Shown in pieces: positions 1-57,623 of a stretch of DNA of 57,623 bases (position 1 is the first letter of the stretch; the number at the start of each line of letters is the position of its first letter). A program made the position numbers and the translations under genes. Where the stretch lies: IMG/VR virus record IMGVR_UViG_3300048915_000124, positions 1-57,623 of that record; one strand, given 5' to 3'. The notes under the pieces are model-generated. The model was not told the DNA's origin. It saw only the letters and a program-made list of their open reading frames with translations, and made no database searches. The DNA comes from a virus.

Positions 1-31
1 GGCCCCGTTCGGGAACCGGGCCGGGCCCGCC
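1..31. repeat. 31-bp terminal sequence identical to 57593..57623 (end overlap of a circular or circularly closed assembly)
   Basis: ggccccgttcgggaaccgggccgggcccgcc occurs at both window ends. It lies inside a hairpin that is only complete when the ends are joined. Confidence 0.95.
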
Positions 32-192
32 GCCAGGATTGCGGTTACGCAGCGTTGACAGGATTGGTCACCTGCGCGCAAGATGGCCATGGAAGACCCT
101 GCCTATGTGCGGGGTTTCCTGCGTTTTCCGCTTACTTTGCGTGATGTTCGACGCCTGGACCTCGCGTCGCCGACCGGCCTTGGGGAGTTGCC

Positions 193-381
193 GTGCGGTT
201 GATCGACAGGTTTCCGCCGGGGTATGTGACGCCGGCCCCGGACGGGTTTTACTGCTGTGTGATCCGTGGTTGTGCGGCGCGGTTGCATGAGGTCGGGGTG
301 GTGTGCCCGGTGCATGACGATGTGACGCCGGGGGATCTGCGTCGTGATGTGCCGGCGCGGGCCTTGTGGCCCTGGCGCTGA
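193..381 (+). CDS. hypothetical small Cys/His-rich protein (62 aa)
   Basis: ORF track. Third codon positions are mostly G/C. CC..C...C..H pattern (FYCCVIRGCAARLHEVGVVCPVH). Confidence 0.4.
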   Translation: MRLIDRFPPGYVTPAPDGFYCCVIRGCAARLHEVGVVCPVHDDVTPGDLRRDVPARALWPWR

Positions 382-495
382 GAGTCTGCTCCGCCGGTGG
401 GTGTTGGCCCGTGCCTGCCACAACGAGGGCGGAGGTGGCCCCCGGAGCGGGGGGTCTGATCGAACGGGCTTCTTCTTCGGTTGAGGGGTGGGCGG

Positions 496-1344
496 GTGCA
501 GCGCACGATCGTCCGGGAGCGGATCCCGCGCACTGATCCCCGGCTGGGCAGGCACGTTCACCATGATTCGCTTTCGCGCGGGTACGCGTTCCGGGCGTCG
601 ACCCGCAAGCTCGCCAGCGTCCGGCATCCCCGCCGTGTCCCGGTGTTCGACCAGCTACGTCTCGGCTCGTGTGTCCCGAACGGCGGGGTCGGCTGTCTCG
701 GTACCGACCCGTTCTACGACGCGTTGCGGTCTCGGGTGACGTGGACGGAGGCGGCGTGTCTGGACTTCTACCGGAAGGTGACCCGCGCGGATCCGTGGCC
801 GGGCCAGTGGGAGCCGACGGACACCGGGTCGGACGGGTTGTCGATGGCGAAAGTGTTCACCGCCGACACCCTGATCTCCGGCTATCTCCACGCGTTCACG
901 TTTGCCGACGCGCTCGCCGCGTTGGCGGACCGGCCGCTCATCACCGGTGTCAACTGGTACGACTCGATGTTCGACCCGACCGCCGAGGGGGAGGTCCGGG
1001 TCACGGCCGGCGCGTCGGTGGCCGGCGGTCACGAGTTCGTGGTCGACGAACTGGACATGGAGCGGCAGCGGGTGTGGGCGACGAACTCGTGGGGCACGTC
1101 GTGGGGGGTGTCTGGCCGGTTCTGGTTGTCGTTCGCGACGTGGACGCGGCTGCTCGGTGAGGATGGCGATGTGACGGTGTTCGTGCCGGTCACTGATCCG
1201 CCGCCGGCACCGCCGCCGTCTCCCGCAGACCCGGACAGGACCCTCGCCGCGGCGGTCCGCGGGTGGGCGTCGGCCCGGCACGTCGGCGGAAACGCGGCCG
1301 CGGCGAAGGCGGTCCGGGCGTGGATCGCCGCGAAGGCGCTGTGA
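496..1344 (+). CDS. papain-like (C1-type) cysteine peptidase
   Basis: Motifs in papain order: VFDQLRLGSCVPNG (Cys), GGHEFVV (His), NSWGTSWG (Asn-Ser-Trp). GTG start at 496 follows GAGGGG; the ORF track starts at 481. Confidence 0.7.
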   Translation: MQRTIVRERIPRTDPRLGRHVHHDSLSRGYAFRASTRKLASVRHPRRVPVFDQLRLGSCVPNGGVGCLGTDPFYDALRSRVTWTEAACLDFYRKVTRADPWPGQWEPTDTGSDGLSMAKVFTADTLISGYLHAFTFADALAALADRPLITGVNWYDSMFDPTAEGEVRVTAGASVAGGHEFVVDELDMERQRVWATNSWGTSWGVSGRFWLSFATWTRLLGEDGDVTVFVPVTDPPPAPPPSPADPDRTLAAAVRGWASARHVGGNAAAAKAVRAWIAAKAL

Positions 1345-1345
1345 C

Positions 1346-1690
1346 ATGAGACTGTTGTGTCTGGCGTGCGGCGCCGAGAGTGTCATCACGGAAGGCGCGA
1401 GCGTTCCCGGTTGCCCAGAGTGCGGCGACCGTCAAGGCATCCCAGCGGACCTCGACGACACAGTGGACGTCCACATCAGTAAGCACGAGCTTCGGATTCT
1501 GACCATGTGGGCGGACAACCACGCCCGGTCGATCAAGATGCCGCACGTGACCCGGATCATCCTCGACCGTCTCGGCACGCAGACAGATGCCCCGCTCACG
1601 CTTGGCCAGGAGATCGCCGACGTTCGCGCGGCGTTCCCTGACGCCGAAATCCGGGTCTACGACGATCACGGCAACGAGCAGGACTTGTGA
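1346..1690 (+). CDS. hypothetical zinc-ribbon protein
   Basis: N-terminal CLAC...CPEC. ATG lies 2 nt after the previous stop. Coding-like composition. Confidence 0.65.
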   Translation: MRLLCLACGAESVITEGASVPGCPECGDRQGIPADLDDTVDVHISKHELRILTMWADNHARSIKMPHVTRIILDRLGTQTDAPLTLGQEIADVRAAFPDAEIRVYDDHGNEQDL

Positions 1691-2235
1691 TGCCCGACCC
1701 GGCTGTCGACATCGGCGACGTGCTGCTCGTACGGATCACCACGGGTGGTCTGCTGTCGCGGGTCGCGTCGCGGGCGATCCGGTTGGGCGCGGCGGTACGG
1801 GACGAGCCGAACGTGTGGAACCACGTCATCGTCGCGCATCACGTAGATGAACACGGCACGTTCTGGGGCATGGAGGGCCGTCCGGGTGGGGTCGGGCCGG
1901 TCGATCTGACTCCCTGGTTGCGCAATCCGTGGACGTTGACGAACGCGGCGCAGCCGAAGACCGTCGGGCAGCGCAACGAGATCGCCCTGGCGGTGGCTGC
2001 GGCTGATCAGCGGCCGTACGACTGGGTCGGCATCGCGGTCGACGCGGGGCGGGCCGTTGCGCCGCTATGGAAGATGCGGGACTGCTGGGGTCCGGGCATC
2101 CCCTGCCACGTCGTGTGCTCGTCCCTCGCCGATTGGGCGTATGAGCGGGTCGGGTTGGCGAGCCCGGCGGCGGACCGTTTTTGCACACCGGCGGATTGGG
2201 CCGGGTTCGTGGAGACGCGTGGATGGGAACCGTAG
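1687..2235 (+). CDS. permuted papain-fold amidase (Peptidase_C92 / YiiX-like, NlpC/P60 superfamily)
   Basis: GDVLLVR...WNHVIVAH (His) precedes CHVVCSSLADWAYE (Cys), the permuted His-then-Cys order of YiiX-like enzymes. ATGA overlap with the upstream gene. Confidence 0.55.
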   Translation: MMPDPAVDIGDVLLVRITTGGLLSRVASRAIRLGAAVRDEPNVWNHVIVAHHVDEHGTFWGMEGRPGGVGPVDLTPWLRNPWTLTNAAQPKTVGQRNEIALAVAAADQRPYDWVGIAVDAGRAVAPLWKMRDCWGPGIPCHVVCSSLADWAYERVGLASPAADRFCTPADWAGFVETRGWEP

Positions 2236-2297
2236 TGACGCAGCTGGTTCGGGTGCCGCAGGTCCCGGGGTAGCTGGCGTCCGGTCGGGGTTGAGTC

Positions 2298-2819
2298 GTG
2301 GCACTGCCGCAGCCGAATCCCGGGTCCGACTGGACCGTGGAGACGTTGCGGCAGCACCTCGTCGAGTTGGTCGCCACGAACACCCGCCTGATCGCGGCGC
2401 AGGCGCAGGCCGCGCAGGAACTCCGCGCCGCAGACCAGCGGTTCGAAGACGAGCGGGACCGGCGCTACACCGAGGTCAAGAACGCGGAAGAGAAAGCGCT
2501 GCGGATCAAAGAGCAGGCCGACCGGGACGCGTTGATGCTGGCCCGGGAGATCCAGACCTACAAGGACGAGAAAGCCAACGAACTCCGCTCGCAGATTGAG
2601 CGGGAGCGCGGGAACTACGCGAGCCGCAGCGATCTGATGAACCTGGCGGAACGGTTCGAGGCGATGTTGAAGCCGGTGTCGGACTACGTCGCGGTGGCGC
2701 AGGGCCGGCAGGGTGGCCACGCCGACTCGACCCGGAACCTGGTGACGGTGATCGGGTTGGTGTTGACGGCGGTGACGGTGGTTGTCGGTATCTACCTCGC
2801 GACCCACCGGGGGGGTTAG
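2298..2819 (+). CDS. coiled-coil protein with C-terminal transmembrane anchor
   Basis: Long charged heptad-like region (EDERDRRYTEVKNAEEKALRIKEQADRD...) followed by LVTVIGLVLTAVTVVVGIYLA. Confidence 0.6.
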   Translation: MALPQPNPGSDWTVETLRQHLVELVATNTRLIAAQAQAAQELRAADQRFEDERDRRYTEVKNAEEKALRIKEQADRDALMLAREIQTYKDEKANELRSQIERERGNYASRSDLMNLAERFEAMLKPVSDYVAVAQGRQGGHADSTRNLVTVIGLVLTAVTVVVGIYLATHRGG

Positions 2820-3016
2820 TCGTCGGGGTCGATGGCCGGTCGGGGTCGCGGCTCCGGTGTGTACAGCACCGCGCAGATGGGGCATTCGAGGCCCTGCCGG
2901 GTCATCGGTGACCGGGCGAGCAGGTCGACGTACCACAGGCCGTCGGCGTTGGGGCATGGGCCGACCGGGTGGCGCAGTTCGACGAGGTTCGGGTTGCGGC
3001 GTTCGACCTGTGTCAT
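2816..3016 (-). CDS. hypothetical small Cys protein (66 aa) on the opposite strand
   Basis: Internal ATG of ORF 2816..3094, preceded by GGGAG. Nearly every codon ends in G/C (MTQVERRNPNLVELRHPVGPCPN...CPIC). Its stop overlaps the stop of the convergent gene 2298..2819. Confidence 0.6.
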   Translation of the reverse strand: MTQVERRNPNLVELRHPVGPCPNADGLWYVDLLARSPMTRQGLECPICAVLYTPEPRPRPAIDPDD

Positions 3017-3086
3017 CAGGGGGCTCCCACGGGGTCCGGGCGGGGCTCGTCCGACCATGGTAAGTGCGTTCGGAGGCGAACATGTC

Positions 3087-3257
3087 ATGTGCACCCGGAA
3101 TGGTTGCGCGGTGTGCCGCAGGTTGACCGGGCCGCAGTTGACGATCGCGTATCAGCGGATCACCCGGAACATGTTCGGGCCGGGTGATCTCGAATATCTG
3201 CGCCGGGTTGAGGGCTGTTATGAGGTGCCGGTGATCGCGGCGTACCGGGAGCGGTGA
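3087..3257 (+). CDS. hypothetical small Cys protein (56 aa)
   Basis: ATG at 3087 lies 10 nt after GGAGG. MCTRNGCAVCRRL... Stop overlaps the next start (GTGA). Alternative ATG at 3057. Confidence 0.5.
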   Translation: MCTRNGCAVCRRLTGPQLTIAYQRITRNMFGPGDLEYLRRVEGCYEVPVIAAYRER

Positions 3258-4846
3258 GGGTGACGGATCGGCGGCGGGTGTTGGGGATGGCCGCCGGGTT
3301 GGGTGCCGCACTGCCTCAGGTGTTGCGCCGCCGGCCGGCTGCCGTGAACCGGGTGGTGGCAGAGAACGCGTTGCCGGGTGCGTCGCCGGAGGAGTGGCAG
3401 GTCGACGGGGTCGGTGATCCCACGGTGTTGGGGTTCGCCACCCCGTTCAGTGTGGCGGCTGGGCGGCGGGTGACGTTCCTGGTCGACGGCTCAGCGGACG
3501 TGGTCGACGTGTACCGGCTCGGCTGGTACGGGGGTGCCGGCGCCCGGTTGCACGCCCGGTTGTGGAACTGGGCGACGGTCCAGCCGCCACCGGTGGTCAT
3601 CCCGGGGAGTAACGGGGCGGTCGAGTGTGTCAACTGGATGTCGACCGCCGGGTGGGATGTGCCGTTCGGCACCGTGTCGGGGGTGTTCGTCGCCGTGGTG
3701 CGTGGCCGGTCCGGTGGCCGGTCGCACATCCCGTTCGTGGTCCGCAACGACCGGCGGGCCGCGGTGGTCGTGAAGACCTCCGACGCGACGTGGCAGGCGT
3801 ACAACGACTACGGCGGGCCGGGCGAGGCGTGGAATCGGGGTGCGACGCTGTACGGGGTCGGTGATGCGTTCACCACGGACATCGACCGGGCGTTCGCGGT
3901 GTCGTGGGCGCGGCCGATCGTGCACCGCGCGAGCCGGCCGCAGACGGCCCTGTTCAACAGCGAGTACCCGTTGATCCGGTTCCTTGAAGAAGCCGGTGTG
4001 GATGTGCAGTACGTCGGCTGTCAGGACGTGGACCGGTCACCGGTCTGCCTGCGGCGGCGGGTGTTCGTGTCGTCGGGGCACGACGAGTACTGGTCGACGG
4101 GGATGCGCACCCATGTGGAGGCCGCCCGCGGCGCCGGCACCCATCTGGTGTTCGCGTCGGGGAACGAGGTCTTCTGGCGGACCCGCTTCACTGACGGCGG
4201 CCGGGTCATGTGGTGTTTCAAGGACACGATGGACGGCCCCACGGAAGGCCCGAACGCGGCGCCGGGGCATGTGGGCGGCACACCGCTGGACCCGGTGACG
4301 TGGACCGGGACATGGCGCGACCCGCGGCAGCCGGGCGGCGCCGACGGCGAGGACGGTTTGACGGGCTGCGAGTTCCGCATGAACGGCATCAACGATGTGG
4401 ACGCGCACGTGTCCGGGGCCCGGTTCGGGGCGTCCCCGTTCTGGCGCGGTACCGCGGTGGCGGCCGGCGCGGACGTGACCCTGCCGGCGGTGGTGGGGTT
4501 TGAGGCCGACGAGGTCGCCGCGCCCGGTGTGGTGCTCGCCGACACAGTGGTCAACCTGGCCGGCAGCCGCGCGGACGATGCGGGGCAGCGTTACGACGGG
4601 TCCGGGCCGATGCGGTGGGGCATCGTGGTACGCCGCGCGGCGTCCGGTGCGGTGACGGTGGGGTTCGGTACGTGCCAGTGGGCGTGGGCGCTGTCCGACG
4701 TGCATGACCGGCAACGCCCGCCGGTGTCTACGGCGGCGCGGCAGGCGACGCTGAACCTGCTCGCCGACATGGGTGCCCCGCCGGGGAGCGTGCCGCCCGA
4801 TCTGGTGGCGCCGGTGCCGTCGACGTGGGCGGCGTACGGACTGTGA
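3254..4846 (+). CDS. Tat-signal secreted protein resembling N,N-dimethylformamidase beta-subunit-like (DUF6605-type) proteins
   Basis: N-terminus TDRRRVLGMAAGLGAALP is twin-arginine-like. Internal VVKTSDATWQAYNDYGG and VDVYRLGWYGG recall the DMFase large-subunit-like family. Confidence 0.5.
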   Translation: MRVTDRRRVLGMAAGLGAALPQVLRRRPAAVNRVVAENALPGASPEEWQVDGVGDPTVLGFATPFSVAAGRRVTFLVDGSADVVDVYRLGWYGGAGARLHARLWNWATVQPPPVVIPGSNGAVECVNWMSTAGWDVPFGTVSGVFVAVVRGRSGGRSHIPFVVRNDRRAAVVVKTSDATWQAYNDYGGPGEAWNRGATLYGVGDAFTTDIDRAFAVSWARPIVHRASRPQTALFNSEYPLIRFLEEAGVDVQYVGCQDVDRSPVCLRRRVFVSSGHDEYWSTGMRTHVEAARGAGTHLVFASGNEVFWRTRFTDGGRVMWCFKDTMDGPTEGPNAAPGHVGGTPLDPVTWTGTWRDPRQPGGADGEDGLTGCEFRMNGINDVDAHVSGARFGASPFWRGTAVAAGADVTLPAVVGFEADEVAAPGVVLADTVVNLAGSRADDAGQRYDGSGPMRWGIVVRRAASGAVTVGFGTCQWAWALSDVHDRQRPPVSTAARQATLNLLADMGAPPGSVPPDLVAPVPSTWAAYGL

Positions 4847-4864
4847 CGAATGAAGGGGTTTCCG

Positions 4865-5023
4865 ATGTTCGCGCTCGTCGCGTTGCTGTGTTTCGTCCTG
4901 GCGTTGTTCCACGTTCACCTTGGGTCGGTTGACCTGGTGGTGCTGGGGTTCGCGTTCGTCGCTCTGCACCTGTTGTTCGGCGGGCATGTGTGGGGCCCTG
5001 ACCGGCTCATCCACCGGGGCTGA
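4865..5023 (+). CDS. small two-TM membrane protein (52 aa; below the ORF-track size cut-off)
   Basis: ATG follows GAAGGGG. MFALVALLCFVLALFHVHLGSVDLVVLGFAFVALHLLFGG...; G/C-rich third positions. Confidence 0.5.
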   Translation: MFALVALLCFVLALFHVHLGSVDLVVLGFAFVALHLLFGGHVWGPDRLIHRG

Positions 5024-5037
5024 GGGGCGGGGACCTG

Positions 5038-5346
5038 ATGCGTGTCCAGCTGGGGAACCCGGCGGCGAAAGAGGCGTATCTCAACGACGAGGGCGAGTTG
5101 CGGCACCGGCCGGTGGAGGGTGCCCGGGTCACGACGGTGGTCATTCCCGACACCTATTCGCTGTTGGAGGCGGTGACGGCGGTGTGCGCCCATGACGGGG
5201 TGTGGAACCACCACTCGCAGGGCGACGCCGTGATGGACACGCTGCCGGACTGGGTGGAGTCCGACAACGAGGCCCTCGCGTTGGTCCTCTCCCAGCAGTT
5301 CGGCTGCAAGGTCGGGCGCCCGGCGAAGTGGAAGGGGCTCGGCTGA
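5038..5346 (+). CDS. hypothetical protein
   Basis: ORF track. ATGA coupling to the next gene. Coding-like composition. Confidence 0.6.
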   Translation: MRVQLGNPAAKEAYLNDEGELRHRPVEGARVTTVVIPDTYSLLEAVTAVCAHDGVWNHHSQGDAVMDTLPDWVESDNEALALVLSQQFGCKVGRPAKWKGLG

Positions 5347-5984
5347 TGCTGGTCAACTCGGGTCGCGATCTGCAGTCGCAGACGATGGGCGGGGACATCA
5401 CCGCGTTCGTCGGGACCGCGACTGCCACGTCGGCAACGTCGTTGACGGTGGCGTCGGGGTTCGTCGCGTCGGCGTACATCGGGAAGATCGTGGTCGCCGG
5501 GACCACCCCCGGGACGGCGGTGTACGCGGTCATCACGGCGAACTCGACGACCGTGTTGACGGTCGACCGGTGGTACAACCCGCTCACCCCGGGCGGTGCG
5601 GCAGCGACCACGCCCAGCGCGACGACGACGTTCATCATCATGCCGGGCGGCGCCCCGACCGCGTTCATGGGGTTGACGGCGAACGCGACCGCGCCGGCCC
5701 TGACGGACACGACCCTCGCGACGGGTGGCGGCGCGGAAATCGTGACCGCTGGGCTGATCCGCAAAATCGCGGTGTACGCCCACACGGCGGGGGTCGCGTC
5801 GTACACGCAGACGACGGTGTTCACCGCGCAGGCCGGTGATGTCCCGGTAACGGTCGCAAAAATGGGCACATTCAACTCGATTACCGGCGGAATCATGTCG
5901 TTTGAGACGCTGTTGAACGCGACCGCGACCCTTTCGGCGGCCGGCGACGTGTTGACCGTGACCGACACGGTGACGACGAGCTAG
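5346..5984 (+). CDS. Thr/Ala-rich structural-looking protein (212 aa)
   Basis: Internal ATG of ORF 5202..5984 overlapping the upstream stop (ATGA). Beta-rich T/A/V composition typical of virion surface proteins. Confidence 0.6.
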   Translation: MLVNSGRDLQSQTMGGDITAFVGTATATSATSLTVASGFVASAYIGKIVVAGTTPGTAVYAVITANSTTVLTVDRWYNPLTPGGAAATTPSATTTFIIMPGGAPTAFMGLTANATAPALTDTTLATGGGAEIVTAGLIRKIAVYAHTAGVASYTQTTVFTAQAGDVPVTVAKMGTFNSITGGIMSFETLLNATATLSAAGDVLTVTDTVTTS

Positions 5985-5993
5985 GGGCGTCGG

Positions 5994-6557
5994 ATGAGTC
6001 TCGGCTATATGCAGATGGTCCACACGGCGCAGGCCGCCGGCCCGTCCTCGACGGCGGTCGGCCCGGCGACGTTGCTGCCCGGTGCGGCGTTGTACACGTT
6101 TGCCCCGGACACGTTCGACGACCTCGGCCACATGCTGATCATTGAAGCGTCCGGCCGGATCTCGAACGTGGTCACCAGCCAACCGACGTTCAAGTTCTCC
6201 GTGTTTTTCGGGGCGACCAGCATCTTCGACACGGGCGCGATCCTCACGTCGACGACCGCGCACACCACCGTCCCGTGGTATCTGCGGATCATGTTGACGT
6301 TGCGGGCGAACGGCGCGACCGCGAACTTCATGGGGCAGGGCATCGTCGCGTCCCGCGCGTTCATCGACCTCGGCGCGACGACCGACATCACCACCAGCGG
6401 TCACCCGTTCCTGCTGGGTCCGGAGGGCACCCCGACGGTGGGCGCGAACTTCGACTCGTCCGCGAGCCAGAAGGTCGACTTGCAGTACACCCTGTCGGTC
6501 GCGACGGCCGGGAACCTGATCCAGTTGGAGCAATATTCGTTGATCGACTGCAACTGA
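5994..6557 (+). CDS. hypothetical structural-looking protein (187 aa)
   Basis: ORF track. Beta-rich composition with no enzymatic motifs. Confidence 0.6.
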   Translation: MSLGYMQMVHTAQAAGPSSTAVGPATLLPGAALYTFAPDTFDDLGHMLIIEASGRISNVVTSQPTFKFSVFFGATSIFDTGAILTSTTAHTTVPWYLRIMLTLRANGATANFMGQGIVASRAFIDLGATTDITTSGHPFLLGPEGTPTVGANFDSSASQKVDLQYTLSVATAGNLIQLEQYSLIDCN

Positions 6558-6568
6558 GGGGGTTGGCG

Positions 6569-6901
6569 ATGGGGCAGCCGAGGCGGATTCCCGGCAACGT
6601 CACCGCGAACCCGTGGGAGTACCGGGCGGAGGACTACCAGGGCAACGCCATCTCCATCACGTTTCCGTGGGACAACACGACCCGTGCGTTGACCGGGGCC
6701 ACCGCGACCCGCGACGTGGGGTGCGTGTACGACGTGATCTATGTGGGGTTCGGCGCTGACGGGAAGGTCGAGTCCTCCACACGGAAGATCAGTCTCAAGA
6801 ACTTCACCGGCTCCAAGTCGTTCACCGCCACGCAGTTGGCCGCCGTCGGCCTCAACACGATCGACGACATCCTTTCGTTGCAGATCACCGCCGCCACGTA
6901 A
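6569..6901 (+). CDS. hypothetical protein (110 aa)
   Basis: Internal ATG of ORF 6275..6901 preceded by GAGGGGG. MGQPRRIPGNVTANPWEYRAEDYQG... Confidence 0.55.
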   Translation: MGQPRRIPGNVTANPWEYRAEDYQGNAISITFPWDNTTRALTGATATRDVGCVYDVIYVGFGADGKVESSTRKISLKNFTGSKSFTATQLAAVGLNTIDDILSLQITAAT

Positions 6902-6914
6902 CGGCGGATAACCG

Positions 6915-8774
6915 GTGACCCTCTCGGTTGATGCGTCCAGCCCCGCCGCTGTTCAAGGGCTCACCACCACCACCTCCACCGCGTCGTTCACCCCACCGGC
7001 GCATTCCTCGATCGTCGCGTTTGTCATGTCGGACGCGGGGGGTGGGCAGACCGACGAGGCGTGCACCGTCGCTGGTGGTGGACTGACCTGGGCGTTCGCG
7101 GACCGCAACGACGGCTCCCCCGGCGCGAACGTCGAAGTATGGTCGGCGACCTGCGAAGCGTCCCCGGGCGCGATCACTGTTGACGTGACCGACAATTACG
7201 GTGCGGTCGCGAAACGGGTCTTCGTCCGGGTCTTCGTCGACTCGAACGGGGCCACGCCGGGCGGGATCGGCGCGCACACCAACGGTGGGAACACCGTCAT
7301 CAGCCTGAACTACGTGTCGACCGTGGCCGGGTCGTGGGGTTGGTCGGTGTGGCTGGGGTCCACCGGACCCGCCGCCGGCACCAGTCAAACGCTCGTCGAT
7401 TCGACCAACGGCACCGGCCCGGACGGCGACTCGACCGCTGTGGAGCAGCAGAACGCTGTCACCGCAACGGCCGGGACGACCGTCACGAACAGCATCGTGC
7501 AGTCCACCCTCCACTCCGTCTCGGTGGAGGTCCTACCGGGGGTCGTGGCTGGCGGGGCGTGGGTGCCGCAACGCCCTCGTGCGTTCGCCCCCGGGTTCCA
7601 TCCGGGCCACCCGTCGTTCCTGCTGTCGCGCCGCTCGTTCGTCGAGTCGGCGACCGGGCCGGCGAACCTGTTCGGCGACGCCGCGGACACCGCGTCGGCG
7701 ACGGATGCCGCGACCCGCACCTTGACCACGGCCCGGTCGGCGGCGGAGACGGCGCAGGCCCTCGACGCCGCTGTCCGCGGGTTGACGCAGACCCGCAGCG
7801 CCAGCGACGCGGCCGTCGCGACCGACGCGGCGACCCGGCCGGCGGCTGCGAGGTCCCGCACCGCCACCGACACCGCGGCGGCCACGGACGTAGCGGGTCG
7901 GGTCGTTCAGGTCACCCGGGCCACCACGACCGCCGCGGCGGCCACCGACGTGGCAGTGCCCGCGCCGAGCAGGTCCCGCACCGCGGGCGACACCGCCGCC
8001 GCGACTGACGTAGCGGCCCGGGCCGCGTTGAGCCTGGCCCGCACGGCCACCGACACGGCGACCTCCGTCGACACCGCGATCCGCACCGGTACCCGCACCC
8101 GCACCACCAGCGACACCGCCAGCGCGACCGACACCGCCACCCGCGCGCTGACCGTCGCCCGGTCCACGACCACCGCAGCGGCCGCCACCGACACGGCGAC
8201 CCGCGCTGCGGCGAGCAAGTCCCGGACCACCGCGTCGACGGCGGCGGCGACTGACGCGGCGGTCGGGGTGTTGAGCGGCGGCACCAGCCAGTCCCGCACC
8301 GCCGCCGACACGGCGAACGCCACCGACACCGCGACCCGGACGAACCCGCAGACCCGCACCGCCACGGACACGGCGCAGGCTGTCGACGCAGCGACCCGGA
8401 CCGGCACCCGCAGCAGGACGACCGGGAGTACCGCAGCGGCGACCGACGCGGCGGTCAAGACGTTCATCCGGCTGCCGTTCCGGACCACCACCTCACCGGC
8501 CACCGCGAGTGATGTAGCGACCCGCGCGGCGCTGGCGTTCGTCCGGTCGGCGGCCGACACGGCGACCTCCGTCGACACGGCGACCATCGTGTTCGCCCCG
8601 GTTGTCACGGGGGTTCCGCTGGTCGGGGTCGGCGCGTCAACGACGGCGGGCAGTGTCAACGCGGCGACCTCGACTGGTGGGCTCGGTGTGGCCACGACGG
8701 TGGGCAGCCTCGACGCGGCCACCGTGGCGGGTGGTGTGGTCGCCGGGACCGCCGCGACCGGGGTGGCCGGTTGA
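6915..8774 (+). CDS. fibre-like protein: globular N-domain plus about 15 Ala/Thr/Asp-rich repeats
   Basis: 619-aa ORF. The N-terminal ~210 aa are beta-rich. They are followed by a periodic ...RT(A/T)xDTAxAxDxAxR... unit of ~19-20 aa and a Gly/Val/Ala-rich tail. Confidence 0.65.
   Translation: MTLSVDASSPAAVQGLTTTTSTASFTPPAHSSIVAFVMSDAGGGQTDEACTVAGGGLTWAFADRNDGSPGANVEVWSATCEASPGAITVDVTDNYGAVAKRVFVRVFVDSNGATPGGIGAHTNGGNTVISLNYVSTVAGSWGWSVWLGSTGPAAGTSQTLVDSTNGTGPDGDSTAVEQQNAVTATAGTTVTNSIVQSTLHSVSVEVLPGVVAGGAWVPQRPRAFAPGFHPGHPSFLLSRRSFVESATGPANLFGDAADTASATDAATRTLTTARSAAETAQALDAAVRGLTQTRSASDAAVATDAATRPAAARSRTATDTAAATDVAGRVVQVTRATTTAAAATDVAVPAPSRSRTAGDTAAATDVAARAALSLARTATDTATSVDTAIRTGTRTRTTSDTASATDTATRALTVARSTTTAAAATDTATRAAASKSRTTASTAAATDAAVGVLSGGTSQSRTAADTANATDTATRTNPQTRTATDTAQAVDAATRTGTRSRTTGSTAAATDAAVKTFIRLPFRTTTSPATASDVATRAALAFVRSAADTATSVDTATIVFAPVVTGVPLVGVGASTTAGSVNAATSTGGLGVATTVGSLDAATVAGGVVAGTAATGVAG
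7680..8590 (+). repeat. in-frame degenerate tandem repeat (~57-60 nt unit) inside CDS 6915..8774
   Basis: Repeated ACCGACACGGCG / GCGACCGACGCGGCGACCCG-type strings. They create long spurious ORFs on both strands. Boundaries are approximate. Confidence 0.7.
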
Positions 8775-8775
8775 C

Positions 8776-9150
8776 GTGGCGTACGCGACGCAGCCACCCC
8801 ACCCGGGACGGCAGTCCCCACGCGGCGCCGCCTACCGCCGGGCCGTCGCCGAGGTCCGGGCGAGGGCCCTGGCCGGTGAGCCGTGCTGGTTCTGGCAGGT
8901 GCGCCCCGAATGCCCGGGCGGGTGGGACTGGACGCTCCCGACGAACGATGCGTGGGCGTTCACCGTGCACCATCTGCACCGGTTGATGGACGGCGGCGAG
9001 CCGGAGCCGGAGCCGGATCGGATGGCCCCGGCGCATCGGGGCTGTAACGCGTGGGATGGGCTGCGGGCGCAGAACGCGCGGCGGCGCGGCGAGGTGACGG
9101 CGCGGGCGGTGTCGGATCCGGCGCCGGAGCGGACGAGCCGCGCATGGTGA
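8776..9150 (+). CDS. HNH endonuclease (packaging-associated position)
   Basis: VHHLHRLMDGGEPEP...APAHRGCN HNH core. The last gene before the cos-like gap and terminase genes. GTG start at 8776 inside ORF 8602..9150. Confidence 0.8.
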   Translation: MAYATQPPHPGRQSPRGAAYRRAVAEVRARALAGEPCWFWQVRPECPGGWDWTLPTNDAWAFTVHHLHRLMDGGEPEPEPDRMAPAHRGCNAWDGLRAQNARRRGEVTARAVSDPAPERTSRAW

Positions 9151-9572
9151 CCTGCATAAAACGCGGGTGTTCATGCATGAAACGGTGCGGGTAGCGCAGT
9201 GTGACAGCGGCGTGGGCCAAAAGGGGGTAGTGACGTACCGTCACACCACAGTGGACAGTCCACTATGGACGTACGGCGTTCCACAGTGGACCGTAGGGCA
9301 CATAACCGCAGGTCAGAGGCATGATCGGGACAGCCGTCACGGTGCGTCACGTGACAGGTCACGATGTCTGGGGGGAGAGCACGGCGCGGCTTGCCGTTCG
9401 GGCCATGATCGCGGGAAAAACTGGCGATCTTTATACATGGTCTGTATAAGTGCAGGTCAGAGGCATGATCGTCCGCTCTTTCGCTCCACTATGGACTGAC
9501 CCAGTGTGACATCGATGCGCTTGCTTAGCGCGGTGCACACGCACAGCAACAGGTCACCGGGCGTAACGGTGC
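9151..9572. promoter_or_regulatory. non-coding, lower-GC, repeat-dense gap: candidate cos / terminase-recognition region
   Basis: Direct repeats: CAGTGTGACA (9197, 9502), CCACAGTGGAC (9246, 9281), TCCACTATGGAC (9259, 9485), and the 20-mer GCAGGTCAGAGGCATGATCG (9308, 9452). Palindromes: GTCACGTGAC (9346) and TTATACA-N5-TGTATAA (9431..9449). Confidence 0.55.
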
Positions 9573-9854
9573 CTAGGTTGCGGTGATCCGGATGACGTGC
9601 ATCTGCCAGGGATCAAGGATGAACCGGGGTGCCAGGATGTCCGGCGGTACGTCAAACCATCGGGCGATGTCCTGCTCGGTGATACAGATACCGGGCAGTG
9701 AGACGCAGAGTGTGCAGCGGCATCCCTCGATTGCGGTCTTGTCGGGGTCGGGTCGCCATCGCATCGCGTCGGCGCTGGTGGTGCCGTCGATCGCGTTGTC
9801 GATGAGTTCGAGGATGGTGTCGTGGCGTTGTTGGTCCACGTGCCGAGTATGCAC
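9573..9854 (-). CDS. hypothetical protein on the opposite strand between the cos-like gap and terS
   Basis: ORF track. Codons almost all end in G/C (..ILELIDNAIDGTTSADAMRWRPDPDK..). Start could also be the GTG at 9842. Confidence 0.55.
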   Translation of the reverse strand: MHTRHVDQQRHDTILELIDNAIDGTTSADAMRWRPDPDKTAIEGCRCTLCVSLPGICITEQDIARWFDVPPDILAPRFILDPWQMHVIRITAT

Positions 9855-9859
9855 GGGCG

Positions 9860-10261
9860 GTGACGAGGGTGGGTGGTCCGGTGGTTGACGACGCTGCGAC
9901 GCGGGCCCGGCGAAGCAGGGCGCACGCCCGGGGTGACCACACGTTGTGCCTGCCGGACCGGTGCGATGAGGCCGGCGGGGTGCCTCCGGTTGGTGGCGGG
10001 GTGGAGGCGGCGACCCGTGCCCTGGTCACCGAGCTGGGGAAACTGTCGGTACGGCAGGCGGTGGATGCGGAGGCGGCGATCCGGCTGGCTGGGTTGATCG
10101 ACTCGGAGCGGGACGGGTCGAAGGCGGCGGCGTTGTCGCGGGAGTTGCGGCAGGTGGTGACGGGGTTGTCGTCGGTGTTGGGGTCGGGTCGGGTTGATCC
10201 GATTACCCGGATCCAGGATGAGGTCGCGGCGAAGCGGCGGGCGCGCGAGCAGGGTGCGTGA
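9860..10261 (+). CDS. terS: terminase small subunit (by position and composition)
   Basis: 133-aa basic/helical protein immediately upstream of, and overlapping (GTGA), the large terminase gene. Confidence 0.55.
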   Translation: MTRVGGPVVDDAATRARRSRAHARGDHTLCLPDRCDEAGGVPPVGGGVEAATRALVTELGKLSVRQAVDAEAAIRLAGLIDSERDGSKAAALSRELRQVVTGLSSVLGSGRVDPITRIQDEVAAKRRAREQGA

Positions 10262-11805
10262 GCGCACCGTCGCCGGTGCTCGTCGGCCGGCAGGACCCGA
10301 CGTTCCTGTGGGTACCACCCCACGACTACTCGCTCGGCTCGGAGGTCATCGACCTGGCGGCGGCGGCGGGTCTGGTGCTCGACCCGTGGGAGCGGCTACT
10401 CGTCCGGTTGGCGTGCGCGGTGGATCCGGTGGGTGCGTGGCTGTGCTTCGAGGTCGCGATCATCGTGTCCCGGCAGAACGGGAAGGGCGTTGTCCTCCAA
10501 GCGCTTGAGTTGGCGTGGCTGTTCCTGTTCGGCGACCGGCTGATCATTCACTCGGCGCACCTGTTCGAGACGAGCCGTGAGCATTTCCTGCGGATGCAGG
10601 CGTTGATCCGCGACAACGACGACTTCTCGCGGCGGGTGCGGCGGATGCGGGAGGGCCGCGGCTCGGAGGAGATCGAACTCGTTGGTGGGCAGCGGTTGAA
10701 GTTCATGACCCGGGCCGGTGGTGCGGGCCGTGGGTTCACCGGCAACAAGGTCGTGTTGGACGAGGCCATGTATCTCGATGCGGCGATGATGGCCGCGTCG
10801 CTGCCCACCTTGGCGACGGTCCCGAACGCGCAGGTGGTGTACACGGGGTCGGCGGGGTGGAAGAGGTCGACACAACTGGCGCAGGTCCGGCAGCGTGGCT
10901 ACGCCCGGAACGACCCGTCGTTGATGTTCGCGGAGTGGGCGGCCGAGAAGCCGGTGTTCGACGCCTTGGGCGAGTTGGTCGCTGGTGATGATCCGGCGGC
11001 GGAGTCGACGTGGCGGAAGACGAACCCGGGGACGGGGATCCGCATCACGGCGGGCTACATCCGTAAGGAGATGGCCGCGCTGGGTGGGCCCCGGTCGCCG
11101 GAGTTCTGGCGGGAACGCCTCGGGATCGGTGACTGGCCCCTCGAAGACGAGACGTGGGAGGTCATCGATAAGCCGTCGTGGCAGGCCCGCGCTGATCCGG
11201 CGAGTCAGATCGTCGACGGCGGGGCGATCGCCCTCGCCATCGACGCGGATCCGGATCGGGCGATGGGCACGGTCGGGGTGTGTGGGTTGCGGGCGGATGG
11301 CCGCCGGCATCTTGAGGTGATTGAACGGCATCGGGGTACGGGCTGGATCGAGAATGCGGTTATGGCGCCGCCGGCCATGCGCCGGGAGGGTCAGCGCAGC
11401 GAAGACCTCAAGGACTGGGAACAGGCGGTCGTGGACCGGATGGCCGACTTGAAGGCCCGGTACCGGGTGTGCGCGGTGGCGGTGTTGAAGACGGCGGCGG
11501 CGGCGTCGCTGATCACTGCGCTTGTGCGGGCTGGTCTGCCGGTGCAGACACCGTCGGAGACGCAGTACGCGCAGGCGTGCGGGTCGCTGTTCGAGGCGGT
11601 CGTCGATAAGGACACCGTGACCCATTTGGATCAGCCGTCGGTGAACGCGGCGGTGGGTGGTGGCCGGAAACGGACGACGGTGGAGGGCGGCTGGCGGTGG
11701 TCGCGGTCCTCGCCGGTCGACGCCGCGCCGATCGTGGTGGAGACGTTGGCGCTGTGGGCGTTTGAGGAGTTCGGAAGTCGAGTGCCCCGATCGAAGGTGT
11801 GGTGA
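10258..11805 (+). CDS. terL: terminase large subunit
   Basis: P-loop-like IIVSRQNGKGVV, Walker-B-like KVVLDEAMY. Size of 515 aa and a C-terminal nuclease-like half. Confidence 0.9.
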   Translation: MSAPSPVLVGRQDPTFLWVPPHDYSLGSEVIDLAAAAGLVLDPWERLLVRLACAVDPVGAWLCFEVAIIVSRQNGKGVVLQALELAWLFLFGDRLIIHSAHLFETSREHFLRMQALIRDNDDFSRRVRRMREGRGSEEIELVGGQRLKFMTRAGGAGRGFTGNKVVLDEAMYLDAAMMAASLPTLATVPNAQVVYTGSAGWKRSTQLAQVRQRGYARNDPSLMFAEWAAEKPVFDALGELVAGDDPAAESTWRKTNPGTGIRITAGYIRKEMAALGGPRSPEFWRERLGIGDWPLEDETWEVIDKPSWQARADPASQIVDGGAIALAIDADPDRAMGTVGVCGLRADGRRHLEVIERHRGTGWIENAVMAPPAMRREGQRSEDLKDWEQAVVDRMADLKARYRVCAVAVLKTAAAASLITALVRAGLPVQTPSETQYAQACGSLFEAVVDKDTVTHLDQPSVNAAVGGGRKRTTVEGGWRWSRSSPVDAAPIVVETLALWAFEEFGSRVPRSKVW

Positions 11806-12068
11806 GCGTAGTGGGTGTGATGGTCGACGAGCGGCCGGAACCGTTCTTCGGGTTGGCGTCGGAGCCGGAGCCGCCGCGTCCGCCTCGGCGTCGGGTGCGC
11901 GGGTTGCAGGTCCGTGCGGTGCCGTCGTGGCCGCTGCTCGCCCAACTGGCCGGCGGTGTCGCGGCGCTGGTCGGGGTTTATCAGGAGTGGGGTTCGCCGG
12001 TGGCGTTGATGGTCGGTGGTGTCGCGGCGGTGCTGGTCGGCGCGCTGCGTGAGGCCGGGAAGGTCTAG
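11799..12068 (+). CDS. hypothetical membrane protein
   Basis: Two hydrophobic helices (LLAQLAGGVAALVGVY, VALMVGGVAAVLVGAL). Alternative ATG at 11820. Confidence 0.5.
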   Translation: MVSVVGVMVDERPEPFFGLASEPEPPRPPRRRVRGLQVRAVPSWPLLAQLAGGVAALVGVYQEWGSPVALMVGGVAAVLVGALREAGKV

Positions 12069-12070
12069 AC

Positions 12071-12268
12071 GTGGATGCCATGTGGCACAAGACCGACCAG
12101 CCTGGTGTATACGAAGCGGCGCTACCTGCCGAGTGGCTTAGCGATCTCGGCATCAGCGTCGTCACCTGTGACTATCTCCCCGGCGACGAAGTACTCGTGT
12201 ACTCACCCCCCGATCCCGAGATAGACGTTCCACTTGAGCAGCGCGTGATGAAGATCAAGGGGATCTAG
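12071..12268 (+). CDS. hypothetical 65-aa protein in a lower-GC 200-bp cassette
   Basis: ORF track. Bounded on both sides by the identical 11-mer TCTAGACGTGG (12064 and 12264), which supplies the stop and GTG start at each junction. Confidence 0.5.
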   Translation: MDAMWHKTDQPGVYEAALPAEWLSDLGISVVTCDYLPGDEVLVYSPPDPEIDVPLEQRVMKIKGI

Positions 12269-12270
12269 AC

Positions 12271-13662
12271 GTGGGGTTGGGCCGGCTGTTCGAGACGCGG
12301 TCGACGCAGATCACCGCGACCGACACCGTGTCCGGCGTGTCGCAAACCTATGTGATCACCGACAACATCGCCCCCGACTGGGCGTCGGCGTCGTACCGGG
12401 GTGCCCTGTCCATCCCGGGCCTGTCGCGGGGCGCGACGCTGCTCGCCGGCCTGTTGGGGCAGGCACCGTGGGACGCGTACCGGCAGCCGCTCGGGCAGCC
12501 CGAGGTGAAGCTCCAGCCGTGCCCGCCGCTGTTGGATCAGATGAACCCGCCGGACACCCGGATGACTTCATTCACGTCCCTCGCGTTGGACAAGATCCTG
12601 CACGGGAACGGGGTCGCGATCATCGCGGCGCGGAACCCGCTGGGCTGGCCAACCGCCGCGATCCCCGTCGACGCGCAGTACGTCGGGGTCCGCCGGGTCA
12701 CGAAGTGGATCGACTCGCCGTTCCCGATCGGCGCGCTCGAATACTCGATCGGGGAGATGCGTCTCGGCTCCCAGGATGTGATTCATATCAAGGGTCCGTG
12801 TGACCCGAACGGGGTCCGTGGGATGGGTGTGTTGGAACTGCACCTGAACACGTTGCAGTTGGCGCAGGATTTGGGCCGGCAGGCCCGGTCGATTTCCCAG
12901 CATGGCGTCCCGACGGGGGTGTTGGAATCGTCGAACCCGGACCTGACCGACGACGAGGCCCACGAGTTGAAGGCGTCGTGGCTGCGGAACCAGCAGGACC
13001 GGACGGTCGCGGTGACGAACGCGACGACGAAGTTCACCCCGTTGGCGTGGAACCCGGAACAGATGCAGCTCGTTGAGGCCCGCCGGATGTCGCTGTCCGA
13101 ACTGGAACTGGTGCTGGGTCTGCCGCCGGGCTGGTTGGGTGGCATGAACTCCGCCCGGCAGTACAGCAACATCGAGCAGGACGCGGTGAACCTGCTGAAG
13201 TTCTCGTTGGGTGACCACCTCGCGCAGTTCGAGCAGACCTTGTCCCTCGCGCTGCCGCGCGGCACGGTGGCCCGCGCGAACCTCGACTTCCTGCTGCGCA
13301 CCGACACGCTGACCCGGTACCAGGCCCACGCCATCGCCCTCGAAAACGGCTTCCTCACGGTGGATGAGGTCCGTGACATCGAGCACCGGGAGCCCCTCGC
13401 GAACACGGGTGAGGGCGACGGCGACCCTGCGCACGCCCGCATGTTGGCCGAGATTTTGCGGTTCTTGCAGATGGCGGTCGACAAGGTCGTCACGGCGGAG
13501 GAGGCCCGCGCGATTTTGAACGAGGCCGGCGCGAACCTGCCACCCGGGCCGATGCCGAAACCTGCCGCCGGCACGTTGGTCCCGACCGCGCTCGCCCCGT
13601 TCACGCCCGGTGCCGCGCCGGCACCAACCCCCAATGGAAGCGGAAATGGAGGCCCGTCGTGA
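12271..13662 (+). CDS. portal protein
   Basis: 463 aa in the canonical slot after terL and before the prohead protease. HK97-type portal-like sequence (..LDKILHGNGVAIIAARNP..). Called by position and general resemblance. Confidence 0.8.
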   Translation: MGLGRLFETRSTQITATDTVSGVSQTYVITDNIAPDWASASYRGALSIPGLSRGATLLAGLLGQAPWDAYRQPLGQPEVKLQPCPPLLDQMNPPDTRMTSFTSLALDKILHGNGVAIIAARNPLGWPTAAIPVDAQYVGVRRVTKWIDSPFPIGALEYSIGEMRLGSQDVIHIKGPCDPNGVRGMGVLELHLNTLQLAQDLGRQARSISQHGVPTGVLESSNPDLTDDEAHELKASWLRNQQDRTVAVTNATTKFTPLAWNPEQMQLVEARRMSLSELELVLGLPPGWLGGMNSARQYSNIEQDAVNLLKFSLGDHLAQFEQTLSLALPRGTVARANLDFLLRTDTLTRYQAHAIALENGFLTVDEVRDIEHREPLANTGEGDGDPAHARMLAEILRFLQMAVDKVVTAEEARAILNEAGANLPPGPMPKPAAGTLVPTALAPFTPGAAPAPTPNGSGNGGPS

Positions 13663-14018
13663 CGACGAAGCCGAAGGTTGAACCGGAGCCCGTCGTGGCC
13701 TACGAGACGTGGACGGCCGAGGAACTCCGCGACGAACTGCACGACCGGAAGTTGCCGACCGGGGGGAACAAGCCTGATCTGGTGGCCCGGTTGCAGGAGT
13801 CCGACGCTGCCCCGCCGGAGTCGGCCGCGCCGATGGTCGACGGTGACGTGCCCGTCAAGACCGTCGGGAAGTCCACGTCCCGGCAGCCGGCGGAGGACTT
13901 CTGCGTCGTCGACGACGGGACGGGGCACTACGCGGATGGCCGGGCGATCCCCGGGACGAAAGTCTGCTCGGCGCATGAGATGCACTACTTCCGCGACGGC
14001 ACCCGCCGGGGGGCCTGA
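13659..14018 (+). CDS. SAP-domain protein
   Basis: WTAEELRDELHDRKLPTGGNKPDLVARLQE matches the SAP helix-extended-helix motif. GTGA overlap with the portal gene. Confidence 0.65.
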   Translation: MTTKPKVEPEPVVAYETWTAEELRDELHDRKLPTGGNKPDLVARLQESDAAPPESAAPMVDGDVPVKTVGKSTSRQPAEDFCVVDDGTGHYADGRAIPGTKVCSAHEMHYFRDGTRRGA

Positions 14019-14053
14019 CCGCGCGGTAGTGGTTCGTAAAGTAGTATTTAAAT

Positions 14054-14677
14054 ATGCCAGACGAACGTGCGCTAGACATCGCCTGGGCCGCTGGGCTCTT
14101 TGAAGGCGAAGGATCGTTCCGTTTCTCACGCGACACCCGACGGCGTGGCAAAGAGTACGTAAGCGTTGGTATGGGCCTGACCATGGCCGATGAAGACGTT
14201 GTCCGAAGGTTCGCCGAGATCGTTGGATGCGGCACAGTCGCTCCGCGATCTCCGCGTAAGGCCCACTGGAAACCCCAATGGCAGTGGACCGTCTGCAACG
14301 TTGCTGAGACGGTCGTGCTCAGTGAGATGTTCCGGCCCTACCTGGGTAAACGCCGGACGGCTCGGCTGGACGAGATCCTCGCTGAGGTCCAGGCGACAGG
14401 GGCCGGCGCTAATCGGTACTTGGGGAAGCGCTGCTGGGATCTGTACGGCAAGCGCTACCGGGATCTTACCGATGAGGAACGGCGACGCTATCACCGCGAA
14501 CACCAGCGCGAACTGACCGGTTCCGATCCGGAGTGGTACAAGCGCAGCCGATGTTGGGAGCTATTCGGTAAGCGCTACCGGGACCTTACCGATGAGGAGC
14601 ATCGCCAGTATCACGCGCTTCGGTCACGTGAAGCACTTGACCGGCGGCGCAGGCGGAAGGTCGAGCAGATGGACTAA
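14054..14677 (+). CDS. free-standing LAGLIDADG homing endonuclease
   Basis: DIAWAAGLFEGEGSF LAGLIDADG motif. Visibly lower G+C than its neighbours and an AT-rich leader (GTAGTATTTAAATATG). Inserted between the portal and protease genes. Confidence 0.75.
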   Translation: MPDERALDIAWAAGLFEGEGSFRFSRDTRRRGKEYVSVGMGLTMADEDVVRRFAEIVGCGTVAPRSPRKAHWKPQWQWTVCNVAETVVLSEMFRPYLGKRRTARLDEILAEVQATGAGANRYLGKRCWDLYGKRYRDLTDEERRRYHREHQRELTGSDPEWYKRSRCWELFGKRYRDLTDEEHRQYHALRSREALDRRRRRKVEQMD

Positions 14678-14691
14678 GGAGAGGTGCGGCG

Positions 14692-15651
14692 ATGGCCGTC
14701 TCTGACAAGCCGTGGAGCCAGTTCGCTGAGAGCGACTACACGATCGCACAATGGCGGCAGGCGTGTCTGATCGACACGGGAGTCGGAGACCTGGACAGCA
14801 AGTCGAGGTACAAGCTCCCCGTAAAAGAGCCAAATGGCGCAATCAACCGGGCGGCCGTCCACGCGGCGGCGGCTGGGCATGGGGTCGCCGCCGTGCGGGG
14901 GATCTCGTCGGACATGCGGCAGGCGTGCGCGAAAACGTTGGTGGGGTTGTACCGCAACGAGTTGGGCGAGGATCCGCCCGAAGGGTTGATGACGATGGCT
15001 GGGATGCGCAGCGGTGACCCGTCGGCGGTGGTGGATACGACGACGCCGCTGTACCGGTCGTTCACCCCGGACTTGGAGGTCCGTGCGGGTGGGGATGGGC
15101 GGACGGTGTTCGGGATCGCCGTGCCGTGGAACGCGCCGACCCGCATCGACGACGTGTTGGTGGAGCAGTTCGCGCGGGGCGCGTTCTCGCATCAGTTGCG
15201 GTCGGCGTCGCGGGTGAAGTTCGAGCGGGAGCACGTCGAACTGGGTGGGACGTTGATCGGCGCGTTGTCGTTGATGCGTGACGACCCGGCCGGTCTGTAT
15301 GTGGAGATGCGGGCGTCGCGGACGCCGGTGGGCGACGAAACCCTCGAATTGATCAAAGACGGTGCCCTGGACCAACTGTCGATCAAGTTCCGGGAGCGGC
15401 AGAACCGGAAGCTGGCGGGTGGCATCACCGAACGGGTCCGGGCGGACCTCGCAGCGGTCGCGGTGGTGATGGAAGGCGCCTACGGCCATCTTGCGACAAC
15501 GGCGGGGGTCCGGTCGGCGCAGGTCCCGCAGGCCGCCCTCGATTTGGAGTTGCGCGCGGCGGCGGAAGAGTTCCTCGTCGGCGACGCGTTGCCGCAGTTG
15601 CGGGACTACGAGTTGGAGATCAGGGCGATCCGTCTGGGTCTGCCGTTCTGA
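14692..15651 (+). CDS. prohead (capsid maturation) protease, HK97/S78 type, with N-terminal extension
   Basis: VFGIAVPWNAPTRIDD..EQFARGAFSHQL, FEREH, LDQLSIKFRE resemble the HK97 protease core. Located between the portal and capsid genes. Confidence 0.8.
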   Translation: MAVSDKPWSQFAESDYTIAQWRQACLIDTGVGDLDSKSRYKLPVKEPNGAINRAAVHAAAAGHGVAAVRGISSDMRQACAKTLVGLYRNELGEDPPEGLMTMAGMRSGDPSAVVDTTTPLYRSFTPDLEVRAGGDGRTVFGIAVPWNAPTRIDDVLVEQFARGAFSHQLRSASRVKFEREHVELGGTLIGALSLMRDDPAGLYVEMRASRTPVGDETLELIKDGALDQLSIKFRERQNRKLAGGITERVRADLAAVAVVMEGAYGHLATTAGVRSAQVPQAALDLELRAAAEEFLVGDALPQLRDYELEIRAIRLGLPF

Positions 15652-15807
15652 TATCGTTGTAGATCAACACGTGAACGTTGCTGGACACCGGCCCCCTCGC
15701 CTCTCAACGCGGCCACCCCGGCAGTTGCCGGCCCCACCGCCTGTTCGACGCGAGCCCCCCGGTCACTCGGAGCTTTCTATTTCCTGGTGACCCGAGAGGG
15801 GTCTGGC

Positions 15808-17220
15808 ATGGCCGAGAATCCGTATCTGAAAGCGCTGAACGAGCAGTACACGACCCTGCAAAAGTCGATCACGGGGTTGCAGTCGCGGGCGAAGGAAGCG
15901 AACCGGGACCTGACGAACGAGGAACTCCGCAGCGTCATCGAGCAGGGCGAGAAAGCGAAGTCCCTGTTCACACAGATCGAGGACCTGTCCGAGATCGAGT
16001 TGCGGAACGCGAAGGTCGCGGCGATGAACGACCGGGTCCAGTCGGCGATCACCGCCGGGACGCAGCCGGGCGGCGACGGCGGCGACGGCGACGACCAGGG
16101 CGGCGACCAGTCAGGTGGGGACGGCCCGGTCGGTGACCCGGCGTTCCGCAAGCTCGGCGGCGGCCGGACCCTGGACCGCGACCCGGGCACGTACACCCGC
16201 GGCGGGCAGCATTCGTTCGTGTCCGACCAGTACCGGGCGTCGAAGATGGGCGACAAGGCGGCGGCGGAGCGGCTGAACCGGTACACCGTGACGATGGTGG
16301 CCCGGGCGCAGTCCGATCCGCAGTTGCGTGCCGTGCTCGGTGCGGGCGCGACGACGCTGGGCGCGGGTCTGGTGCCGCCGGTGTGGCTGGCGGAGGACTT
16401 CGCGCCGGTGATGCACAAGCGGCTGCGGCTGGCGAAGGCGCTGCGGCAGGTGCCATGGGCGGGGCCATTCGCGTGGACAATCCCCGTCGCCGGGACCGTC
16501 GCGAAGACATCCAGCACCGTTGAGGGTGTCAACACGACGATCACGAACCCGGGCTACGGGACGATCACCGTGACGCCGACGGACATCACCGGGTTCACCG
16601 AAGTGTCGCGGCAGATGCTCGAAGCGAGCAACCCGGCCGTCGACGCGGTGATCTGGGGCGACATGCTCGGCGACTTCTACGACAACTGCGAGATCCTCGT
16701 GATCGCCGCGCTGGTCGCGGTGGCGGGCGCGAACACGGCGACGGTGTCGGCGGGTGTGCTCACCACGACGGACATCATGGCGCAGCGGGCCGGCATCCTC
16801 GACGGGATCGTCGCGATCGCCGACGCGCCGGCCGGCGACCCGGACCTGTTCGTCGGCACGTCCGCGCGGTGGGCGTCGTACCTGAAACTGACGGACACGA
16901 CGGGTCGTCCGCTGATCCTGGCGCAGGCGTACCCGGCGATGAACCCGATCGGTCAGGGTGACTTGGGTGCCGCGTTCAACAACCCGTTCCAGGGCCGCTT
17001 GGAGTCCCTGAACGTGGTCACGTCGCCGTCGGTGGCGGCGTCGTCGGGCTTCATTCTCAACAGCCAGGAACACCTGTTCAGCGTCAGCCCGCCGATGCAG
17101 TTCCAGTTCGAGCAGCCGGTCGGGCCGGCGCTGGTGCGGATCGGTGTGTGGGGCTATGAGGCGGTCACGTTCGCGCGCCGCCCGAAGGCCATCACGAAGC
17201 TCGCCTACTCGGGTAGCTGA
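15808..17220 (+). CDS. major capsid protein, HK97 fold, with coiled-coil delta domain
   Basis: ATG after GAGAGGGG. N-terminal coiled coil and a Gly/Asp linker (GGDGGDGDDQGGDQSGGDG), then a ~330-aa body. Follows the protease gene. Confidence 0.8.
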   Translation: MAENPYLKALNEQYTTLQKSITGLQSRAKEANRDLTNEELRSVIEQGEKAKSLFTQIEDLSEIELRNAKVAAMNDRVQSAITAGTQPGGDGGDGDDQGGDQSGGDGPVGDPAFRKLGGGRTLDRDPGTYTRGGQHSFVSDQYRASKMGDKAAAERLNRYTVTMVARAQSDPQLRAVLGAGATTLGAGLVPPVWLAEDFAPVMHKRLRLAKALRQVPWAGPFAWTIPVAGTVAKTSSTVEGVNTTITNPGYGTITVTPTDITGFTEVSRQMLEASNPAVDAVIWGDMLGDFYDNCEILVIAALVAVAGANTATVSAGVLTTTDIMAQRAGILDGIVAIADAPAGDPDLFVGTSARWASYLKLTDTTGRPLILAQAYPAMNPIGQGDLGAAFNNPFQGRLESLNVVTSPSVAASSGFILNSQEHLFSVSPPMQFQFEQPVGPALVRIGVWGYEAVTFARRPKAITKLAYSGS

Positions 17221-17237
17221 GACGGAAGGGTCCACGG

Positions 17238-18671
17238 ATGGCTGACGTGACCGGTACCGGTGACGGCATGGTGCAGATCGCGTATCTGCACAACGAGCAC
17301 GTCAGCCATTCGTGGCACATCTCGAAGGAGGTACTCCGCGACTACGACTTGGACCGCGCGGTGGTCGACGGCGCTGATCTGGCTCACGCCGTCACCACCG
17401 GCTACCGGATCGCGCGGCGGCCGCTGAACCTGCGCTGCGGGTCGGGGATCGTCGCGCACGTCCGGAACTACGCTGCCCGCCTGTTCCTCGACAAGACGCC
17501 GCACGAGTGGCTGTTGTTCATCGACACGGACATGGGGTTCCAGGCCAACGCCGTACACCGGTTGTTGGAGGCGGCGGACCCGGTGCAGCGGCCGGTGGTG
17601 GGTGCCCTGTGTTTCGCGGCGATGGAAGCCGCGTACGACGGGATGGGCGGGTGGCGCCGCACGATCGTCCCCACCATGTACAAGTTGGGGAAGACCAACG
17701 ACGACGACGCGGACCCGTCGTTCTGCTACTTCGGGGATTACGACGACGACACCGTGACCCCGGTCGCGGGGACGGGCGGGGCGTTCCTGCTGATCCATCG
17801 CAGCGCGTTGGAGAAGTTGCGGGCGGAGCACGGGAACCACTGGTTCGACATGATGTACGACCGGGCCGACGACATCGTCGGTGAGGACATCGCATTCTGC
17901 GGCCGCCTGTTGAAGGCCGGCATCATCCCGCATGTGCACACCGGTGTGAAGACCACCCACCACAAAGAGGTGTGGCTGTCGGAGTTGGACTACGTGATGC
18001 AGAACGCGGTCACGTTGCAGCCGTACCCGGACCTCGTCGTCGCGATCGACATTGAGGAGTCGTTCGAGGCCCTCGCGGCGGGTGAGCACGCCCACGACGG
18101 GATGTGGAAACTGCCCGCGGACTTGGACCGGTACGCGCAGGTCATCGAAGCGACTCGCCCCGAGGTGCTCGTTGAGACGGGGACGCACACGGGCGGGTCA
18201 GCGCGCTGGTTCGCCGACCACGACCTCGACGTGATCACCGTGGATGTCGACGACCCGTTCGAGAAGTTCGGCGGCGAGGCGTACGTGAAGGCTGGGCATC
18301 CCCGGATCACGTTGGTGCGGGGGTCGTCGGTCGACCCGGATGTTGTGGCGCGGGTGTCGGCGCTGGTCGCCGGCCGGCGGTGCATGGTGTCCCTCGACTC
18401 GGATCACAGTGCGGCGCACGTCGCGCGGGAGATCGAGGCGTATGGGCCGCTCGTGTCGCCCGGCTGCTACCTCGTGGTCGAGGACACCCTGTTCGGGTAC
18501 GGGCATGATGTCCGGTCGAAGGACCATGGTCTGCATCCTCGGGCGGGGTCGCCGTTGGATGCGGTGGCCCGGTTCCTGGCGGGGAAGCCGGATTGGTCGC
18601 GGGATGTAGCGATCGAACGGTCGGCGACGATCTCACAAAATCCGGCTGGTTGGTGGGTAAGAGGTGGCTGA
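17238..18671 (+). CDS. fusion protein: GT-A (family-2-like) glycosyltransferase + CmcI/cephalosporin-hydroxylase-like SAM methyltransferase
   Basis: N-half: LLFIDTDMGF (DxD), GTGGAFLLIHRSALEKL, EDIAFCGRL. C-half: LVETGTHTGGSARWFA, VSLDSDHSAAHV, YLVVEDT (CmcI-like). Confidence 0.7.
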   Translation: MADVTGTGDGMVQIAYLHNEHVSHSWHISKEVLRDYDLDRAVVDGADLAHAVTTGYRIARRPLNLRCGSGIVAHVRNYAARLFLDKTPHEWLLFIDTDMGFQANAVHRLLEAADPVQRPVVGALCFAAMEAAYDGMGGWRRTIVPTMYKLGKTNDDDADPSFCYFGDYDDDTVTPVAGTGGAFLLIHRSALEKLRAEHGNHWFDMMYDRADDIVGEDIAFCGRLLKAGIIPHVHTGVKTTHHKEVWLSELDYVMQNAVTLQPYPDLVVAIDIEESFEALAAGEHAHDGMWKLPADLDRYAQVIEATRPEVLVETGTHTGGSARWFADHDLDVITVDVDDPFEKFGGEAYVKAGHPRITLVRGSSVDPDVVARVSALVAGRRCMVSLDSDHSAAHVAREIEAYGPLVSPGCYLVVEDTLFGYGHDVRSKDHGLHPRAGSPLDAVARFLAGKPDWSRDVAIERSATISQNPAGWWVRGG

Positions 18672-18891
18672 GTTGAAGACGGTCGAGGTACGAGTCAAGC
18701 CGCGCATCGACGCTGTAGTCGTGCGGCCCGGTGACACGCTGGTCGTCCGCGTTGCCCCGGATATGACCCCGGAGCAGGCCGCTGAACTCAAAGCGAACCT
18801 GCTGGATCGACTCCCCGGCATCGACGCTGTGATCGTCGGTTCCGATCAGATGTTGGTCTACCGGCCCGACGGGGCTGGCGAGGATGGCTGA
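18664..18891 (+). CDS. hypothetical protein
   Basis: ORF track. Overlaps its neighbours. Somewhat lower G+C. Confidence 0.5.
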   Translation: MAELKTVEVRVKPRIDAVVVRPGDTLVVRVAPDMTPEQAAELKANLLDRLPGIDAVIVGSDQMLVYRPDGAGEDG

Positions 18892-19084
18892 CCTGTTCGC
18901 GGTACGCCGGTTCCTGCGTCCCAATACCTACGTGCCCGGCAGCGCGGACATGACGTTGCACCCCGCCGATGGCGATGTGGTGTTCCCGGTCCCGCGTGAC
19001 GAGGCGACCTATTGGCGGCCGTGGATGCGGCTTGTGGAGGAATCGGCTCGACGTGCGGCGCGAAGGTGGGTGCGTGGTGGCTGA
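18884..19084 (+). CDS. hypothetical protein
   Basis: ORF track. Overlaps the upstream stop. Confidence 0.45.
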   Translation: MADLFAVRRFLRPNTYVPGSADMTLHPADGDVVFPVPRDEATYWRPWMRLVEESARRAARRWVRGG

Positions 19085-19400
19085 CCTCGACGATCTCAAC
19101 GCAACCGATTTACTCGCAGTGCAGCACTTCACTGACGACGACCGTCGGTGGCTTCAAGCGAATCTGGCGCTGGCGGGCATCGGCGCTCTGTTGCCACCTC
19201 CGCCGCACTCGCGGGAGCGGCTGGAATACCTGCGACAACTGGCGCTCGTGCTCACGGAAAAGAATCCATTCACGGTGGCGGACAAAGAGCGTTTCGACTC
19301 CGTGGTTGAGGAGTACGAGGAAACTGCCGCCTACCTGAGACTCCAGTCGGAGATGGACGCAACAAGGAACGCAATCGAGAGGTACCTGGCGCGTGGCTGA
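19077..19400 (+). CDS. hypothetical helical protein (107 aa)
   Basis: GTG at 19077 inside ORF 18969..19400, overlapping the upstream stop. Lower-GC segment. Confidence 0.5.
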   Translation: MADLDDLNATDLLAVQHFTDDDRRWLQANLALAGIGALLPPPPHSRERLEYLRQLALVLTEKNPFTVADKERFDSVVEEYEETAAYLRLQSEMDATRNAIERYLARG

Positions 19401-20109
19401 CCTCGCGATCATCACCCCGTCTCGTGGCCGCCCCGACCGGTTCGCCGAACTGGTCGCGTCGGTCGCCGCGACCGCCGCCGGTGACGTGCAGGTGTGGGTC
19501 GGGCTCGACGACGACGACCCCGCCGACTACCACGACGCGTGCAACGACCCGCCCGGCAACGTGCAGGTCGTCGCGTTCCTGGGCGAACGCCGGTCCCTGT
19601 CGGGGTGGACGAACCATCTCGCCGGGGAGGCCCTCGCCTCCATCGACCCGCCCCGCTATCTCGCGTCGCTGGGTGACGACCACCGCCCGCGCACGCCCGG
19701 CTGGGACCGGACGTTGATCGCCGCGATCGAGGGGCTTGACGGGCCGGGTTTCGCGTACGGGAATGACCTGTTTCAGGGTGCGGCGGTTCCGACGGCGTGG
19801 GTCGCGTCGGCCGTTGCGGTCCGGGCGGTGGGTTGGATGATGCCGCCGACGTGCGCGCACATGTTCGTCGACAACGCGGTTCTCGAACTGGGCCGGGCGG
19901 CTGGCCGGATTGTGTACCGCCCCGACGTGGTGATCGAACATCTCCACCCGGTTGCGGGGAAGGCCCATTGGGACGACTCGTACCGGGCGTCGAACCATCC
20001 GGACCGGTATGCGGCGGACAAGGCGGCGTTCGAGGTGTGGCTGCGTGACGGGCTGGACGCCGACGCTGCCCGGGTCCGCGCGGTGACCTACGCCAAGGCG
20101 GCCCGATGA
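19393..20109 (+). CDS. second glycosyltransferase (GT-A-like)
   Basis: DLAIITPSRGRPDRF (typical GT2 N-terminus), VWVGLDDDDP acidic motif, 238 aa. Confidence 0.6.
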   Translation: MADLAIITPSRGRPDRFAELVASVAATAAGDVQVWVGLDDDDPADYHDACNDPPGNVQVVAFLGERRSLSGWTNHLAGEALASIDPPRYLASLGDDHRPRTPGWDRTLIAAIEGLDGPGFAYGNDLFQGAAVPTAWVASAVAVRAVGWMMPPTCAHMFVDNAVLELGRAAGRIVYRPDVVIEHLHPVAGKAHWDDSYRASNHPDRYAADKAAFEVWLRDGLDADAARVRAVTYAKAAR

Positions 20110-20474
20110 TCCCGCAGACGTTCCGGAAGAAGCCGGTCGAGATTCAGTCCGTGCAGTGGTTCAAGAACGGCGACCACCCAGACGACCACGTGGGCGAACT
20201 GGCAGACGACCCCATCAGCGGCGAGAAGTACGAACGCTTGGAGGGCGCCGTCGTCCGGTTCTTCCGACGCCCCGAACCCGAATACGCGGGCGACAAGGCG
20301 CACGACCGGTGCGGCCACACGTGGCACGACCACGGCTGGATCGACACCCTCGAAGGTGGCCACACCGTGTGCCCTGGCGATTGGGTCATCACGGGAGTCC
20401 AGGGCGAGCGCTACCCGTGTAAGCCGGACATCTTCGAGGCGACGTACGAGCCGGTGGAAGCGGAGCCCCGGTGA
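20106..20474 (+). CDS. PGDYG-domain-like phage protein
   Basis: KKPVEIQSVQW... and IDTLEGGHTVCPGDWVITGVQGERYPCKPDIFEATYEPV fit the PGDYG family pattern. Confidence 0.6.
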   Translation: MIPQTFRKKPVEIQSVQWFKNGDHPDDHVGELADDPISGEKYERLEGAVVRFFRRPEPEYAGDKAHDRCGHTWHDHGWIDTLEGGHTVCPGDWVITGVQGERYPCKPDIFEATYEPVEAEPR

Positions 20475-21355
20475 GCCTGGTCCGGGTTCTGCGGACCGCA
20501 TCGGTGACCCTGACGCACACCTTCACCGTCGACGAGGCCCCGACCGATGCGACCGGCAACGTCACCGCCACCCTGAAACGTCTCGACGGCACCCTCGTCA
20601 ACACGGCGACGGCGAGCCATCCGGGCCAGGCCGGGGTGTACACGTACACCCTGCCGCCGCAAGCCCTGCTCGACATCCTGACGTTGGACTGGTCGTGCAC
20701 GTTGGGCGGGTCGAGCATCCTGTCGGTGCGTGACCAGGTCGAGATTGTCGGCGGGTTCCTGTTCTCCCCGGCGGAGGCGAGAGCGGCGCACAAGCAGTTG
20801 CTCGACAACCATTCGACGTGGCCGACGGTCGGGCTCGCCACGAAAGCGGTGCTCGTCGAGCAGGAGTGTGAACGGATCTGTAGGCAGGCGTTCGTCCCAC
20901 GTTTCGCCCGGGCCGCCCTGTCCGGTACGAACTCCCCGATGGTGGGGATCCCGCAGACGTTCCCCCACACCATGTTGCGCACCCTGCGGGCGGTGTCGGT
21001 GGATGGGGTGGCGTGGGCGGCACCGGATGTGGCGGCGGTTGGCCTGTCCGACACCGGTGTGTTGACCCGCCCGGGTGGGGCGATCTGGCCTGCCGGGTTC
21101 CGGAACATCGTCGTCGAGTACGAACACGGGTGGGACCTGCCACCGGATGAGGGGATCCGCGACGCGGCGATCCTGCGGCTCCGGTCGAGGTTGACGGCGG
21201 CGTCGAGTGGGATTCCGGATCGGGCGCAGTCGTTCAGCGTCGCCGACGGTGGGGTGTACCGGCTGTCGACACCGGGCCCGGACCGCACGGGTATCCCCGA
21301 CGTGGACGCGGTGTACGCCCGGTGGACGCGGCAGCGCCGCACGGCGATCGCGTGA
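20471..21355 (+). CDS. putative head-tail connector/adaptor (large, 294 aa)
   Basis: Called from its position, first after the capsid and glycosylation island and before the neck and tail genes. No catalytic motifs. Confidence 0.4.
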   Translation: MSLVRVLRTASVTLTHTFTVDEAPTDATGNVTATLKRLDGTLVNTATASHPGQAGVYTYTLPPQALLDILTLDWSCTLGGSSILSVRDQVEIVGGFLFSPAEARAAHKQLLDNHSTWPTVGLATKAVLVEQECERICRQAFVPRFARAALSGTNSPMVGIPQTFPHTMLRTLRAVSVDGVAWAAPDVAAVGLSDTGVLTRPGGAIWPAGFRNIVVEYEHGWDLPPDEGIRDAAILRLRSRLTAASSGIPDRAQSFSVADGGVYRLSTPGPDRTGIPDVDAVYARWTRQRRTAIA

Positions 21356-21368
21356 CGGTCGTGCCGCG

Positions 21369-21818
21369 TTGACCACGAACGCGTACGCGGCGAAGCGGTC
21401 CATCTTTGACCGGCTCGCCACGCTGACCGGGCCGGGGCAGCGTCTCGACGGGATCGAGGTCGCCTACAAGTACCCGGGCAAGTACGTCACGACCCGCTGT
21501 ATCTACGGCGGTGGGGTCACGTTCGTCCACGCCGACGCGGCGGTCGACGGCCGCGAGGTCCTCACCCTCGAAACCGCGAACATCATCCTGTGCATCCGGA
21601 TTGTCGAACGCGACTTGGGCGACGACGACGTACGCACCGCCGACGCCGAAGCCGAACGGATCGGCGACATCCTCGGCGAAATCCTCACCGCCGAACCGGG
21701 CATCGCGGGTGGCTCGTCGACCACCACGTTCGCGGGTGGCACCGGCGACCACCAGATCACCGACGACGAGGTCATCACCGTGTTGGCCTACCAGCTCACC
21801 GTCAGTTCCTACCTGTAA
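21369..21818 (+). CDS. putative neck protein
   Basis: TTG at 21369 inside ORF 21207..21818. Called by position. The start is uncertain. Confidence 0.4.
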   Translation: MTTNAYAAKRSIFDRLATLTGPGQRLDGIEVAYKYPGKYVTTRCIYGGGVTFVHADAAVDGREVLTLETANIILCIRIVERDLGDDDVRTADAEAERIGDILGEILTAEPGIAGGSSTTTFAGGTGDHQITDDEVITVLAYQLTVSSYL

Positions 21819-21831
21819 GGAAGGTTGCCCG

Positions 21832-22347
21832 ATGCCACTCGCGAACACAGCCCTGCAGGTGGCGGTCCGCTGTGACCTGTCGTCGGCGCTCGACCTGACC
21901 ACCGCGCAGGCGTCGCTGAACATTCAACGGGGGCAGGCGTTCGACGCCGGCACCGGCGCCGGGCAGGTCGACCGGGTCTTCTCCGACACCCGCACCTTGA
22001 CCGCGTCCTCATCCGAGGATCTGGACCTGGCGGGTGCGCTCACCGACGCGTTGGGTGGGACGACGGTATTCGCCCGGATCAAGGCGATCCTCGTCGCGGC
22101 GGCGGCGGGGAACACCAACAACGTCATCGTCGGTGGCGTCGCGAACGCGTGGGCGACACTCCTGTCGCCCGCCGCGACGGGGCTGATCACCCTGCGGCCG
22201 GGTGCCGGGTTCGCGGCGTGGTGCGGTGGTGCCGACGCGACCGGGTTCGCGATCACCGCCGGCACCGGGGACCTGTTGCACGTCGCGAACTCCGCCGCCG
22301 GCACGTCGGTGACGTACGACGTGGTCGTGATCGGCTGTTCCGCCTGA
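21832..22347 (+). CDS. hypothetical virion protein (171 aa)
   Basis: ATG after AAGGAAGG. Beta-rich Ala/Thr/Gly composition. Sits within the neck gene block. Confidence 0.55.
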   Translation: MPLANTALQVAVRCDLSSALDLTTAQASLNIQRGQAFDAGTGAGQVDRVFSDTRTLTASSSEDLDLAGALTDALGGTTVFARIKAILVAAAAGNTNNVIVGGVANAWATLLSPAATGLITLRPGAGFAAWCGGADATGFAITAGTGDLLHVANSAAGTSVTYDVVVIGCSA

Positions 22348-22643
22348 TGGTCGACGTGACGGTGATTCTCAACGAGGCGGCGATCGCCGCGTTGGGGTCG
22401 ACGCCGGAGGCCCGGGCGGTGCTGATGCAGGCCGGCGAGTTGATCGCCGACGCGGCGAGGGCCCGCGCCCCGTACCGCACCGGCGGCGGCGCCGGGTCGA
22501 TCCATCCGGAGGCGACCGGCGACGACGAGGTCGGCGTCAGTTGGGACGAGTTGCACCACTATATGTATTTCCATGAGGTCGGGGACCGGTACATGCCGGC
22601 CCGCCCGTTCCTCGCACCAGCCGTCGATTACGTGCACTTCTGA
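22347..22643 (+). CDS. HK97 gp10-like head-tail joining / tail completion protein
   Basis: YMYFHEVGDRYMPARPFLAPAV matches the gp10-family signature (FHEFGT..PARPF). ATGA coupling. Confidence 0.7.
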   Translation: MVDVTVILNEAAIAALGSTPEARAVLMQAGELIADAARARAPYRTGGGAGSIHPEATGDDEVGVSWDELHHYMYFHEVGDRYMPARPFLAPAVDYVHF

Positions 22644-22658
22644 GGCCGGAGGTAGGCC

Positions 22659-23201
22659 ATGGGCAACCCACTTACCCTGTCGATTGGGCCGGGGAACCTG
22701 TATCTCGCGGCGTCGTTGTCGACGGTCGAGCCGACGGACCTGGCCGGTGCGTGGCCGTCCGGTTGGCTCGGGCTCGGGTACACCGACGAAGGGTCGGAGA
22801 TCACGGTTGAGACGAAGTACGAGGACATCGAGGTCGCCGAAGAGTTGGACCCGGTCGCGATCATGGCGGTCGCGCGGACGATCAACGTCGCGTTCGCCCT
22901 CGCGGAGATGACCGCGACGAACTTGAAGAGAGTCTTCAACGGCGGGACGATTACCGCCGGGTCCGGGTGTGTCCTGTACGACCCGGTCGCGTTGGGCGCC
23001 GAGGTGTACTGCATGTTGGGGTGGGAGTCGAACGATGTGCAGGAACGCTGGGTCTTCCGGAAGTGCATCCAGACGGACTCGGTGAAGATCGCGCGGAAGA
23101 AGGCACCGAACAAGGCGACCCTGCCGGTGGGGTTCCGGGCGATCAAACCGCCGTCGCTGGGCGCGTTCCGGGCGATCATGGCGTCGCCTGCGAGGGCGTG
23201 A
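22659..23201 (+). CDS. major tail (tube) protein
   Basis: 180 aa, immediately before the chaperone pair and tape measure. LYLAASLSTVEPTDL...GYTDEGSEITVETKYEDIEV is typical of siphoviral tube proteins. Confidence 0.7.
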   Translation: MGNPLTLSIGPGNLYLAASLSTVEPTDLAGAWPSGWLGLGYTDEGSEITVETKYEDIEVAEELDPVAIMAVARTINVAFALAEMTATNLKRVFNGGTITAGSGCVLYDPVALGAEVYCMLGWESNDVQERWVFRKCIQTDSVKIARKKAPNKATLPVGFRAIKPPSLGAFRAIMASPARA

Positions 23202-23662
23202 TGGGCCGCTCGTATACGAGTAAGGGCAAGCCGGTCCCGTTCCGGTTCGACCTCGACGGGGTCGAGTTCGTCGCGGCGCACGGGGTGACGCTCCTCGACA
23301 TGTGCGAGGTGTTGCAGATCTCCGACCTCGACGTGGGTTCGGCCGAGGCCGGCGCGGCGATCGCCACGATCTTCCGGGCGGCGCTCGGCGACGCCGACTA
23401 CGACCGGTTGAAGCGGCACTGCCGCGAGCATGACACCGACCCGGGCACCCTGTTCGAGATCCTCGGGGACTTGGCGGAGCACGTGACGGGCCGCCCTACG
23501 GCGCGGTCCGGGCCATCCTCGCCTGGGCCGCAGAACACGACTGGTACGTCGAGGGACGCCTGGCCGCCGCCGGTGCGGGAGTTGACCGACGACGAGATCA
23601 CAGCGTGGCGGAACCTCGAGTCGGTACCGGAACCAGCCCCGGCCATCCGTACGCCGGACTAG
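23201..23662 (+). CDS. tail assembly chaperone (G-like, frame-0 product)
   Basis: Internal ATG overlapping the tube-gene stop. Acidic 153-aa protein in the slot before the tape measure. Confidence 0.65.
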   Translation: MGRSYTSKGKPVPFRFDLDGVEFVAAHGVTLLDMCEVLQISDLDVGSAEAGAAIATIFRAALGDADYDRLKRHCREHDTDPGTLFEILGDLAEHVTGRPTARSGPSSPGPQNTTGTSRDAWPPPVRELTDDEITAWRNLESVPEPAPAIRTPD

Positions 23663-23871
23663 CCGCGCGGGAAGGTCTGGCCCTGCTGTACGTGTACGCC
23701 GGGGACTGGTTGGCGCGCCGGCAGATCCTCGCCGCGTTGGGTGTGAAGGAGGTCGACGTGCTGGACGTGACCCTGGCGGCGGCCGCCGACTTCGAGCCTG
23801 CCGTCGCACCGGCCCCGGTTGACCGGGCGGCGGAGGTCGCCGCGTTCATCGCCGCCGCCGGGGGGATGTGA
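23440..23871 (+). CDS. -1 frame extension of the tail assembly chaperone (G-T-like product; join 23201..23446 with 23446..23871)
   Basis: The heptamer C_CCG_GGC (23440..23446) fits X_XXY_YYZ in frame 0. The -1 frame opens only 2 codons upstream (stop at 23431..23433). It stays open to 23871, ending at the tape-measure start. From about 23488 the -1 frame has G/C-rich third positions. Confidence 0.45.
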   Translation, partial: PGHPVRDPRGLGGARDGPPYGAVRAILAWAAEHDWYVEGRLAAAGAGVDRRRDHSVAEPRVGTGTSPGHPYAGLAAREGLALLYVYAGDWLARRQILAALGVKEVDVLDVTLAAAADFEPAVAPAPVDRAAEVAAFIAAAGGM

Positions 23872-25526
23872 TGGCCCGCACCATCGGCGAGGCGATCGTC
23901 AAGGTCCGCGGCGACACCTCGGCCCTGTCCGGTGATGTCCGGGCCGGAGCGCACCGCGCCGGGACCGAGGCCGGGTCGTCGATGAAGAAGGCGTTCGCCG
24001 GGGCGATCGCCGGGATCGGTGCCCTGTTCGCGGCGGCGGGGATCGTCGACTTCTTCAAAGACTCGATCGCCGAGCAGCGCGAATCGATCCGGGTCGGGAA
24101 ACTCACCGCCGCCGTGCTCAAGTCGACGGGCGGTGCGGCGAAGGTCACCGCCACGCAGGTCGGGGATCTGGCCACGTCCCTGTCGAACCTGTCCGGCATC
24201 GACGACGAGGTCATCCAGCAGGGCGAGAACGTGCTCCTGACGTTCACGAACATCCGCAACGGCGTCGGCCGGGGCAACGACGTGTTCAACCAGGCCACCA
24301 CCGCCGCCCTGGACCTGTCCGTCGCGATGGGGCAGGACCTGCAATCCAGCGTCGTGCAGGTCGGGAAGGCCCTCAACGACCCGATCAAGGGCATGACCGC
24401 GTTGCAGCGGGTCGGGGTGACGTTCAGCGCCGAACAGAAGAAACAGATCGAGGGGTTCATCAAGTCGAACAACCTGATGGGCGCCCAGAAGGTCATCCTC
24501 GCCGAGTTGAACAAGGAGTTCGGGGGTGCGGCCGCCGCAGCGGCGGACCCGGCGCAGAAGGCGGCGGTGGCGTGGAAGAACTTCGAGGAACAGATCGGCG
24601 GGATCCTGCTGCCGAAGCTCAACGAATTGGCGACGTGGTTCACGACGGTTGGGCTGCCGAAGGTCACCGAGTTTTCCAACCGGCTGGGCACCCTGTTCGA
24701 CAAGGTCGGCCCAGCGGTCAACACGTTCAAGGTCAGCGCGTCGGGCGTGTTCAAGGACTTGGAGTTGCCCGACGCGACAATCGCGAAGATCAAGCTGTTG
24801 GCGGAGTCGTACCTGCCGGAGCTACGCAGCGAGGTCAGCGGGGTCACCGCGACCTTGAAGAGCAACAAGGAAGGGTTCGAGCAGGTCAACGACGCGGTCA
24901 CCCGGATCACGAACCTGTTGGGTCCGTTCGTGGAGATCCTCGGGTCGGCGCGGGGTGGGATGTTCCTGCTGAGTCTGTCGGCGTCGGAACTGGGTGCCAC
25001 GATCGGCGGGCTCGGCCAGTTCTGGACCGAGATGAAGAGCGCCTTTCAGATCGCGTTACAGATCATGTCGGACTCGTTTTTCAACTTCGCGAAGACGTTC
25101 ATCGGCACCGCGGCGGCCACGTTCGGGTGGATCCCCGGGATCGGCCCGAAACTGAAAGAGGCGGCCCGCCAGTTCGAGGCGTTCCAAACCGAGGTCAACA
25201 AGGCGATTGACGGGATCACCGCGGCGAAGACGATCGCGCTGAACGTGCAGTACACGTCGCCGGTGAGCACCGCCGGGGTCAAGTTCACCGGCCCCCGGGT
25301 CGGGTTCTACGCCGAGGGCGGCATGGTGCCCGGCCCGTACGGGGCGCCGCAACTCGCCGTGGTGCACGGCGGTGAGCAGGTCCGCACCCCCGAGCAGCAG
25401 AACGCCCCGATCCGCCTCGACGACTGGACGATCACCCGCCTCGCGCAGGCGTTGTCGACACGGCCGGTGCGGGTCGCGATCGCCGCGCCCGGCTGGGATC
25501 TGGGTGTCGCCGGGATCCTGCCGTGA
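23868..25526 (+). CDS. tape measure protein
   Basis: 552 aa. Hydrophobic N-proximal segment (AFAGAIAGIGALFAAAGIV), TP901-core-like LSNLSGIDDEVIQQGENVLLTFTNI, helical repeats. ATG at 23871 is an alternative start. Confidence 0.8.
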   Translation: MMARTIGEAIVKVRGDTSALSGDVRAGAHRAGTEAGSSMKKAFAGAIAGIGALFAAAGIVDFFKDSIAEQRESIRVGKLTAAVLKSTGGAAKVTATQVGDLATSLSNLSGIDDEVIQQGENVLLTFTNIRNGVGRGNDVFNQATTAALDLSVAMGQDLQSSVVQVGKALNDPIKGMTALQRVGVTFSAEQKKQIEGFIKSNNLMGAQKVILAELNKEFGGAAAAAADPAQKAAVAWKNFEEQIGGILLPKLNELATWFTTVGLPKVTEFSNRLGTLFDKVGPAVNTFKVSASGVFKDLELPDATIAKIKLLAESYLPELRSEVSGVTATLKSNKEGFEQVNDAVTRITNLLGPFVEILGSARGGMFLLSLSASELGATIGGLGQFWTEMKSAFQIALQIMSDSFFNFAKTFIGTAAATFGWIPGIGPKLKEAARQFEAFQTEVNKAIDGITAAKTIALNVQYTSPVSTAGVKFTGPRVGFYAEGGMVPGPYGAPQLAVVHGGEQVRTPEQQNAPIRLDDWTITRLAQALSTRPVRVAIAAPGWDLGVAGILP

Positions 25527-26398
25527 CGAACACCGTCCGCCTCGTCGACGGCGCCACGATCGTGTGGCTGCGTCCCGCCGCGCCGGCCCACACCGACCAG
25601 GTGTTCTGCGCCAGCCACGAGATCACGTTCCCGGCGGCGCAGGTCGTCGACCAGCCCCTCGCCGAGGACGACGGGATCCTCGACGTGACCGCCCGCCACG
25701 GTGGGGCGACGTTCCGGGCGACGCTGGTCATCCGCGACGCCGCGACCACCCGGCATCAGGCTGCCGACCAGTTGCGGGCGATCCTCGCCCCCAGCAAACG
25801 GCCCACCCTGATCGTGCAACGCGACGGCTGGTCGGGGGAACGGCAGGCGGTGGTGCGGGGCGACACGTGGGCGTGTATCACCGACCGGACCGCCGGGGTG
25901 ATCCTCCACGCCACGATCCAGGCGGCGATCCCCGGCGGGGTCCTCGAAGACACGGCCACGCAGACAGCGGTGATCCGCCCGTCGGCGACCTCCGCGACGG
26001 GCCGGACCTACCCGAAGACGTATCCGTGGTCGTACACCCCAGCGAACGCCGGCAGCGTCGCCACGTTGACCTCCGCCGGGAACGTCGCGACGGCGCCGAT
26101 GCTGCGCCTGTACGGGGCGTGCACCGAACCGGTCATCCTGAACGTCACCACCGGTCAACAGATCGAACTGGATGACCTGACCCTCGTCGACGGGCAGTAC
26201 CTCGACATCGACCTCGACGCCCGGACGGTCCTACTCAACGGCGACCCGTCCCTGTCCTACTACGACCGGATCAACTTCGCCACGTCGACGTGGTGGAAGC
26301 TGCAACCCGGCGCGAACATCATCAACGTGGCGGTCGCCACGTCCGACGCGTCCTGCGAACTCGACGTGTCGTGGACCGACCGTTGGATCGGAGGCTGA
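25523..26398 (+). CDS. distal tail protein (Dit-like)
   Basis: 291 aa directly after the tape measure with a GTGA overlap. Beta-rich. Confidence 0.6.
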   Translation: MTNTVRLVDGATIVWLRPAAPAHTDQVFCASHEITFPAAQVVDQPLAEDDGILDVTARHGGATFRATLVIRDAATTRHQAADQLRAILAPSKRPTLIVQRDGWSGERQAVVRGDTWACITDRTAGVILHATIQAAIPGGVLEDTATQTAVIRPSATSATGRTYPKTYPWSYTPANAGSVATLTSAGNVATAPMLRLYGACTEPVILNVTTGQQIELDDLTLVDGQYLDIDLDARTVLLNGDPSLSYYDRINFATSTWWKLQPGANIINVAVATSDASCELDVSWTDRWIGG

Positions 26399-26402
26399 AC
26401 GG

Positions 26403-27464
26403 GTGGCGAACACCGTCGTCGTGTCGACCGCGGACTCGAATATGGATGATGTGCCGCTGTGGCAGCAGGCGTCCGGCGGTGACGCGGCGATCAGCTACAC
26501 CGGCGCCGCCGATCGCGGCCTGCTCGACGCGCTGATCGCCGCCGAGGGGATCCTGTCGTTCGGGGCGTTGAAGGTCACCCAGCGGGGTGCGGGTGCGAAC
26601 TTCTCTGTTGACGTGGCCGCCGGGATGATCGCGATTCTGGGGGACAACGCCGCGAACCAGGGTAAGTACGTGGCCCGAACGTTGGGTGTCGTGAACGTGG
26701 TGACGCCGACCGCCCCCGGGTCCGGTACCCGCGTCCACCGGATCATCGCCCGGGTCCGCGACAAACAGGTCATCGGGTCCGGCACCTACGACTGGACGTT
26801 GGAACTCCTCGAAGACACCGGGACGGGCACCCCGGCTGAGCCGTCGTCGGCGGTGACCCTCGCAACCGTGTCGATCGCCGCAGGGCAGGCGTCCGTGCTC
26901 AACGCGAACATCACCGACCTGCGGCCCTACGCGCAGACGTTCAACAACGCCGGCCTGATCGCGGTGACCACCTTGACGGGTACCGCCGCGTCGGTGACGT
27001 TCTCGTCGATCCCGCAGATCTACCACAACCTGCGTCTCGTCGGGATCGCCCGGGGTGACACCGCCGCCGCGTTCGTGACGGTCGGGTTGCGGTGCAACGG
27101 CGACTCCGCCGCGAACTACGACTCCGAACAGATCGGCGCGTCGGGCAGCACCGCCGGAGCATTCGAGTCGATCAACGAGACGTTCGGGCAGGTCGGTGAG
27201 TGCACCGCGTCGACCGCCCTCGCCGGCAGCGCCACCATTTGGACGATCACGATCCCCCACTACACGCAGACGACGTGGTGGAAGTTCTGGACGGCGAGTC
27301 ACATGCTCAACGACCAGACCGTCGGTGGGGCGTCCGGTGGGGTGATGAGTAAGCATTGGGCGGCGCGGTGGCGGAACACCGCCGCGATCACCTCGTTGAC
27401 GCTGTTGCCGTCGGCGGGGAACTTCGTCGCGAACTCGGTGTTCGCCCTGTACGGGGAGATTTGA
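26403..27464 (+). CDS. minor tail / fibre-like protein
   Basis: 353 aa in the tail block. ...VSIAAGQASVLNANITDLRPY... resembles fibre N-domains. Confidence 0.5.
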   Translation: MANTVVVSTADSNMDDVPLWQQASGGDAAISYTGAADRGLLDALIAAEGILSFGALKVTQRGAGANFSVDVAAGMIAILGDNAANQGKYVARTLGVVNVVTPTAPGSGTRVHRIIARVRDKQVIGSGTYDWTLELLEDTGTGTPAEPSSAVTLATVSIAAGQASVLNANITDLRPYAQTFNNAGLIAVTTLTGTAASVTFSSIPQIYHNLRLVGIARGDTAAAFVTVGLRCNGDSAANYDSEQIGASGSTAGAFESINETFGQVGECTASTALAGSATIWTITIPHYTQTTWWKFWTASHMLNDQTVGGASGGVMSKHWAARWRNTAAITSLTLLPSAGNFVANSVFALYGEI

Positions 27465-27466
27465 CC

Positions 27467-27724
27467 ATGGCCCGGACCGCTGTCGACGTGAACGCCACGA
27501 CCCGCAACGTCGTCGTCCGCCCGTTCACCGCGCAGGAAGAGACCGACAAGGATGCGGTGGAGGCGGCGGCGGCGACCGTGGCGACCGCCCGGGCGCAGCG
27601 TCTCGCCCGCCGGGCGGCGGCCCGGGCCCGGATCATCGCGCGGGCGCAGAACGCCGACGGGCTCGGCGCTGTCGCGCAGGCCATCATCGAAGCGTTGGAC
27701 CTTGACGCGCCGGATGTGTCGTGA
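27467..27724 (+). CDS. hypothetical helical protein (85 aa)
   Basis: Internal ATG of ORF 27356..27724, 3 nt after the upstream stop. Confidence 0.5.
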   Translation: MARTAVDVNATTRNVVVRPFTAQEETDKDAVEAAAATVATARAQRLARRAAARARIIARAQNADGLGAVAQAIIEALDLDAPDVS

Positions 27725-28851
27725 CCGGTTGGACGTGGGCGGTCGGCCCGTGGCGGCCCGGCGCGTCGAGCAAAGCCCTGTGGACGGCGCGGGGTGGTGG
27801 CCCGCTCGCCGAACTCGCCACCGCGACCGGGCGGCGTTTGCGCTGCAAACTGTCCGAACCGTCGGAAGCCTCGTTCACCCTGCCCGGTGGCGACGACACC
27901 GCCGGGCTCGTCGAAGACCTCATCACCGACCTGTGGGTGTACCGGGCCGGGACGGTCGGCGCCGTGTTCCGGGGCCGGATCATGGGGCCCGACTCCGACA
28001 CGTTCGACGCCGGGCAGGGCCACACCGTCGCGTTCGCCGCGCAGGACTACCGGGGCGTGCTGGACCGGCGCCTCGCCATGGCCGACCGGACGTGGACGGG
28101 GATCGAACAGTCCACAATCGCGTGGGATGTGATCACCGACATGCAGGGGCAGGTCGGCGGGGACTACGGCCTGATCAAAGGGACGTGGCCGACAACCGGG
28201 GTCACCCGCCCCAGCGTGATCGTGAAGGCTGGTGACCAGGTGTGGTCGGGGCCGTTGAAGAAACTCGCCGGGATGGAAGGCGGGTTCGACTTCGACATCG
28301 ACGGTGACCTCGTCGCGAACCTGTACTACCCCGGGCGGGGTGTCGACAACGGTGTCGTCCTCGACTACGGCGGGATGGTTGCCGGCGGCACCCGCACCTT
28401 CGATCCCAGCACGTTCGGGAACGCGATCCGGCAGTCGGGCGCCGACGCGATCGCCATCACGACCGCCGCTGTCCCCGACCTCGCGTCCACACCCGAGGGC
28501 CGCTGGGATGTCCAGTTCTCCGACCCGCAGTTGACCACCGCCGACATGGTCGCGAAGACCGCCGCCGCGAACCTCGCCACCGCATCACAACCCACCCCCG
28601 GATGGACGTTGAAGTTGGCGCGGGGCCGGTGGGGCGGGCCCGGGCATGTGTGGTTGGGCGACTGGGTGACGGTGGTCGTGAAGACGGGCCGGCTCGGTGA
28701 CGTGTTCACCGCCCGGGTCACGCAGGTCGACATCGACTTGGGCGACGGCGGCGCCGAGGACGTGACCGTATACGCCGGCACCCCGATCCCCGACCGGCGC
28801 ACCGTGCTCCGGGGGATCGGCCGCCGGTTGCAGGTCCTCGCGAAACGGTAG
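27721..28851 (+). CDS. tail tip protein (Tal / tail-endopeptidase-fold-like)
   Basis: 376 aa, the last gene of the tail block. LRCKLSEPSEASFTLPGGDD...DLWVYRAG...FRGRI resembles siphoviral Tal N-domains. Confidence 0.55.
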   Translation: MTGWTWAVGPWRPGASSKALWTARGGGPLAELATATGRRLRCKLSEPSEASFTLPGGDDTAGLVEDLITDLWVYRAGTVGAVFRGRIMGPDSDTFDAGQGHTVAFAAQDYRGVLDRRLAMADRTWTGIEQSTIAWDVITDMQGQVGGDYGLIKGTWPTTGVTRPSVIVKAGDQVWSGPLKKLAGMEGGFDFDIDGDLVANLYYPGRGVDNGVVLDYGGMVAGGTRTFDPSTFGNAIRQSGADAIAITTAAVPDLASTPEGRWDVQFSDPQLTTADMVAKTAAANLATASQPTPGWTLKLARGRWGGPGHVWLGDWVTVVVKTGRLGDVFTARVTQVDIDLGDGGAEDVTVYAGTPIPDRRTVLRGIGRRLQVLAKR

Positions 28852-28890
28852 GGAGCCAGATGGCACGCACGGCGGGGATGGCCGCATCTT

Positions 28891-29313
28891 CTAGGCTGCG
28901 GCGTTGCCATGTTTGTGGTTGAGGATCAGTTGACATACGACAGCCAGTTCGCGCGGGCGTTGCGCCAATCGGGTAACAAGCCAGAGCAACAGTTCATCGC
29001 TGGCGTGGAACCACTCGCTAGTGCCGATCCGATATCGGTGCCACATGCGGTGATGGCGTCGTTCGTCAATCTGCCCGCCAGGGAAGGTGAGGAGCACGTC
29101 GGCACGCAGTTCTCCGCCCCGCCGTTTCAGGTCTGATGATCGACCTATCTTGATGTGGCAACCGTCGGTGGCGTAGTAGACGTGCTCGACGGCCCCGCGA
29201 GGTATCTCAAACAGCGTTGCCTGCAACATGGGTAGATGGTCTGCCGTGTGCCGTAGCAACGCAAACCTCGATCGGATGGGGTTCGTGCCGGCCGTGCCGT
29301 CGTTGTTGGTCAA
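28891..29313 (-). CDS. T5orf172 / GIY-YIG-like domain protein (free-standing, opposite strand)
   Basis: VYYATDGCHIKIGRSSDLKRRGGEL...ERRHHRMWHRYRIGTSEWFHASDELL fits the T5orf172 pattern. Lower-GC island. Alternative start at 29229. Confidence 0.65.
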   Translation of the reverse strand: MTNNDGTAGTNPIRSRFALLRHTADHLPMLQATLFEIPRGAVEHVYYATDGCHIKIGRSSDLKRRGGELRADVLLTFPGGQIDERRHHRMWHRYRIGTSEWFHASDELLLWLVTRLAQRPRELAVVCQLILNHKHGNAAA

Positions 29314-29425
29314 CGTCTATCGCTGTCTGTCGCTGGGTATCGCTGGTGGTCGTTGCGTGCATCCAGTGCACGAGTGAATGTGACGGATGTCACAGACATC
29401 TTGTGAGACGAGAGTAGGTAATTGG

Positions 29426-30496
29426 ATGGCACGCAACGGCGGAGATTATGCCTGGGGCCGCCCGTCTATCGCCGCGATGAAGGCGGCCGGGTGGACGTTC
29501 GTGTCCCGCTACCTGTCGTACGAGTCCGCGGCGTCGGGCAGCGGGAAGAACCTGTCCGCGGCGGAGGCCCGAACCCTGTTGGCCGGTGGCATCGATGTGG
29601 TGTCGAACTGGGAGTGGTGGGGCGACTGGGCGCACGACTACTCCGGCGGGTACGCGCGGGGTGCGCAACACGCCCGCGACGCCAACACGCAACACCTGAA
29701 CTGCGGCGGCCCGCCCGGACGGCCCATCTACTTCTCAACCGACTTCGACCCGACCGACGCGCAGCTGCCCACGATCGCCGACTACTACCGGGGTGCCGCC
29801 TCCGTGCTCGGGCTGGCGCGGGTCGGCGCGTACGGCGGCTACCGCACCATCAAATACCTGTTCGACCACGGGGTCATCCGCTACGGCTGGCAAACCTACG
29901 CCTGGTCCGGTGGGCGGTGGGATCCCCGCGCGCAGGTCCGGCAGGTCCGCAACGGCGTGCTCGTCGGCGGGGTCGACTGCGACTTGGATACGGCGCTCGT
30001 CGACGACTTCGGCCAGTGGGGCGGCGCGTCCGCACCCGACACGACCGCAACGCAGGAGGACCACATGCTCAGGCTCGGACAGACCACCGGCTCCGGAACC
30101 ATCTTCGTCGGGAACGGGTATTGGGTGTGGCCACTCCCGTCGTATGACGCGGTGCAGCGGCAGCAGGCGGCGATCGCCGCGGCCGGCGGCGACAACTCGA
30201 TCCACACGTTCCCATCCGAGGACGCGATGCGCGCCGCGTTGTCCCCGGTCGCGGTGGCCCTCGCCGCCGTCGGTGGGGCCCTGTCCGCCGCAGCCGGGGA
30301 TGTAACCGCCGTGAAGGCCGCGGTGGTCGCGTTGGCCGCCGCCGGCACCAGCGCCGACACGGCAGTTCTGGTCGCGAAGATGGAAGAAATCTCCGCTGAC
30401 GTGCTGGCCCGTGAAGACGCCCGGATCAAGGCCATCGCGGATTTGCAGGCGAAGGTCGCCGACGCGCTCACCATCGACCCGCCGCCGACGCCGTGA
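29426..30496 (+). CDS. endolysin, DUF1906 / Rv2525c-like glycoside-hydrolase domain plus Ala-rich C-terminal region
   Basis: DYAWGRPSIAAMKAAGWTFVSRYLS...LSAAEARTLLAGGIDVVSNWEWWG. Located after the tail genes and before the holin. ATG at 29426 inside ORF 29387..30496. Confidence 0.7.
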   Translation: MARNGGDYAWGRPSIAAMKAAGWTFVSRYLSYESAASGSGKNLSAAEARTLLAGGIDVVSNWEWWGDWAHDYSGGYARGAQHARDANTQHLNCGGPPGRPIYFSTDFDPTDAQLPTIADYYRGAASVLGLARVGAYGGYRTIKYLFDHGVIRYGWQTYAWSGGRWDPRAQVRQVRNGVLVGGVDCDLDTALVDDFGQWGGASAPDTTATQEDHMLRLGQTTGSGTIFVGNGYWVWPLPSYDAVQRQQAAIAAAGGDNSIHTFPSEDAMRAALSPVAVALAAVGGALSAAAGDVTAVKAAVVALAAAGTSADTAVLVAKMEEISADVLAREDARIKAIADLQAKVADALTIDPPPTP

Positions 30497-30807
30497 CCGG
30501 GGCGGGGTTCCGGTCCGAGCCGCACGTCGCGACGACCGCCGCGCCGTGTCTCGTCCACAAGACCCACAGCCCGAAGTCGCACGTCAACGAGGTCCACCAC
30601 ATCTGGCCGCTCGGGCACGGCGGCCCGAACGTGTCAGAGAACCGGATCGTCGTGTGCGGGACGGGCCACTCGTCCATCCACGAACTCCTGAACGCGTGGT
30701 TGAAAGCCGACGGTGACCCCGGCTGGGATGTGCGTATCCGCTACACCCCCGGCGAACGCGCCGTCGCGAGGCTCGGCTTCGAGCGGATCAAACGGCAGGC
30801 CATCTGA
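30493..30807 (+). CDS. HNH endonuclease
   Basis: NEVHHIWPLGHGGPNVSENRIVVCGTGHSSIH. Sits between the endolysin and holin genes. Confidence 0.8.
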   Translation: MTGAGFRSEPHVATTAAPCLVHKTHSPKSHVNEVHHIWPLGHGGPNVSENRIVVCGTGHSSIHELLNAWLKADGDPGWDVRIRYTPGERAVARLGFERIKRQAI

Positions 30808-30815
30808 CATGCGGC

Positions 30816-30847
30816 GACGCCCGACCACGGGGGCAAAGTCGGGCGTC
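30816..30847 (+). terminator. hairpin (10-bp perfect stem GACGCCCGAC/GTCGGGCGTC, 12-nt loop)
   Basis: Read directly from the sequence, 9 nt after the HNH stop. No U-tract. Confidence 0.4.
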
Positions 30848-30930
30848 GTCTCGGCGGAACTATGGAACCACACTGCGCACACACAGTGTAACCCCCGCAC
30901 CACCCGTCCACAGGAAGGTGGACAAGACCA

Positions 30931-31281
30931 ATGAACCCCAGAAACGAACCCGCCGGCATCATCGGACTGCTCACCGCAGTCCTCGCGTTCGTCGTATCCC
31001 TGAACCTCCACGGCCTGTCGTCCGTGCAGGCCGGCTACATCGTCGGTGCGGTCACCGCCGTCGGTGGGCTCGTCGTCGCGTGGCGGACCCGGCCCGTCGC
31101 ACCCGGCGTCATCACCGCCGCGATCTCCGCCCTGGCCGCGTTGGCGACGGCGTACGGGTTCCACCCCCGCGCCGCGGTCGTCGGGGCGGTCGCCGCGCTC
31201 GCCGTCGCGCTGTCGTCGTTCCTGACCCGCGGGCAGGTGTCCCCCGTCGGTGTCACACCCCGCCCGGTCCGGGCCGAATAG
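30931..31281 (+). CDS. holin-like multi-pass membrane protein
   Basis: 116 aa with about four hydrophobic helices (IIGLLTAVLAFVVSL, YIVGAVTAVGGLVVAW, VITAAISALAALATAY, VVGAVAALAVALSSFL). Located in the lysis cassette. Confidence 0.6.
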   Translation: MNPRNEPAGIIGLLTAVLAFVVSLNLHGLSSVQAGYIVGAVTAVGGLVVAWRTRPVAPGVITAAISALAALATAYGFHPRAAVVGAVAALAVALSSFLTRGQVSPVGVTPRPVRAE

Positions 31282-31307
31282 CCGGGCCCCGCTCCTCCCA
31301 CGGTCCG

Positions 31308-31339
31308 CCGCCCCCGCCGTCTCCCCACGGCGGGGGCGG
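31308..31339 (+). terminator. strong GC hairpin ending the rightward late operon
   Basis: CCGCCCCCGCCG-tctcccca-CGGCGGGGGCGG, a 12-bp perfect stem 27 nt after the holin stop. Gene orientation changes shortly after it. Confidence 0.6.
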
Positions 31340-31442
31340 CTTCCGCATGTCTACCCTCAACAGGTGGGACTCGCGGTCTGGATTCGTTGGGTTTGATCCG
31401 CGAGCAGGCACCTTGGCGGGTAGGGGCGCATACCGTTACCCC

Positions 31443-32024
31443 ATGACCACGACGTACGTCAATACGCAGACGGTTCGCCACGCCCGACCCAAACGGGGCC
31501 GGCACAGACGCACCCACCCCGGCCGCCGCGCCGCCCTCGTCGCCGTCGTGCCGGTCGCGGTGTGGGCGGCGACCCTCACCGCCGGCCCGGCTAGCACACC
31601 CCACCCGATGTGGGTAGCCCCACCGGCCATCGACCGAACAGCCACCCCCACCCTCGTCCCGTCGAACCCCAGCGTGGATACTCCCGCACCGTCGCCGGAC
31701 AGTCCCGGACGGCACCGGACAACCATGCCGCCGCCGATGCGCGCACCCCAACCGCCCCGCACCCGGCCAGCGCCACCCACCCGGACCGCACCGGCACCCG
31801 CACCGGTGACGACGACGCACCGGTACACCATCAACAACCCGGCCACCCCCACGGTCAGCCCGACCCGGGGCATGAAGAAGCCGGCACCGCCGAGACGGCA
31901 CCGGCACCGGAACCCCGCACCTACCCCCAGCCGCGACCGGACCCGACACGTACCCGACCCGGCCGTGGTGCGGCCCACCGCCCGTTGTGGACGACGTTCC
32001 CGAACGGGTGGAGCCGGCGGATAG
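31443..32024 (+). CDS. membrane-anchored Pro/Thr-rich protein (193 aa)
   Basis: Internal ATG of ORF 30918..32024. Basic N-terminus, TM helix AALVAVVPVAVWAATLTAG, then a P/T-rich region. G/C-rich third positions until the last ~15 codons, which overlap the convergent gene. Confidence 0.4.
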   Translation: MTTTYVNTQTVRHARPKRGRHRRTHPGRRAALVAVVPVAVWAATLTAGPASTPHPMWVAPPAIDRTATPTLVPSNPSVDTPAPSPDSPGRHRTTMPPPMRAPQPPRTRPAPPTRTAPAPAPVTTTHRYTINNPATPTVSPTRGMKKPAPPRRHRHRNPAPTPSRDRTRHVPDPAVVRPTARCGRRSRTGGAGG

Positions 32025-32286
32025 TCGCCCGTTCCTCAGCACGGGCGCGTGGCACCGACGGGTACCAGCGGATCTTTTTGCGGCGCGGGTCGACCGATGA
32101 CCACCACCAGGACTTCCGGCGGTGCTTGTTGTCGCGGACCGGCGGGTTGCAGCTCATCCCGACGTACACGATCCGCCCGTCCCACCCGTAGTGCTCGTAC
32201 ACGGCGCAGCGTCGGCGGCGGGCGGCGATCCACGCGAGGATGAGACATCCGATGCCGCCGGCCAGCGGCCAAGCCCACCCGATCAC
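31921..32286 (-). CDS. GIY-YIG-like nuclease domain protein with N-terminal TM helix
   Basis: GTG at 32286 overlaps the upstream stop (GTGA). IGWAWPLAGGIGCLILAWIAA, then VYEHYGWDGRIVYVGMSCNPPVRDNKHRR...AEERATIRRLHPFGNVVHN. Confidence 0.55.
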   Translation of the reverse strand: MIGWAWPLAGGIGCLILAWIAARRRRCAVYEHYGWDGRIVYVGMSCNPPVRDNKHRRKSWWWSSVDPRRKKIRWYPSVPRARAEERATIRRLHPFGNVVHNGRWAAPRPGRVRVGSGRGWG

Positions 32287-32609
32287 GGGAAGTCCCTCCG
32301 GTGCGGCGTCATCGGCATCGAGAAGCCGCACGGCGGCACCTCGGGATCGACCGGCGGTTCCTCGTCGTACTTGGCGTACGTCTCCGTAACCTGCCGGTTG
32401 TCGTCGCGGTTGCCCACGCACACCGCCACCCAGCCGGTCAGGTAGTCGGCGCCGTGCCAACGGTCACCGACGCCAAAGCTGAGCGAGATCTCCACGAGGT
32501 ACGGATGCAGTCGGCCGCCGTTGCAGCGGGGGCACAGCGGCTGCCCCGATCCGGGGCTCATATTGACCTTGGCGAGCAAATCCAGTTGTACCGCAGTCGT
32601 GTCGCTCAC
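32283..32609 (-). CDS. hypothetical protein (CPRC zinc-ribbon-like)
   Basis: ORF track. Coupled to both neighbours. Confidence 0.55.
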   Translation of the reverse strand: MSDTTAVQLDLLAKVNMSPGSGQPLCPRCNGGRLHPYLVEISLSFGVGDRWHGADYLTGWVAVCVGNRDDNRQVTETYAKYDEEPPVDPEVPPCGFSMPMTPHRRDFP

Positions 32610-32827
32610 GGTTGTTCGCCCCGTTCCCGCAGGCGGCGTTCCGCACGCCGATACGCCGCCTCCACCGGATCAACCCGCCCGGCCGGCTCGACCAGCACCC
32701 GCGTCGACATGAGCACACCGACCCACTCGTCGTCGTCCTCAACCACGAACATGACCATGAGTGGTGGTACGACACAGCCGTGGTACGCGCCTGGCCCGTC
32801 CACGCGTCGCCGCTCCACACCGTCCAT
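32606..32827 (-). CDS. hypothetical protein (73 aa)
   Basis: ATG at 32827 inside ORF 32606..32842, 2 nt after the upstream micro-ORF stop. Confidence 0.5.
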   Translation of the reverse strand: MDGVERRRVDGPGAYHGCVVPPLMVMFVVEDDDEWVGVLMSTRVLVEPAGRVDPVEAAYRRAERRLRERGEQP

Positions 32828-32829
32828 CG

Positions 32830-32952
32830 TCAACCGTGGCAAGGACAGTCGCAGTCGGGATCAGGTCCGGGGTACGCCCCGGGGTCGTTGGGGTCATATG
32901 GCATCTCGTCCGCGCAGTCGCAGTCGAGGCAGCCGTCGTCTAGGTCTTCCAT
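32830..32952 (-). CDS. 40-aa Cys/Asp/Pro-rich micro-protein (below the ORF-track cut-off)
   Basis: GAGAGGAA RBS 6 nt before the ATG. MEDLDDGCLDCDCADEMPYDPNDPGAYPGPDPDCDCPCHG. G/C-rich third positions. Fills the gap between two operon genes exactly. Confidence 0.45.
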   Translation of the reverse strand: MEDLDDGCLDCDCADEMPYDPNDPGAYPGPDPDCDCPCHG

Positions 32953-32955
32953 CGC

Positions 32956-33198
32956 TCAATTCCTCTCGGCTGGCACGAACTCCAACAACAGGCCACCATC
33001 CGCCGCCAACGCCACCCTCGGCGCGAACCCCTCGACGCAGCGCAGCCACAGCACACACGGCGACCCGTCCGGCAGTGTCGCCTCCACCTCGAACAGCCGC
33101 CGCCCCGCCTCAACCCGCAACACCCGCACCGGGGCGAGCGCCGGCCGGCGGGGTGGGGCCTGCCACACCGGCGGGGCACCCCACACCAACGCCGTCAC
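32956..33198 (-). CDS. hypothetical protein (80 aa)
   Basis: ORF track. GTGA-type coupling upstream. Confidence 0.5.
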   Translation of the reverse strand: MTALVWGAPPVWQAPPRRPALAPVRVLRVEAGRRLFEVEATLPDGSPCVLWLRCVEGFAPRVALAADGGLLLEFVPAERN

Positions 33199-33572
33199 CG
33201 TGACACCGCCGACGTGTCGAGCAGCGCCAGCAGACTCCGGGCGTACAGGCCGATCTGCCCCGTCTCGTTGTGCCCGTCCGTCCGCAGCCGCTCCACCAGC
33301 ACAACCAGCGGCGGGGCGTACGCGTCGAGGGTCGCCGCCGCGATCCGCAACGTCGCGATCGCGTTCGCCCGCGCGTACGAGAACGCGTCGAGGTCGTCGG
33401 CCGCCTTCCGCAGCGCCGCGACCATCGCGTCCACATCCGGGTACAGCCGCCCGTCGGCGATGTTCAGCCAGTCCCGGCGGTGCGCCGACCGGACATGCCC
33501 GAAGAACACCGCGTCGGGTACCTCCACCGGGGCGGGGTGGGAGGCGTGCGTGCAGAACGTCACCGCGCTCAC
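33195..33572 (-). CDS. hypothetical helical protein (125 aa)
   Basis: ORF track. Coupled to its neighbours. Confidence 0.55.
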   Translation of the reverse strand: MSAVTFCTHASHPAPVEVPDAVFFGHVRSAHRRDWLNIADGRLYPDVDAMVAALRKAADDLDAFSYARANAIATLRIAAATLDAYAPPLVVLVERLRTDGHNETGQIGLYARSLLALLDTSAVSR

Positions 33573-33718
33573 CGCCCCGCCGGGTGGATCGCGTCGGCGA
33601 ACTGGAACGCCGCGTACATCACCGTCACCTCAACGAACAACGCCACGACCAGCACCACCGCCGCCAACGCCAACAGCCACGTCGGCAACGTCGGGCGGGT
33701 CTGCGTCTCAGTCTCCAT
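33569..33718 (-). CDS. single-TM small membrane protein (49 aa)
   Basis: ATG at 33718 inside ORF 33569..33775. LPTWLLALAAVVLVVALFVEVTVMY. Confidence 0.5.
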   Translation of the reverse strand: METETQTRPTLPTWLLALAAVVLVVALFVEVTVMYAAFQFADAIHPAGR

Positions 33719-33725
33719 CAGGTCT

Positions 33726-34028
33726 TCATCCTCTCGCCGCGGCCAGCGCGGCCCACAGCAACAGCAGGACAGCAACGCCGCCCAGCACGGTCACCAACCC
33801 CGACGCCGGCCGCCGGAACGCCAACTTCCCAGCCACCGCGACCGCGCCGACAGCGGCGACCGCAGCCAACCAGGCGTGCGGCACGGTAGCCCACAGGTAC
33901 GACAGGAACGCCCACCCAGCGACCCCGGCGAGCGCGGCCAACAGGACCGGGCCGAACAGGACGAGCAGCGGATGCCGCCACCCGAGCTTCGCCCACGCCG
34001 ACCGGCGCGCCGTCCGCCACCCGCTCAC
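33726..34028 (-). CDS. multi-pass small membrane protein (100 aa)
   Basis: Three hydrophobic helices (PLLVLFGPVLLAALAGVAGWAFL, AWLAAVAAVGAVAVAG, LVTVLGGVAVLLLLWAAL). Confidence 0.55.
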   Translation of the reverse strand: MSGWRTARRSAWAKLGWRHPLLVLFGPVLLAALAGVAGWAFLSYLWATVPHAWLAAVAAVGAVAVAGKLAFRRPASGLVTVLGGVAVLLLLWAALAAARG

Positions 34029-34288
34029 GCCGCCACATCCTCACCGGCCTGCAGGATCCCCCGCTGGTAGGCGAGCGCGACCGCGTGGGCGCTCGTCGAC
34101 GCGCCGAGCGCCCACCGGACCCGCCGCACATGCGTCCCCACAGCCTGCCGGCCGAGGTGCAACCGCGCCCCGATCTGTTTCTGCGTCAGGCCCTCGGCGA
34201 GCAGCGTCACGACCTGCATCTGCCGGCCCGTCAGGATGCCGCCCGGCCCGACCCGACGCCGGGGCAGCGGCGTCACATTCGCGTCCAT
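34025..34288 (-). CDS. LuxR/GerE-type HTH regulator (87 aa)
   Basis: LTGRQMQVVTLLAEGLTQKQIGARLHLGRQAVGTHVRRV. ATG at 34288 overlaps the upstream stop (TAATG). Confidence 0.7.
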   Translation of the reverse strand: MDANVTPLPRRRVGPGGILTGRQMQVVTLLAEGLTQKQIGARLHLGRQAVGTHVRRVRWALGASTSAHAVALAYQRGILQAGEDVAA

Positions 34289-34611
34289 TACCGGTTCACG
34301 TCCCAACGCGGCGCGGACGCCGCCTTCAACGGCACCACGATGTACCGGTTGTAGTCGATCCACAGCATCCCCGCCGCGACGCCGGTCTGCCGGGCCAGCT
34401 TCGCCATGTACCGCAGGTGCCGGGCGACGACCGTGCCCGGGGACCGGCCGAACCGGTTCCGGTCGATGGGGAGTTGGTCCCACTGCACCGCGCACGACGC
34501 GGCGAGGTTGTCCCACCCGATAGCGATCGCGGATGTCTCGTCCTGCACGGTGCGGACGAACCGGTCGAGTTTGCTTGAACAGTCGAGGTCCGGAACGGTC
34601 AAAGTCGGCAT
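34288..34611 (-). CDS. hypothetical protein (107 aa)
   Basis: ORF track. Coding-like composition. Confidence 0.55.
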   Translation of the reverse strand: MPTLTVPDLDCSSKLDRFVRTVQDETSAIAIGWDNLAASCAVQWDQLPIDRNRFGRSPGTVVARHLRYMAKLARQTGVAAGMLWIDYNRYIVVPLKAASAPRWDVNR

Positions 34612-34618
34612 GATTCCA

Positions 34619-34810
34619 TCAATCCTTTATCACTCGGTGTAACTCTTCTGGATGTTGCGGCCCCGTCTTCGCGAAGTTCGCGAAGATCGGTCTGTCCGGA
34701 TATGCCTGGCCGTTCGCGAACTTCACGGCCCACTTCGCGAACGCCTCCCTATAAGCGCCCCCCGACTTCGCGAAATCCGACTTCGCGAACTTCGCGAAAT
34801 CTACGATCAC
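34619..34810 (-). CDS. possible 63-aa FAK/FAN-repeat micro-protein coupled to the translocase gene (coding status uncertain)
   Basis: GTG overlaps the translocase stop (GTGA). VIVDFAKFAKSDFAKSGGAYREAFAKWAVKFANGQAYPDRPIFANFAKTG... Each FAK/FAN is one TTCGCGAA octamer. Confidence 0.35.
   Translation of the reverse strand: MIVDFAKFAKSDFAKSGGAYREAFAKWAVKFANGQAYPDRPIFANFAKTGPQHPEELHRVIKD
34668..34798. repeat. array of seven palindromic TTCGCGAA octamers (candidate cis-acting site)
   Basis: Copies start at 34668, 34677, 34713, 34734, 34767, 34782 and 34791. Spacings are 9, 36, 21, 33, 15 and 9 nt. Four copies share the ACTTCGCGAA context. Confidence 0.9.
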
Positions 34811-37041
34811 CCTGTGTGACCGGCGACGACGGCGCCGTCGAGGACCTTCGGCTCCCGCAGGATCACGAACTCGCCCCGGTCCAACCGCTCGATCGTCAGA
34901 CCCGGCGGCGACACAACCTCGCCCTTCGCGACCCGGTCCATCCGCTCCGAGAACCACGACACAGACCGCTTGAACGGGAACCGGGCGATCACGTCCCTTG
35001 GCGCGAACGTCTCCATCCCCTCATCTGCCATCCGCCGCAGCACCAGGTCGAACGCGTCGTAGGCCGCCTGCCGGTTCGGGGCCTCGGGCCGTTCGTCGCC
35101 GCTGTCCCAAATCAGGTCAGGCTCGTCCAACTCTTCCGGGGGGCGCAGCTCGTCGGGGTCGGCGTTGGCGTAGCGCTCCACGTCGCCGGGTTCGGGGTCG
35201 TCCATCGCCGGGACCGGGGGGACCTCGTCCGGGTCGGCGGATGCCCAGTCCTTTAGGTCGTAGGGGTTGACGTTCGGGTCGGTGTGCATGTCAATCTCCT
35301 CGTCTCGCGGTTGCGTCGGGGTGACCCAACGCGGCGGGTTGGTTGGTAGCGGTACGGTCGGGGACTCCGCCGCCGGCTGCGCTGGCGGTGCGTATGCCGC
35401 CGCCGCACGGCCCGGCGGTTGGAACATCGCCCACGCCTTCCCCAGGTCAGCGATGTCGGCGGGGTGCATCCGGGCCCGGTAACGCCGGCCGTCCACGATC
35501 GCCGGGACGAGCACGTCGAACCCGCCGCGCAGCGACCGGATCTCCATCGCGTACCGGGACTCGTCGACACCCGGCGCCCCGTCGAGGAAGTGGTAGCCGG
35601 GTTTCGTGTTCCGCCAGTCGCAGACCTTGTCACCACCGGCCATCACGGTCCGTTTCGTCATCGCGAACGTGTGGGAGTAGTCGTCGCCGGTCCCGAAGAC
35701 CTGCCACTGGTTCATCGCCGTCCGGGCGGTGGTGTCCATCGAGTCGCCATCCGCGCGGGGCATCAACGCATGTACGAAGATCCCCGCGGACAGGCACTTC
35801 GTGACGAGGTCCCGGAACTGGGTGGTGCCGCACACCATGTCCGCCTCGTCGATGACGACGAGCAACGCCGGCAGGCCGAGGTCTTCGTACGTGCGGACCG
35901 TCCAGTCGTTGTGCCGGTGCGCGCCCATCCGCGTAGCCCGTGCGAACGCCAACTTCGCGAGCGCACCGAGCAGCGCTTTCGCTTTCGCATAGCCGTCTGC
36001 GTAGAGGACCACGTCGTCCATCACCTGCGCGGCCAACGATTGGCCCGGTTTCGCGCAGTCGATGTACACGACGAGTACGTCGCGGCGGGTGAACGCAATG
36101 TCGGTCCACAGGATCGCGCCGCACCCCGACTTCCCCGACCGGGTTGTACCGACGGTGCCGAGGTGCCCGGCGGGGATGTCGTCGCCGTTCGCATCGGCCC
36201 ACTTCGCGAACCGCACGACCTCGGGTTGCGCATCCGCGTACCGGCCGCACACCCCGCCGTCTGCGAACGAACCACCCGGATGCGAAGGCCCATCCCAGCG
36301 GGGCCACGGTTCGAGGGGGTCGCGGTGCATGAACACCATCCGGATCTTCTTCGTGATCGGGTTGCGTTCCAGCCGTGACCGGCCGGGCAGCGCCGCCGGC
36401 ACGGCGTCTTCGATCGCTTCCATCCGGTGCGCAACGTCGCTCATCGTCTTCCCCGGGCCGGGGCTGATCTCAGCGGTGATGTGGTGCGCGTCGATCGTCG
36501 GCTGGCTGACCGTGGCCCGATCGAGGCCGATCAACTTCCCGAACGTGTCAGCCCCGGCGCCGTCCTTGGCGCGGCTGTCGGCGCGCAACGCGTCGATGCG
36601 GGGCAGGTGCCACGACCCGGCACCGATCAGCGACAACGTGAAGTGGATGATCAGCCACGGCAGGGACCAGCCGAACACGACGGTAAACCCGACCAGGAAT
36701 CCGGCGAGCCACATGGTCCCGATGACGTGGGCGGCGACGAACGTGTCCCGTTTCGTGACCCGCGTGTTGTGCAGCCACGCAATCAGCGACAGGGCGCAGA
36801 CGCTGAGGCACACGCACGCGGTGATGATGGCCTTGACGTGCGGGTCACCGATCCCGATTGGCCATGGCAATGGCCACCCGTTGACGGTGCGGACCTGGTC
36901 GCCGAGCAGGTACAGGGCGGTCGAGCCCCACGGGATCGCCGCGAACCAGACCCGCCAGTACCCGACGAACGGGGTGGTGCCGCGCCCGCGTGGGCGGCGT
37001 TCGTCGTGGTCGTGGTGCTCGGCGCGTCGCGTCGTCGTCAC
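34807..37041 (-). CDS. membrane-anchored FtsK/SpoIIIE-family DNA translocase (TraB-like architecture)
   Basis: GTG at 37041 inside ORF 34807..37290. About four N-terminal TM helices, Walker A GTVGTTRSGKSG, Walker B LLVVIDEAD, an acidic linker, and a C-terminal ~80-aa helical, possibly winged-helix domain. Confidence 0.8.
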   Translation of the reverse strand: MTTTRRAEHHDHDERRPRGRGTTPFVGYWRVWFAAIPWGSTALYLLGDQVRTVNGWPLPWPIGIGDPHVKAIITACVCLSVCALSLIAWLHNTRVTKRDTFVAAHVIGTMWLAGFLVGFTVVFGWSLPWLIIHFTLSLIGAGSWHLPRIDALRADSRAKDGAGADTFGKLIGLDRATVSQPTIDAHHITAEISPGPGKTMSDVAHRMEAIEDAVPAALPGRSRLERNPITKKIRMVFMHRDPLEPWPRWDGPSHPGGSFADGGVCGRYADAQPEVVRFAKWADANGDDIPAGHLGTVGTTRSGKSGCGAILWTDIAFTRRDVLVVYIDCAKPGQSLAAQVMDDVVLYADGYAKAKALLGALAKLAFARATRMGAHRHNDWTVRTYEDLGLPALLVVIDEADMVCGTTQFRDLVTKCLSAGIFVHALMPRADGDSMDTTARTAMNQWQVFGTGDDYSHTFAMTKRTVMAGGDKVCDWRNTKPGYHFLDGAPGVDESRYAMEIRSLRGGFDVLVPAIVDGRRYRARMHPADIADLGKAWAMFQPPGRAAAAYAPPAQPAAESPTVPLPTNPPRWVTPTQPRDEEIDMHTDPNVNPYDLKDWASADPDEVPPVPAMDDPEPGDVERYANADPDELRPPEELDEPDLIWDSGDERPEAPNRQAAYDAFDLVLRRMADEGMETFAPRDVIARFPFKRSVSWFSERMDRVAKGEVVSPPGLTIERLDRGEFVILREPKVLDGAVVAGHTG

Positions 37042-37042
37042 G

Positions 37043-37741
37043 TCAGGCGCCCCGTTCCTGGCGTAGTTCCTTCGTCCACAGCTCGACGGCACGTTTGCTG
37101 ACACCGAGCGCGAGGGCGATCTCCGCGCAACTGCCCTCCCGTGCGGCGTACCGGCGGCGGGCCTCGTCCGCGGTCGGGTTGGTCGATGCCGGACGGGTCT
37201 TCGGACGCTGCCGGCGGCGGGTAGGCCGTGCAGCCCGTGCGGGCACGTCAGCGGCAGGCGGTGCCGCCTCGGCGGCCGGTCGCTGTACACGCGGCGCGGG
37301 AACCGACACGACCGGGACCGGCCGGTGTCGCCACGTCACCACCGCGAGGTGCACACCGAGCGACAACAGCACCGGCAGCACACCCGCACCGATCCAGCCC
37401 TGCCACGGCAAGCCGCGCGCCTGCGCATCGGCGAGGTTCGCGGCGATGCTCGACGCGTTCGCCACCGCGAACACCGACCACGCGTACACACGCACCCGGA
37501 ACGGTGCACCGGCGAGGACGAACGCCGCCGCGACCGCGACGATCTGCAACACGTCCAGCGCAACCGGCACCGCGAACGCGAACCGGTCACCGAGGCGCAT
37601 CACGTCACGCCCATAGCCCCAGTTCCCATGCGCAGTCAGAGCGAAGATCCCGGCGATGACGACCGCCGTCGCGGTGATGAGCACACCGGCGGCGGTGCGT
37701 TGCGCAGTGTCAGGCTTCGCACCCGCGTTCGCATCGGTCAT
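37043..37741 (-). CDS. DUF2637-like four-TM membrane protein with C-terminal HTH
   Basis: ATG at 37741 inside ORF 37043..37849. Four hydrophobic helices, a Pro/Arg linker, then AREGSCAEIALALGVSKRAVELWTKEL. First gene of the leftward operon. Confidence 0.6.
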   Translation of the reverse strand: MTDANAGAKPDTAQRTAAGVLITATAVVIAGIFALTAHGNWGYGRDVMRLGDRFAFAVPVALDVLQIVAVAAAFVLAGAPFRVRVYAWSVFAVANASSIAANLADAQARGLPWQGWIGAGVLPVLLSLGVHLAVVTWRHRPVPVVSVPAPRVQRPAAEAAPPAADVPARAARPTRRRQRPKTRPASTNPTADEARRRYAAREGSCAEIALALGVSKRAVELWTKELRQERGA

Positions 37742-37843
37742 GGCCGCAAGTATGGGGTCGCTTGCGCGCTGTGCGCAACCCGCACGGTGCGCACGGCACG
37801 CGCAACTATACCCAGGGTGACGTGCGCAACAGACTTGCGTACC
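37742..37843. promoter_or_regulatory. divergent control region with TGCGCAAC-type repeats
   Basis: GTGCGCAAC at 37771 and 37822, CGCGCAAC at 37799, GTGCGCAC at 37787. Two inverted GTTGCGC copies lie just inside the rightward gene (about 37913..37936). Confidence 0.45.
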
Positions 37844-38107
37844 ATGCACGCCATGCGCGACGAAGACGCCCCCGACAGCGAAGACTGGCTGTCGCCGCGC
37901 GAAATCGCCGACGCGTTGCGCGTGCCGTTGCGCACCGTCCAGGCGTCGTTCGCAGACGACGAACTGCGCATCCGATGGTGGGAGCCGGAGGTCGACGGGC
38001 GGCGGGTCAAGGCGTGGCGTACGAAGCCGTTGACGCGGCAGCGGCAGTACCAGGCCCGCCGGTGGGCTGTCGACCGGCTCGTCGGCGGCGAGCCGGTCGG
38101 TGCGTAA
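37844..38107 (+). CDS. small HTH DNA-binding protein divergent from the translocase operon
   Basis: WLSPREIADALRVPLRTVQASF is HTH-like. ATG at 37844 (or 37853) inside ORF 37325..38107. Confidence 0.55.
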   Translation: MHAMRDEDAPDSEDWLSPREIADALRVPLRTVQASFADDELRIRWWEPEVDGRRVKAWRTKPLTRQRQYQARRWAVDRLVGGEPVGA

Positions 38108-38176
38108 CGTCCGGCGGTGCGAACAGGTGTGCTCATGGGTTCGACCGTGCGCGCCGACCCCGGGTGGTGGAAGGTC

Positions 38177-38210
38177 CCGCCTGTTCGCTGGTTGATCTGC
38201 GAACAGGCGG
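38177..38210. promoter_or_regulatory. perfect 12-bp inverted repeat CCGCCTGTTCGC-N10-GCGAACAGGCGG (operator and/or terminator)
   Basis: Read directly. An extra GCGAACAGG copy lies at 38119. The same CTGTTCGC/GCGAACAG arms recur at 41565..41592. Confidence 0.6.
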
Positions 38211-38500
38211 CTTTACCCAAGGCGGAGATCGTACCGAGCCAGCATCCCCCGGAGGGTAAGCCGTGGCGGTTCTTTTACCCATGCACGATCTCCACGTTGG
38301 TGCCACGCCCTTTGTATCCGCGGTGGTCGTGGCCTGTTCCGCGCGCCCTTGCCCTCGGTGGCGCTCCGCGTCCGGCGTTCCGGTGAGCCGGCTTCCGTTC
38401 CCCCGTTGTTCTCTTGTACCACAATAATAGGCACACCATCGGCCTACGTACAAGGGTTTGTGTGGGACAACAACAAGATTCTTGTGGTACGGTTATCGAC

Positions 38501-38719
38501 ATGACAGAGGACACCGCCCCACGTCGGCGCGGCCGACCCGCAACCGGCCAAGTACCTAAGCGGGACATCCGGATCGGCGAAGTTTGGGACGTGGCCCGTG
38601 CCGCAGCCGAGGAAGACGGCGAACGGTTCGCGGCATTCGTCGAACGAGCACTCCTCTGCGAGCTGCGCCGACGCAACCGTGCGCGTCAGCGTGCCGCTAC
38701 AAGGACGGAGCCGCTGTGA
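38501..38719 (+). CDS. small basic protein, ribbon-helix-helix-like (72 aa)
   Basis: ATG at 38501 inside ORF 38414..38719. RRRGRPATGQVPKRDIRIGEVWDVARAAAEEDGERFAAFVERALLCEL. AT-rich promoter-like upstream region. Confidence 0.5.
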   Translation: MTEDTAPRRRGRPATGQVPKRDIRIGEVWDVARAAAEEDGERFAAFVERALLCELRRRNRARQRAATRTEPL

Positions 38720-38913
38720 GCGAGGCACGTACATTCGAGATTCTCGCCCACCTGCGCGATCTCCACGGACAGACGATGTACGTCAAGGGATCGGCGGACA
38801 CCGTTCTGATCACGCACGTGACGTTCGGCCATGCCCACCTAGACATCGCGCAGGTACGAGCCGTGCGAGACGCACTCACCCAGTGGCTGGACGAGCGCCC
38901 ACCAACGTCGTGA
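38716..38913 (+). CDS. hypothetical protein (65 aa)
   Basis: GTG overlapping the upstream stop (GTGA). Confidence 0.45.
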   Translation: MSEARTFEILAHLRDLHGQTMYVKGSADTVLITHVTFGHAHLDIAQVRAVRDALTQWLDERPPTS

Positions 38914-38914
38914 G

Positions 38915-40060
38915 CTACCGCCCCCGGCGTAGCCCGGCGAGGCGCCGTTGCCGGCCCCGCACCAACTGCAGCACCCTGCCCGACCCGGTTGCCTCCGCCA
39001 CGAACCGGGCCCGGTCCAACACCGCCCCCGCCTCGTCGAGGTCGTCGGCGACCATCAACGCCGACCCGAGATGGCCCATGTACTCGGCGGCCCAGTCCGC
39101 GCCGCGCATCTCCGGCGGCATCCCCTCGAGCCCGGCGGTGAGGTCCGCGACCGCCCCCGCCGCCGCGACCGGCCGGTGCCGCGCCACGTACAACCACACC
39201 AAGCCGCGCTCCAACCGCCACAGCCACGGCGCCCGGTAGTACTGCCACGCCGGCACCGCACCCGTGTACCGGTTGGTCGCGTCGGCGAGCTGGTCGCCGA
39301 AGTCGAGCAGCGGCAGGGCGGCGTCGACCTCACCCAACGCGGCCAGACCACGCGCGGCGGCATAGGCGTCATAGGCGCGCTGCCCCGGATAGACGGCCGG
39401 GTCACGCAGCGCGGCGCGGGCCAGCCCAACCGCCGGCGCCCACTGGCAGGTCAGCCACGCGACGTGCGCCTGGTACGACACGGTGGTGGCGAGCAGATCC
39501 CGGTCGCCGTGCTCGGTTGCCCACTCCGCCGCTCGCGCGAACCACACCCGGGCGTCCGGCCACTTCCCGAGCGACGTGTGCAGCCAGCCGCAGAACTGGG
39601 CCCACTGCGCCGCGACGTACAGCAGGTCGGGGCGGGTCGGGCCGGCGACCTCCACGACCATGGTGGTGATCGCGGCCATCTGCGCGGCGACGGGGCCGAG
39701 CATGGTGGCGGAGCCGGCCACGTCGTCGAGGTGGCGTTGCCCGGCCAACACGCGGGTGAGGGCGTCGATCGTGTCGGGGCCGACGCGGCGGGGGTTCGCG
39801 ACGGCGTCGACGAGCAGGTCCCGGTCGTCGGGGCTTGCGGCGGCGATCAGTAGGTCGGTGAGTTGCCCGTCGGCGTGGAGTGCCCGGTCGAGGGCGCGGA
39901 CCACCTGCGGCGAGGGGCTGCGTTCGCCGTTGACCAACTGGCTGAGGTAGCTGTGGGAGATGTGCGCGGCGGCGGCGATCCGGTTCTGCGACGCCCGCGT
40001 TTCGAGGATCAGTGCGACGAGGACGGCGCGGAAGCGGGGGTCGATGGCAGGGCGGCCCAT
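38915..40060 (-). CDS. XRE-type HTH regulator with large helical-repeat (TPR-like) C-terminal domain
   Basis: N-terminus ILETRASQNRIAAAAHISHSYLSQLVNGERSPS. The remaining ~300 aa are Ala/Leu/Trp-rich helical repeats. 381 aa. Confidence 0.7.
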   Translation of the reverse strand: MGRPAIDPRFRAVLVALILETRASQNRIAAAAHISHSYLSQLVNGERSPSPQVVRALDRALHADGQLTDLLIAAASPDDRDLLVDAVANPRRVGPDTIDALTRVLAGQRHLDDVAGSATMLGPVAAQMAAITTMVVEVAGPTRPDLLYVAAQWAQFCGWLHTSLGKWPDARVWFARAAEWATEHGDRDLLATTVSYQAHVAWLTCQWAPAVGLARAALRDPAVYPGQRAYDAYAAARGLAALGEVDAALPLLDFGDQLADATNRYTGAVPAWQYYRAPWLWRLERGLVWLYVARHRPVAAAGAVADLTAGLEGMPPEMRGADWAAEYMGHLGSALMVADDLDEAGAVLDRARFVAEATGSGRVLQLVRGRQRRLAGLRRGR

Positions 40061-40083
40061 GCCACGCAGTGTACGGACACGGT

Positions 40084-40114
40084 GACGCCCCCGGCCGCGC
40101 CAACCGGGGGCGTC
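40084..40114 (-). terminator. hairpin (11-bp perfect stem GACGCCCCCGG/CCGGGGGCGTC, 9-nt loop)
   Basis: Lies between the stop of gene 40152..40343 and the start of the regulator gene. Confidence 0.45.
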
Positions 40115-40151
40115 GCTGTTCCACCACGGTTAGGACAGCGTAATCGCCTTC

Positions 40152-40343
40152 TTACCTCAGCCTGCCGCTGCACTTCTCGCAGCGATCCTTACCGTCCCGG
40201 TATGTCCAGTTGTCCGGTGGCTCGCTCAACTGGCGCCGCGCCGCCGCCAGCTTGTCGTGCGCGTCGACCTCGGGCACGGTCTCCGCACTCGCTTCGCAGT
40301 CATCGCAGACCAGCCCATACACCTTGACGACGTAGTAGCTCAC
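40152..40343 (-). CDS. hypothetical zinc-ribbon protein (63 aa)
   Basis: CDDC...CEKC pairs. ORF track. Confidence 0.5.
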   Translation of the reverse strand: MSYYVVKVYGLVCDDCEASAETVPEVDAHDKLAAARRQLSEPPDNWTYRDGKDRCEKCSGRLR

Positions 40344-40346
40344 GGC

Positions 40347-40775
40347 TCACCCGATCCGCTGCCAGGTGCCGCACCCCCGCGCGTTGAACGCCGCGTCGGT
40401 GCCCACGATCGTGACGACGACGGGGGTGCCAGTCTGGCCGGATCCGTTGCCGATGATGTCGGAAACCGCGCCGCTGGTGCCCTTCAACCGCACCCAGTAG
40501 CAGCCGTCGGAGGTGGCGGGGACGGTAGTGCGGTACTGGCCGGGGGTGATGTCGGTGCCGACGAGCCACGTGCCGTCCCCGAACGTGGCGCGCGGACCGG
40601 TCGCGGCCGGTGTGGCCGGTGTGGCGGCGGCGGGCGGGGGTGAGCTGTTCGTCCGCGCGCCGAGCGGCAGGACGAACAGGGCGACGCCGCCGACGATCCC
40701 GAAAACGCCGCAGATTCCGAGGGCGACGGCGACCTGTTTGGAGGTGGACATGGGGCGGCGGGCAGGGGTGTTCAC
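40347..40775 (-). CDS. membrane-anchored or secreted protein (candidate prophage-expressed surface protein)
   Basis: TM/signal helix VAVALGICGVFGIVGGVALFVL, a Pro/Ala linker, then a ~75-aa Cys-pair domain (GQYRTTVPATSDGCYWVRL...ARGCGTWQRI). Alternative ATG at 40751. Confidence 0.55.
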   Translation of the reverse strand: MNTPARRPMSTSKQVAVALGICGVFGIVGGVALFVLPLGARTNSSPPPAAATPATPAATGPRATFGDGTWLVGTDITPGQYRTTVPATSDGCYWVRLKGTSGAVSDIIGNGSGQTGTPVVVTIVGTDAAFNARGCGTWQRIG

Positions 40776-40813
40776 GGTGGGCTACTTCCCGGTACTTCGG
40801 TGGTGCGGATAGA

Positions 40814-41101
40814 TCAGACAGGTTCGTTGACGATCAGATTCTCAACAACCGAACCGAGCACGACCCGCGCAATGCGGATCAGGTCATCGACGGCCCGGCG
40901 GAGGGTGGTGTCGTCGCCGATCTTTTCGGCCCAGCCGTCGATGACGAGCGCTTGCACGGCGTTCGCGAGGAACGCGTCGTCGGTCAGGGCCTTCACAGCA
41001 GCCTTGGCCTGACGTTCCTCAGCTGCTCGACCAGCGCCGTCGCAGCCACATTCGGCGGCGTGAATTGCATCGGCGATGCTGCCAATCAGGTTGGTACTCA
41101 T
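40814..41101 (-). CDS. hypothetical helical protein (95 aa)
   Basis: ORF track. Confidence 0.5.
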   Translation of the reverse strand: MSTNLIGSIADAIHAAECGCDGAGRAAEERQAKAAVKALTDDAFLANAVQALVIDGWAEKIGDDTTLRRAVDDLIRIARVVLGSVVENLIVNEPV

Positions 41102-41102
41102 C

Positions 41103-41315
41103 TCAGTTCCCTTCGGGGAGTCGGTTGGTGGCGGTCAGCCATGCGGCCACATCGGGCCAGTTCCACGCGGGCCGACCCCCGACGGTCCACTGCGGGGCGG
41201 GGAAGTCGGCGTGACGGCGGCGCCACGCGTCAACGGTCGCGAGGACCACCCCCGCGCGGTGCGCGATTTCCGTCGCACCGACCGGGTCAACGTCCACCTC
41301 AGCCATCAATATCAA
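41103..41315 (-). CDS. xis: excisionase-type (MerR/HTH_17-like) DNA-binding protein
   Basis: VGATEIAHRAGVVLATVDAWRRRHADFPAPQ...RPAWNWPDVAAWL is typical of the excisionase HTH family. A probable start is the ATG at 41306. Confidence 0.6.
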   Translation of the reverse strand: MILMAEVDVDPVGATEIAHRAGVVLATVDAWRRRHADFPAPQWTVGGRPAWNWPDVAAWLTATNRLPEGN

Positions 41316-41493
41316 TCCCGCGTCCCACTGGGCGCATGTGCCACGGGATCACGTCGGCGGAGGTGAGTTGGTCTTCGACGCAGGTGCCGTGCCACTGCAC
41401 GAACAGGTCGTCGCCGTCGATGTTGACGATGGTGCCGGTGTGGGTGCCGTCCCATTTGGTGTCGCGGACACGGTCGCCGATTTCGTAGGTCAT
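41299..41493 (-). CDS. hypothetical protein (64 aa, SH3/Tudor-like composition)
   Basis: ORF track. First gene of a leftward transcription unit. Confidence 0.5.
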   Translation of the reverse strand: MTYEIGDRVRDTKWDGTHTGTIVNIDGDDLFVQWHGTCVEDQLTSADVIPWHMRPVGRGIDIDG

Positions 41494-41564
41494 CTTCGGG
41501 CTCCTATGTTGTTGTTACCCCTACAGTATCCGGCCCGGTCGACCCTGTCAAGGAAACCCCGACA

Positions 41565-41592
41565 CCTGTTCGCAGCCTTGCCCCGCGAACAG
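41565..41592. promoter_or_regulatory. inverted repeat CCTGTTCGC-N11-GCGAACAG in a divergent intergenic region
   Basis: Same arms as 38177..38210. Lies in the 202-bp gap between the leftward 41493 and rightward 41696 gene starts. Confidence 0.5.
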
Positions 41593-41695
41593 CAACCGAC
41601 TACCCACCGCACCCGCCCCGTCGCACCCTGAAATCGGCACGGAGGGAGCGTAACCCCGACGCCACGTCGACCGTTCAACCCCGAAAGGGGCGACC

Positions 41696-41989
41696 ATGCG
41701 CGTAGCAGTGTGGATCAACAACATTCACGACCTCGACGAACTCGACCGGCTCCACGTCTACTGCCGCCGGCAAGGCCACGAGGTCCACGCTGTCGTCCAC
41801 GACGCCGAAGGCATCGCCGACGCCGCCCGCATGTACGTCGACGGCGACATCGGCGCACTCGTCATCGTGTCCCGCAAGTGCCTGCCGCTCCCCCTGGAAA
41901 TCATCACCGTCGAGGTCGTGACCACGTTCCCTACGCAGCGTCGCCGGTCCGGGCAGATGCAGGGCCACCGCCCACGCCGTCTCCGCTGA
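41696..41989 (+). CDS. small protein resembling a serine-recombinase N-terminal domain but lacking the catalytic Ser
   Basis: GAAAGGGG RBS and about 90% G/C third positions. MRVAVWINNIHD..RLHVYCRRQGHEVHAVVHD..GALVIVSRKCL. Compare the resolvase MR.A.Y.R.S pattern, where N replaces S. The 3' end overlaps the int 3' end by 59 nt. Confidence 0.4.
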   Translation: MRVAVWINNIHDLDELDRLHVYCRRQGHEVHAVVHDAEGIADAARMYVDGDIGALVIVSRKCLPLPLEIITVEVVTTFPTQRRRSGQMQGHRPRRLR

Positions 41990-42818
41990 GATCCGGCAAC
42001 ATCAGCATCGCCTGTTGCAGCCGGTCCATCCGTACCTCTGTGTACCGCTGCGTCGTCGTCAGCAGAGAATGCCGCATCAACTCCTGCACCCACCGGACGT
42101 TGCCGCACTGGTCGAGCAGCGTGGTGGCGTACCAGTGCCGCAACCGTCGCAACGTCACGTCGACGCCCAGACGCCGCACATGGCGCGCGGTCGCACTACT
42201 CACCCACCGCGCGTCAGCCGGCCTACCGTCCCGCTGACGGGTCACCGGCCCCGGTGGTAGATCACGCACCGCACGCCACACCACGGGATGCATCGGCAGC
42301 TTCGCCGGCTTGTCGCCCTTGCCGTGCTGCACAACGATCACCCTTGCGGTCATATCCTGCCGGCGCAGCGCCGCGATCTCGATCGGGCGCAGCCCTCCGT
42401 ACGCGGCGAGGATGCAATGCAGGCGGAACGGCTGCCGCGCCTGCGTCACACACAACCGCACCACGTCGGTTGTCGCCGGGCTCGGCACACCGCGTGGGAC
42501 CTTCGGCCGTTTGATCCGCGCCATCGGGTTGTGCGACAGCCACGGCGGGTCGTCGTCGCCCTCGACCGCCCACGTGTAGCAGCGCCGCAGGTGTCCCCCA
42601 TAGGTCGACCGGGTCTGGTTGACGGGGAACCGGTCGAGCCAGTCACGGATTTCGACCGGGTGCGCCTCGGGGACACCACGGGGAAGCTCACGATGTGCCC
42701 GGTACAGCACGTACCGGGCCCTGTCGATGGTGCGCGGCGAATACTCTTCCTCGCGCAGGTACATCAGATGCGCCTCGATCATGCGGTCCACGGTGGTCAT
42801 ATCAGCCACACTCGTCAC
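41931..42818 (-). CDS. int: tyrosine integrase (XerC/D-like, 295 aa)
   Basis: GGLRPIEIAAL (Arg I), LRRLRHWYAT (H-x-x-R box region), LMRHSLLTTTQRYT (His and the catalytic Tyr). Confidence 0.9.
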   Translation of the reverse strand: MTSVADMTTVDRMIEAHLMYLREEEYSPRTIDRARYVLYRAHRELPRGVPEAHPVEIRDWLDRFPVNQTRSTYGGHLRRCYTWAVEGDDDPPWLSHNPMARIKRPKVPRGVPSPATTDVVRLCVTQARQPFRLHCILAAYGGLRPIEIAALRRQDMTARVIVVQHGKGDKPAKLPMHPVVWRAVRDLPPGPVTRQRDGRPADARWVSSATARHVRRLGVDVTLRRLRHWYATTLLDQCGNVRWVQELMRHSLLTTTQRYTEVRMDRLQQAMLMLPDLSGDGVGGGPASARTGDAA

Positions 42819-43210
42819 GCTGCGACGGGTGCCACCCCGACCGGCCGGACATGGTCCGCCCCGGCGTCACCCGACCGGGGTCGTCCATTCGAGCTGACGA
42901 TGAGCAGCCGATCCATGATGTTGCGGATCCGGCTCAGCCGAACGGTTGGTGTGAGATACCGACCGGTAATGCCACCTTTCCCGGGTTGGATCAAGTCGCG
43001 GGGATCCACGCCGAGCGCGATGGCGATCCGTTCGATCTCGTCCAGGTCAAACGCGATATCTCCAGTGAGACGCCGGGACAGCGCCGACTGAGTGAGCCCG
43101 ACCTGTTGTGCCAGACGGGATTGGCTGATCCGCCGTCGTGCCATCAGGGCACGGACCTCCTCGGCTGCCGTTTCGCGGAGCGGCGCCGGCAGGGCGGGGG
43201 ATGTCGTCAT
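42815..43210 (-). CDS. XRE-family immunity repressor (CI-like), co-transcribed with int
   Basis: ATG at 43210 inside ORF 42815..43570. ISQSRLAQQVGLTQSALSRRLTGDIAFDLDEIERIAIALGV. Its stop overlaps the int start (ATGA). Confidence 0.7.
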   Translation of the reverse strand: MTTSPALPAPLRETAAEEVRALMARRRISQSRLAQQVGLTQSALSRRLTGDIAFDLDEIERIAIALGVDPRDLIQPGKGGITGRYLTPTVRLSRIRNIMDRLLIVSSNGRPRSGDAGADHVRPVGVAPVAA

Positions 43211-43241
43211 AGAGATCAGTCTGATGTCCGGAGCGAGCAGA

Positions 43242-43323
43242 GTCAACGCTGAGCGGGCAAACGGATCGCTATGCGAGCATCCTGCCCGCTCGGTGGGTTG
43301 ACTTACCCGCTCAGTGGGTAGAC
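43242..43323. promoter_or_regulatory. immunity switch: operator repeats and divergent promoters
   Basis: Tandem 19-mers GCCCGCTCGGTGGGTTGAC (43284) and ACCCGCTCAGTGGGTAGAC (43305), plus an inverted related copy at 43242..43258. TTGACT -35-like hexamers face both ways. Both flanking ATGs lack an RBS and look leaderless. Confidence 0.55.
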
Positions 43324-43324
43324 G

Positions 43325-43567
43325 ATGCTCTACATGGGTGAGCCAGTCACAGAGACGGTAGCGGGCGAAGTCCGCGCCGAAATTGCCCGCCAGAAGATTG
43401 ACCGGCGAAAGCTCGCCGCAGACGCGGGGATGTCCCGTTCCGCGCTCGCCCGCCGCCTGTCCGGCACCGTGCCGTTCGACGTGTCCGAGTTGCAGCGCAT
43501 CGCCGTCGCGCTCGGGAAACCAGCCGCGCACTTCCTGCCCGCCGCCGAGGTGGCGTCCACCCCCTGA
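43325..43567 (+). CDS. Cro-like XRE-family HTH protein
   Basis: IDRRKLAADAGMSRSALARRLSGTVPFDVSELQRIAVALGK. Paralogous to the repressor HTH and divergently arranged. Confidence 0.65.
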   Translation: MLYMGEPVTETVAGEVRAEIARQKIDRRKLAADAGMSRSALARRLSGTVPFDVSELQRIAVALGKPAAHFLPAAEVASTP

Positions 43568-43651
43568 CACACAGAGAGGACGGGTCGCCGCCTGCCCGCG
43601 ACGACCCGCCCACTACCCGCCCACATCGCAACACCCGGGAGGCACCCCGAA

Positions 43652-44044
43652 ATGTCCAACATCAACGGTACCGCCAACGGCAAATCCGCGCGTGACGCCC
43701 TCATCGCAGGACTCAGGCAACTAGCTGACTGGTACGAAGCCCACCCCGACGTGCCCGCCCCCTGGTATCCGGAACTCGCCCACTGCGTCATGTCCAGCGA
43801 CGACGACACGGGGGTCGCCGAGGTCCAGACCATCGCCAACGCGGCCGTCGTCCCCACGACGGTGGACGAGCACGGCGCGGACGCCTGCCGCATGTTCGAC
43901 GGGCTCCGCTTCCACGTCTTCTACGTGCGCCGCGATGTGGTGGCGGACTGGGACGCGTTGACCTCATACCGGGGCGCGGTCCACGCCGATGAGCCGGTCG
44001 CGGATCTGGGTGACGTGCTGCGCTGGACGGCGGTCCAGTCATGA
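43652..44044 (+). CDS. hypothetical protein (130 aa)
   Basis: ORF track. First gene of a long chain of 4-nt overlapping genes. Confidence 0.55.
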   Translation: MSNINGTANGKSARDALIAGLRQLADWYEAHPDVPAPWYPELAHCVMSSDDDTGVAEVQTIANAAVVPTTVDEHGADACRMFDGLRFHVFYVRRDVVADWDALTSYRGAVHADEPVADLGDVLRWTAVQS

Positions 44045-44250
44045 GCGAGACGCCGACGTACCCGAACGTGACCGTGCACCTGTCCACCGGTCAGGACGGC
44101 AACGTCTTCGCCGTCATCGGCACCGTTCGTCGGGCGCTGGACCGTGAGGTCGGCACGAACGCCGCCGTTCAGTTCGTCACCGACGCGTTCGCCTGCGGCT
44201 CGTACGACGAGGTTCTGCGGCTCGTCATGTCCACTGTGGACGTGACGTGA
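44041..44250 (+). CDS. hypothetical protein (69 aa)
   Basis: ORF track. ATGA coupling. Confidence 0.55.
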   Translation: MSETPTYPNVTVHLSTGQDGNVFAVIGTVRRALDREVGTNAAVQFVTDAFACGSYDEVLRLVMSTVDVT

Positions 44251-44480
44251 TGACCGCCGCGAACCTCGCCGTCTTCGTCGGCTGCACCGGCGACCTCCAC
44301 ACCGCCGAAGTCCACCCCGCCCGCCGCGACACCGACATGGTGGTTCGGGTCCGGATCCTCGACGCGCGACGGGTGTGGAACCGCACCGACTACCTCGTCA
44401 CCCCCGTTGCGGGGCGCGGGCAGCAGTGGATTGCCGCGAACCGGGTCGATGACCTCACCACCCCGGGCGGCCCGTCGTGA
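44247..44480 (+). CDS. hypothetical protein (77 aa)
   Basis: ORF track. Stop/start overlap. Confidence 0.5.
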   Translation: MMTAANLAVFVGCTGDLHTAEVHPARRDTDMVVRVRILDARRVWNRTDYLVTPVAGRGQQWIAANRVDDLTTPGGPS

Positions 44481-44689
44481 ACGGGCCGTGGCTCGACACC
44501 CCGGCCGGCGTCGTCTGGGCCGTCATCCACCTCCCCGGCCGGCGCGGCAACGGCGCCATCACCCACATCACCGCCGACTCAGGCGACGCCGACATGTACG
44601 CCCGCACCGTGCGTGGCGTGATCGTCGCGCTGCCCGTTGTCGCGGACTACCGCACCGACCCGCCCACTGCCCAGGGAGAACCGTCATGA
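44477..44689 (+). CDS. hypothetical protein (70 aa)
   Basis: ORF track. Stop/start overlap. Confidence 0.5.
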   Translation: MNGPWLDTPAGVVWAVIHLPGRRGNGAITHITADSGDADMYARTVRGVIVALPVVADYRTDPPTAQGEPS

Positions 44690-45105
44690 CCGACACCGAC
44701 CCGATCACCATCGCCCGCGCTGTCGAGGCCGGCGCCGCCTGGTTCGACCAGCAGGACGTGCCGGACTGGGTCGACCGGATCGACCCCGACCGGCTCCGGA
44801 CCCTCGACTATCTCGACTGCCCCGCCGGGCAGATGTACGGCGACTTCTACAAGGCCCCGTTCGGCGAAGACTTCGACGCCGTCGCGCACGGGTTCGACGC
44901 CAACACCTACAACGAGTACGCGCAGCTCGACGCCGAATGGCGGCGCCTCATCACCGCCCGCCGCACCGTCGCCGTCATCCCCGACGGGATCGACTTCGAC
45001 ATCGAGTGCGGCGTGTGCGGGGAGCGTGTCCGCAACGTCGCCACCGACCCGCGCGAGGCCCGGCGGGTCGCCGACCAGCACGTCTGCGACGGCGGTGCGT
45101 CATGA
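44686..45105 (+). CDS. hypothetical protein (139 aa)
   Basis: Internal ATG of ORF 44407..45105 overlapping the upstream stop (ATGA). Confidence 0.55.
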   Translation: MTDTDPITIARAVEAGAAWFDQQDVPDWVDRIDPDRLRTLDYLDCPAGQMYGDFYKAPFGEDFDAVAHGFDANTYNEYAQLDAEWRRLITARRTVAVIPDGIDFDIECGVCGERVRNVATDPREARRVADQHVCDGGAS

Positions 45106-45464
45106 CCGACCCCAACACCCCCGACCTCGACACCACCGACCGGGCCGACCAGTTCACCCGCCGCGTCACCCTCTACGCCGACACCTGCGAACTCGTCGAA
45201 ATCGCCGTCCGGCGGCAGTTGCTCGACGGGCAGATGGCCCACGGCGACCGGGCCGCCTACCGGACCATCCTCAACCGGCTCCACACCCATCAGGTCGACT
45301 TCCTCGTCGCGTTCCTCGCGAACGTGTGCAGCGAACTGGCCACCGCCGCCGCCGAATACTCCGAGACCAGCGTCGACGCGATCGTGGCGGACATCCACGA
45401 GGCCGCGGCGGCCGCGATCGACGCGGCTGAGCGGGAGTACCTCGAATCGGGGTACCTGCCGTGA
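45102..45464 (+). CDS. hypothetical helical protein (120 aa)
   Basis: Internal ATG of ORF 44637..45464 overlapping the upstream stop. Confidence 0.55.
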   Translation: MTDPNTPDLDTTDRADQFTRRVTLYADTCELVEIAVRRQLLDGQMAHGDRAAYRTILNRLHTHQVDFLVAFLANVCSELATAAAEYSETSVDAIVADIHEAAAAAIDAAEREYLESGYLP

Positions 45465-46132
45465 CCCGCCGGCTGCTCGACCTGTTCTGCGGTGCCGGCG
45501 GCGCCGGGATGGGCTACCACCAGGCCGGGTTCGAGGTCGTCGGGGTGGACATCGAACCGCAGCCGCGGTACCCGTTCGAGTTCCACAAGGCAGACGCCAT
45601 GACGTTCCCGCTCGACGGGTTCGACGCGGTACACGCGAGCCCACCATGCCAGGACCACACCGAACTCGCCTTCGGGAAACTAGGCCGCCGCGAGGCGCAT
45701 GGCACCGGCTGGATGCTCCCCGCCACCACCGACCGGCTCGGCGTCTCAGGACTGCCGTACGTCATCGAGAACGTGCCGCGGGCGCACCTGCCGGGCGCGT
45801 TCATACTCTGCGGCCGGTCGTTCGGTATCGAGCGGTTGAAGCGGCACCGCAAGTTCCTCGTGAACTTCCCGATCCTCGTCCCGCCGTGCGCCTGTTCCCG
45901 CAAGGTCAAGCCGCTGGGCGTGTACGGCGACATGAGCAAGAACGACCGTTCGATGGGCAGACACAATCCGGACGGCTACCAGCGGATGCGCGCCGGAGTG
46001 GACACCGCGCGCAGGTTGCTGGACTGCCCGTGGATGGAGGCTGCCGAACTCTCGCAGGCGATCCCCCCGGTGTACACGCGGTTCATCGGTGAGCAGTTGC
46101 TCGCTCATCTCGGCTCGGCGGTGACGCCGTGA
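45461..46132 (+). CDS. DNA (cytosine-5) methyltransferase, short form
   Basis: Motif I LDLFCGAGGAGMG, motif IV ASPPCQD, motif VI YVIENVP, C-terminal QAIPPVYTRFIG. Only 223 aa and no adjacent restriction gene. Confidence 0.8.
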   Translation: MTRRLLDLFCGAGGAGMGYHQAGFEVVGVDIEPQPRYPFEFHKADAMTFPLDGFDAVHASPPCQDHTELAFGKLGRREAHGTGWMLPATTDRLGVSGLPYVIENVPRAHLPGAFILCGRSFGIERLKRHRKFLVNFPILVPPCACSRKVKPLGVYGDMSKNDRSMGRHNPDGYQRMRAGVDTARRLLDCPWMEAAELSQAIPPVYTRFIGEQLLAHLGSAVTP

Positions 46133-46755
46133 ACGTCGTCGGACTCGACCTGTCGTTGACCTCGACCGGGGTTGCGGGGACCACGTGCGGCGACGTGTGG
46201 ACCGCCCGGATCCGGCCACCCGCCAAACTCACCGGCCACGACCGGCTCAACTACATCCGCCGCACCATCCTCGACTTCTACCTGCCCGGTGTCGCCCTCG
46301 TCGTGGTCGAGGGCCCGTCGCTGCGTAGCCCCGGCAAGTACGCCCACGAAAGCGCCGGCCTGTGGTGGCTCGTCACCCACTCCCTGTGGCGCGCGAAGAC
46401 GCCGACCGCGATCGTGCCGCCGAACAACCGGGCGCAGTACGCGACCGGGCTCGGCGACGCGAACAAGCGTGAGGTGATCGCGTCGGTCGCCGAACTGTTC
46501 CCGTGGTTCAACGTCGGCCGGCGGCCCGGGCTCGCCGACGAGGCTGACGCGCTCGTCCTCGCGGCGATGGGCTGCGACTGGGCCGGGGAACCCCTCGTCG
46601 TGGTGCCGGCGAAACACCGCGCGGCGCTTGACGGCTGCGTCTGGCCGACCCTGCCCCCGAAGAGTCCCCTGTCCGCCGCCGTGACCGTCCTGGGCCCACC
46701 ACAACGGGTGTCTCCGGCGGCGGATGGGGGTGCAACCCCAGGAATCCTGCCATGA
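46129..46755 (+). CDS. RuvC-like Holliday-junction resolvase
   Basis: VVGLDLSLTSTG (Asp), LVVVEGPS (Glu), LADEADALVLAAMG (Asp-x-x-Asp region). Confidence 0.7.
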   Translation: MNVVGLDLSLTSTGVAGTTCGDVWTARIRPPAKLTGHDRLNYIRRTILDFYLPGVALVVVEGPSLRSPGKYAHESAGLWWLVTHSLWRAKTPTAIVPPNNRAQYATGLGDANKREVIASVAELFPWFNVGRRPGLADEADALVLAAMGCDWAGEPLVVVPAKHRAALDGCVWPTLPPKSPLSAAVTVLGPPQRVSPAADGGATPGILP

Positions 46756-47210
46756 CCCCGCCAACCCGGCCCCCCGACCTGCGCGGCGCCGCCTGCCGCA
46801 ACGTCGAGGACAAGGACATCTTCTTCCCGTTCCCGGGGAACTACGCCGCCGTCGACGCCGCCAAGGCGATCTGCCGGGGCTGCCCCGTCCTCGCCGCGTG
46901 CCGCCCCTGGGCCCTCGCTGTCGCCCGCGACATGTACGCCAACCGGCAGGACATGCAGGGCGTGTGGGCGGGGATGTCCGAACGGGACCGGCAGCCGTAC
47001 CTCACGGTCCGGGCCGAGTGCGGCACCGACGCCGGGTTCTGGCTGCACGTCCGGTTGGGGGAGCGGACGTGTCCGGCGTGCCGGGCGGTGCACCGCTACG
47101 TGCGGGAACACGGCCCGGCGGCGACAGCGGCCCGGAATGAGCGGCGCCGTGGGCATCGGGCGGCGTGCAACGCGGCGGCTGTGGTTGACGTGTCGGCGGT
47201 GGCGTCGTGA
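46752..47210 (+). CDS. WhiB-like transcription factor with C-terminal extension
   Basis: Four Cys (AACRNV...AICRGCPVLAAC) and GVWAGMSE (G[VI]WGG-type turn). Confidence 0.8.
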   Translation: MTPPTRPPDLRGAACRNVEDKDIFFPFPGNYAAVDAAKAICRGCPVLAACRPWALAVARDMYANRQDMQGVWAGMSERDRQPYLTVRAECGTDAGFWLHVRLGERTCPACRAVHRYVREHGPAATAARNERRRGHRAACNAAAVVDVSAVAS

Positions 47211-48526
47211 CGGGCCGGGCGCTGGTGCTGCGGGGCGACGCCCGCCGCCTGCCGCTGCCCGACGCGTCGGTCGACGCGATCGTCTGCGACCCGCCATACG
47301 GCCTTGGCTTCATGGGCAAGGAATGGGACAGCGGCAAAAGTTTCGTGGAACGCAAGGCCGCCCGGTCCAACACGTTCGATCACGTCGGCGGCAACCACAA
47401 CCCGGTCGACAACGCCGACGCCGCCCGCACCCGCAGAGTTGAAGCCGCGAAGTTCGGCCGGTGGTGCGAGACGTGGGCGGCTGAGGCGTTGCGGGTGTTG
47501 AAGCCGGGCGGGTGGCTGGTCGCGTTCGGCGGTACCCGCACCTGGCACCGGCTCGCCTGCGCGGTCGAAGACGCTGGGTTCGAGATCCGCGACAACATCG
47601 GCCACGGCTGCTGTATGGCCTGGGTTCAAGGTCAAGGTTTCCCGAAAGGGGAGAACGCGCTCAAGCCGGCATGGGAGCCGATCATTTTGGCGCGGCGTCC
47701 GCTGGCCGGCACGGTCGCCGGGAATGTGTTGGCGTACGGCACGGGCGCGCTCAACATCGACGGCTGCCGGATTGGTGCCGGGCTTGACTATCACGAATTG
47801 CGGGTTACGCAAGGCGGCAAAGATGGCGGCGGCTTTGATGTTGGATCAAGCAACGGAACGCGACACACCACGTTTAGACCGGCCGCTGGCCGGTGGCCCA
47901 CCAACGTCGTCCTGTCCCACGTCCCGCTGCTCGACGACGACGGCTTCCCGGTTGGGGATGCGTGCGAGTCGGGGTGTGTGCCGGGCTGCCCGGTCGCCGA
48001 ACTCGACGCGCAGAGCGGCGACCGGCCTAGCACGGGCACACCGACCCGGCCCGCACGACCGGGGATCGGAACGACGGGAGGCTACGGTGGGGCGCTCGGC
48101 CTAAACACGCAGGGACCGCTTTACTCCGACTCCGGTGGCGCGTCCCGGTTCTTCCCCACCTTCCGCTACCAGGCCAAGGCCGACGACTGGGAACGCCCCA
48201 CCATCGGCGGCGTCGCCCACCCCACCGTCAAACCCCTCGACCTCATCCGGTGGCTGTGCCGGCTCATCACCCCACCCGGCGGGCTCATCCTCGACCAGTT
48301 CGCCGGCAGCGGCACCACCGTCGAGGCCGCGCTGCTTGAAGGGTTCCACGTCATCGGCGTCGAGCAGGACGCCGGCTACCTCCCGCACATCACGTACCGG
48401 GTTGACCGTGCCCGCCGCCGGATGCAACCCGGTGTCGCGCGGCTTGGCCGGACCCGCCCGACCCCGCCCACGACTGGGCAGGACGACCTGCTCAGTCTCC
48501 TCACCGAAGGGACCCCGCCGTCATGA
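47207..48526 (+). CDS. N6-adenine/N4-cytosine DNA methyltransferase (beta class)
   Basis: SVDAIVCDPPYGLGF (motif IV) is N-terminal to ILDQFAGSGTTVEAAL (motif I). No adjacent restriction gene. Confidence 0.8.
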   Translation: MTGRALVLRGDARRLPLPDASVDAIVCDPPYGLGFMGKEWDSGKSFVERKAARSNTFDHVGGNHNPVDNADAARTRRVEAAKFGRWCETWAAEALRVLKPGGWLVAFGGTRTWHRLACAVEDAGFEIRDNIGHGCCMAWVQGQGFPKGENALKPAWEPIILARRPLAGTVAGNVLAYGTGALNIDGCRIGAGLDYHELRVTQGGKDGGGFDVGSSNGTRHTTFRPAAGRWPTNVVLSHVPLLDDDGFPVGDACESGCVPGCPVAELDAQSGDRPSTGTPTRPARPGIGTTGGYGGALGLNTQGPLYSDSGGASRFFPTFRYQAKADDWERPTIGGVAHPTVKPLDLIRWLCRLITPPGGLILDQFAGSGTTVEAALLEGFHVIGVEQDAGYLPHITYRVDRARRRMQPGVARLGRTRPTPPTTGQDDLLSLLTEGTPPS

Positions 48527-48990
48527 CCGCCCGCATCGCCGCGAAATTCGCCAAAGACAAGCAGGAGTTGAACGGCCTCGACAACATCGCCGACCAGATC
48601 GTCACCGACAGCCACTCCTGGACCGGTGTCGCCGTCGTGCTCCTCGACTGCATCCGCGTCACCGACGAAGTCGACCAGGGCGGCGTCCTGATCCCCACCG
48701 TCCGGGTCAAGCACATCGAACCCCTCGGTGGGGAAGACGCCACGACCGCACACAAGCTCCTCAACACCGCCTACGAGGCGCGTACGGGGAAGACGCCGCT
48801 GCCGTTCGACGAGCCGGCCGACACCGACGACGTGGACCCGAACGTGTGCGGCCCGGTGTACGGCGACCCCCTCGACCAAACCCCGTACGGCTACTGCGAA
48901 GCGCCGCGTGGCCACGACACCGGCGACCAGCCCACCGCGCACGTGTACCGCCCCGACTGGACCCCCGAAACCGAGAAGAACGAGGACTGA
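48523..48990 (+). CDS. hypothetical protein (155 aa)
   Basis: ORF track. ATGA coupling. Confidence 0.55.
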   Translation: MTARIAAKFAKDKQELNGLDNIADQIVTDSHSWTGVAVVLLDCIRVTDEVDQGGVLIPTVRVKHIEPLGGEDATTAHKLLNTAYEARTGKTPLPFDEPADTDDVDPNVCGPVYGDPLDQTPYGYCEAPRGHDTGDQPTAHVYRPDWTPETEKNED

Positions 48991-48993
48991 CCG

Positions 48994-49197
48994 ATGCCTG
49001 ACCTGCCCATCGACGGGCCCCTTGTTGACCCGGCCGTCGCCAAGCGCTACGCCACCGCGCTCGCCGAACTCAACGCCCTCAAACGGATCGTCGCCACGCT
49101 CGACGACCTCGACGCCGCCAGCCGCAACCGCGCGTTGCGCTGGCTCACCGACCGGTACGCCGTCGACCTGTGCCCGAACGGCGGTGAGCCGTCGTGA
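48994..49197 (+). CDS. hypothetical protein (67 aa)
   Basis: ORF track. Confidence 0.5.
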   Translation: MPDLPIDGPLVDPAVAKRYATALAELNALKRIVATLDDLDAASRNRALRWLTDRYAVDLCPNGGEPS

Positions 49198-49682
49198 AGG
49201 TCTACCTCGCCGCTCGGTACAGCCGCCGACTCGAACTGTGCGATTACCGCGACCAACTCGCCGCCGCCGGCATCGACGTTGTCGGCCGCTGGCTCAACGG
49301 CTCCCACCAGTTGTCTGACACGGGTGTCCCGATCGGGGACACCGGCGAGGCCCTCGTCGAGGACGGCCACGGTGACCGGGCCGCCGCTCTGCGCGCGAAG
49401 TTCGCCACCGACGACTTCGACGACGTGATCGTCGCCGACATCGTCGTCGCGTTCACCGAACAGCCCCGTGCGAGCACGTCGCGGGGTGGCCGGCACGTCG
49501 AACTCGGCATCGCGCTGGGCACCGGAACACCGGTCATGGTCGTCGGGCCGCGCGAAAACGTCTTCTGCTGGCTGCCGGAGGTCAGCCAGTTCGACACGTG
49601 GGACGCCTGCCTCGACGCGTTGACCGCGTTCCACGAGTCATTTTGGTTCACCCTCGACGCCGCAGAGGGCGGCCCACGATGA
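49194..49682 (+). CDS. nucleoside 2-deoxyribosyltransferase-like protein
   Basis: MKVYLAARYS..., DDFDDVIVADIVVAF, SRGGRHVELGIALGTGTPVMVVG follow the NDT-like Rossmann pattern. Confidence 0.45.
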   Translation: MKVYLAARYSRRLELCDYRDQLAAAGIDVVGRWLNGSHQLSDTGVPIGDTGEALVEDGHGDRAAALRAKFATDDFDDVIVADIVVAFTEQPRASTSRGGRHVELGIALGTGTPVMVVGPRENVFCWLPEVSQFDTWDACLDALTAFHESFWFTLDAAEGGPR

Positions 49683-50068
49683 CCGCCACCACCCTCAGCC
49701 GACCGGTCCGGCCCTACACCGAAGACGGCCTCCGCGACGCCCTCCACGCCCTCGGCGCCCACGCCACCACCGTCGCCGAAACCCTCACCACCCACGGGCA
49801 CCGTGGGCAACGGGGCTGCGCGAGCCGCTGCCCCATCGCCCGGTACCTCGCCCATGAGTTCCCCGACGTGGTCGGTGTGGATGTCGACACCGACATCGCG
49901 ACACTGTGGCTGAGCGGCGACCCTGACGGCCACCACCTCGGCGACTGCCGGGTCACGGTGGATATGCCGTTGCCGGTCGCGGTGTTCGTGCGACGGTTCG
50001 ACGACCCCGCCGACATGTGGTACGTCGACCTCGACGAGGACGTGCCGTTGCCCGGGGCGACACCATGA
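49679..50068 (+). CDS. hypothetical protein (129 aa)
   Basis: Internal ATG of ORF 49598..50068 overlapping the upstream stop. Confidence 0.5.
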   Translation: MTATTLSRPVRPYTEDGLRDALHALGAHATTVAETLTTHGHRGQRGCASRCPIARYLAHEFPDVVGVDVDTDIATLWLSGDPDGHHLGDCRVTVDMPLPVAVFVRRFDDPADMWYVDLDEDVPLPGATP

Positions 50069-50586
50069 CCGCCGTCGTCGGGTGGCGCACCATGCTCGCC
50101 ACCGAAGCCACAGAACGGCAGATCGACACGTGGACCGGGCGGGGCTGGCTCGCCGGCACCCGCCCCGGGTCCGGGCGGCGCCGGGAATGGTCCGCCACCG
50201 AAGTCCCCGTCGCCCGGCTCATGGTCCGGCTCATCCGTGCCGGGCTGACCCCCGAAGCGGCGCACCGGGCCGCGCGCAGTCGGCTCGCCGGGCCAGCCAC
50301 CGTCGACCTCGGCGACGGCATCACGCTGACCGTCGACGCGCCGCCGCCGTGGCCACCCCACGCCGACCCCGTTCCAACCAACGGCGCCGAAATTGCGGTG
50401 CGGCAGGTGCCGCTGTGGGCCGAACTCGGCCCCGACGACACCACCCTCGCGAACGTCCTCCCCGAACTCCGCCCCATCCACGACCGCACACAGCGGTGGG
50501 GCCTCGAAGACCCCGACGAGCCCGACGACGACGGCGATTACATCCCGCGGCTGATCACCGCGCAGATCAGAGACGGACTCCTGTGA
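50065..50586 (+). CDS. hypothetical protein, possible N-terminal HTH (173 aa)
   Basis: Internal ATG of ORF 50017..50586. MLATEATERQIDTWTGRGWL... is MerR-like. Confidence 0.45.
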   Translation: MTAVVGWRTMLATEATERQIDTWTGRGWLAGTRPGSGRRREWSATEVPVARLMVRLIRAGLTPEAAHRAARSRLAGPATVDLGDGITLTVDAPPPWPPHADPVPTNGAEIAVRQVPLWAELGPDDTTLANVLPELRPIHDRTQRWGLEDPDEPDDDGDYIPRLITAQIRDGLL

Positions 50587-51101
50587 GCAACGACAGCGCG
50601 ATCGAATGGACCGACGCACCCCTCAAGGTGCGCAAGACGGCCGCCGCTCGAATCGGCGTGACCCTCGATGAGTACGACCAGCGGCGCGCTGCGGGCGAGA
50701 AGTGGTGCACCGGTTGCAAACAGTGGCATCCCCACGTCGACTTCAACATCGACCGGTCGCGCGGTGACGGGCTCGGCAAGTGGTGCCGTGCCTTCGCCAC
50801 AGAGCAGGGACGAACCCACTACACGCCCCGGCCCCGGCCAGCCGCCGGCCGCCGATTTGTGGCAGCCCGAGATGGCGACCAACAACAAGCCCGGCGACGC
50901 GTAAACCATCTCGTTGACGTGGGACTCCTGCCTGATCCGAACGATCGGGCGTGCAACGACTGCGGTCACGTCTATACGGAAGGCGAGCGCCGCCACGAGT
51001 ACGACCACCACCGGGGTTACGAACCGGAGCATCACGAGCACGTCGAGCCGGTGTGCACCACCTGTCATCACGCCCGCGAAACGCAACGGAGGGCCGGCTG
51101 A
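50583..51101 (+). CDS. HNH-type endonuclease carrying a DUF5131-like N-terminal tag
   Basis: CNDCGH...EYDHHRGY...VCTTCHHARE. The N-terminus SAIEWTDAPL copies the IEWT signature of the next gene. GTGA coupling. Confidence 0.6.
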   Translation: MSNDSAIEWTDAPLKVRKTAAARIGVTLDEYDQRRAAGEKWCTGCKQWHPHVDFNIDRSRGDGLGKWCRAFATEQGRTHYTPRPRPAAGRRFVAARDGDQQQARRRVNHLVDVGLLPDPNDRACNDCGHVYTEGERRHEYDHHRGYEPEHHEHVEPVCTTCHHARETQRRAG

Positions 51102-51892
51102 TGGCCGAGACCAGCATCGAATGGGCCACGCACGTTTGGAATCCAACCACCGGCTGCGACCGTGTCTCGCCCGGCTGCGACCACTGCTACGCCCTCACCT
51201 TGGCTGGGCGGTTGAAGGGCATGGGGTCGGCGAAGTACCAGCGCGACGGCGACCCGCGCACGTCGGGGCCCGGGTTCGGGCTCACCGCGCACGATGACGC
51301 GTTGACGATCCCGCTGCGCTGGCGTGAGCCACGGCGGGTGTTCGTCGACAGCATGTCTGACCTGTTCCACGCCCGGGTGCCGCGCGAGTTCGTCGTCCGC
51401 GTGTGGGACGTGATGAGCCGCACGCCGCAGCACACGTACCAGATCCTCACGAAGCGACCTGGCCGGATGGCCGCTGTCGTTGACCAGCTCCCCGACGGGC
51501 TCTGGCAGTTGCCGCTCCCGAACGTGTGGCTTGGCACGTCGATCGAGTCCGACAAGTACGTCGGCCGGGCCGATGACCTGCGACGCACCGCCGCCGCCGT
51601 GCGGTTCATCTCCGCCGAACCGCTGCTCGGCCCGCTCGACGGCCTCGACCTGACCGGGATCGACTGGCTCATTGCCGGCGGCGAGTCCGGTCCGAACGCG
51701 CGGCCCATGCACCCCGACTGGGCACGCTCCCTCCGCGACCAATGCCTGATCGCTGACGTGCCGTTCTTCTTCAAACAGTGGGGCGGGCGCACCCCGAAGT
51801 CCGGCGGGCGAACGTTGGACGGCCGCACTTGGGACGAGTACCCCAATGACCGGAACCGATCAGAGGAAACACAGGTGACCGTCGATGTCTGA
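51101..51892 (+). CDS. phage Gp37/Gp68-family protein (DUF5131)
   Basis: TSIEWATHVWNPTTGCDRVSPGCDHCYA..., FISAEPLLGPL, DWLIAGGESGPNARPMHPDW, FFFKQWGG. Confidence 0.8.
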   Translation: MAETSIEWATHVWNPTTGCDRVSPGCDHCYALTLAGRLKGMGSAKYQRDGDPRTSGPGFGLTAHDDALTIPLRWREPRRVFVDSMSDLFHARVPREFVVRVWDVMSRTPQHTYQILTKRPGRMAAVVDQLPDGLWQLPLPNVWLGTSIESDKYVGRADDLRRTAAAVRFISAEPLLGPLDGLDLTGIDWLIAGGESGPNARPMHPDWARSLRDQCLIADVPFFFKQWGGRTPKSGGRTLDGRTWDEYPNDRNRSEETQVTVDV

Positions 51893-52214
51893 GCGTCCCT
51901 CGCGGGCCCGCCGCCGCACCACCAGACCCGCCACACCCCCCGCCACAGCCGAGGTCGTCACCATCGAACCCGCCGCCGACCAGACCACCCCGGACCAGCA
52001 CACCCCCGACCTGCTCGCCCCCACCACCGCCGCCATCCAGAAAGGCCGGATCCTTGTCGCCCACCACCGACCCCACCCGACCGCGGATCCGCCGTTCTGC
52101 GCCTACTGCGGACGCGACTGGCCCTGCCCCATCCGACTCGCCTACATCGCCGGGCGTGCCGACGCCGGACGCCCCGACGCCGCTGTCACCCGACCTGCCG
52201 ACCAGCCCCCCTGA
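51885..52214 (+). CDS. hypothetical protein (109 aa)
   Basis: ORF track. Pro/Thr-rich N-half, CAYCGRDWPC motif. Confidence 0.45.
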   Translation: MSERPSRARRRTTRPATPPATAEVVTIEPAADQTTPDQHTPDLLAPTTAAIQKGRILVAHHRPHPTADPPFCAYCGRDWPCPIRLAYIAGRADAGRPDAAVTRPADQPP

Positions 52215-52524
52215 ACCCACCGACCACCACCCCGCCGTCGCCACCATCCTGCGCACCGCAGCCCAGGTCGGTGCGCACCTGTTCACCGACGATGCCGTCG
52301 CCATCGTCGCCGCCCTCGACCACGACTGGCACCTCAACACCCAGCAACGCCGCTACGCCGCGCAGATCGCCGCACTGCGTGACGCCGCCGACGCCGCACC
52401 CCACGACCTGATCGCCGAATACCTCCGCGGCCGCATCGCCGCCCTGATCCGCGACGCCGACGCCGCCGACCTCAACAACACTGCGACACCTGCCCCGCAC
52501 CACGGCCAACACCGCGCCACCTGA
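52156..52524 (+). CDS. hypothetical helical protein (start uncertain)
   Basis: The C-terminal ~100 aa of ORF 52054..52524 look coding. The GTG at 52156 is the only plausible in-frame start that I saw. Confidence 0.35.
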   Translation: MPTPDAPTPLSPDLPTSPPEPTDHHPAVATILRTAAQVGAHLFTDDAVAIVAALDHDWHLNTQQRRYAAQIAALRDAADAAPHDLIAEYLRGRIAALIRDADAADLNNTATPAPHHGQHRAT

Positions 52525-52540
52525 ACCGAGAGGCACACCC

Positions 52541-53359
52541 GTGACCATCCGACGCGTCAACCACGGCCGAGGCCACTCCTACGTCGACACCGACACCGGC
52601 CAGAAAATCCCCGGCGTCACCACCGTCACGAAGAACGGCATCCCGAAACCCGCCCTCAACGAGTGGATGGTGTCCACCACCATCGACTACGCGCTCGACA
52701 ACTGGGACGCGTTGACGCGCAAGCCGCTGTCGGTCCGGGCGAAGGAACTCGCCAAGGCCCGCTACGCCGAACGCGACGCCGCCGGCAACAAAGGCACCGC
52801 CATCCACAAACTCGCCGAACGGCTCGTCCAAGGCGAACGGGTCGCGGTCCCCGACGAACTGGCCGACCACGTCCGCTCCTACGTCCGGTTCCTCGACGAG
52901 TTCGACGTGCAGCCGATCCTCGTCGAACGGCCCGTCATCCTCCACAAGTACGGCGTGTGCGGCACGTTCGACCTGATCGCCGACCTGATCGACCCCGACG
53001 ACCCGGAACCCGACCCGGACCTGCGCCGCCGGGAAACGTGGCTCCTCGACCTCAAGTCGTCCCGGTCCGGGGTGTTCGGGGAGACGGCGCTGCAACTCGC
53101 CCCGTACCGGTTCGCCGACGCGTGGCTCGACGACGACGGCACCGAGCACGACATGCCGATCGTGGACCGGGCCGGCGCGATCCACATCCGCGCCGACGGC
53201 TACGACCTGATCCCGTTGGACGTGGACGAGGAACGGCTCCGGGACTTCCTGTACGTCCAGCAGGTCGCCCGGATCGTCGCCGAGTCCCGCGACTGGGTCG
53301 GGGAGCCGATCACGTCGCCGACCACGTCCACGTACCGGCTCACCCGGGACGAGTCATGA
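52541..53359 (+). CDS. PD-(D/E)XK (RecB/Cas4-like) exonuclease
   Basis: GTAIHKLAE..., GVCGTFDLIADL (Asp), WLLDLKSS (D/E-x-K). Paired with an ERF annealase. Confidence 0.65.
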   Translation: MTIRRVNHGRGHSYVDTDTGQKIPGVTTVTKNGIPKPALNEWMVSTTIDYALDNWDALTRKPLSVRAKELAKARYAERDAAGNKGTAIHKLAERLVQGERVAVPDELADHVRSYVRFLDEFDVQPILVERPVILHKYGVCGTFDLIADLIDPDDPEPDPDLRRRETWLLDLKSSRSGVFGETALQLAPYRFADAWLDDDGTEHDMPIVDRAGAIHIRADGYDLIPLDVDEERLRDFLYVQQVARIVAESRDWVGEPITSPTTSTYRLTRDES

Positions 53360-54144
53360 CCGGCAACGGGCAACCCGCGTCGCTCGCCGCAGCGCTCGCG
53401 TTGCTGCAGACCCGCCTCCCCGAAATCAAAAAGTCGGAACGCGCCGACGTGAAGACTGACAAGGGCAGCTACTCGTACACCTTCGCCGACCTCGCGCAGG
53501 TCAGCCGGGAACTCCTGCCCATCATGGGCGAGTTGGGGCTGTCGTTCACCGCCGCGCCCACCCTGGCCGACGGGAAGTTCATCCTCGCCTGCACCCTGCG
53601 CCACGTCTCCGGCGGCGAGGTCGTCACCGCGACGTACCCGCTACCCACGTCCGGGCCGCCGCAGGCCATCGGGTCGGCGATCACCTACGGCCGGCGGTAC
53701 TGCCTGTGCGCGATCACCGGTGTCGCCCCCGAAGACGACGACGACGGTGCCGCCGCGCAGGCCCAAACCGACCCGCACGCCGGGACCGCGCAGCGGGCCA
53801 CCGCCGCGCGGCAACGCCGGCAGCCGCCGCCCACGTCGGGAACCGGGACCGTGCAGCGGACCCGCCCACCGGCGGCCAGCCTGCCACCCCTGCCCGGCGA
53901 AACCACCCCCGACACGGCGGACACGGCGACGACCGCCCAGTTGCAGAAGTTGGTCATCGCGTTCGACGAGATCGGGTTCGACCGGGCCGAACGGCTCGCG
54001 GTCTGCTCCACCCTCACCGGCCGCGCCCTCGCGTCGGCGAAGGAACTCACGAAAACCGAGGCAAGCCAGATCATCGAACGGGCCGTGTGGGCGCAAACCC
54101 AGACCGACCCCCGCACGGCGATCACCAGCAACAGCCACGACTGA
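53356..54144 (+). CDS. ERF-family single-strand annealing protein
   Basis: SYSYTFADLAQVSRELLPIMGELGLSF and IGSAITYGRRYCLCAITGV. Internal ATG of ORF 52663..54144. Confidence 0.8.
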   Translation: MTGNGQPASLAAALALLQTRLPEIKKSERADVKTDKGSYSYTFADLAQVSRELLPIMGELGLSFTAAPTLADGKFILACTLRHVSGGEVVTATYPLPTSGPPQAIGSAITYGRRYCLCAITGVAPEDDDDGAAAQAQTDPHAGTAQRATAARQRRQPPPTSGTGTVQRTRPPAASLPPLPGETTPDTADTATTAQLQKLVIAFDEIGFDRAERLAVCSTLTGRALASAKELTKTEASQIIERAVWAQTQTDPRTAITSNSHD

Positions 54145-54163
54145 CCGGGGAGGTGAAACGCCA

Positions 54164-54445
54164 GTGCCCGAACAGCCAGCGACACCCGACGTTCGGGACT
54201 GGCGCGACCTCGTCGACTGGTGGGCCGACCCCCGCCTCGCCTACGCCGCTGGGCTCGCCGACGGTGCCGCCCTCGAACGGGCCCGCGCCGACCTCGAAGC
54301 CGACGCCGGGCAACGCGCGGCCGCGCGGCGAGCCAGCGTCGTCATCCAGCAGGGCAACGCCCGCGCCATCGCCGACCGGCCCGGACCCCGCCCCGGCGAC
54401 CACCCCGGACACGCACGCACCCAACGACCGGAGCGTGCCGCATGA
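54164..54445 (+). CDS. hypothetical protein (93 aa)
   Basis: GTG 8 nt after GGGGAGG. ATGA coupling to the next gene. Confidence 0.45.
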   Translation: MPEQPATPDVRDWRDLVDWWADPRLAYAAGLADGAALERARADLEADAGQRAAARRASVVIQQGNARAIADRPGPRPGDHPGHARTQRPERAA

Positions 54446-55599
54446 CCATCCCCGCCGAAGCCGCCACCCTGCACTGCGCGCTCTGCGGCAACGGACTCGT
54501 CCCCTGGCGACCCGGCCAGACCACCCACCCCATGTGCGACCCCGCCGAAGCCGACCGGATCCGCGAAGCCGCCGCCAACCCACCCGCCCCACCACTCAAC
54601 GGCGCCGCCGGCCACACCGACCCCGACCAACACACCAGCTACGTCGACCGGCTCCGCGCCAACCTCATCGACACCGCCGGCCTCGACAGCATCGGCGACC
54701 CCGAACCCCTCATCACCGGCGTCGTCCAACTCGACTCGATCGCCTGGATCGGCGGCCGGCCCGGCTCCGCGAAAACCCTCGTCGCGCTCGACATGGCCGG
54801 CGCGGTCGGCACCGGACAGCCATGGCAAACCATCCCTGTCCGAAAAGGATCAGTGCTGTACCTGATCGCCGAAGGTGCCCGCGGCATCCGGAAACGGGTC
54901 CGGGCGTGGGAAGCCGCCAACGACCGGCCCATGACCGGGGTCACGTTCCTCCCCGTCGCCGTCCAGGCCGCGAGCGAATTGCAGTGGAACGCGCTGTGCG
55001 AACTGGCCGCCGACCTGAAACCGGCGCTGATCGTCATCGACACCCAGGCCCGGGTGACGGTCGGCATGGAGGAGAACTCGAACAAGGACATGGGGGTCTT
55101 CGTCGACCGGCTTGAACGGCTCCGGCGGGCGTGCGCGGCGTGTGTCCTCGTCCTCCACCACACTCCACGCGGATCGGACAATCTACGCGGCGCGACGGCG
55201 ATGGAGGGTGCCGCCACCACGATCATTATGACCGTGATGGAGGGCGACACCGTCACCCTCATAAATGCCCCAGAAGAGGGCGGAAAGCAAAAAGACTTCG
55301 ACCCGTTCGACCCCATCAACCTGCGTCTGATACCTACCGATAGGTCCGTTATTCTGGCTCTCACGGACCGTCCACAAAGGACGGACACAAATTCGAAGGC
55401 CGTCCGCGACTTGCTCTCACGCTGGTGGGCCCTTCATGAGAGCGACGAGGTTTCCGTATCCGTCCTGATCAAATCCGGTGCCTGCTCCGAAGCCACGTTC
55501 CACCGATCGAAGAAAGCCCTGATAGCCGACGGTTTCGTGGCCAAGGAAGGTAAGGGCAACCAGGTCCGCTACCGCTTACTGAGAGATCCATCGTCATGA
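54442..55599 (+). CDS. AAA_25 / RepA-like RecA-fold ATPase with C-terminal winged-helix (replication initiator or helicase-like)
   Basis: Walker A GGRPGSAKT, Walker B ALIVIDTQ, VLVLHHTPRG. C-terminal FHRSKKALIADGFVAKEGKGNQVRYRL. N-terminal CALCG zinc knuckle. Confidence 0.7.
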   Translation: MTIPAEAATLHCALCGNGLVPWRPGQTTHPMCDPAEADRIREAAANPPAPPLNGAAGHTDPDQHTSYVDRLRANLIDTAGLDSIGDPEPLITGVVQLDSIAWIGGRPGSAKTLVALDMAGAVGTGQPWQTIPVRKGSVLYLIAEGARGIRKRVRAWEAANDRPMTGVTFLPVAVQAASELQWNALCELAADLKPALIVIDTQARVTVGMEENSNKDMGVFVDRLERLRRACAACVLVLHHTPRGSDNLRGATAMEGAATTIIMTVMEGDTVTLINAPEEGGKQKDFDPFDPINLRLIPTDRSVILALTDRPQRTDTNSKAVRDLLSRWWALHESDEVSVSVLIKSGACSEATFHRSKKALIADGFVAKEGKGNQVRYRLLRDPSS

Positions 55600-55602
55600 G
55601 TG

Positions 55603-55730
55603 GCTCTCAAGCGCTCTCAAGCGCTCTCAGGAAAGTAAGCCATAGACGCCCGCACTCACTCTCATGCTCTCACCACCTCTTAGAGGTGAGAGCGTGAGAG
55701 CGAGGCGATGGCGGCCAGTACCTCTTAGAG
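55603..55730. repeat. iteron-like repeats and palindrome: candidate replication origin
   Basis: GCTCTCA at 55603, 55613, 55623 and 55666. Inverted TGAGAGC at 55687 and 55695. Perfect palindrome CACCTCTTAGAGGTG at 55674..55688, with ACCTCTTAGAG again at 55720. Lower-GC region directly after the ATPase gene. Confidence 0.5.
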
Positions 55731-55768
55731 ATCAAAAGCGCATCAAGAGGAGAGGGTGACCACCGCCG

Positions 55769-56008
55769 ATGACCAAGGCATTGAAGGCCAGCGAATATGG
55801 CCTCAAACCGCACTACAAGGTCCGTATTGTTATTTCCGGTGCGATTTTGCACTTGGCGTCGTGGGATCAGCCGCAGGTTGCCGAGGGCCCGGGTGGCGCT
55901 GTCGCCGGGGTTGAGGCGTCGTGGATTGATGATCCGGGTTACGGCGACACTGCCGGGTTCGTCGATTGGGCGGCCGTGGACGCGGTCACGTGGCGCTGGT
56001 CTGAATGA
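55769..56008 (+). CDS. hypothetical protein (79 aa)
   Basis: ORF track. AAGAGGAGAGGG upstream. Confidence 0.5.
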   Translation: MTKALKASEYGLKPHYKVRIVISGAILHLASWDQPQVAEGPGGAVAGVEASWIDDPGYGDTAGFVDWAAVDAVTWRWSE

Positions 56009-56151
56009 GGACGGTGTCGCCGCGGTGGACGCCGGCGGCCGGGCGGGGTGTTGTGCTCGCCGTCGGGTTCGCGATCATGCTGGGGGCGTGCGGCGCGGTG
56101 TGCTGCGCCGGGGTGTGGCAGTGGCTTGACCGGGTCGCGGGTCTGCCATGA
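56005..56151 (+). CDS. 48-aa putative lipoprotein / membrane micro-protein (below the ORF-track cut-off)
   Basis: ATGA coupling. MRTVSPRWTPAAGRGVVLAVGFAIMLGACGAVCC... has a lipobox-like LGAC. G/C-rich third positions. Confidence 0.4.
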   Translation: MRTVSPRWTPAAGRGVVLAVGFAIMLGACGAVCCAGVWQWLDRVAGLP

Positions 56152-56247
56152 CGCAGACATGCCCCGTCCGGCCGGCTGAACGGCCCGTAGACGCCCGTTC
56201 AGCCGTCGGTGGTCCCGTTCCGCCTTCTAAGATCATCGGCGGCTGAG

Positions 56248-56706
56248 ATGGCCGCACAGCCGCAACCCGATCCCCTCGTCGTCATCGCCGATCAGGTCGC
56301 CGAGTTGGTCGACCCGATCCGGGTGGAACGGCGGAGGGCGTTCTATCACCGTCGTTGGCACCGGACGGTGACCGATTTTGACACCTGGGAGTTCCCGTCG
56401 CTGCTCGACCAGCTCCGCGCGGCGGGGGTGCCGGGGTTGCGGGCGGCGGAGGGTGGTGCCCGTCGGGCGCCGGGGTCGCGGCTGTTGGTGGATGCGGGTG
56501 CGGTGGATGTGCTGCGCCGGGTTGAGGCGGGGGTGCTGGTGTGGGTGTACGCGCTCAGCCTGGACCGGCGCGGCTCCCTCGAGGCGGATCTGCGGGCCCT
56601 CGTCGGTGCGGCGGGTGGCGTGGATCGGGTGACGTTGGGTGCGTTGGCGGGGGATGTTGATGGTTGGTGGCGGCGGGCTCGGGCGTACGCACGGTTCGAT
56701 GGATGA
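56248..56706 (+). CDS. hypothetical protein (152 aa)
   Basis: ATG at 56248 inside ORF 56209..56706. Confidence 0.5.
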   Translation: MAAQPQPDPLVVIADQVAELVDPIRVERRRAFYHRRWHRTVTDFDTWEFPSLLDQLRAAGVPGLRAAEGGARRAPGSRLLVDAGAVDVLRRVEAGVLVWVYALSLDRRGSLEADLRALVGAAGGVDRVTLGALAGDVDGWWRRARAYARFDG

Positions 56707-56878
56707 CAAAGCGAAACAGGACGAGTCGTTGACTCGGTGGCTTACTTGGCTCGGTACGCCCGACTGCACATGCGAGAGCGTGTGGAAGGGGCTTGGCCGC
56801 CTGTATGGCGTTGACATGGGTAAGGGCTGGGTTCGGGTGGATACCGCCCCCGGGTGCCCGCATCACGGGCAAGGTTGA
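56699..56878 (+). CDS. small Cys/His protein (59 aa)
   Basis: ATG at 56699 inside ORF 56639..56878. DCTCESVW...APGCPHHGQG. Confidence 0.45.
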   Translation: MDDKAKQDESLTRWLTWLGTPDCTCESVWKGLGRLYGVDMGKGWVRVDTAPGCPHHGQG

Positions 56879-56988
56879 CGTTGGTACGTGTCGTCGTGGT
56901 CTGCGAAAACGGTTCACCTCCGAAAAATCGCGGATCGGCGTAGACCTCCCCGCATTGGTCGATGGGCGACCAGCGTGGGGAGACGCAC

Positions 56989-57564
56989 ATGCACATCAAC
57001 AACATCCGTGGGGACGCCGGCCGGGCGTGGATACGGTTCGTCGGGCTCGGCGCTGTCGTGGCGGCGTTGCTGCTCGCGGCGGTCGCCGAGGGCACCGGCC
57101 CGGCGCAGGCGACGGTCCCGATCACGTGGCAGCCCCAGCCGGCGCAACTCGTGTCGTTCGACGAGGGGTTCGGCACGACCGCCGTGGCGACGAACCCGTG
57201 GGCGTGTAACGGTCCGGCGCACTTCACGCACCTGGCCGAGAACCTCGGGAACATGTACCAGCTTGACCTGAACGGGAACATCTGGATCTCGGGTCGGATC
57301 TTCGCGGGGGGCGGTCCGTGCTGGGTCGGGTACGCGATGTGGGGCGACGGGACGGCGCACCCGTTGGACGGGTCGCACTGTATGACGGTGCAGGCGTTCC
57401 TGTGGTCGAACAACGCGCCACTCGGTAACGCGGTGATCCTGTGTTCGATCGGGGATCATCTGCGGTTGACGGCGGGGACGTTGCCGGACGGGACGGCGTA
57501 CTACGTCGAGGTGTGGATCAACCGGAACAGCACGGGGAAGCCGATCCTGTGGACGCAGGACTGA
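56989..57564 (+). CDS. secreted protein of unknown function (Sec signal peptide)
   Basis: ATG at 56989 inside ORF 56962..57564. WIRFVGLGAVVAALLLAAVAEGTGPAQA|TVP, then a Cys-containing beta-rich domain. Followed by a very strong hairpin. Confidence 0.6.
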   Translation: MHINNIRGDAGRAWIRFVGLGAVVAALLLAAVAEGTGPAQATVPITWQPQPAQLVSFDEGFGTTAVATNPWACNGPAHFTHLAENLGNMYQLDLNGNIWISGRIFAGGGPCWVGYAMWGDGTAHPLDGSHCMTVQAFLWSNNAPLGNAVILCSIGDHLRLTAGTLPDGTAYYVEVWINRNSTGKPILWTQD

Positions 57565-57579
57565 CCGGGTAAGGTCTCG

Positions 57580-57623
57580 TGGCGGCGGGCCCGGCCCCGT
57601 TCGGGAACCGGGCCGGGCCCGCC
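57580..57623 (+). terminator. GC hairpin; the stem is 18 bp perfect once the window ends are joined (right arm continues at 32..35)
   Basis: TGGCGGCGGGCCCGGCCC-cgttcgggaacc-GGGCCGGGCCCGCC(GCCA). Located 16 nt after the stop of 56989..57564. Confidence 0.6.

Follow-up and report, generated by a model that had tools for sequence, protein, structure and literature searches.

A probable plasmid-type TraB/clt DNA transfer module in a temperate, integrase-encoding phage of a mycelial actinomycete

The leftward operon at positions 31921-37741 of an uncultured virus record raises the question of whether a phage equipped to build particles may also move its DNA directly from one cell to another. The window, that is, the whole stretch of DNA analysed (57,623 nucleotides, positions 1 to 57,623 of IMGVR_UViG_3300048915_000124), is a closed circular genome of a temperate tailed phage (57.6 kb), the contig being taken as a circular assembly because its termini overlap exactly by 31 bp. 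Its virion and lysis genes encode TerL, portal, protease, MCP, adaptor, TMP, Dit, minor tail proteins and endolysin, and lysogeny is represented by a Tyr integrase and CI/Cro-like genes. The gene families bear out the original prediction of a full phage set and an integrase on one replicon; the excisionase label stays tentative, the product of 37844..38107, earlier read as such, having no Pfam match. No cultured relative was found among 50,697 phage records, even at E ≤ 1, nor was any relative found in GTDB genomes scanned with one pattern. From sequence comparison and structural modelling, the operon is probably a dsDNA transfer module of the TraB/clt type known from Streptomyces plasmids, carried in the early or accessory part of the genome of a temperate phage of a mycelial actinomycete and pumping phage DNA. 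Profile, alignment, fold and array agree with the earlier proposal that a complete phage here carries a TraB module of plasmid or AICE style, together with DUF2637-type and small membrane proteins. The features are listed below from right to left (related loci are given as L numbers).

37844..38107, plus strand: rightward 87-aa gene, kept beside g1 orthologues in L007 and L009
37742..37843, no strand: divergent control region between leftward g1 and the rightward 87-aa gene, with a cluster of TGCGCAAC-type repeats
37043..37741, minus strand: g1, 232-aa membrane protein (Pro/Arg-rich linker; HTH at the C-terminus), placed in the DUF2637 family by orthology
34807..37041, minus strand: g2, 744-aa TraB-family FtsK-like dsDNA translocase (plasmid_TraB profile, hhalign, fold)
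34612..34806, no strand: clt-like locus, a 195-nt gap (GC 0.58 vs 0.69) with seven TTCGCGAA octamers
34288..34611, minus strand: g3, 107-aa TraA-like protein, first gene past the array (GC3 0.89-0.92)
34025..34288, minus strand: g4, 87-aa GerE/LuxR-type HTH regulator (Pfam GerE, E=1.4e-8; several NCBIfam LuxR-type C-terminal domains)
33726..34028, minus strand: g5, 100-aa polytopic small membrane protein with about 3 TM (hydropathy; weak homologues in L009, L018 and L008)
33569..33718, minus strand: g6, 49-aa single-TM protein (GC3 0.96; SD-like GAGAGGA upstream)
33195..33572, minus strand: g7, 125-aa soluble protein (GC3 0.95; homologues in L003 and L004)
32956..33198, minus strand: g8, 80-aa lineage-specific protein (GC3 0.89; overlaps g7 by 4 nt)
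32830..32952, minus strand: g9, 40-aa Cys/Asp-rich peptide (frame-plot phase; good SD, GAGAGGAA)
32606..32842, minus strand: g10, 75-78-aa lineage-specific protein (start at 32833 or 32842)
32283..32609, minus strand: g11, 108-aa lineage-specific protein with a CxxC motif (GC3 0.87)
31921..32286, minus strand: g12, 121-aa predicted membrane-anchored GIY-YIG-type nuclease (PHROG endonuclease families, 3.9e-10 and 4.8e-8)
31880..31905, minus strand: terminator-like hairpin closing the leftward operon after its last gene (11-bp stem, 8 of its pairs GC, followed by CTTCTTC as tail)

GC3 frame plots and ORF analysis support 12 genes in this translationally coupled operon, all with intact ORFs, instead of the 13 first counted; the sole thirteenth candidate, a 63-aa ORF at 34619..34810, was rejected, being merely a translation of the octamer array and not conserved. 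Stop/start overlaps, originally said to join nearly all the genes, measure 1-4 nt at six of the 11 junctions (TAATG at g3/g4; GTGA or ATGA at g4/g5, g6/g7, g7/g8, g10/g11 and g11/g12), while the rest consist of four spacers of 0-7 nt and the array-bearing gap of 195 nt. In its translational coupling the operon resembles the spd operons of plasmids (PMC4447253). Both flanks proved to be real: a hairpin lies to the left of the module at 31307-31340 (14-bp GC stem, -38.6 kcal/mol, z=-6.5), and the divergent control region ends where the rightward gene begins, at 37844, with four of the nine window copies of TGCGCAAC at 37699-37934 (2.66 expected per window).

The largest gene, g2, encodes an N-terminal domain of four TM helices (residues 27-143, nt 36613-36963), a motor domain (residues ~170-540) with Walker A at G298-G306 (nt 36124-36150) and Walker B at D398-E399 (nt 35845-35850), their residues invariant, a disordered Pro/Asp linker (545-650) and a winged helix (657-729, nt 34855-35073). 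An AF2 model was built and its fold compared by Foldseek; the C-terminal part was modelled with a pLDDT of 83.5 and the topology H1-b-H2-H3-b-b. TM prediction, motifs and model agree with the FtsK/SpoIIIE-type ATPase first read here, and together they establish a predicted architecture of membrane anchor, FtsK-type hexameric-motor fold and C-terminal winged helix. The TraB identity, which had been left to profile and structure searches, is backed by the NCBIfam profile NF041214 plasmid_TraB (E=7.2e-64, query 71-709 on profile 34-620 of 639), by hhalign against an annotated plasmid TraB (100%, E=2.7e-39, 530 columns, spanning the C-terminal winged helix) and by tblastn, which recovered 30 plasmids of Streptomyces, Nonomuraea and Amycolatopsis (24-32% identity; the matching gene annotated traB in most). 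By these alignments g2 is truly homologous to the TraB of Streptomyces plasmids. The plasmid_TraB score, 216 bits, lies far under the NCBIfam equivalog cut-off of 800, Pfam FtsK_SpoIIIE gives only E=0.057, and the sequence is assigned to a divergent TraB subfamily. Among PDB structures the motor matched FtsK motors best (E=3e-12), ahead of EccC/EssC and TcpA; for the winged helix the fold comparison returned only generic, non-significant neighbours (best E=0.038), FtsK-gamma falling outside the top 50. An EccC- or packaging-type ATPase without a TraB-like C-terminus was considered and rejected, since plasmid TraB aligned through the winged helix and the FtsK fold was closer; given the TraB profile, this C-terminal alignment and the FtsK match, g2 does not cluster only with such families.

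The neighbours of g2 point in the same direction. The g1 protein, described at first as a four-TM DUF2637-like HTH protein, has 3-4 TM segments (15-39, 52-86 and 115-138 mapped) and a weak HTH (HTH_23, E=0.0085, reaching 1.9e-6 in orthologues); of nine positional orthologues seven match DUF2637, the best at 1.7e-9, whereas the window copy does not, and the g1 family profile did not align with a plasmid DUF2637 protein (3.9%). Homologues of g1 lie upstream of traB-like genes in nine loci, and a 14-kb Streptomyces plasmid has a DUF2637 protein upstream of traA-traB. The g3 gene is conserved directly after the array in seven close relatives; its family profile aligns with TraA of pCQ3 (hhalign 79%, E=1.6e-5, 82 columns), and the L007 orthologue shows a weak match to PF28214 TraA-like. 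Sequence relationships thus place g1 (DUF2637 family) and g3 (TraA-like) among the types that flank traB on conjugative plasmids. Counting against a plasmid-type module, the search turned up no kil-kor regulator of the GntR-type TraR/KorA kind.

An FtsK-related pump might instead serve the inheritance of the episome or prophage, clearing or segregating phage DNA across sporulation or vegetative septa, with the array as a loading or centromere-like site, as FtsK/SpoIIIE work with KOPS/SRS. In its favour, no structure matches better than the FtsK motor, the array forms a single site cluster in the fashion of a centromere, and a circular contig in whose scanned genes no ParAB was found might, were the phage to persist as an episome, depend on some other means of inheritance. 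This explanation is nevertheless unlikely: g2 is specifically TraB-like rather than chromosomal-FtsK-like, FtsK guidance relies on dispersed, oriented motifs and not on one cluster, the TraA-like and DUF2637 neighbours are associated with conjugation, and partition is not obviously needed because the phage possesses an integrase and a CI/Cro switch.

For the transfer module, the array following traB was ranked as the strongest evidence; the original prediction had merely listed it. Nine copies of TTCGCGAA occur in the window (1.02 expected), seven of them within 131 bp right after the traB stop (34668-34798; starts at 34668, 34677, 34713, 34734, 34767, 34782 and 34791), so the array itself is present as reported. 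No window shuffle of 100 reached at least nine copies, and none of 300 shuffles of the gap alone reached at least seven. A central motif, CTTATAGGGAGG, lies at 34744-34755, and two boundary palindromes, GGTCACACAGGGTGATCG at 34805-34822, overlapping the traB stop, and GTTACACCGAGTGATAA at 34627-34643, are conserved. The array has its place, its extent, the length of its repeats and its central motif in common with the experimentally defined clt loci of plasmids, although TTCGCGAA is a palindrome, whereas the repeats of pSVH1 and pJV1 are described as direct (PMC4447253, PMC3583192). The clt repeat of pWTY27, TGACACC, has been footprinted and is bound by the Tra protein (PMC3583192); as a positive control, the k-mer analysis applied to a pWTY27-type plasmid recovered TGACACC seven times directly after traB, identical to the published repeat. 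The same analysis found CTGACA-type repeats and a central CCTTAGG in pCQ3, the element CCTNAGG being common to plasmid and phage arrays. Such comparisons identify 34612-34806 as a clt-type locus.

Across related phage contigs the array occupies the same position in 13 of 19, each time with a different lineage-specific 7-9-mer in 5-10 copies, nearly confined to the gap after traB; in the other six no array follows the traB-like gene. The three closest TraBs have in common helix 3, (S/G)WFSER(M/L), and the repeat core TCG(C/T)GAA, and L012 and L017 agree in helix 3 and have one repeat, GGAAAGTC, in common. In 42 of 45 pairs divergence is faster in the winged helix than in the motor; in the pair with octamers a single base apart, identity is 53% in the winged helix, compared with 75% in the motor and 82% in the TraA-like protein. 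The arrays co-vary and have co-diversified. Phylogeny is a confounder in this pairing of octamer with helix 3, and the TraA-like or GerE protein may be the reader instead.

It may accordingly be asked whether the array is mainly an operator or promoter read by one of these proteins, the TraB-like protein acting elsewhere than on its own phage DNA, for instance by excluding superinfecting phages or by a kil-type action on the host. The array stands directly upstream of g3-g12, the right-hand palindrome lies 17-33 nt ahead of the g3 start, and the correlation with helix 3 is compatible with other linked readers. The LuxR-type HTH itself was confirmed, with its start corrected to give an 87-aa protein in place of a 163-aa ORF, 34288..34611 being a separate 107-aa gene. 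A GerE gene holds this position in most relatives (L002, L003, L004, L007, L009, L010 and L021), but L008 and L006 lack it and still carry arrays. Moreover, the conserved palindromes are better operator candidates than the variable octamers, the 195-nt gap yielded no sigma-70-like promoter, and a variable 7-9-mer in 5-10 copies is exactly what footprinted Tra-bound clt loci show (PMC3583192). As to exclusion, the module search gave no defence-family match. This alternative, too, is considered improbable.

Two small polytopic membrane proteins had been proposed; hydropathy agrees for g5, by analogy a candidate Spd-like protein, with no match in family searches, while g6 has just one TM. Among relatives no homologue was found for g6, g8 or g11, and none was found for g9; g7 and g11 gave no family match, and the coding signal of g10 is the weakest of the operon. 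The TM-anchored GIY-YIG domain of g12 was substantiated by a TM anchor at residues 1-22, the catalytic pattern and the PHROG matches, with Y30, G43, R51, E85 and N97 invariant in the family alignment; its start, too, was corrected, to give 121 aa. Homologues occur in eight related loci; those of L005 and L006 are fused to the DUF2637-like protein and match Pfam GIY-YIG at up to 1.9e-7, and this conservation marks the predicted nuclease as a part or partner of the module.

Recent capture of an AICE or plasmid fragment, carried as inert, non-functional cargo, would suit the mosaic nature of phage genomes and the fact that the closest annotated homologues are all plasmid-borne. It is very improbable, since synteny (membrane protein, TraB, array, TraA-like gene and GerE, beside lysis and tail genes) holds over no fewer than 19 phage-type contigs, with identities of 26-56%, and this, with intact Walker motifs and ORFs and co-diversified arrays, indicates long-term purifying selection inside phages. 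Least credible is a replication origin adjoining traB by chance, for although iteron origins are typically clustered short repeats in lower-GC intergenic gaps, the array tracks traB and not replication genes in all lineages and in plasmids with proven clt, and a better candidate lies at 55.6-55.75 kb beside an AAA_25 replicative ATPase (GC at its lowest, 0.56; direct and inverted repeats resembling iterons; cumulative GC-skew minimum).

Under the favoured reading, a TraB/clt transfer module, helix 3 of the winged helix would let TraB hexamers recognise the octamers on the phage's own dsDNA, whether circular or replicating. The hexamers would form in the membrane, at septa of the hyphae or at points of contact, and drive this DNA into the adjoining compartment, hypha or cell. 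The g1 and small membrane proteins would act as Spd proteins, the GerE protein and the palindromes bracketing the array may govern expression of the downstream genes, and the g12 nuclease might serve in DNA processing for translocation or in exclusion. With TraB, a DNA recognition site and helper genes in one phage, spread without particles may be possible; if so, besides packaging and lysis the phage would have a virion-independent route, within the mycelium or, AICE-like, between hyphae.

That no module of this kind had been described in a phage, as originally stated, was an overstatement. The Streptomyces plasmid-phages pZL12, pFP4 and pCQ3 unite virion and tra genes, and such elements both conjugate and make particles (PMC4170104, PMC3583192); pCQ3, the best plasmid match, has traA-traB beside capsid genes. 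Because these hybrids are already known, the principle is not new and the present locus is a variant of it. What is new here is an integrase-bearing lineage of uncultured phages whose TraB is divergent, whose clt arrays clearly co-vary and whose module has a nuclease as partner.

The tra operon of the window consists of twelve leftward genes, g1 to g12, between 31921 and 37741. Genes were called from third-position G+C by phase, because mechanical ORF lists are unreliable at the 69% G+C of this genome. By this measure the leftward operon of the original prediction stands, while its count of thirteen genes is reduced to twelve and its gene starts are corrected. The junctions from g1 to g12 comprise six overlaps of 1-4 nt, four spacers of at most 7 nt and a single gap of 195 nt, which follows g2.

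Genes of the tra operon
37043..37741, minus strand: g1, polytopic membrane protein
34807..37041, minus strand: g2 (traB), 744-aa TraB-like ATPase
34288..34611, minus strand: g3, TraA-like protein
34025..34288, minus strand: g4, HTH protein
33726..34028, minus strand: g5, small membrane protein
33569..33718, minus strand: g6, small membrane protein
33195..33572, minus strand: g7
32956..33198, minus strand: g8
32830..32952, minus strand: g9
32606..32833/42, minus strand: g10
32283..32609, minus strand: g11
31921..32286, minus strand: g12, membrane-anchored GIY-YIG protein

The late terminator placed by the original prediction beyond the operon corresponds to a strong hairpin at 31307-31340 (-38.6 kcal/mol, z=-6.5), and a minus-strand terminator-like hairpin (31905-31880) lies 3' of g12, the span between the two hairpins being 540 bp. 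A 193-aa Pro-rich ORF with a signal-anchor-like start (31443-32024, plus strand) runs for about 100 nt into the 3' end of g12. Its wobble phase is also that of a leftward ORF (31436..31978); it contains the minus-strand hairpin and has neither a Pfam match nor a homologue in the relatives. At the other end, a rightward gene begins at 37844, so that 37742-37843 is a divergent control region, as had been proposed, and the tra operon has its own control region, separate from the CI-like/Cro-like pair of the phage. Four of the nine copies of TGCGCAAC in the window, where 2.7 would be expected, are found within 37699-37934, around the control region of g1 and the rightward gene, and this cluster likely represents operators for a regulator of the tra operon. 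Some mechanical ORFs of the region were rejected as genes: a 63-aa ORF (34619..34810) is the translated repeat array and is not conserved, and for the 163-aa (GerE) and 179-aa (GIY-YIG) long ORFs the frame plot favours internal starts.

From profile and fold comparisons, the product of g2 is identified as a TraB-family homologue whose score does not reach TraB equivalog status. It matches the NCBIfam model NF041214 (plasmid_TraB) with E=7.2e-64, residues 71-709 aligning with positions 34-620 of the 639 in the profile; the score of 216.4 bits is far under the equivalog cut-off of 800 bits, the level at which curators assume the same function, and g2 therefore belongs to a divergent TraB subfamily. 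When a profile of the 12-member phage family was aligned with an annotated plasmid TraB by hhalign, a probability of 100% was obtained (E=2.7e-39, 530 columns), with the alignment extending through the C-terminal domain (g2 664-729 to template 607-667). A tblastn search of 72,556 plasmids recovered 30 records at 24-32% identity, all from Streptomyces, Nonomuraea or Amycolatopsis, the majority of them annotated as traB and none of the annotated ones as any other gene. Pfam gave for g2 only a match to FtsK_SpoIIIE at E=0.057, and phmmer against PDB sequences returned spurious transmembrane matches only. With Pfam near-silent, g2 owes its assignment to NCBIfam, hhalign and the comparison of folds. 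In the AF2 model four N-terminal membrane helices (27-49, 67-94, 100-123 and 127-143, with hydropathy maxima over 67-93 and 100-140) are followed by a P-loop domain of alpha/beta fold (about 170-540); a disordered linker rich in Pro and Asp leads from there to a C-terminal unit of helices plus a hairpin. The Walker A residues G298, T300, G303, K304 and G306 and the Walker B residues D398 and E399 are invariant in the 12 sequences. In Foldseek the top 17 neighbours of the motor are FtsK motors, dsDNA-bound (E from 3e-12 to 5e-9, about 420 columns), and EccC/EssC and the TcpA coupling protein rank behind them. The C-terminal winged helix that had been suspected is recovered when the last 97 residues are modelled alone (pLDDT 83.5; H1-b1-H2-H3-b2-b3), and this is the part that aligns with the plasmid TraB C-terminus; its Foldseek neighbours are all winged-helix domains, none significant, and FtsK-gamma was not recovered among them. 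The protein is accordingly not one with only EccC- or packaging-type relatives and no TraB-like C-terminal domain, and its proposed identity as a TraB of the Streptomyces plasmid/AICE type is supported by these comparisons. No cultured phage was found to encode a member of this TraB subfamily: tblastn of the whole protein and of the motor domain against 50,697 phage records gave nothing even at E<=1. An IMG/VR scan with the single g2 protein also returned no match, and the distant relatives used below came from an alignment-based scan of the same collection.

The gap after g2 (34612..34806) holds the octamer array listed in the original prediction. The octamer TTCGCGAA occurs nine times in the window, where about one copy would be expected, and seven of these copies lie within 131 bp (34668-34798); the array starts 9 nt past the traB stop codon in a gap of lower G+C, and none of 300 shuffles of the gap alone reached seven copies. 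The comparison set comprised 11 close relatives (29-56% identity) and 8 distant ones from IMG/VR (26-31%). A gap of 160-250 nt at the same place, with its own 7-9-mer, is present in 10 of the 11 close and 3 of the 8 distant relatives; these 13 array-bearing relatives carry at least 10 different repeats, each almost restricted to its own gap.

Repeats after traB in the related loci
L008: CGTGAACG
L021: TCG(C/T)GAAG
L007: GCGCAATTGC
L009: CGAA(T/GT)TCG
L002: CGGAAAAC
L010: CGTAAAAC
L003: TGA(A/G)CTCA
L004 and L022: GAAACG-type
L006: TGGAACTG
L012 and L017: GGAAAGTC
L019: ACCGTCCA, ten copies

In four distant IMG/VR contigs (L014, L015, L016 and L018) no array follows traB and the next gene starts within a few nt, so their clt, if any, lies elsewhere. 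As a positive control, the same k-mer script applied to a pWTY27-type plasmid recovered TGACACC seven times directly after traB. This is the DC1 repeat of the pWTY27 clt, which by deletion is needed for transfer and by footprinting is bound by the Tra protein (PMC3583192); 8-bp repeats are likewise recognised by TraB (PMC4447253, PMC4170104). The plasmid-phage pCQ3 has CTGACA-type repeats after traB. Moreover, phage and plasmid arrays have in common a CCTNAGG(G) element at their centre: it reads CTTATAGGGAGG in the window (34744-34755), CCTTAGGTAA in pCQ3 (central CCTTAGG) and CCCTCAGGC in the pWTY27-type plasmid, the gaps concerned outside the window being those after traB in L001 (pCQ3) and L011. 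No mention of this element was found in the literature consulted. The array thus agrees with the experimentally defined clt loci in where it lies, in its size and internal layout, and in the length, copy number and element specificity of its repeat; judged by these features, it would behave as a clt to which TraB binds.

Palindromes of the form (T/G)(C/A)AC-N5-GTGA bracket the arrays on both sides in nearly all lineages. They lie at 34805-34822 and 34627-34643 in the window and at the same positions in L002-L004, L007-L010, L012, L013, L017 and L021. The left palindrome lies past the stop codon in L002, L010 and L004, which makes it a DNA signal, and the right one precedes the TraA-like gene by 17-33 nt; they could be an operator or an assembly boundary.

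As to which protein reads the octamers, the winged helix of g2 is the candidate, and TraB as the specificity reader is published for pSVH1, as cited in PMC3583192. The repeat is element-specific and shifts with its cognate TraB across 13 contigs, a correlation confounded by shared ancestry. The three closest TraBs share both helix 3, (S/G)WFSER(M/L), and the repeat core TCG(C/T)GAA, and L012 and L017 have the same helix 3, S(W/M)ISKRFT, together with the same repeat; in L002 and L010 the repeats are one base apart and helix 3 changes K to Q and R to Q. Because of that common descent, the association between helix 3 and repeat is not proof of recognition. In 42 of 45 pairs the motor is better conserved than the winged helix (mean identity 0.49 vs 0.38), and within the L002/L010 pair identity is 53% for the winged helix, 75% for the motor and 82% for the TraA-like protein.

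Around traB and the array, several genes recur in the relatives. With 3-4 membrane segments, the g1 protein continues through a linker rich in Pro and Arg into a weak C-terminal HTH. The g1 stop codon falls 1 nt before the traB start, an adjacency kept in nine loci and in a 14-kb Streptomyces plasmid where a DUF2637 protein is encoded upstream of traA-traB. The expected polytopic protein beside traB is thus present; its DUF2637 character is seen in seven of nine positional orthologues (PF10935, best 1.7e-9), among them those of L007 and L009, with 36-38% identity to g1, but not in the window copy, which gave no match at E<=10. A profile of the g1 family against the plasmid DUF2637 protein gave 3.9%, in an alignment that mixes two architectures. 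By orthology, g1 would be a member of the DUF2637 family. The g3 gene (107 aa) is conserved directly after the array, and its product aligns with pCQ3 TraA at 79% probability (E=1.6e-5), one orthologue having a weak TraA-like Pfam match. The LuxR-type HTH and the small membrane proteins that had been described are found as g4, a GerE/LuxR protein, and as g5 and g6, respectively; for g7-g11 no family was found, and most are lineage-specific. The reported TM-anchored GIY-YIG domain is encoded by g12 and keeps an intact catalytic pattern, with Y30, G43, R51, E85 and N97 invariant in eight family members. Window g12 alone has no Pfam match; it matches PHROG endonuclease families at E=3.9e-10, and the fused versions of L005 and L006 match Pfam GIY-YIG at 1.9e-7. 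Homologues of g12 occur in eight related loci, and in L005 (7891-8973) and L006 (7234-8280) they are fused to a DUF2637-like protein, which makes the g12 family an unexpected and conserved partner of the TraB module. From conservation across the relatives, the core of the module consists of the DUF2637-type protein, TraB, clt, the TraA-like protein and the GIY-YIG protein. PADLOC assigned no defence family to the window proteins, save a generic HTH match for GerE.

The replicon that carries this module is a phage. An exact 31-bp terminal overlap (1-31 and 57593-57623) identifies the window as a circular assembly closed by a k-mer, that is, a closed complete genome of about 57.6 kb, and this closure, with the set of packaging, head, tail and lysis genes, bears out the complete phage genome that had been claimed. 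Large terminase, portal, head protease, major capsid protein, head-tail adaptor, tape measure, Dit, minor tail proteins and endolysin are all encoded, together with an ERF recombinase, an AAA_25 replicative ATPase and several DNA methyltransferases. No partition (Par) or plasmid-Rep family was detected in the roughly 60 window proteins scanned, a search that small unannotated genes may escape. The virion, integrase and CI/Cro genes, with no such family, define the window as a complete temperate tailed actinophage.

Other features of the phage genome
41931..42800: tyrosine integrase
42815..43246, minus strand, and 43325..43567, plus strand: CI-like and Cro-like divergent pair, 5.5 kb from the tra operon
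46752-47210, plus strand: WhiB-like regulator (E=3e-15)
55600-55750: candidate replication origin, directly following the gene of the AAA_25 ATPase (54442..55599)

No nucleotide match to the region was obtained by megablast among the 50,697 phage records, and the nearest cultured relatives of the capsid protein are Mycobacterium phages at about 26% identity. An identical TraB-like protein is recorded only from a JGI metagenome contig, and a GTDB genome scan with the TraB alignment gave 28 pattern hits, none of them confirmed, and thus no cultured host or prophage. Rfam had no matches in the window. An odd phage cargo is a 530-aa protein (3254-4846, plus strand) with a DMFA2_C domain (N,N-dimethylformamidase beta-subunit-like C-terminal domain, E=1e-78), near which a peptidase-like gene is located (496..1344). 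Two glycosyltransferase/methyltransferase-like genes (17268-18671 and 19393-20109, plus strand), between the major capsid and head-tail adaptor genes, suggest virion glycosylation.

With the family of the ATPase and the locus beside it observed, we consider it fairly probable that TraB would load on the clt of the phage's own dsDNA and pump this DNA across septa or hyphal contacts, the membrane proteins taking Spd-like roles, and that the outcome would be a route of spread without virions. A broader version, which we regard as doubtful, is that TraB and clt would routinely give the whole group of uncultured temperate actinophages a second way to infect. Once a phage has entered or been induced, its dsDNA genomes would be pumped across septal cross-walls and between touching hyphae, and a single infection might then colonise the mycelium without virions. 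To our knowledge, how circular dsDNA opens for threading is unexplained for Streptomyces conjugation generally; in the broader version this missing step would fall to the conserved GIY-YIG nuclease with its membrane anchor, which in some lineages is fused to the DUF2637 protein and which would open the circle for the hexameric pore.

Among the alternatives, an FtsK-type role of the TraB-like pump in segregation appears quite unlikely. FtsK/SpoIIIE with KOPS/SRS resembles the window system in the hexameric dsDNA pump fold (Foldseek E=3e-12), the 8-bp motif and the C-terminal winged helix; on the other side, the g2 sequence is TraB-like rather than FtsK-like, as the marginal Pfam FtsK_SpoIIIE match indicates, the gamma domain is not recovered as a fold neighbour, and FtsK/SpoIIIE motifs are dispersed and polarised whereas those of the window are clustered at one locus. 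A similarly small chance is given to the array being an operator, with TraB serving an exclusion or kil function; the conserved boundary palindromes, as (T/G)CAC-N5-GTGA, are more plausible as operators than the octamers, which vary. That the module is inert captured cargo is very improbable and is contradicted by its conservation over 19 contigs. The array as a replication origin is the least credible reading, a better candidate being 55.6-55.75 kb beside the AAA_25 gene, with the lowest GC of the window (0.56), iteron-like repeats (GCTCTCAAGC x2.7) and an inverted repeat of 20 nt (55655-55704); the cumulative GC skew also reaches its minimum there.

Conjugation of the Streptomyces type, where a single FtsK-like protein transports dsDNA, is usually viewed as a trait of plasmids and AICEs, and phage spread in mycelial bacteria as particle-based. 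The window and its 19 relatives indicate that complete TraB-clt modules are stably kept in integrative tailed phages, beyond a few large plasmid-phages. If the module is active, phage genomes would move from cell to cell without virions, with a bearing on the use of multicellular hosts by phages, on lysogen spread and soil gene flow, and on the evolutionary continuum between phages, AICEs and plasmids. Furthermore, the TraB winged helices with their distinct 7-9-bp repeats are a natural panel for a TraB-DNA recognition code, and the conserved GIY-YIG partner is a testable lead on the entry of circular dsDNA into the pore. A TraB in a phage-like replicon will not surprise the specialist; the comparative set makes both the idea of plasmid-like phage DNA spread and the recognition code directly testable.

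Among known systems, the TraB-clt plasmids pSVH1, pIJ101, pJV1 and pWTY27 have the same single membrane-anchored FtsK-like translocase with a C-terminal wHTH, an element-specific clt of 7-9-bp repeats at or just past the 3' end of tra, translationally coupled small genes of the spd type, and an operon that also encodes a DUF2637 protein and TraA (PMC4447253, PMC3583192). The window TraB differs from theirs in its identity of 24-27%, under the NCBIfam equivalog cut-off, and in its four predicted TM helices compared with two in pWTY27 TraA. Its octamer is palindromic, whereas the pSVH1 and pJV1 repeats are described as direct; a GerE protein stands in place of the plasmid GntR regulator TraR/KorA, a membrane GIY-YIG nuclease is added and the host replicon is a phage. 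AICEs of the pSAM2 and SLP1 type likewise combine integrase-mediated residence with TraB-type dsDNA transfer and Spd-like proteins (PMC3218068, PMC9513070); however, they are of about 9-24 kb, without virion genes and with RepSA/RepAM replication, whereas the window, a 57.6-kb circle with packaging, head, tail and lysis genes, is a full phage outside the AICE definition. For pSAM2 no clt is described (PMC9513070), while that of the window is obvious. A connection between a Nonomuraea chromosomal match (L020) and PhiNon1, an integrating phage already published, was rejected: none of the phage genes of the window has a match, and the tRNA nearby is tRNA-Tyr, not tRNA-Val, so that this locus is probably an AICE. 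In actinophages, SpdB2 homologues are reported in phiC31 and VWB and suggested to aid the spread of phage DNA (PMC4447253); by that account these phages carry just this Spd-type protein, whereas the window has TraB, clt, a TraA-like gene and a DUF2637-type protein.

The closest parallel is found in the plasmid-phages. The original prediction knew of no such module described in a phage; plasmid-phages with virion and tra genes are published, and pCQ3 has traA-traB beside capsid genes. In pZL12/phiZL12, pFP4, pCQ3/pCQ4 and pSLE1, the virion genes of a tailed phage share a replicon with a tra gene of the TraB type, as they do in the window, so that the principle of TraB in a virion-bearing replicon is already published and the window is a different form of it. 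Plasmid-phages of the pZL12 class are autonomously replicating elements of 85-90 kb with ParAB (PMC4487206), whereas the window, at 57.6 kb, has a tyrosine integrase and CI/Cro; of the autonomous maintenance functions of that class (Rep/iteron, ParA/ParB) none was detected in the approximately 60 proteins scanned, which include instead the integrase, the CI/Cro-like HTH proteins, ERF and AAA_25. In pCQ3 a few kb separate traA-traB from the genes of the major capsid protein and the HK97 gp10 family, and its CTGACA-type repeats enclose the same central CCTTAGG motif as the window array. The two TraBs are about 31% identical over half their length, traA is upstream in pCQ3 while the TraA-like gene of the window is downstream of clt, one 142-aa protein and no other gene is shared besides, and no GIY-YIG or DUF2637 homologue is detectable in pCQ3 using the window proteins. 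What is new in the window is an integrase and CI/Cro phage with a divergent TraB subfamily, an altered gene order, obvious co-diversifying clt arrays and a conserved nuclease partner.

Follow-up and report, generated by a model that had tools for sequence, protein, structure and literature searches.

The repeat array directly downstream of the gene for a TraB-like DNA translocase in this phage genome is probably the clt-like cis site of that translocase. The array lies in a window of 57,623 nucleotides (the whole stretch of DNA that was analyzed) and has counterparts in 10 homologous phage loci (L001 to L006, L008 to L010, and L018), all of which are uncultured metagenomic contigs. The array is present, its architecture is conserved, and homologues of TraB and TraA adjoin it. 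Binding of the translocase to the array and a role of the array in transfer would follow by homology with the plasmids pWTY27, pSVH1, and pJV1. TraB and clt form the minimal one-protein double-stranded DNA (dsDNA) conjugation system of mycelial actinomycetes. To our knowledge, defined clt sites number only a handful so far, and there are very few pairs for which the recognition code of the TraB winged helix has been worked out.

Seven exact copies of the octamer TTCGCGAA are found within 131 bp (34668..34798, minus strand) just 3' of the translocase stop. They start at 34668, 34677, 34713, 34734, 34767, 34782, and 34791, with inter-copy spacings of 9, 36, 21, 33, 15, and 9, exactly as the earlier note had described them, and the extended context that it had seen in four copies is ACTTCGCGAA on the plus strand. 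The array begins 1 bp past the TGA of the translocase gene (from 34806 downward) and its first exact copy 8 bp past it, within a gap of 195 bp (34612-34806) that has a GC content of 56%, versus 69% for the genome. The whole 57.6-kb window contains nine copies of TTCGCGAA, versus 1.02 ± 0.94 expected from 100 dinucleotide-preserving shuffles, none of which (0/100) reached nine. Of the remaining two copies, one lies in the tape-measure gene (25086) and one in the translocase gene (36203), and each is read in frame as Phe-Ala-Lys, as had been noted. Since these two copies outside the gap are at chance level (0.5 to 1.6 expected under Markov models of order 0 to 4), the excess is due to the cluster alone. 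The probability that seven of nine uniformly placed sites fall inside 131 bp is approximately 3e-14, and the array came out on top when exact 7-mer multiplicity was scanned in 2297 sliding segments of 200 bp (7 versus ≤5 elsewhere). The octamer repeats are thus essentially confined to this locus, where the gap holds the seven exact copies and one or two degenerate ones, arranged as follows:

34668..34798, minus strand: seven-copy TTCGCGAA array; in translocase sense, the unit is TTCGCGAAG(T), of 9 bp
34767-34798, 34713-34741, and 34668-34684, minus strand: three repeat clusters, grouping the exact copies
34799..34806, minus strand: degenerate first unit TCGTAGAT, which abuts the TGA stop and aligns with TCGTGAAG in L004 and TCGTGAAC in L001
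34721..34728, minus strand: eighth, degenerate copy CCGTGAAG, in phase with the others and at the position of the CGTGAAG copy in L004
34742..34758, minus strand: central element GCGCTTATAGGGAGGCG, of the form CCT-W(0-2)-AGG, between repeat clusters
34688..34699, minus strand: CCGGACAGACCG element, conserved, between the second and third clusters
34781..34798, no strand: left arm of a perfect 18-nt inverted repeat (partner arm, 34668-34685)
34668..34685, no strand: right arm of the same inverted repeat (partner arm, 34781-34798)
34627..34642, minus strand: TTACAC-CGA-GTGATAA element (TCAC-N5-GTGA type), conserved, just upstream of the Shine-Dalgarno sequence (SD) and ATG of the TraA-like gene

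The 18-nt inverted repeat is made of the outer tandem pairs and gives the array dyad symmetry. The TTACAC-CGA-GTGATAA element is distinct from the octamer array and may be an operator or a leader. An Rfam search of the array region retrieved no family. The predicted RNA fold of the gap has a z score of −2.8 because the repeats are inverted and palindromic; a structured RNA was rejected, as the fold cannot be conserved in homologues with purely direct repeats. A tie to the two DNA methyltransferases of the phage, considered because the octamer contains TCGCGA, was likewise rejected, as the homologous arrays use unrelated and mostly nonpalindromic words. An exact search of IMG/VR for the tandem octamer geometry retrieved nothing. 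In GTDB, the matches were simple tandem repeats, (GTTCGCGAA)x5, one in a Burkholderiaceae metagenome-assembled genome (MAG) and one in a Gemmatimonadota MAG; both are unrelated and were judged irrelevant.

The genes around the array are all encoded on the same strand, as follows:

37043..37849, minus strand: membrane protein with a weak C-terminal helix-turn-helix (HTH), DUF2637-like, upstream of the translocase
34807..37041, minus strand: TraB-like dsDNA translocase (database call, 744 amino acids; longest open reading frame [ORF], 34807-37290)
34852..35094, minus strand: C-terminal domain of the translocase, predicted to be a winged helix (residues ~650 to 730; H-b-H-H-b-b)
34288..34611, minus strand: TraA-like gene (107 amino acids), next gene downstream of the array; its product is homologous to TraA, a transfer protein of Streptomyces plasmids
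34025..34291, minus strand: small HTH protein of the LuxR/GerE type, encoded after the TraA-like gene

The translocase is matched by the NCBIfam model NF041214 (plasmid_TraB) over residues 71 to 709 (profile positions 34 to 620 of 639) with an E value of 7e-64. The score of 216 bits is far below the 800-bit equivalog cutoff, which indicates a diverged TraB homologue, not an equivalog-level member of NF041214. It shares 25 to 32% identity with the annotated TraB proteins of Streptomyces, Nonomuraea, and Amycolatopsis plasmids. Its FtsK-type P-loop motor has a Walker A motif (GTTRSGKS) and a Walker B motif (VVIDEAD), both invariant in the alignment, and was missed by the Pfam FtsK_SpoIIIE model (E value, 0.066). 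A tblastn search of 50,697 GenBank phage records with the translocase gave no match. Sequence searches of the PDB with the protein or its profile retrieved nothing, so that a fold search was needed; with an AlphaFold2 (AF2) model as the query, the best PDB matches in Foldseek were the FtsK motors 6t8b, 2iut, and 2ius (E values of 4e-14 to 1e-10). The model places four long hydrophobic helices at the N terminus (residues 23 to 143), which likely constitute the membrane anchor, and also contains a disordered linker. The C-terminal 80 residues have the topology H-b-H-H-b-b, with a domain pLDDT of 77 (core, 85 to 91). Every top Foldseek match of this domain is a winged helix, with E values of only 0.1 to 1 and FtsK-gamma not among them, and its assignment as a putative winged helix rests on topology. 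The putative recognition helix (alpha-3) is SVSWFSERMDRV.

The 107-amino-acid product of the gene that follows the array aligns with TraA of pWTY27 and pCQ3 with an hhalign probability of 93% and an E value of 3e-7. The counterparts in L001, L005, L006, L008, and L010 of the protein encoded at 37043..37849 match DUF2637. The earlier proposal that the array is positioned like a clt site is therefore borne out in its placement: the adjoining gene encodes a TraB homologue with a predicted winged helix, 10 phage loci carry arrays of their own, and the architecture is that of the pWTY27 clt.

Comparison of the homologous loci shows that the positions of the repeats are kept while the word changes. 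The sample comprises about 11 array-bearing loci and 4 distant ones without a gap; related-locus searches of GTDB genomes and JGI metagenomes gave only false pattern matches, and a megablast search with 30 to 40 kb of the window retrieved nothing from GenBank phages or PLSDB. For nine aligned loci, the translocase is 32 to 58% identical to P0001, whereas that of L018 is more distant (29% identity to family member P0013). A low-GC gap of 160 to 230 bp lies right past the translocase stop in 10 of 10 homologous phage loci, and each gap carries its own short repeat, nearly confined to it. The gap accounts for 12 of 14 copies of CGTGAAM in L001, 7 of 8 copies of TGARYTCA in 18 kb of L002, and 5 of 5 copies of the respective motif in each of L006 (where the array word is of the type CCGTAAAA) and L009. 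These motifs were defined post hoc from the gaps, and the exact 7-mer statistic is not exceptional for L002, L003, L005, and L008. In the window, L004, and L001, the repeats stand at conserved distances from the stop (about 10, 19, and 34; 66, 78, and 87; and 125 and 134), and the word at these positions runs from CGCGAAG in the window through CGYGAAG in L004 to CGTGAAM in L001. The CCT-W-AGG central palindrome is present in all phage homologues and recurs in the clt of pWTY27 (CCTAGG) and of pCQ3 (CCTTAGG), and elements similar to CCGGACAGACCG are found in L001, L004, L008, and L018. In the phages, the array always co-occurs with a downstream TraA-like gene; the more distant relatives L011, L012, L013, and L020 have neither the gap, nor the array, nor this gene.

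The putative recognition helix varies in step with the repeat motif, which is only suggestive. Helices with WFSER accompany CGYGAR, those with STMS[ER]R accompany palindromes with an AATT core, and those with GWFT[QK][QR]L accompany CCG[TG]AAAA; the motif classes thus track the alpha-3 classes across the 10 loci, in a sample that is small and confounded by phylogeny. The earlier note had proposed comparing the octamer and the peptide encoded by it in homologous elements and had counted the loss of both against its reading. Formally this is the outcome, as neither is kept. It does not refute a cis site, because a co-evolving protein/site pair predicts a changed word at conserved positions, and the array itself is kept, with a changed motif.

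The peptide had been suggested because all seven exact copies (7/7) stand in one phase of an ORF and are read as FAK or FAN:

34619..34810, minus strand: 63-codon ORF, judged not a gene

A micro-gene for an FAK/FAN repeat peptide, in which the palindrome would result incidentally from the codons or the DNA would be both coding and cis acting, could draw on this phasing, which was recovered together with the divisibility of all spacings by 3 and extends to the degenerate eighth copy. It could also draw on a frame that is open for 63 codons from a GTG overlapping the translocase stop. This GTG, taken earlier for a start codon, is nothing but the conserved terminal Gly codon of the translocase followed by TGA, and it occurs likewise in L001 and L002. 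The comparative data contradict the micro-gene: in the homologous gaps, either each of the three forward frames is interrupted by stops (L001, L002, L004, and L006) or no comparable ORF exists, none of these gaps is spanned by an FAK peptide, and in L004, which has the same motif as the window, the copies occupy all three phases. The composition of the ORF is also atypical, with a GC3 of 0.67 outside the octamers (0.86 to 0.95 in the genes of this genome) and many rare codons (GTA, TTA, ATA, AGA, and AGG); it has no Pfam or PHROG match, and gene callers placed no gene in any gap. The within-cluster spacings of 9, 12, and 15 bp, which are multiples of 3 by themselves, also occur in L004 (9-bp steps in L001), whereas the inter-cluster spacings of 33 and 36 in the window are 32 and 38 in L004. 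Only 33 and 36 therefore need chance divisibility by 3, a coincidence of about 1 in 9. The codon phasing thus appears to be mostly a by-product of the 9/12/15-bp unit spacing together with this coincidence, and the striking pattern is a product of unit spacing, not evidence for a gene. The array is noncoding and the micro-gene is extremely improbable; of the earlier interpretation, the clt-like site stands, with its TraB homologue, TraA and DUF2637 neighbors, and homologous arrays, and the constraint at the peptide level falls for want of a conserved frame.

Two further explanations keep the array as a cis-acting element and assign it another partner. Short tandem and inverted repeats are typical of operators of the ribbon-helix-helix (RHH) type, and the array could be an operator or iteron array for the promoter of the downstream TraA-like/GerE-like operon, or have a dual use with TraB loading. 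In every phage locus, the gene that follows begins directly downstream of the array, and relatives that have no gap have no array either. Several HTH proteins are encoded nearby, and both the TCAC-N5-GTGA element by the SD and the central palindrome have a regulatory appearance. The candidate binders would be the TraA-like protein, the GerE-type HTH protein, the HTH tail of the DUF2637 protein, and an NsdA-family regulator, by analogy with the ParR/parC and omega-heptad arrays. However, neither a sigma-70-type promoter nor an intrinsic terminator was found in the gap, and the TraA-like proteins have no DNA-binding domain recognizable with Pfam or NCBIfam. A GerE-type regulator is unlikely as the binder because L001, which has the largest array (12 copies), has no GerE-type gene among the four genes called downstream (~1.9 kb of a short contig). 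Motif covariation was compared between the GerE-type, TraA-like, and DUF2637 HTH proteins and the TraB winged helix over only 8 to 10 sequences, among which the DUF2637 HTH is nearly the same in the window and L005 (VSKRAVELW and VSKRSVELW) despite their different motifs. The link of the array to the translocase rather than to the next promoter rests on pWTY27 and pCQ3, because the equivalent array follows traB there although traA lies upstream; in pWTY27, the array is footprinted by the translocase itself (PMC3583192). An operator function is thus unlikely.

Short-repeat arrays in low-GC intergenic DNA are also typical of centromeres, origin iterons, and packaging sites. The genome is complete and circularly assembled (31-bp terminal overlap), and sites of these kinds must therefore exist somewhere in it, so the array might be a partition centromere, replication-origin iterons, or a pac/cos site recognized by the small terminase. 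A distance of 23 kb separates the array from the terminase gene, and cumulative GC skew reaches its extremes at about 30 kb and 55 kb rather than at 34.7 kb. Domain searches of the neighboring genes found no ParA, ParB, or Rep homologue adjoining the array, and a limited test for adjacent ParA/ParM and centromere-binding genes was negative. The array is tied to the 3' end of traB at every locus, including that of pWTY27, a plasmid without a terminase, in which the replication iterons are a separate characterized locus by repA (PMC3583192). A cis site of these other kinds is very unlikely.

As a clt-like site, the array would act as follows. The seven to eight copies of the 9-bp unit TTCGCGAAG(T), in three clusters about a short central palindrome, would be the loading site, at which the C-terminal winged-helix domains of a membrane-anchored hexameric TraB-like translocase would bind the repeats. 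Binding would bring the motor onto the double-stranded genome of the phage, and this genome would then be pumped, with no virion involved, into a neighboring hyphal compartment or cell. The motif may have co-evolved with the translocase, as related phages hold the repeat positions and differ in the words, and differing words would keep the pump of each element specific for its own DNA. Neither an integrase nor ParAB was found in the window, where pCQ3 ParA and ParB as tblastn queries gave no matches; a plasmid-like state as the start of transfer hence stays hypothetical.

A wider and more tentative possibility is that uncultured actinomycete tailed phages move their dsDNA genomes without virions by a TraB-TraA-clt system and that word turnover at fixed positions is an exclusivity code. 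If so, this code would protect the pump of each element from being hijacked by co-resident related phages or plasmids, and the arrays would be a natural series for reading the code by which the winged HTH (wHTH) recognizes an 8-mer. The about 10 aligned phage arrays, with fixed positions and a changing word, are a comparative resource for specificity swapping, because each adjoins its own translocase. [quoted passage not shown]

Among known systems, the clt of pWTY27 is the closest in organization. Transfer depends in cis on this 175-bp site (Wang et al. 2012, PMC3583192), and footprints of the purified translocase lie to either side of the center of the site (PMC3583192). In both elements, the site begins within the 3' end of the translocase gene or right at it (the pWTY27 clt, at 9803-9977, overlaps the end of traB at 9818) and fills the gap that follows, which is ~160 bp long in pWTY27. 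The 7-bp TGACACC clusters of pWTY27 flank a CCTAGG palindrome at the center; they include one inverted copy and are accompanied by a CCGGACA element. An element like GGACAGAC is shared, and the pWTY27 counterpart of CCGGACAGACCG is CCGGACACG. The neighborhood is the same (DUF2637, traA, and traB), and the translocases are homologous, with 25% identity and matches of both to NF041214. The motifs are unrelated, TGACACC in the plasmid and TTCGCGAAG in the phage, where the core of the motif is itself palindromic. The gene order of pWTY27 (DUF2637, hypothetical, traA, traB, and clt) places traA upstream of traB, whereas the phage traA lies downstream of the array, and a 14-kb plasmid is compared with a 57.6-kb tailed-phage genome. 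Binding and the cis requirement were demonstrated experimentally in pWTY27, whereas both are predictions for the phage site.

[quoted passage not shown] The clt of pSVH1, with its TraB recognition sequence (TRS) GACCCGGA, is recognized by the TraB wHTH (Vogelmann 2011, as cited in PMC4447253 and PMC3583192), and that of pJV1 has nine 9-bp direct repeats (Franco 2003, as cited in PMC4447253 and PMC3583192). [quoted passage not shown] The repeats given there are unrelated in sequence to the phage word and are direct, whereas the outer pairs of the phage array form the perfect inverted repeat. Conjugal transfer of the Streptomyces phage-plasmid pZL12 through its tra gene is reported, as cited in PMC3583192. 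Like the window, pZL12 and pCQ3 are tailed-phage genomes with traA-traB; neither has nucleotide similarity to this phage. The TraB of pCQ3 is the best plasmid-database match to the translocase (31.6% identity), and a CTGACA array with a CCTTAGG center follows its traB. Unlike this phage, pCQ3 carries an integrase and ParAB.

KOPS and SRS are polar words that are dispersed and skewed over the whole chromosome. The FtsK/KOPS and SpoIIIE/SRS systems resemble the phage module, as predicted here, in that a hexameric dsDNA pump of the FtsK type, which carries a winged helix at its C terminus, reads an 8-bp word; the phage word differs in being clustered at one locus, with two copies outside versus about one expected. 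Short tandem and inverted repeats about a central region, with a small gene downstream, are also found in ParR/parC of R1 and in the omega heptads of pSM19035, whereas no partition ATPase or RHH protein is found near the phage array. The homology of the whole locus argues for a conjugation module rather than for an array of the ParR/parC or omega type.

Seven exact copies of the palindromic octamer TTCGCGAA lie within 131 bp of the window (34668-34798), at successive spacings of 9, 36, 21, 33, 15, and 9 bp, as the earlier note had described. They occupy a 195-bp gap directly 3' of the stop codon of the TraB-like translocase gene, bounded on its other side by the ATG (34611) of the following gene on the minus strand. 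The claimed excess of the octamer was borne out: the window contains nine copies, versus 1.02 ± 0.94 expected from dinucleotide-preserving shuffles, and the two outside the gap (0.5 to 1.6 expected under Markov models of order 0 to 4) are both in frame within genes. Assuming uniform placement, the probability of finding seven of nine sites within 131 bp is about 3e-14, and the gap ranks first of 2297 sliding windows by exact 7-mer multiplicity. On the translocase strand the unit reads TTCGCGAAG(T) in five of the seven copies, and the tandem pairs at the two ends of the array are perfect inverted repeats of each other over 18 nt.

34807-37290, minus strand: translocase P0001, longest ORF (34807-37041, 744 aa, in the public database)
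34742-34758: central palindrome of the CCT-W(0-2)-AGG type
34721-34728: eighth, degenerate copy of the octamer, CCGTGAAG
34627-34642: TTACAC-CGA-GTGATAA, an element of the TCAC-N5-GTGA type

The window, with a GC content of 68 to 69%, is a tailed-phage genome, as shown by its gene content; the array lies within a leftward gene block (32.3 to 40.3 kb). The plus strand encodes the large terminase, portal, protease, major capsid, tape measure, minor tail, and endolysin proteins. Early genes, among them those for methyltransferases, RuvC, and an exonuclease, are also present; two DNA methyltransferase genes occupy 45461-46132 and 47207-48526 (plus strand). A 31-bp exact direct repeat at the ends (1-31 and 57593-57623) indicates that the assembly, of about 57.6 kb, is complete and circular or circularly permuted. 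No nucleotide match to the window was found in GenBank phages or PLSDB, and the searches run detected no integrase or ParA/ParB in the genome. A 530-aa ORF (3254-4846, plus strand) matches Pfam DMFA2_C (E 1e-78), the N,N-dimethylformamidase beta subunit-like C-terminal domain, which is unusual in a phage, and has no PHROG match. A 381-aa HTH_31 and TPR protein (38915-40060, minus strand) matches the NsdA-family regulators of NCBIfam (E 1e-26). As NsdA represses differentiation in Streptomyces, this gene is a hint that the host is a sporulating actinomycete and that its development may be manipulated. The lowest-GC kilobase (55000-56000, 60%) lies near the cumulative GC-skew minimum, contains a perfect 10-bp tandem repeat (GCTCTCAAGC, ×2.7, 55603-55629), and is a candidate origin or packaging region. 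Other repeats are a 60-bp tandem repeat (×1.9, 8289-8401) inside a 619-aa ORF without family match (6915-8774) and an imperfect CGCACC ×11 tract at 31742-31804.

Pfam does not recognize the translocase (FtsK_SpoIIIE, E 0.066). NCBIfam plasmid_TraB gives a nearly full-length match (E 7e-64, 216 bits) that falls short of the equivalog cutoff of 800 bits, and tblastn gives 25 to 32% identity to annotated TraB from plasmids of Streptomyces, Nonomuraea, and Amycolatopsis. The AlphaFold model, built on an alignment of 11 sequences, begins with four hydrophobic helices, followed by a confidently modeled P-loop domain that groups with FtsK motor structures (Foldseek, E 4e-14), a disordered linker of about 100 residues, and a small C-terminal domain. 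Modeled alone, the latter has a core pLDDT of 85 to 91 and the topology H-b-H-H-b-b, as in a winged helix; its top structural neighbors are all winged-helix proteins, each nonsignificant singly (E 0.1 to 1). Among 1.84 billion proteins, 618 representatives of the family were counted at E <= 1e-3, with no member in 50,697 GenBank phages by tblastn.

The 107-aa gene after the array encodes a homologue of the TraA proteins of plasmids pWTY27 and pCQ3 (hhalign probability 93%, E 3e-7), and homologues of the membrane protein encoded before the translocase match DUF2637. The same gene set occurs in pWTY27, in the order DUF2637, hypothetical gene, traA, traB, and clt, the cis site by which TraB is loaded. 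On the basis of the TraB, TraA, and DUF2637 homologies and this common gene set, the block is a predicted Streptomyces-type conjugation module.

Two protein searches retrieved eleven relatives, whose contigs were fetched, and a scan of IMG/VR added locus L018. A gap of 160 to 230 bp directly follows the translocase stop in ten loci (L001 to L006, L008 to L010, and L018); translocase identity is 32 to 58% among the nine aligned to P0001, with L018 more distant. No gene is called in any of the ten gaps, each has a GC content 8 to 21 points below that of its locus, and each is filled with the locus's own short repeat:

L004: CGYGAAG
L001: CGTGAAM, 12 copies
L005: [CG]CGAAG / CGAATTCG
L002: TGARYTCA
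L003: GAAACGTGAAA
L006: CCGTAAAA
L009: CCGGAAAA
L008: GCGCAATTGCGC-like
L010: GAAACG (forward) in the left part, CGTTTC in the right part
L018: GGAAAGTC

The words seldom occur elsewhere: 12/14 (L001), 7/8 (L002), 5/5 (L006), 5/5 (L009), and 11/14 copies fall inside the gaps. In the gap alignment, the window, L004, and L001 correspond copy for copy (about 10, 19, and 34; 66, 78, and 87; and 125 and 134 from the stop), but the word differs. The words have thus changed in concert at fixed sites, the hallmark of a protein-binding array whose geometry is constrained and which would coevolve with its binder. The CCT-W(0-2)-AGG palindrome lies between clusters in every phage gap and may serve for additional binding, for bending, or as a cruciform center; a GGACAGAC-like element is common to most gaps. 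The TCAC-N5-GTGA element, distinct from the octamers, is kept in most homologous gaps, is perfect in L002 (ATCAC-AGAGA-GTGAT), adjoins the SD 25 to 35 nt upstream of the TraA-like start codon, and may be the real operator, or a leader. A bacterial globin (Bac_globin) gene lies a few genes downstream of the module in L002 (15051-15431) and L003 (13262-13645). The more distant loci L011, L012/L019, L013/L021, and L020 (23 to 31% identity) have neither gap nor array; near its translocase, L011 carries ArdC-N (antirestriction) and AcrVA2-like genes (4356-4835 and 16509-17669). Simple (GTTCGCGAA)x5 tandem repeats in a Burkholderiaceae MAG (L016, 2933-2967) and a Gemmatimonadota MAG (L017, 1077-1111) appear unrelated to the phage array.

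The earlier note had also placed the octamers in a 63-codon ORF (34619-34810, minus strand) that reads them as FAK/FAN and may be a micro-gene. The ORF and its codon phasing are real in the window, but its status as a gene is rejected. Homologous gaps (L001, L002, L004, and L006) have stops in all forward frames and no FAK peptide, and in L004 the same word falls in all three phases. The 9-, 12-, and 15-bp spacings within clusters are also seen in L004, and L001 has 9-bp steps; such spacings account for the multiples of three within clusters, leaving to chance (about 1 in 9) only the two intercluster distances, which are 33 and 36 in the window versus 32 and 38 in L004. Outside the octamers, the GC3 of the ORF is 0.67 versus 0.86 to 0.95 in the genome's genes, and rare codons are many. 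The GTG that overlaps the translocase stop arises from a conserved glycine codon, the last of that gene, together with the TGA. Together, these features make a coding array extremely improbable.

The array is instead probably a noncoding, clt-like array with predicted TraB binding. The winged helix-turn-helix (wHTH) of the translocase is the best candidate binder, given its homology to pWTY27 and pSVH1, the array position, and the match between helix and motif classes. In pWTY27 and pCQ3, where traA precedes traB, the array is still found at the 3' end of traB, and the putative recognition helices pair by class with the repeats: WFSER with CGYGAR, STMS[ER]R with AATT-core palindromes, and GWFT[QK][QR]L with CCG[TG]AAAA. 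Two observations speak against a nearby GerE-type or DUF2637 HTH protein as the binder: L001 has the largest array, and its short contig showed no GerE-type gene, and the DUF2637 HTH is near-identical in the window and L005, whose words differ. These arguments for the translocase are suggestive rather than decisive. The array may instead, or in addition, be regulatory, as in phages it is always upstream of the TraA-like gene.

No promoter or terminator was found in the gap. A structured RNA was rejected, with no Rfam match and a fold z of −2.8 accounted for by the palindromes. A methylation target, pac/cos site, origin, or centromere is poorly supported; although TCGCGA occurs within the octamer, the words of the homologous arrays are unrelated, and therefore no methyltransferase link is drawn.

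The binding proposed for the translocase has precedents in plasmids. In the literature, clt regions are stated to contain element-specific 7- to 9-bp repeats recognized by the TraB winged helix (PMC4447253, PMC3583192, and PMC4170104), such as 8 bp in pSVH1 and nine 9-bp repeats in pJV1 (as cited in PMC4447253 and PMC3583192). In pWTY27, a 175-bp clt, formed by 16 bp inside the translocase gene and the following 159 bp, is needed in cis for transfer, and two of its regions are protected by the purified translocase, there named TraA and annotated traB at NCBI (PMC3583192). This clt presents the same repeat/palindrome layout as the phage gaps, with five forward copies and one inverted copy of TGACAC[CG] around a central CCTAGG (L014, about 3355-3362), followed by CCGGACACG. 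About 0.8 kb after clt, the 14-kb pWTY27 also carries a gene with the annotation "phage major capsid protein" (4143-5001), a hint of phage/plasmid exchange around the module. The best plasmid match to the window's translocase is carried by pCQ3, itself a phage-plasmid that encodes capsid and tail proteins, an integrase, and ParAB, and in which CTGACA repeats surround CCTTAGG (L015, about 4795-4801) after traB. TraB/clt systems and Streptomyces phage-plasmids with tra genes (pZL12 and pCQ3) are already known; what is new is an array from a distinct uncultured phage lineage, within an unusually clean comparative series of fixed positions and changing words.
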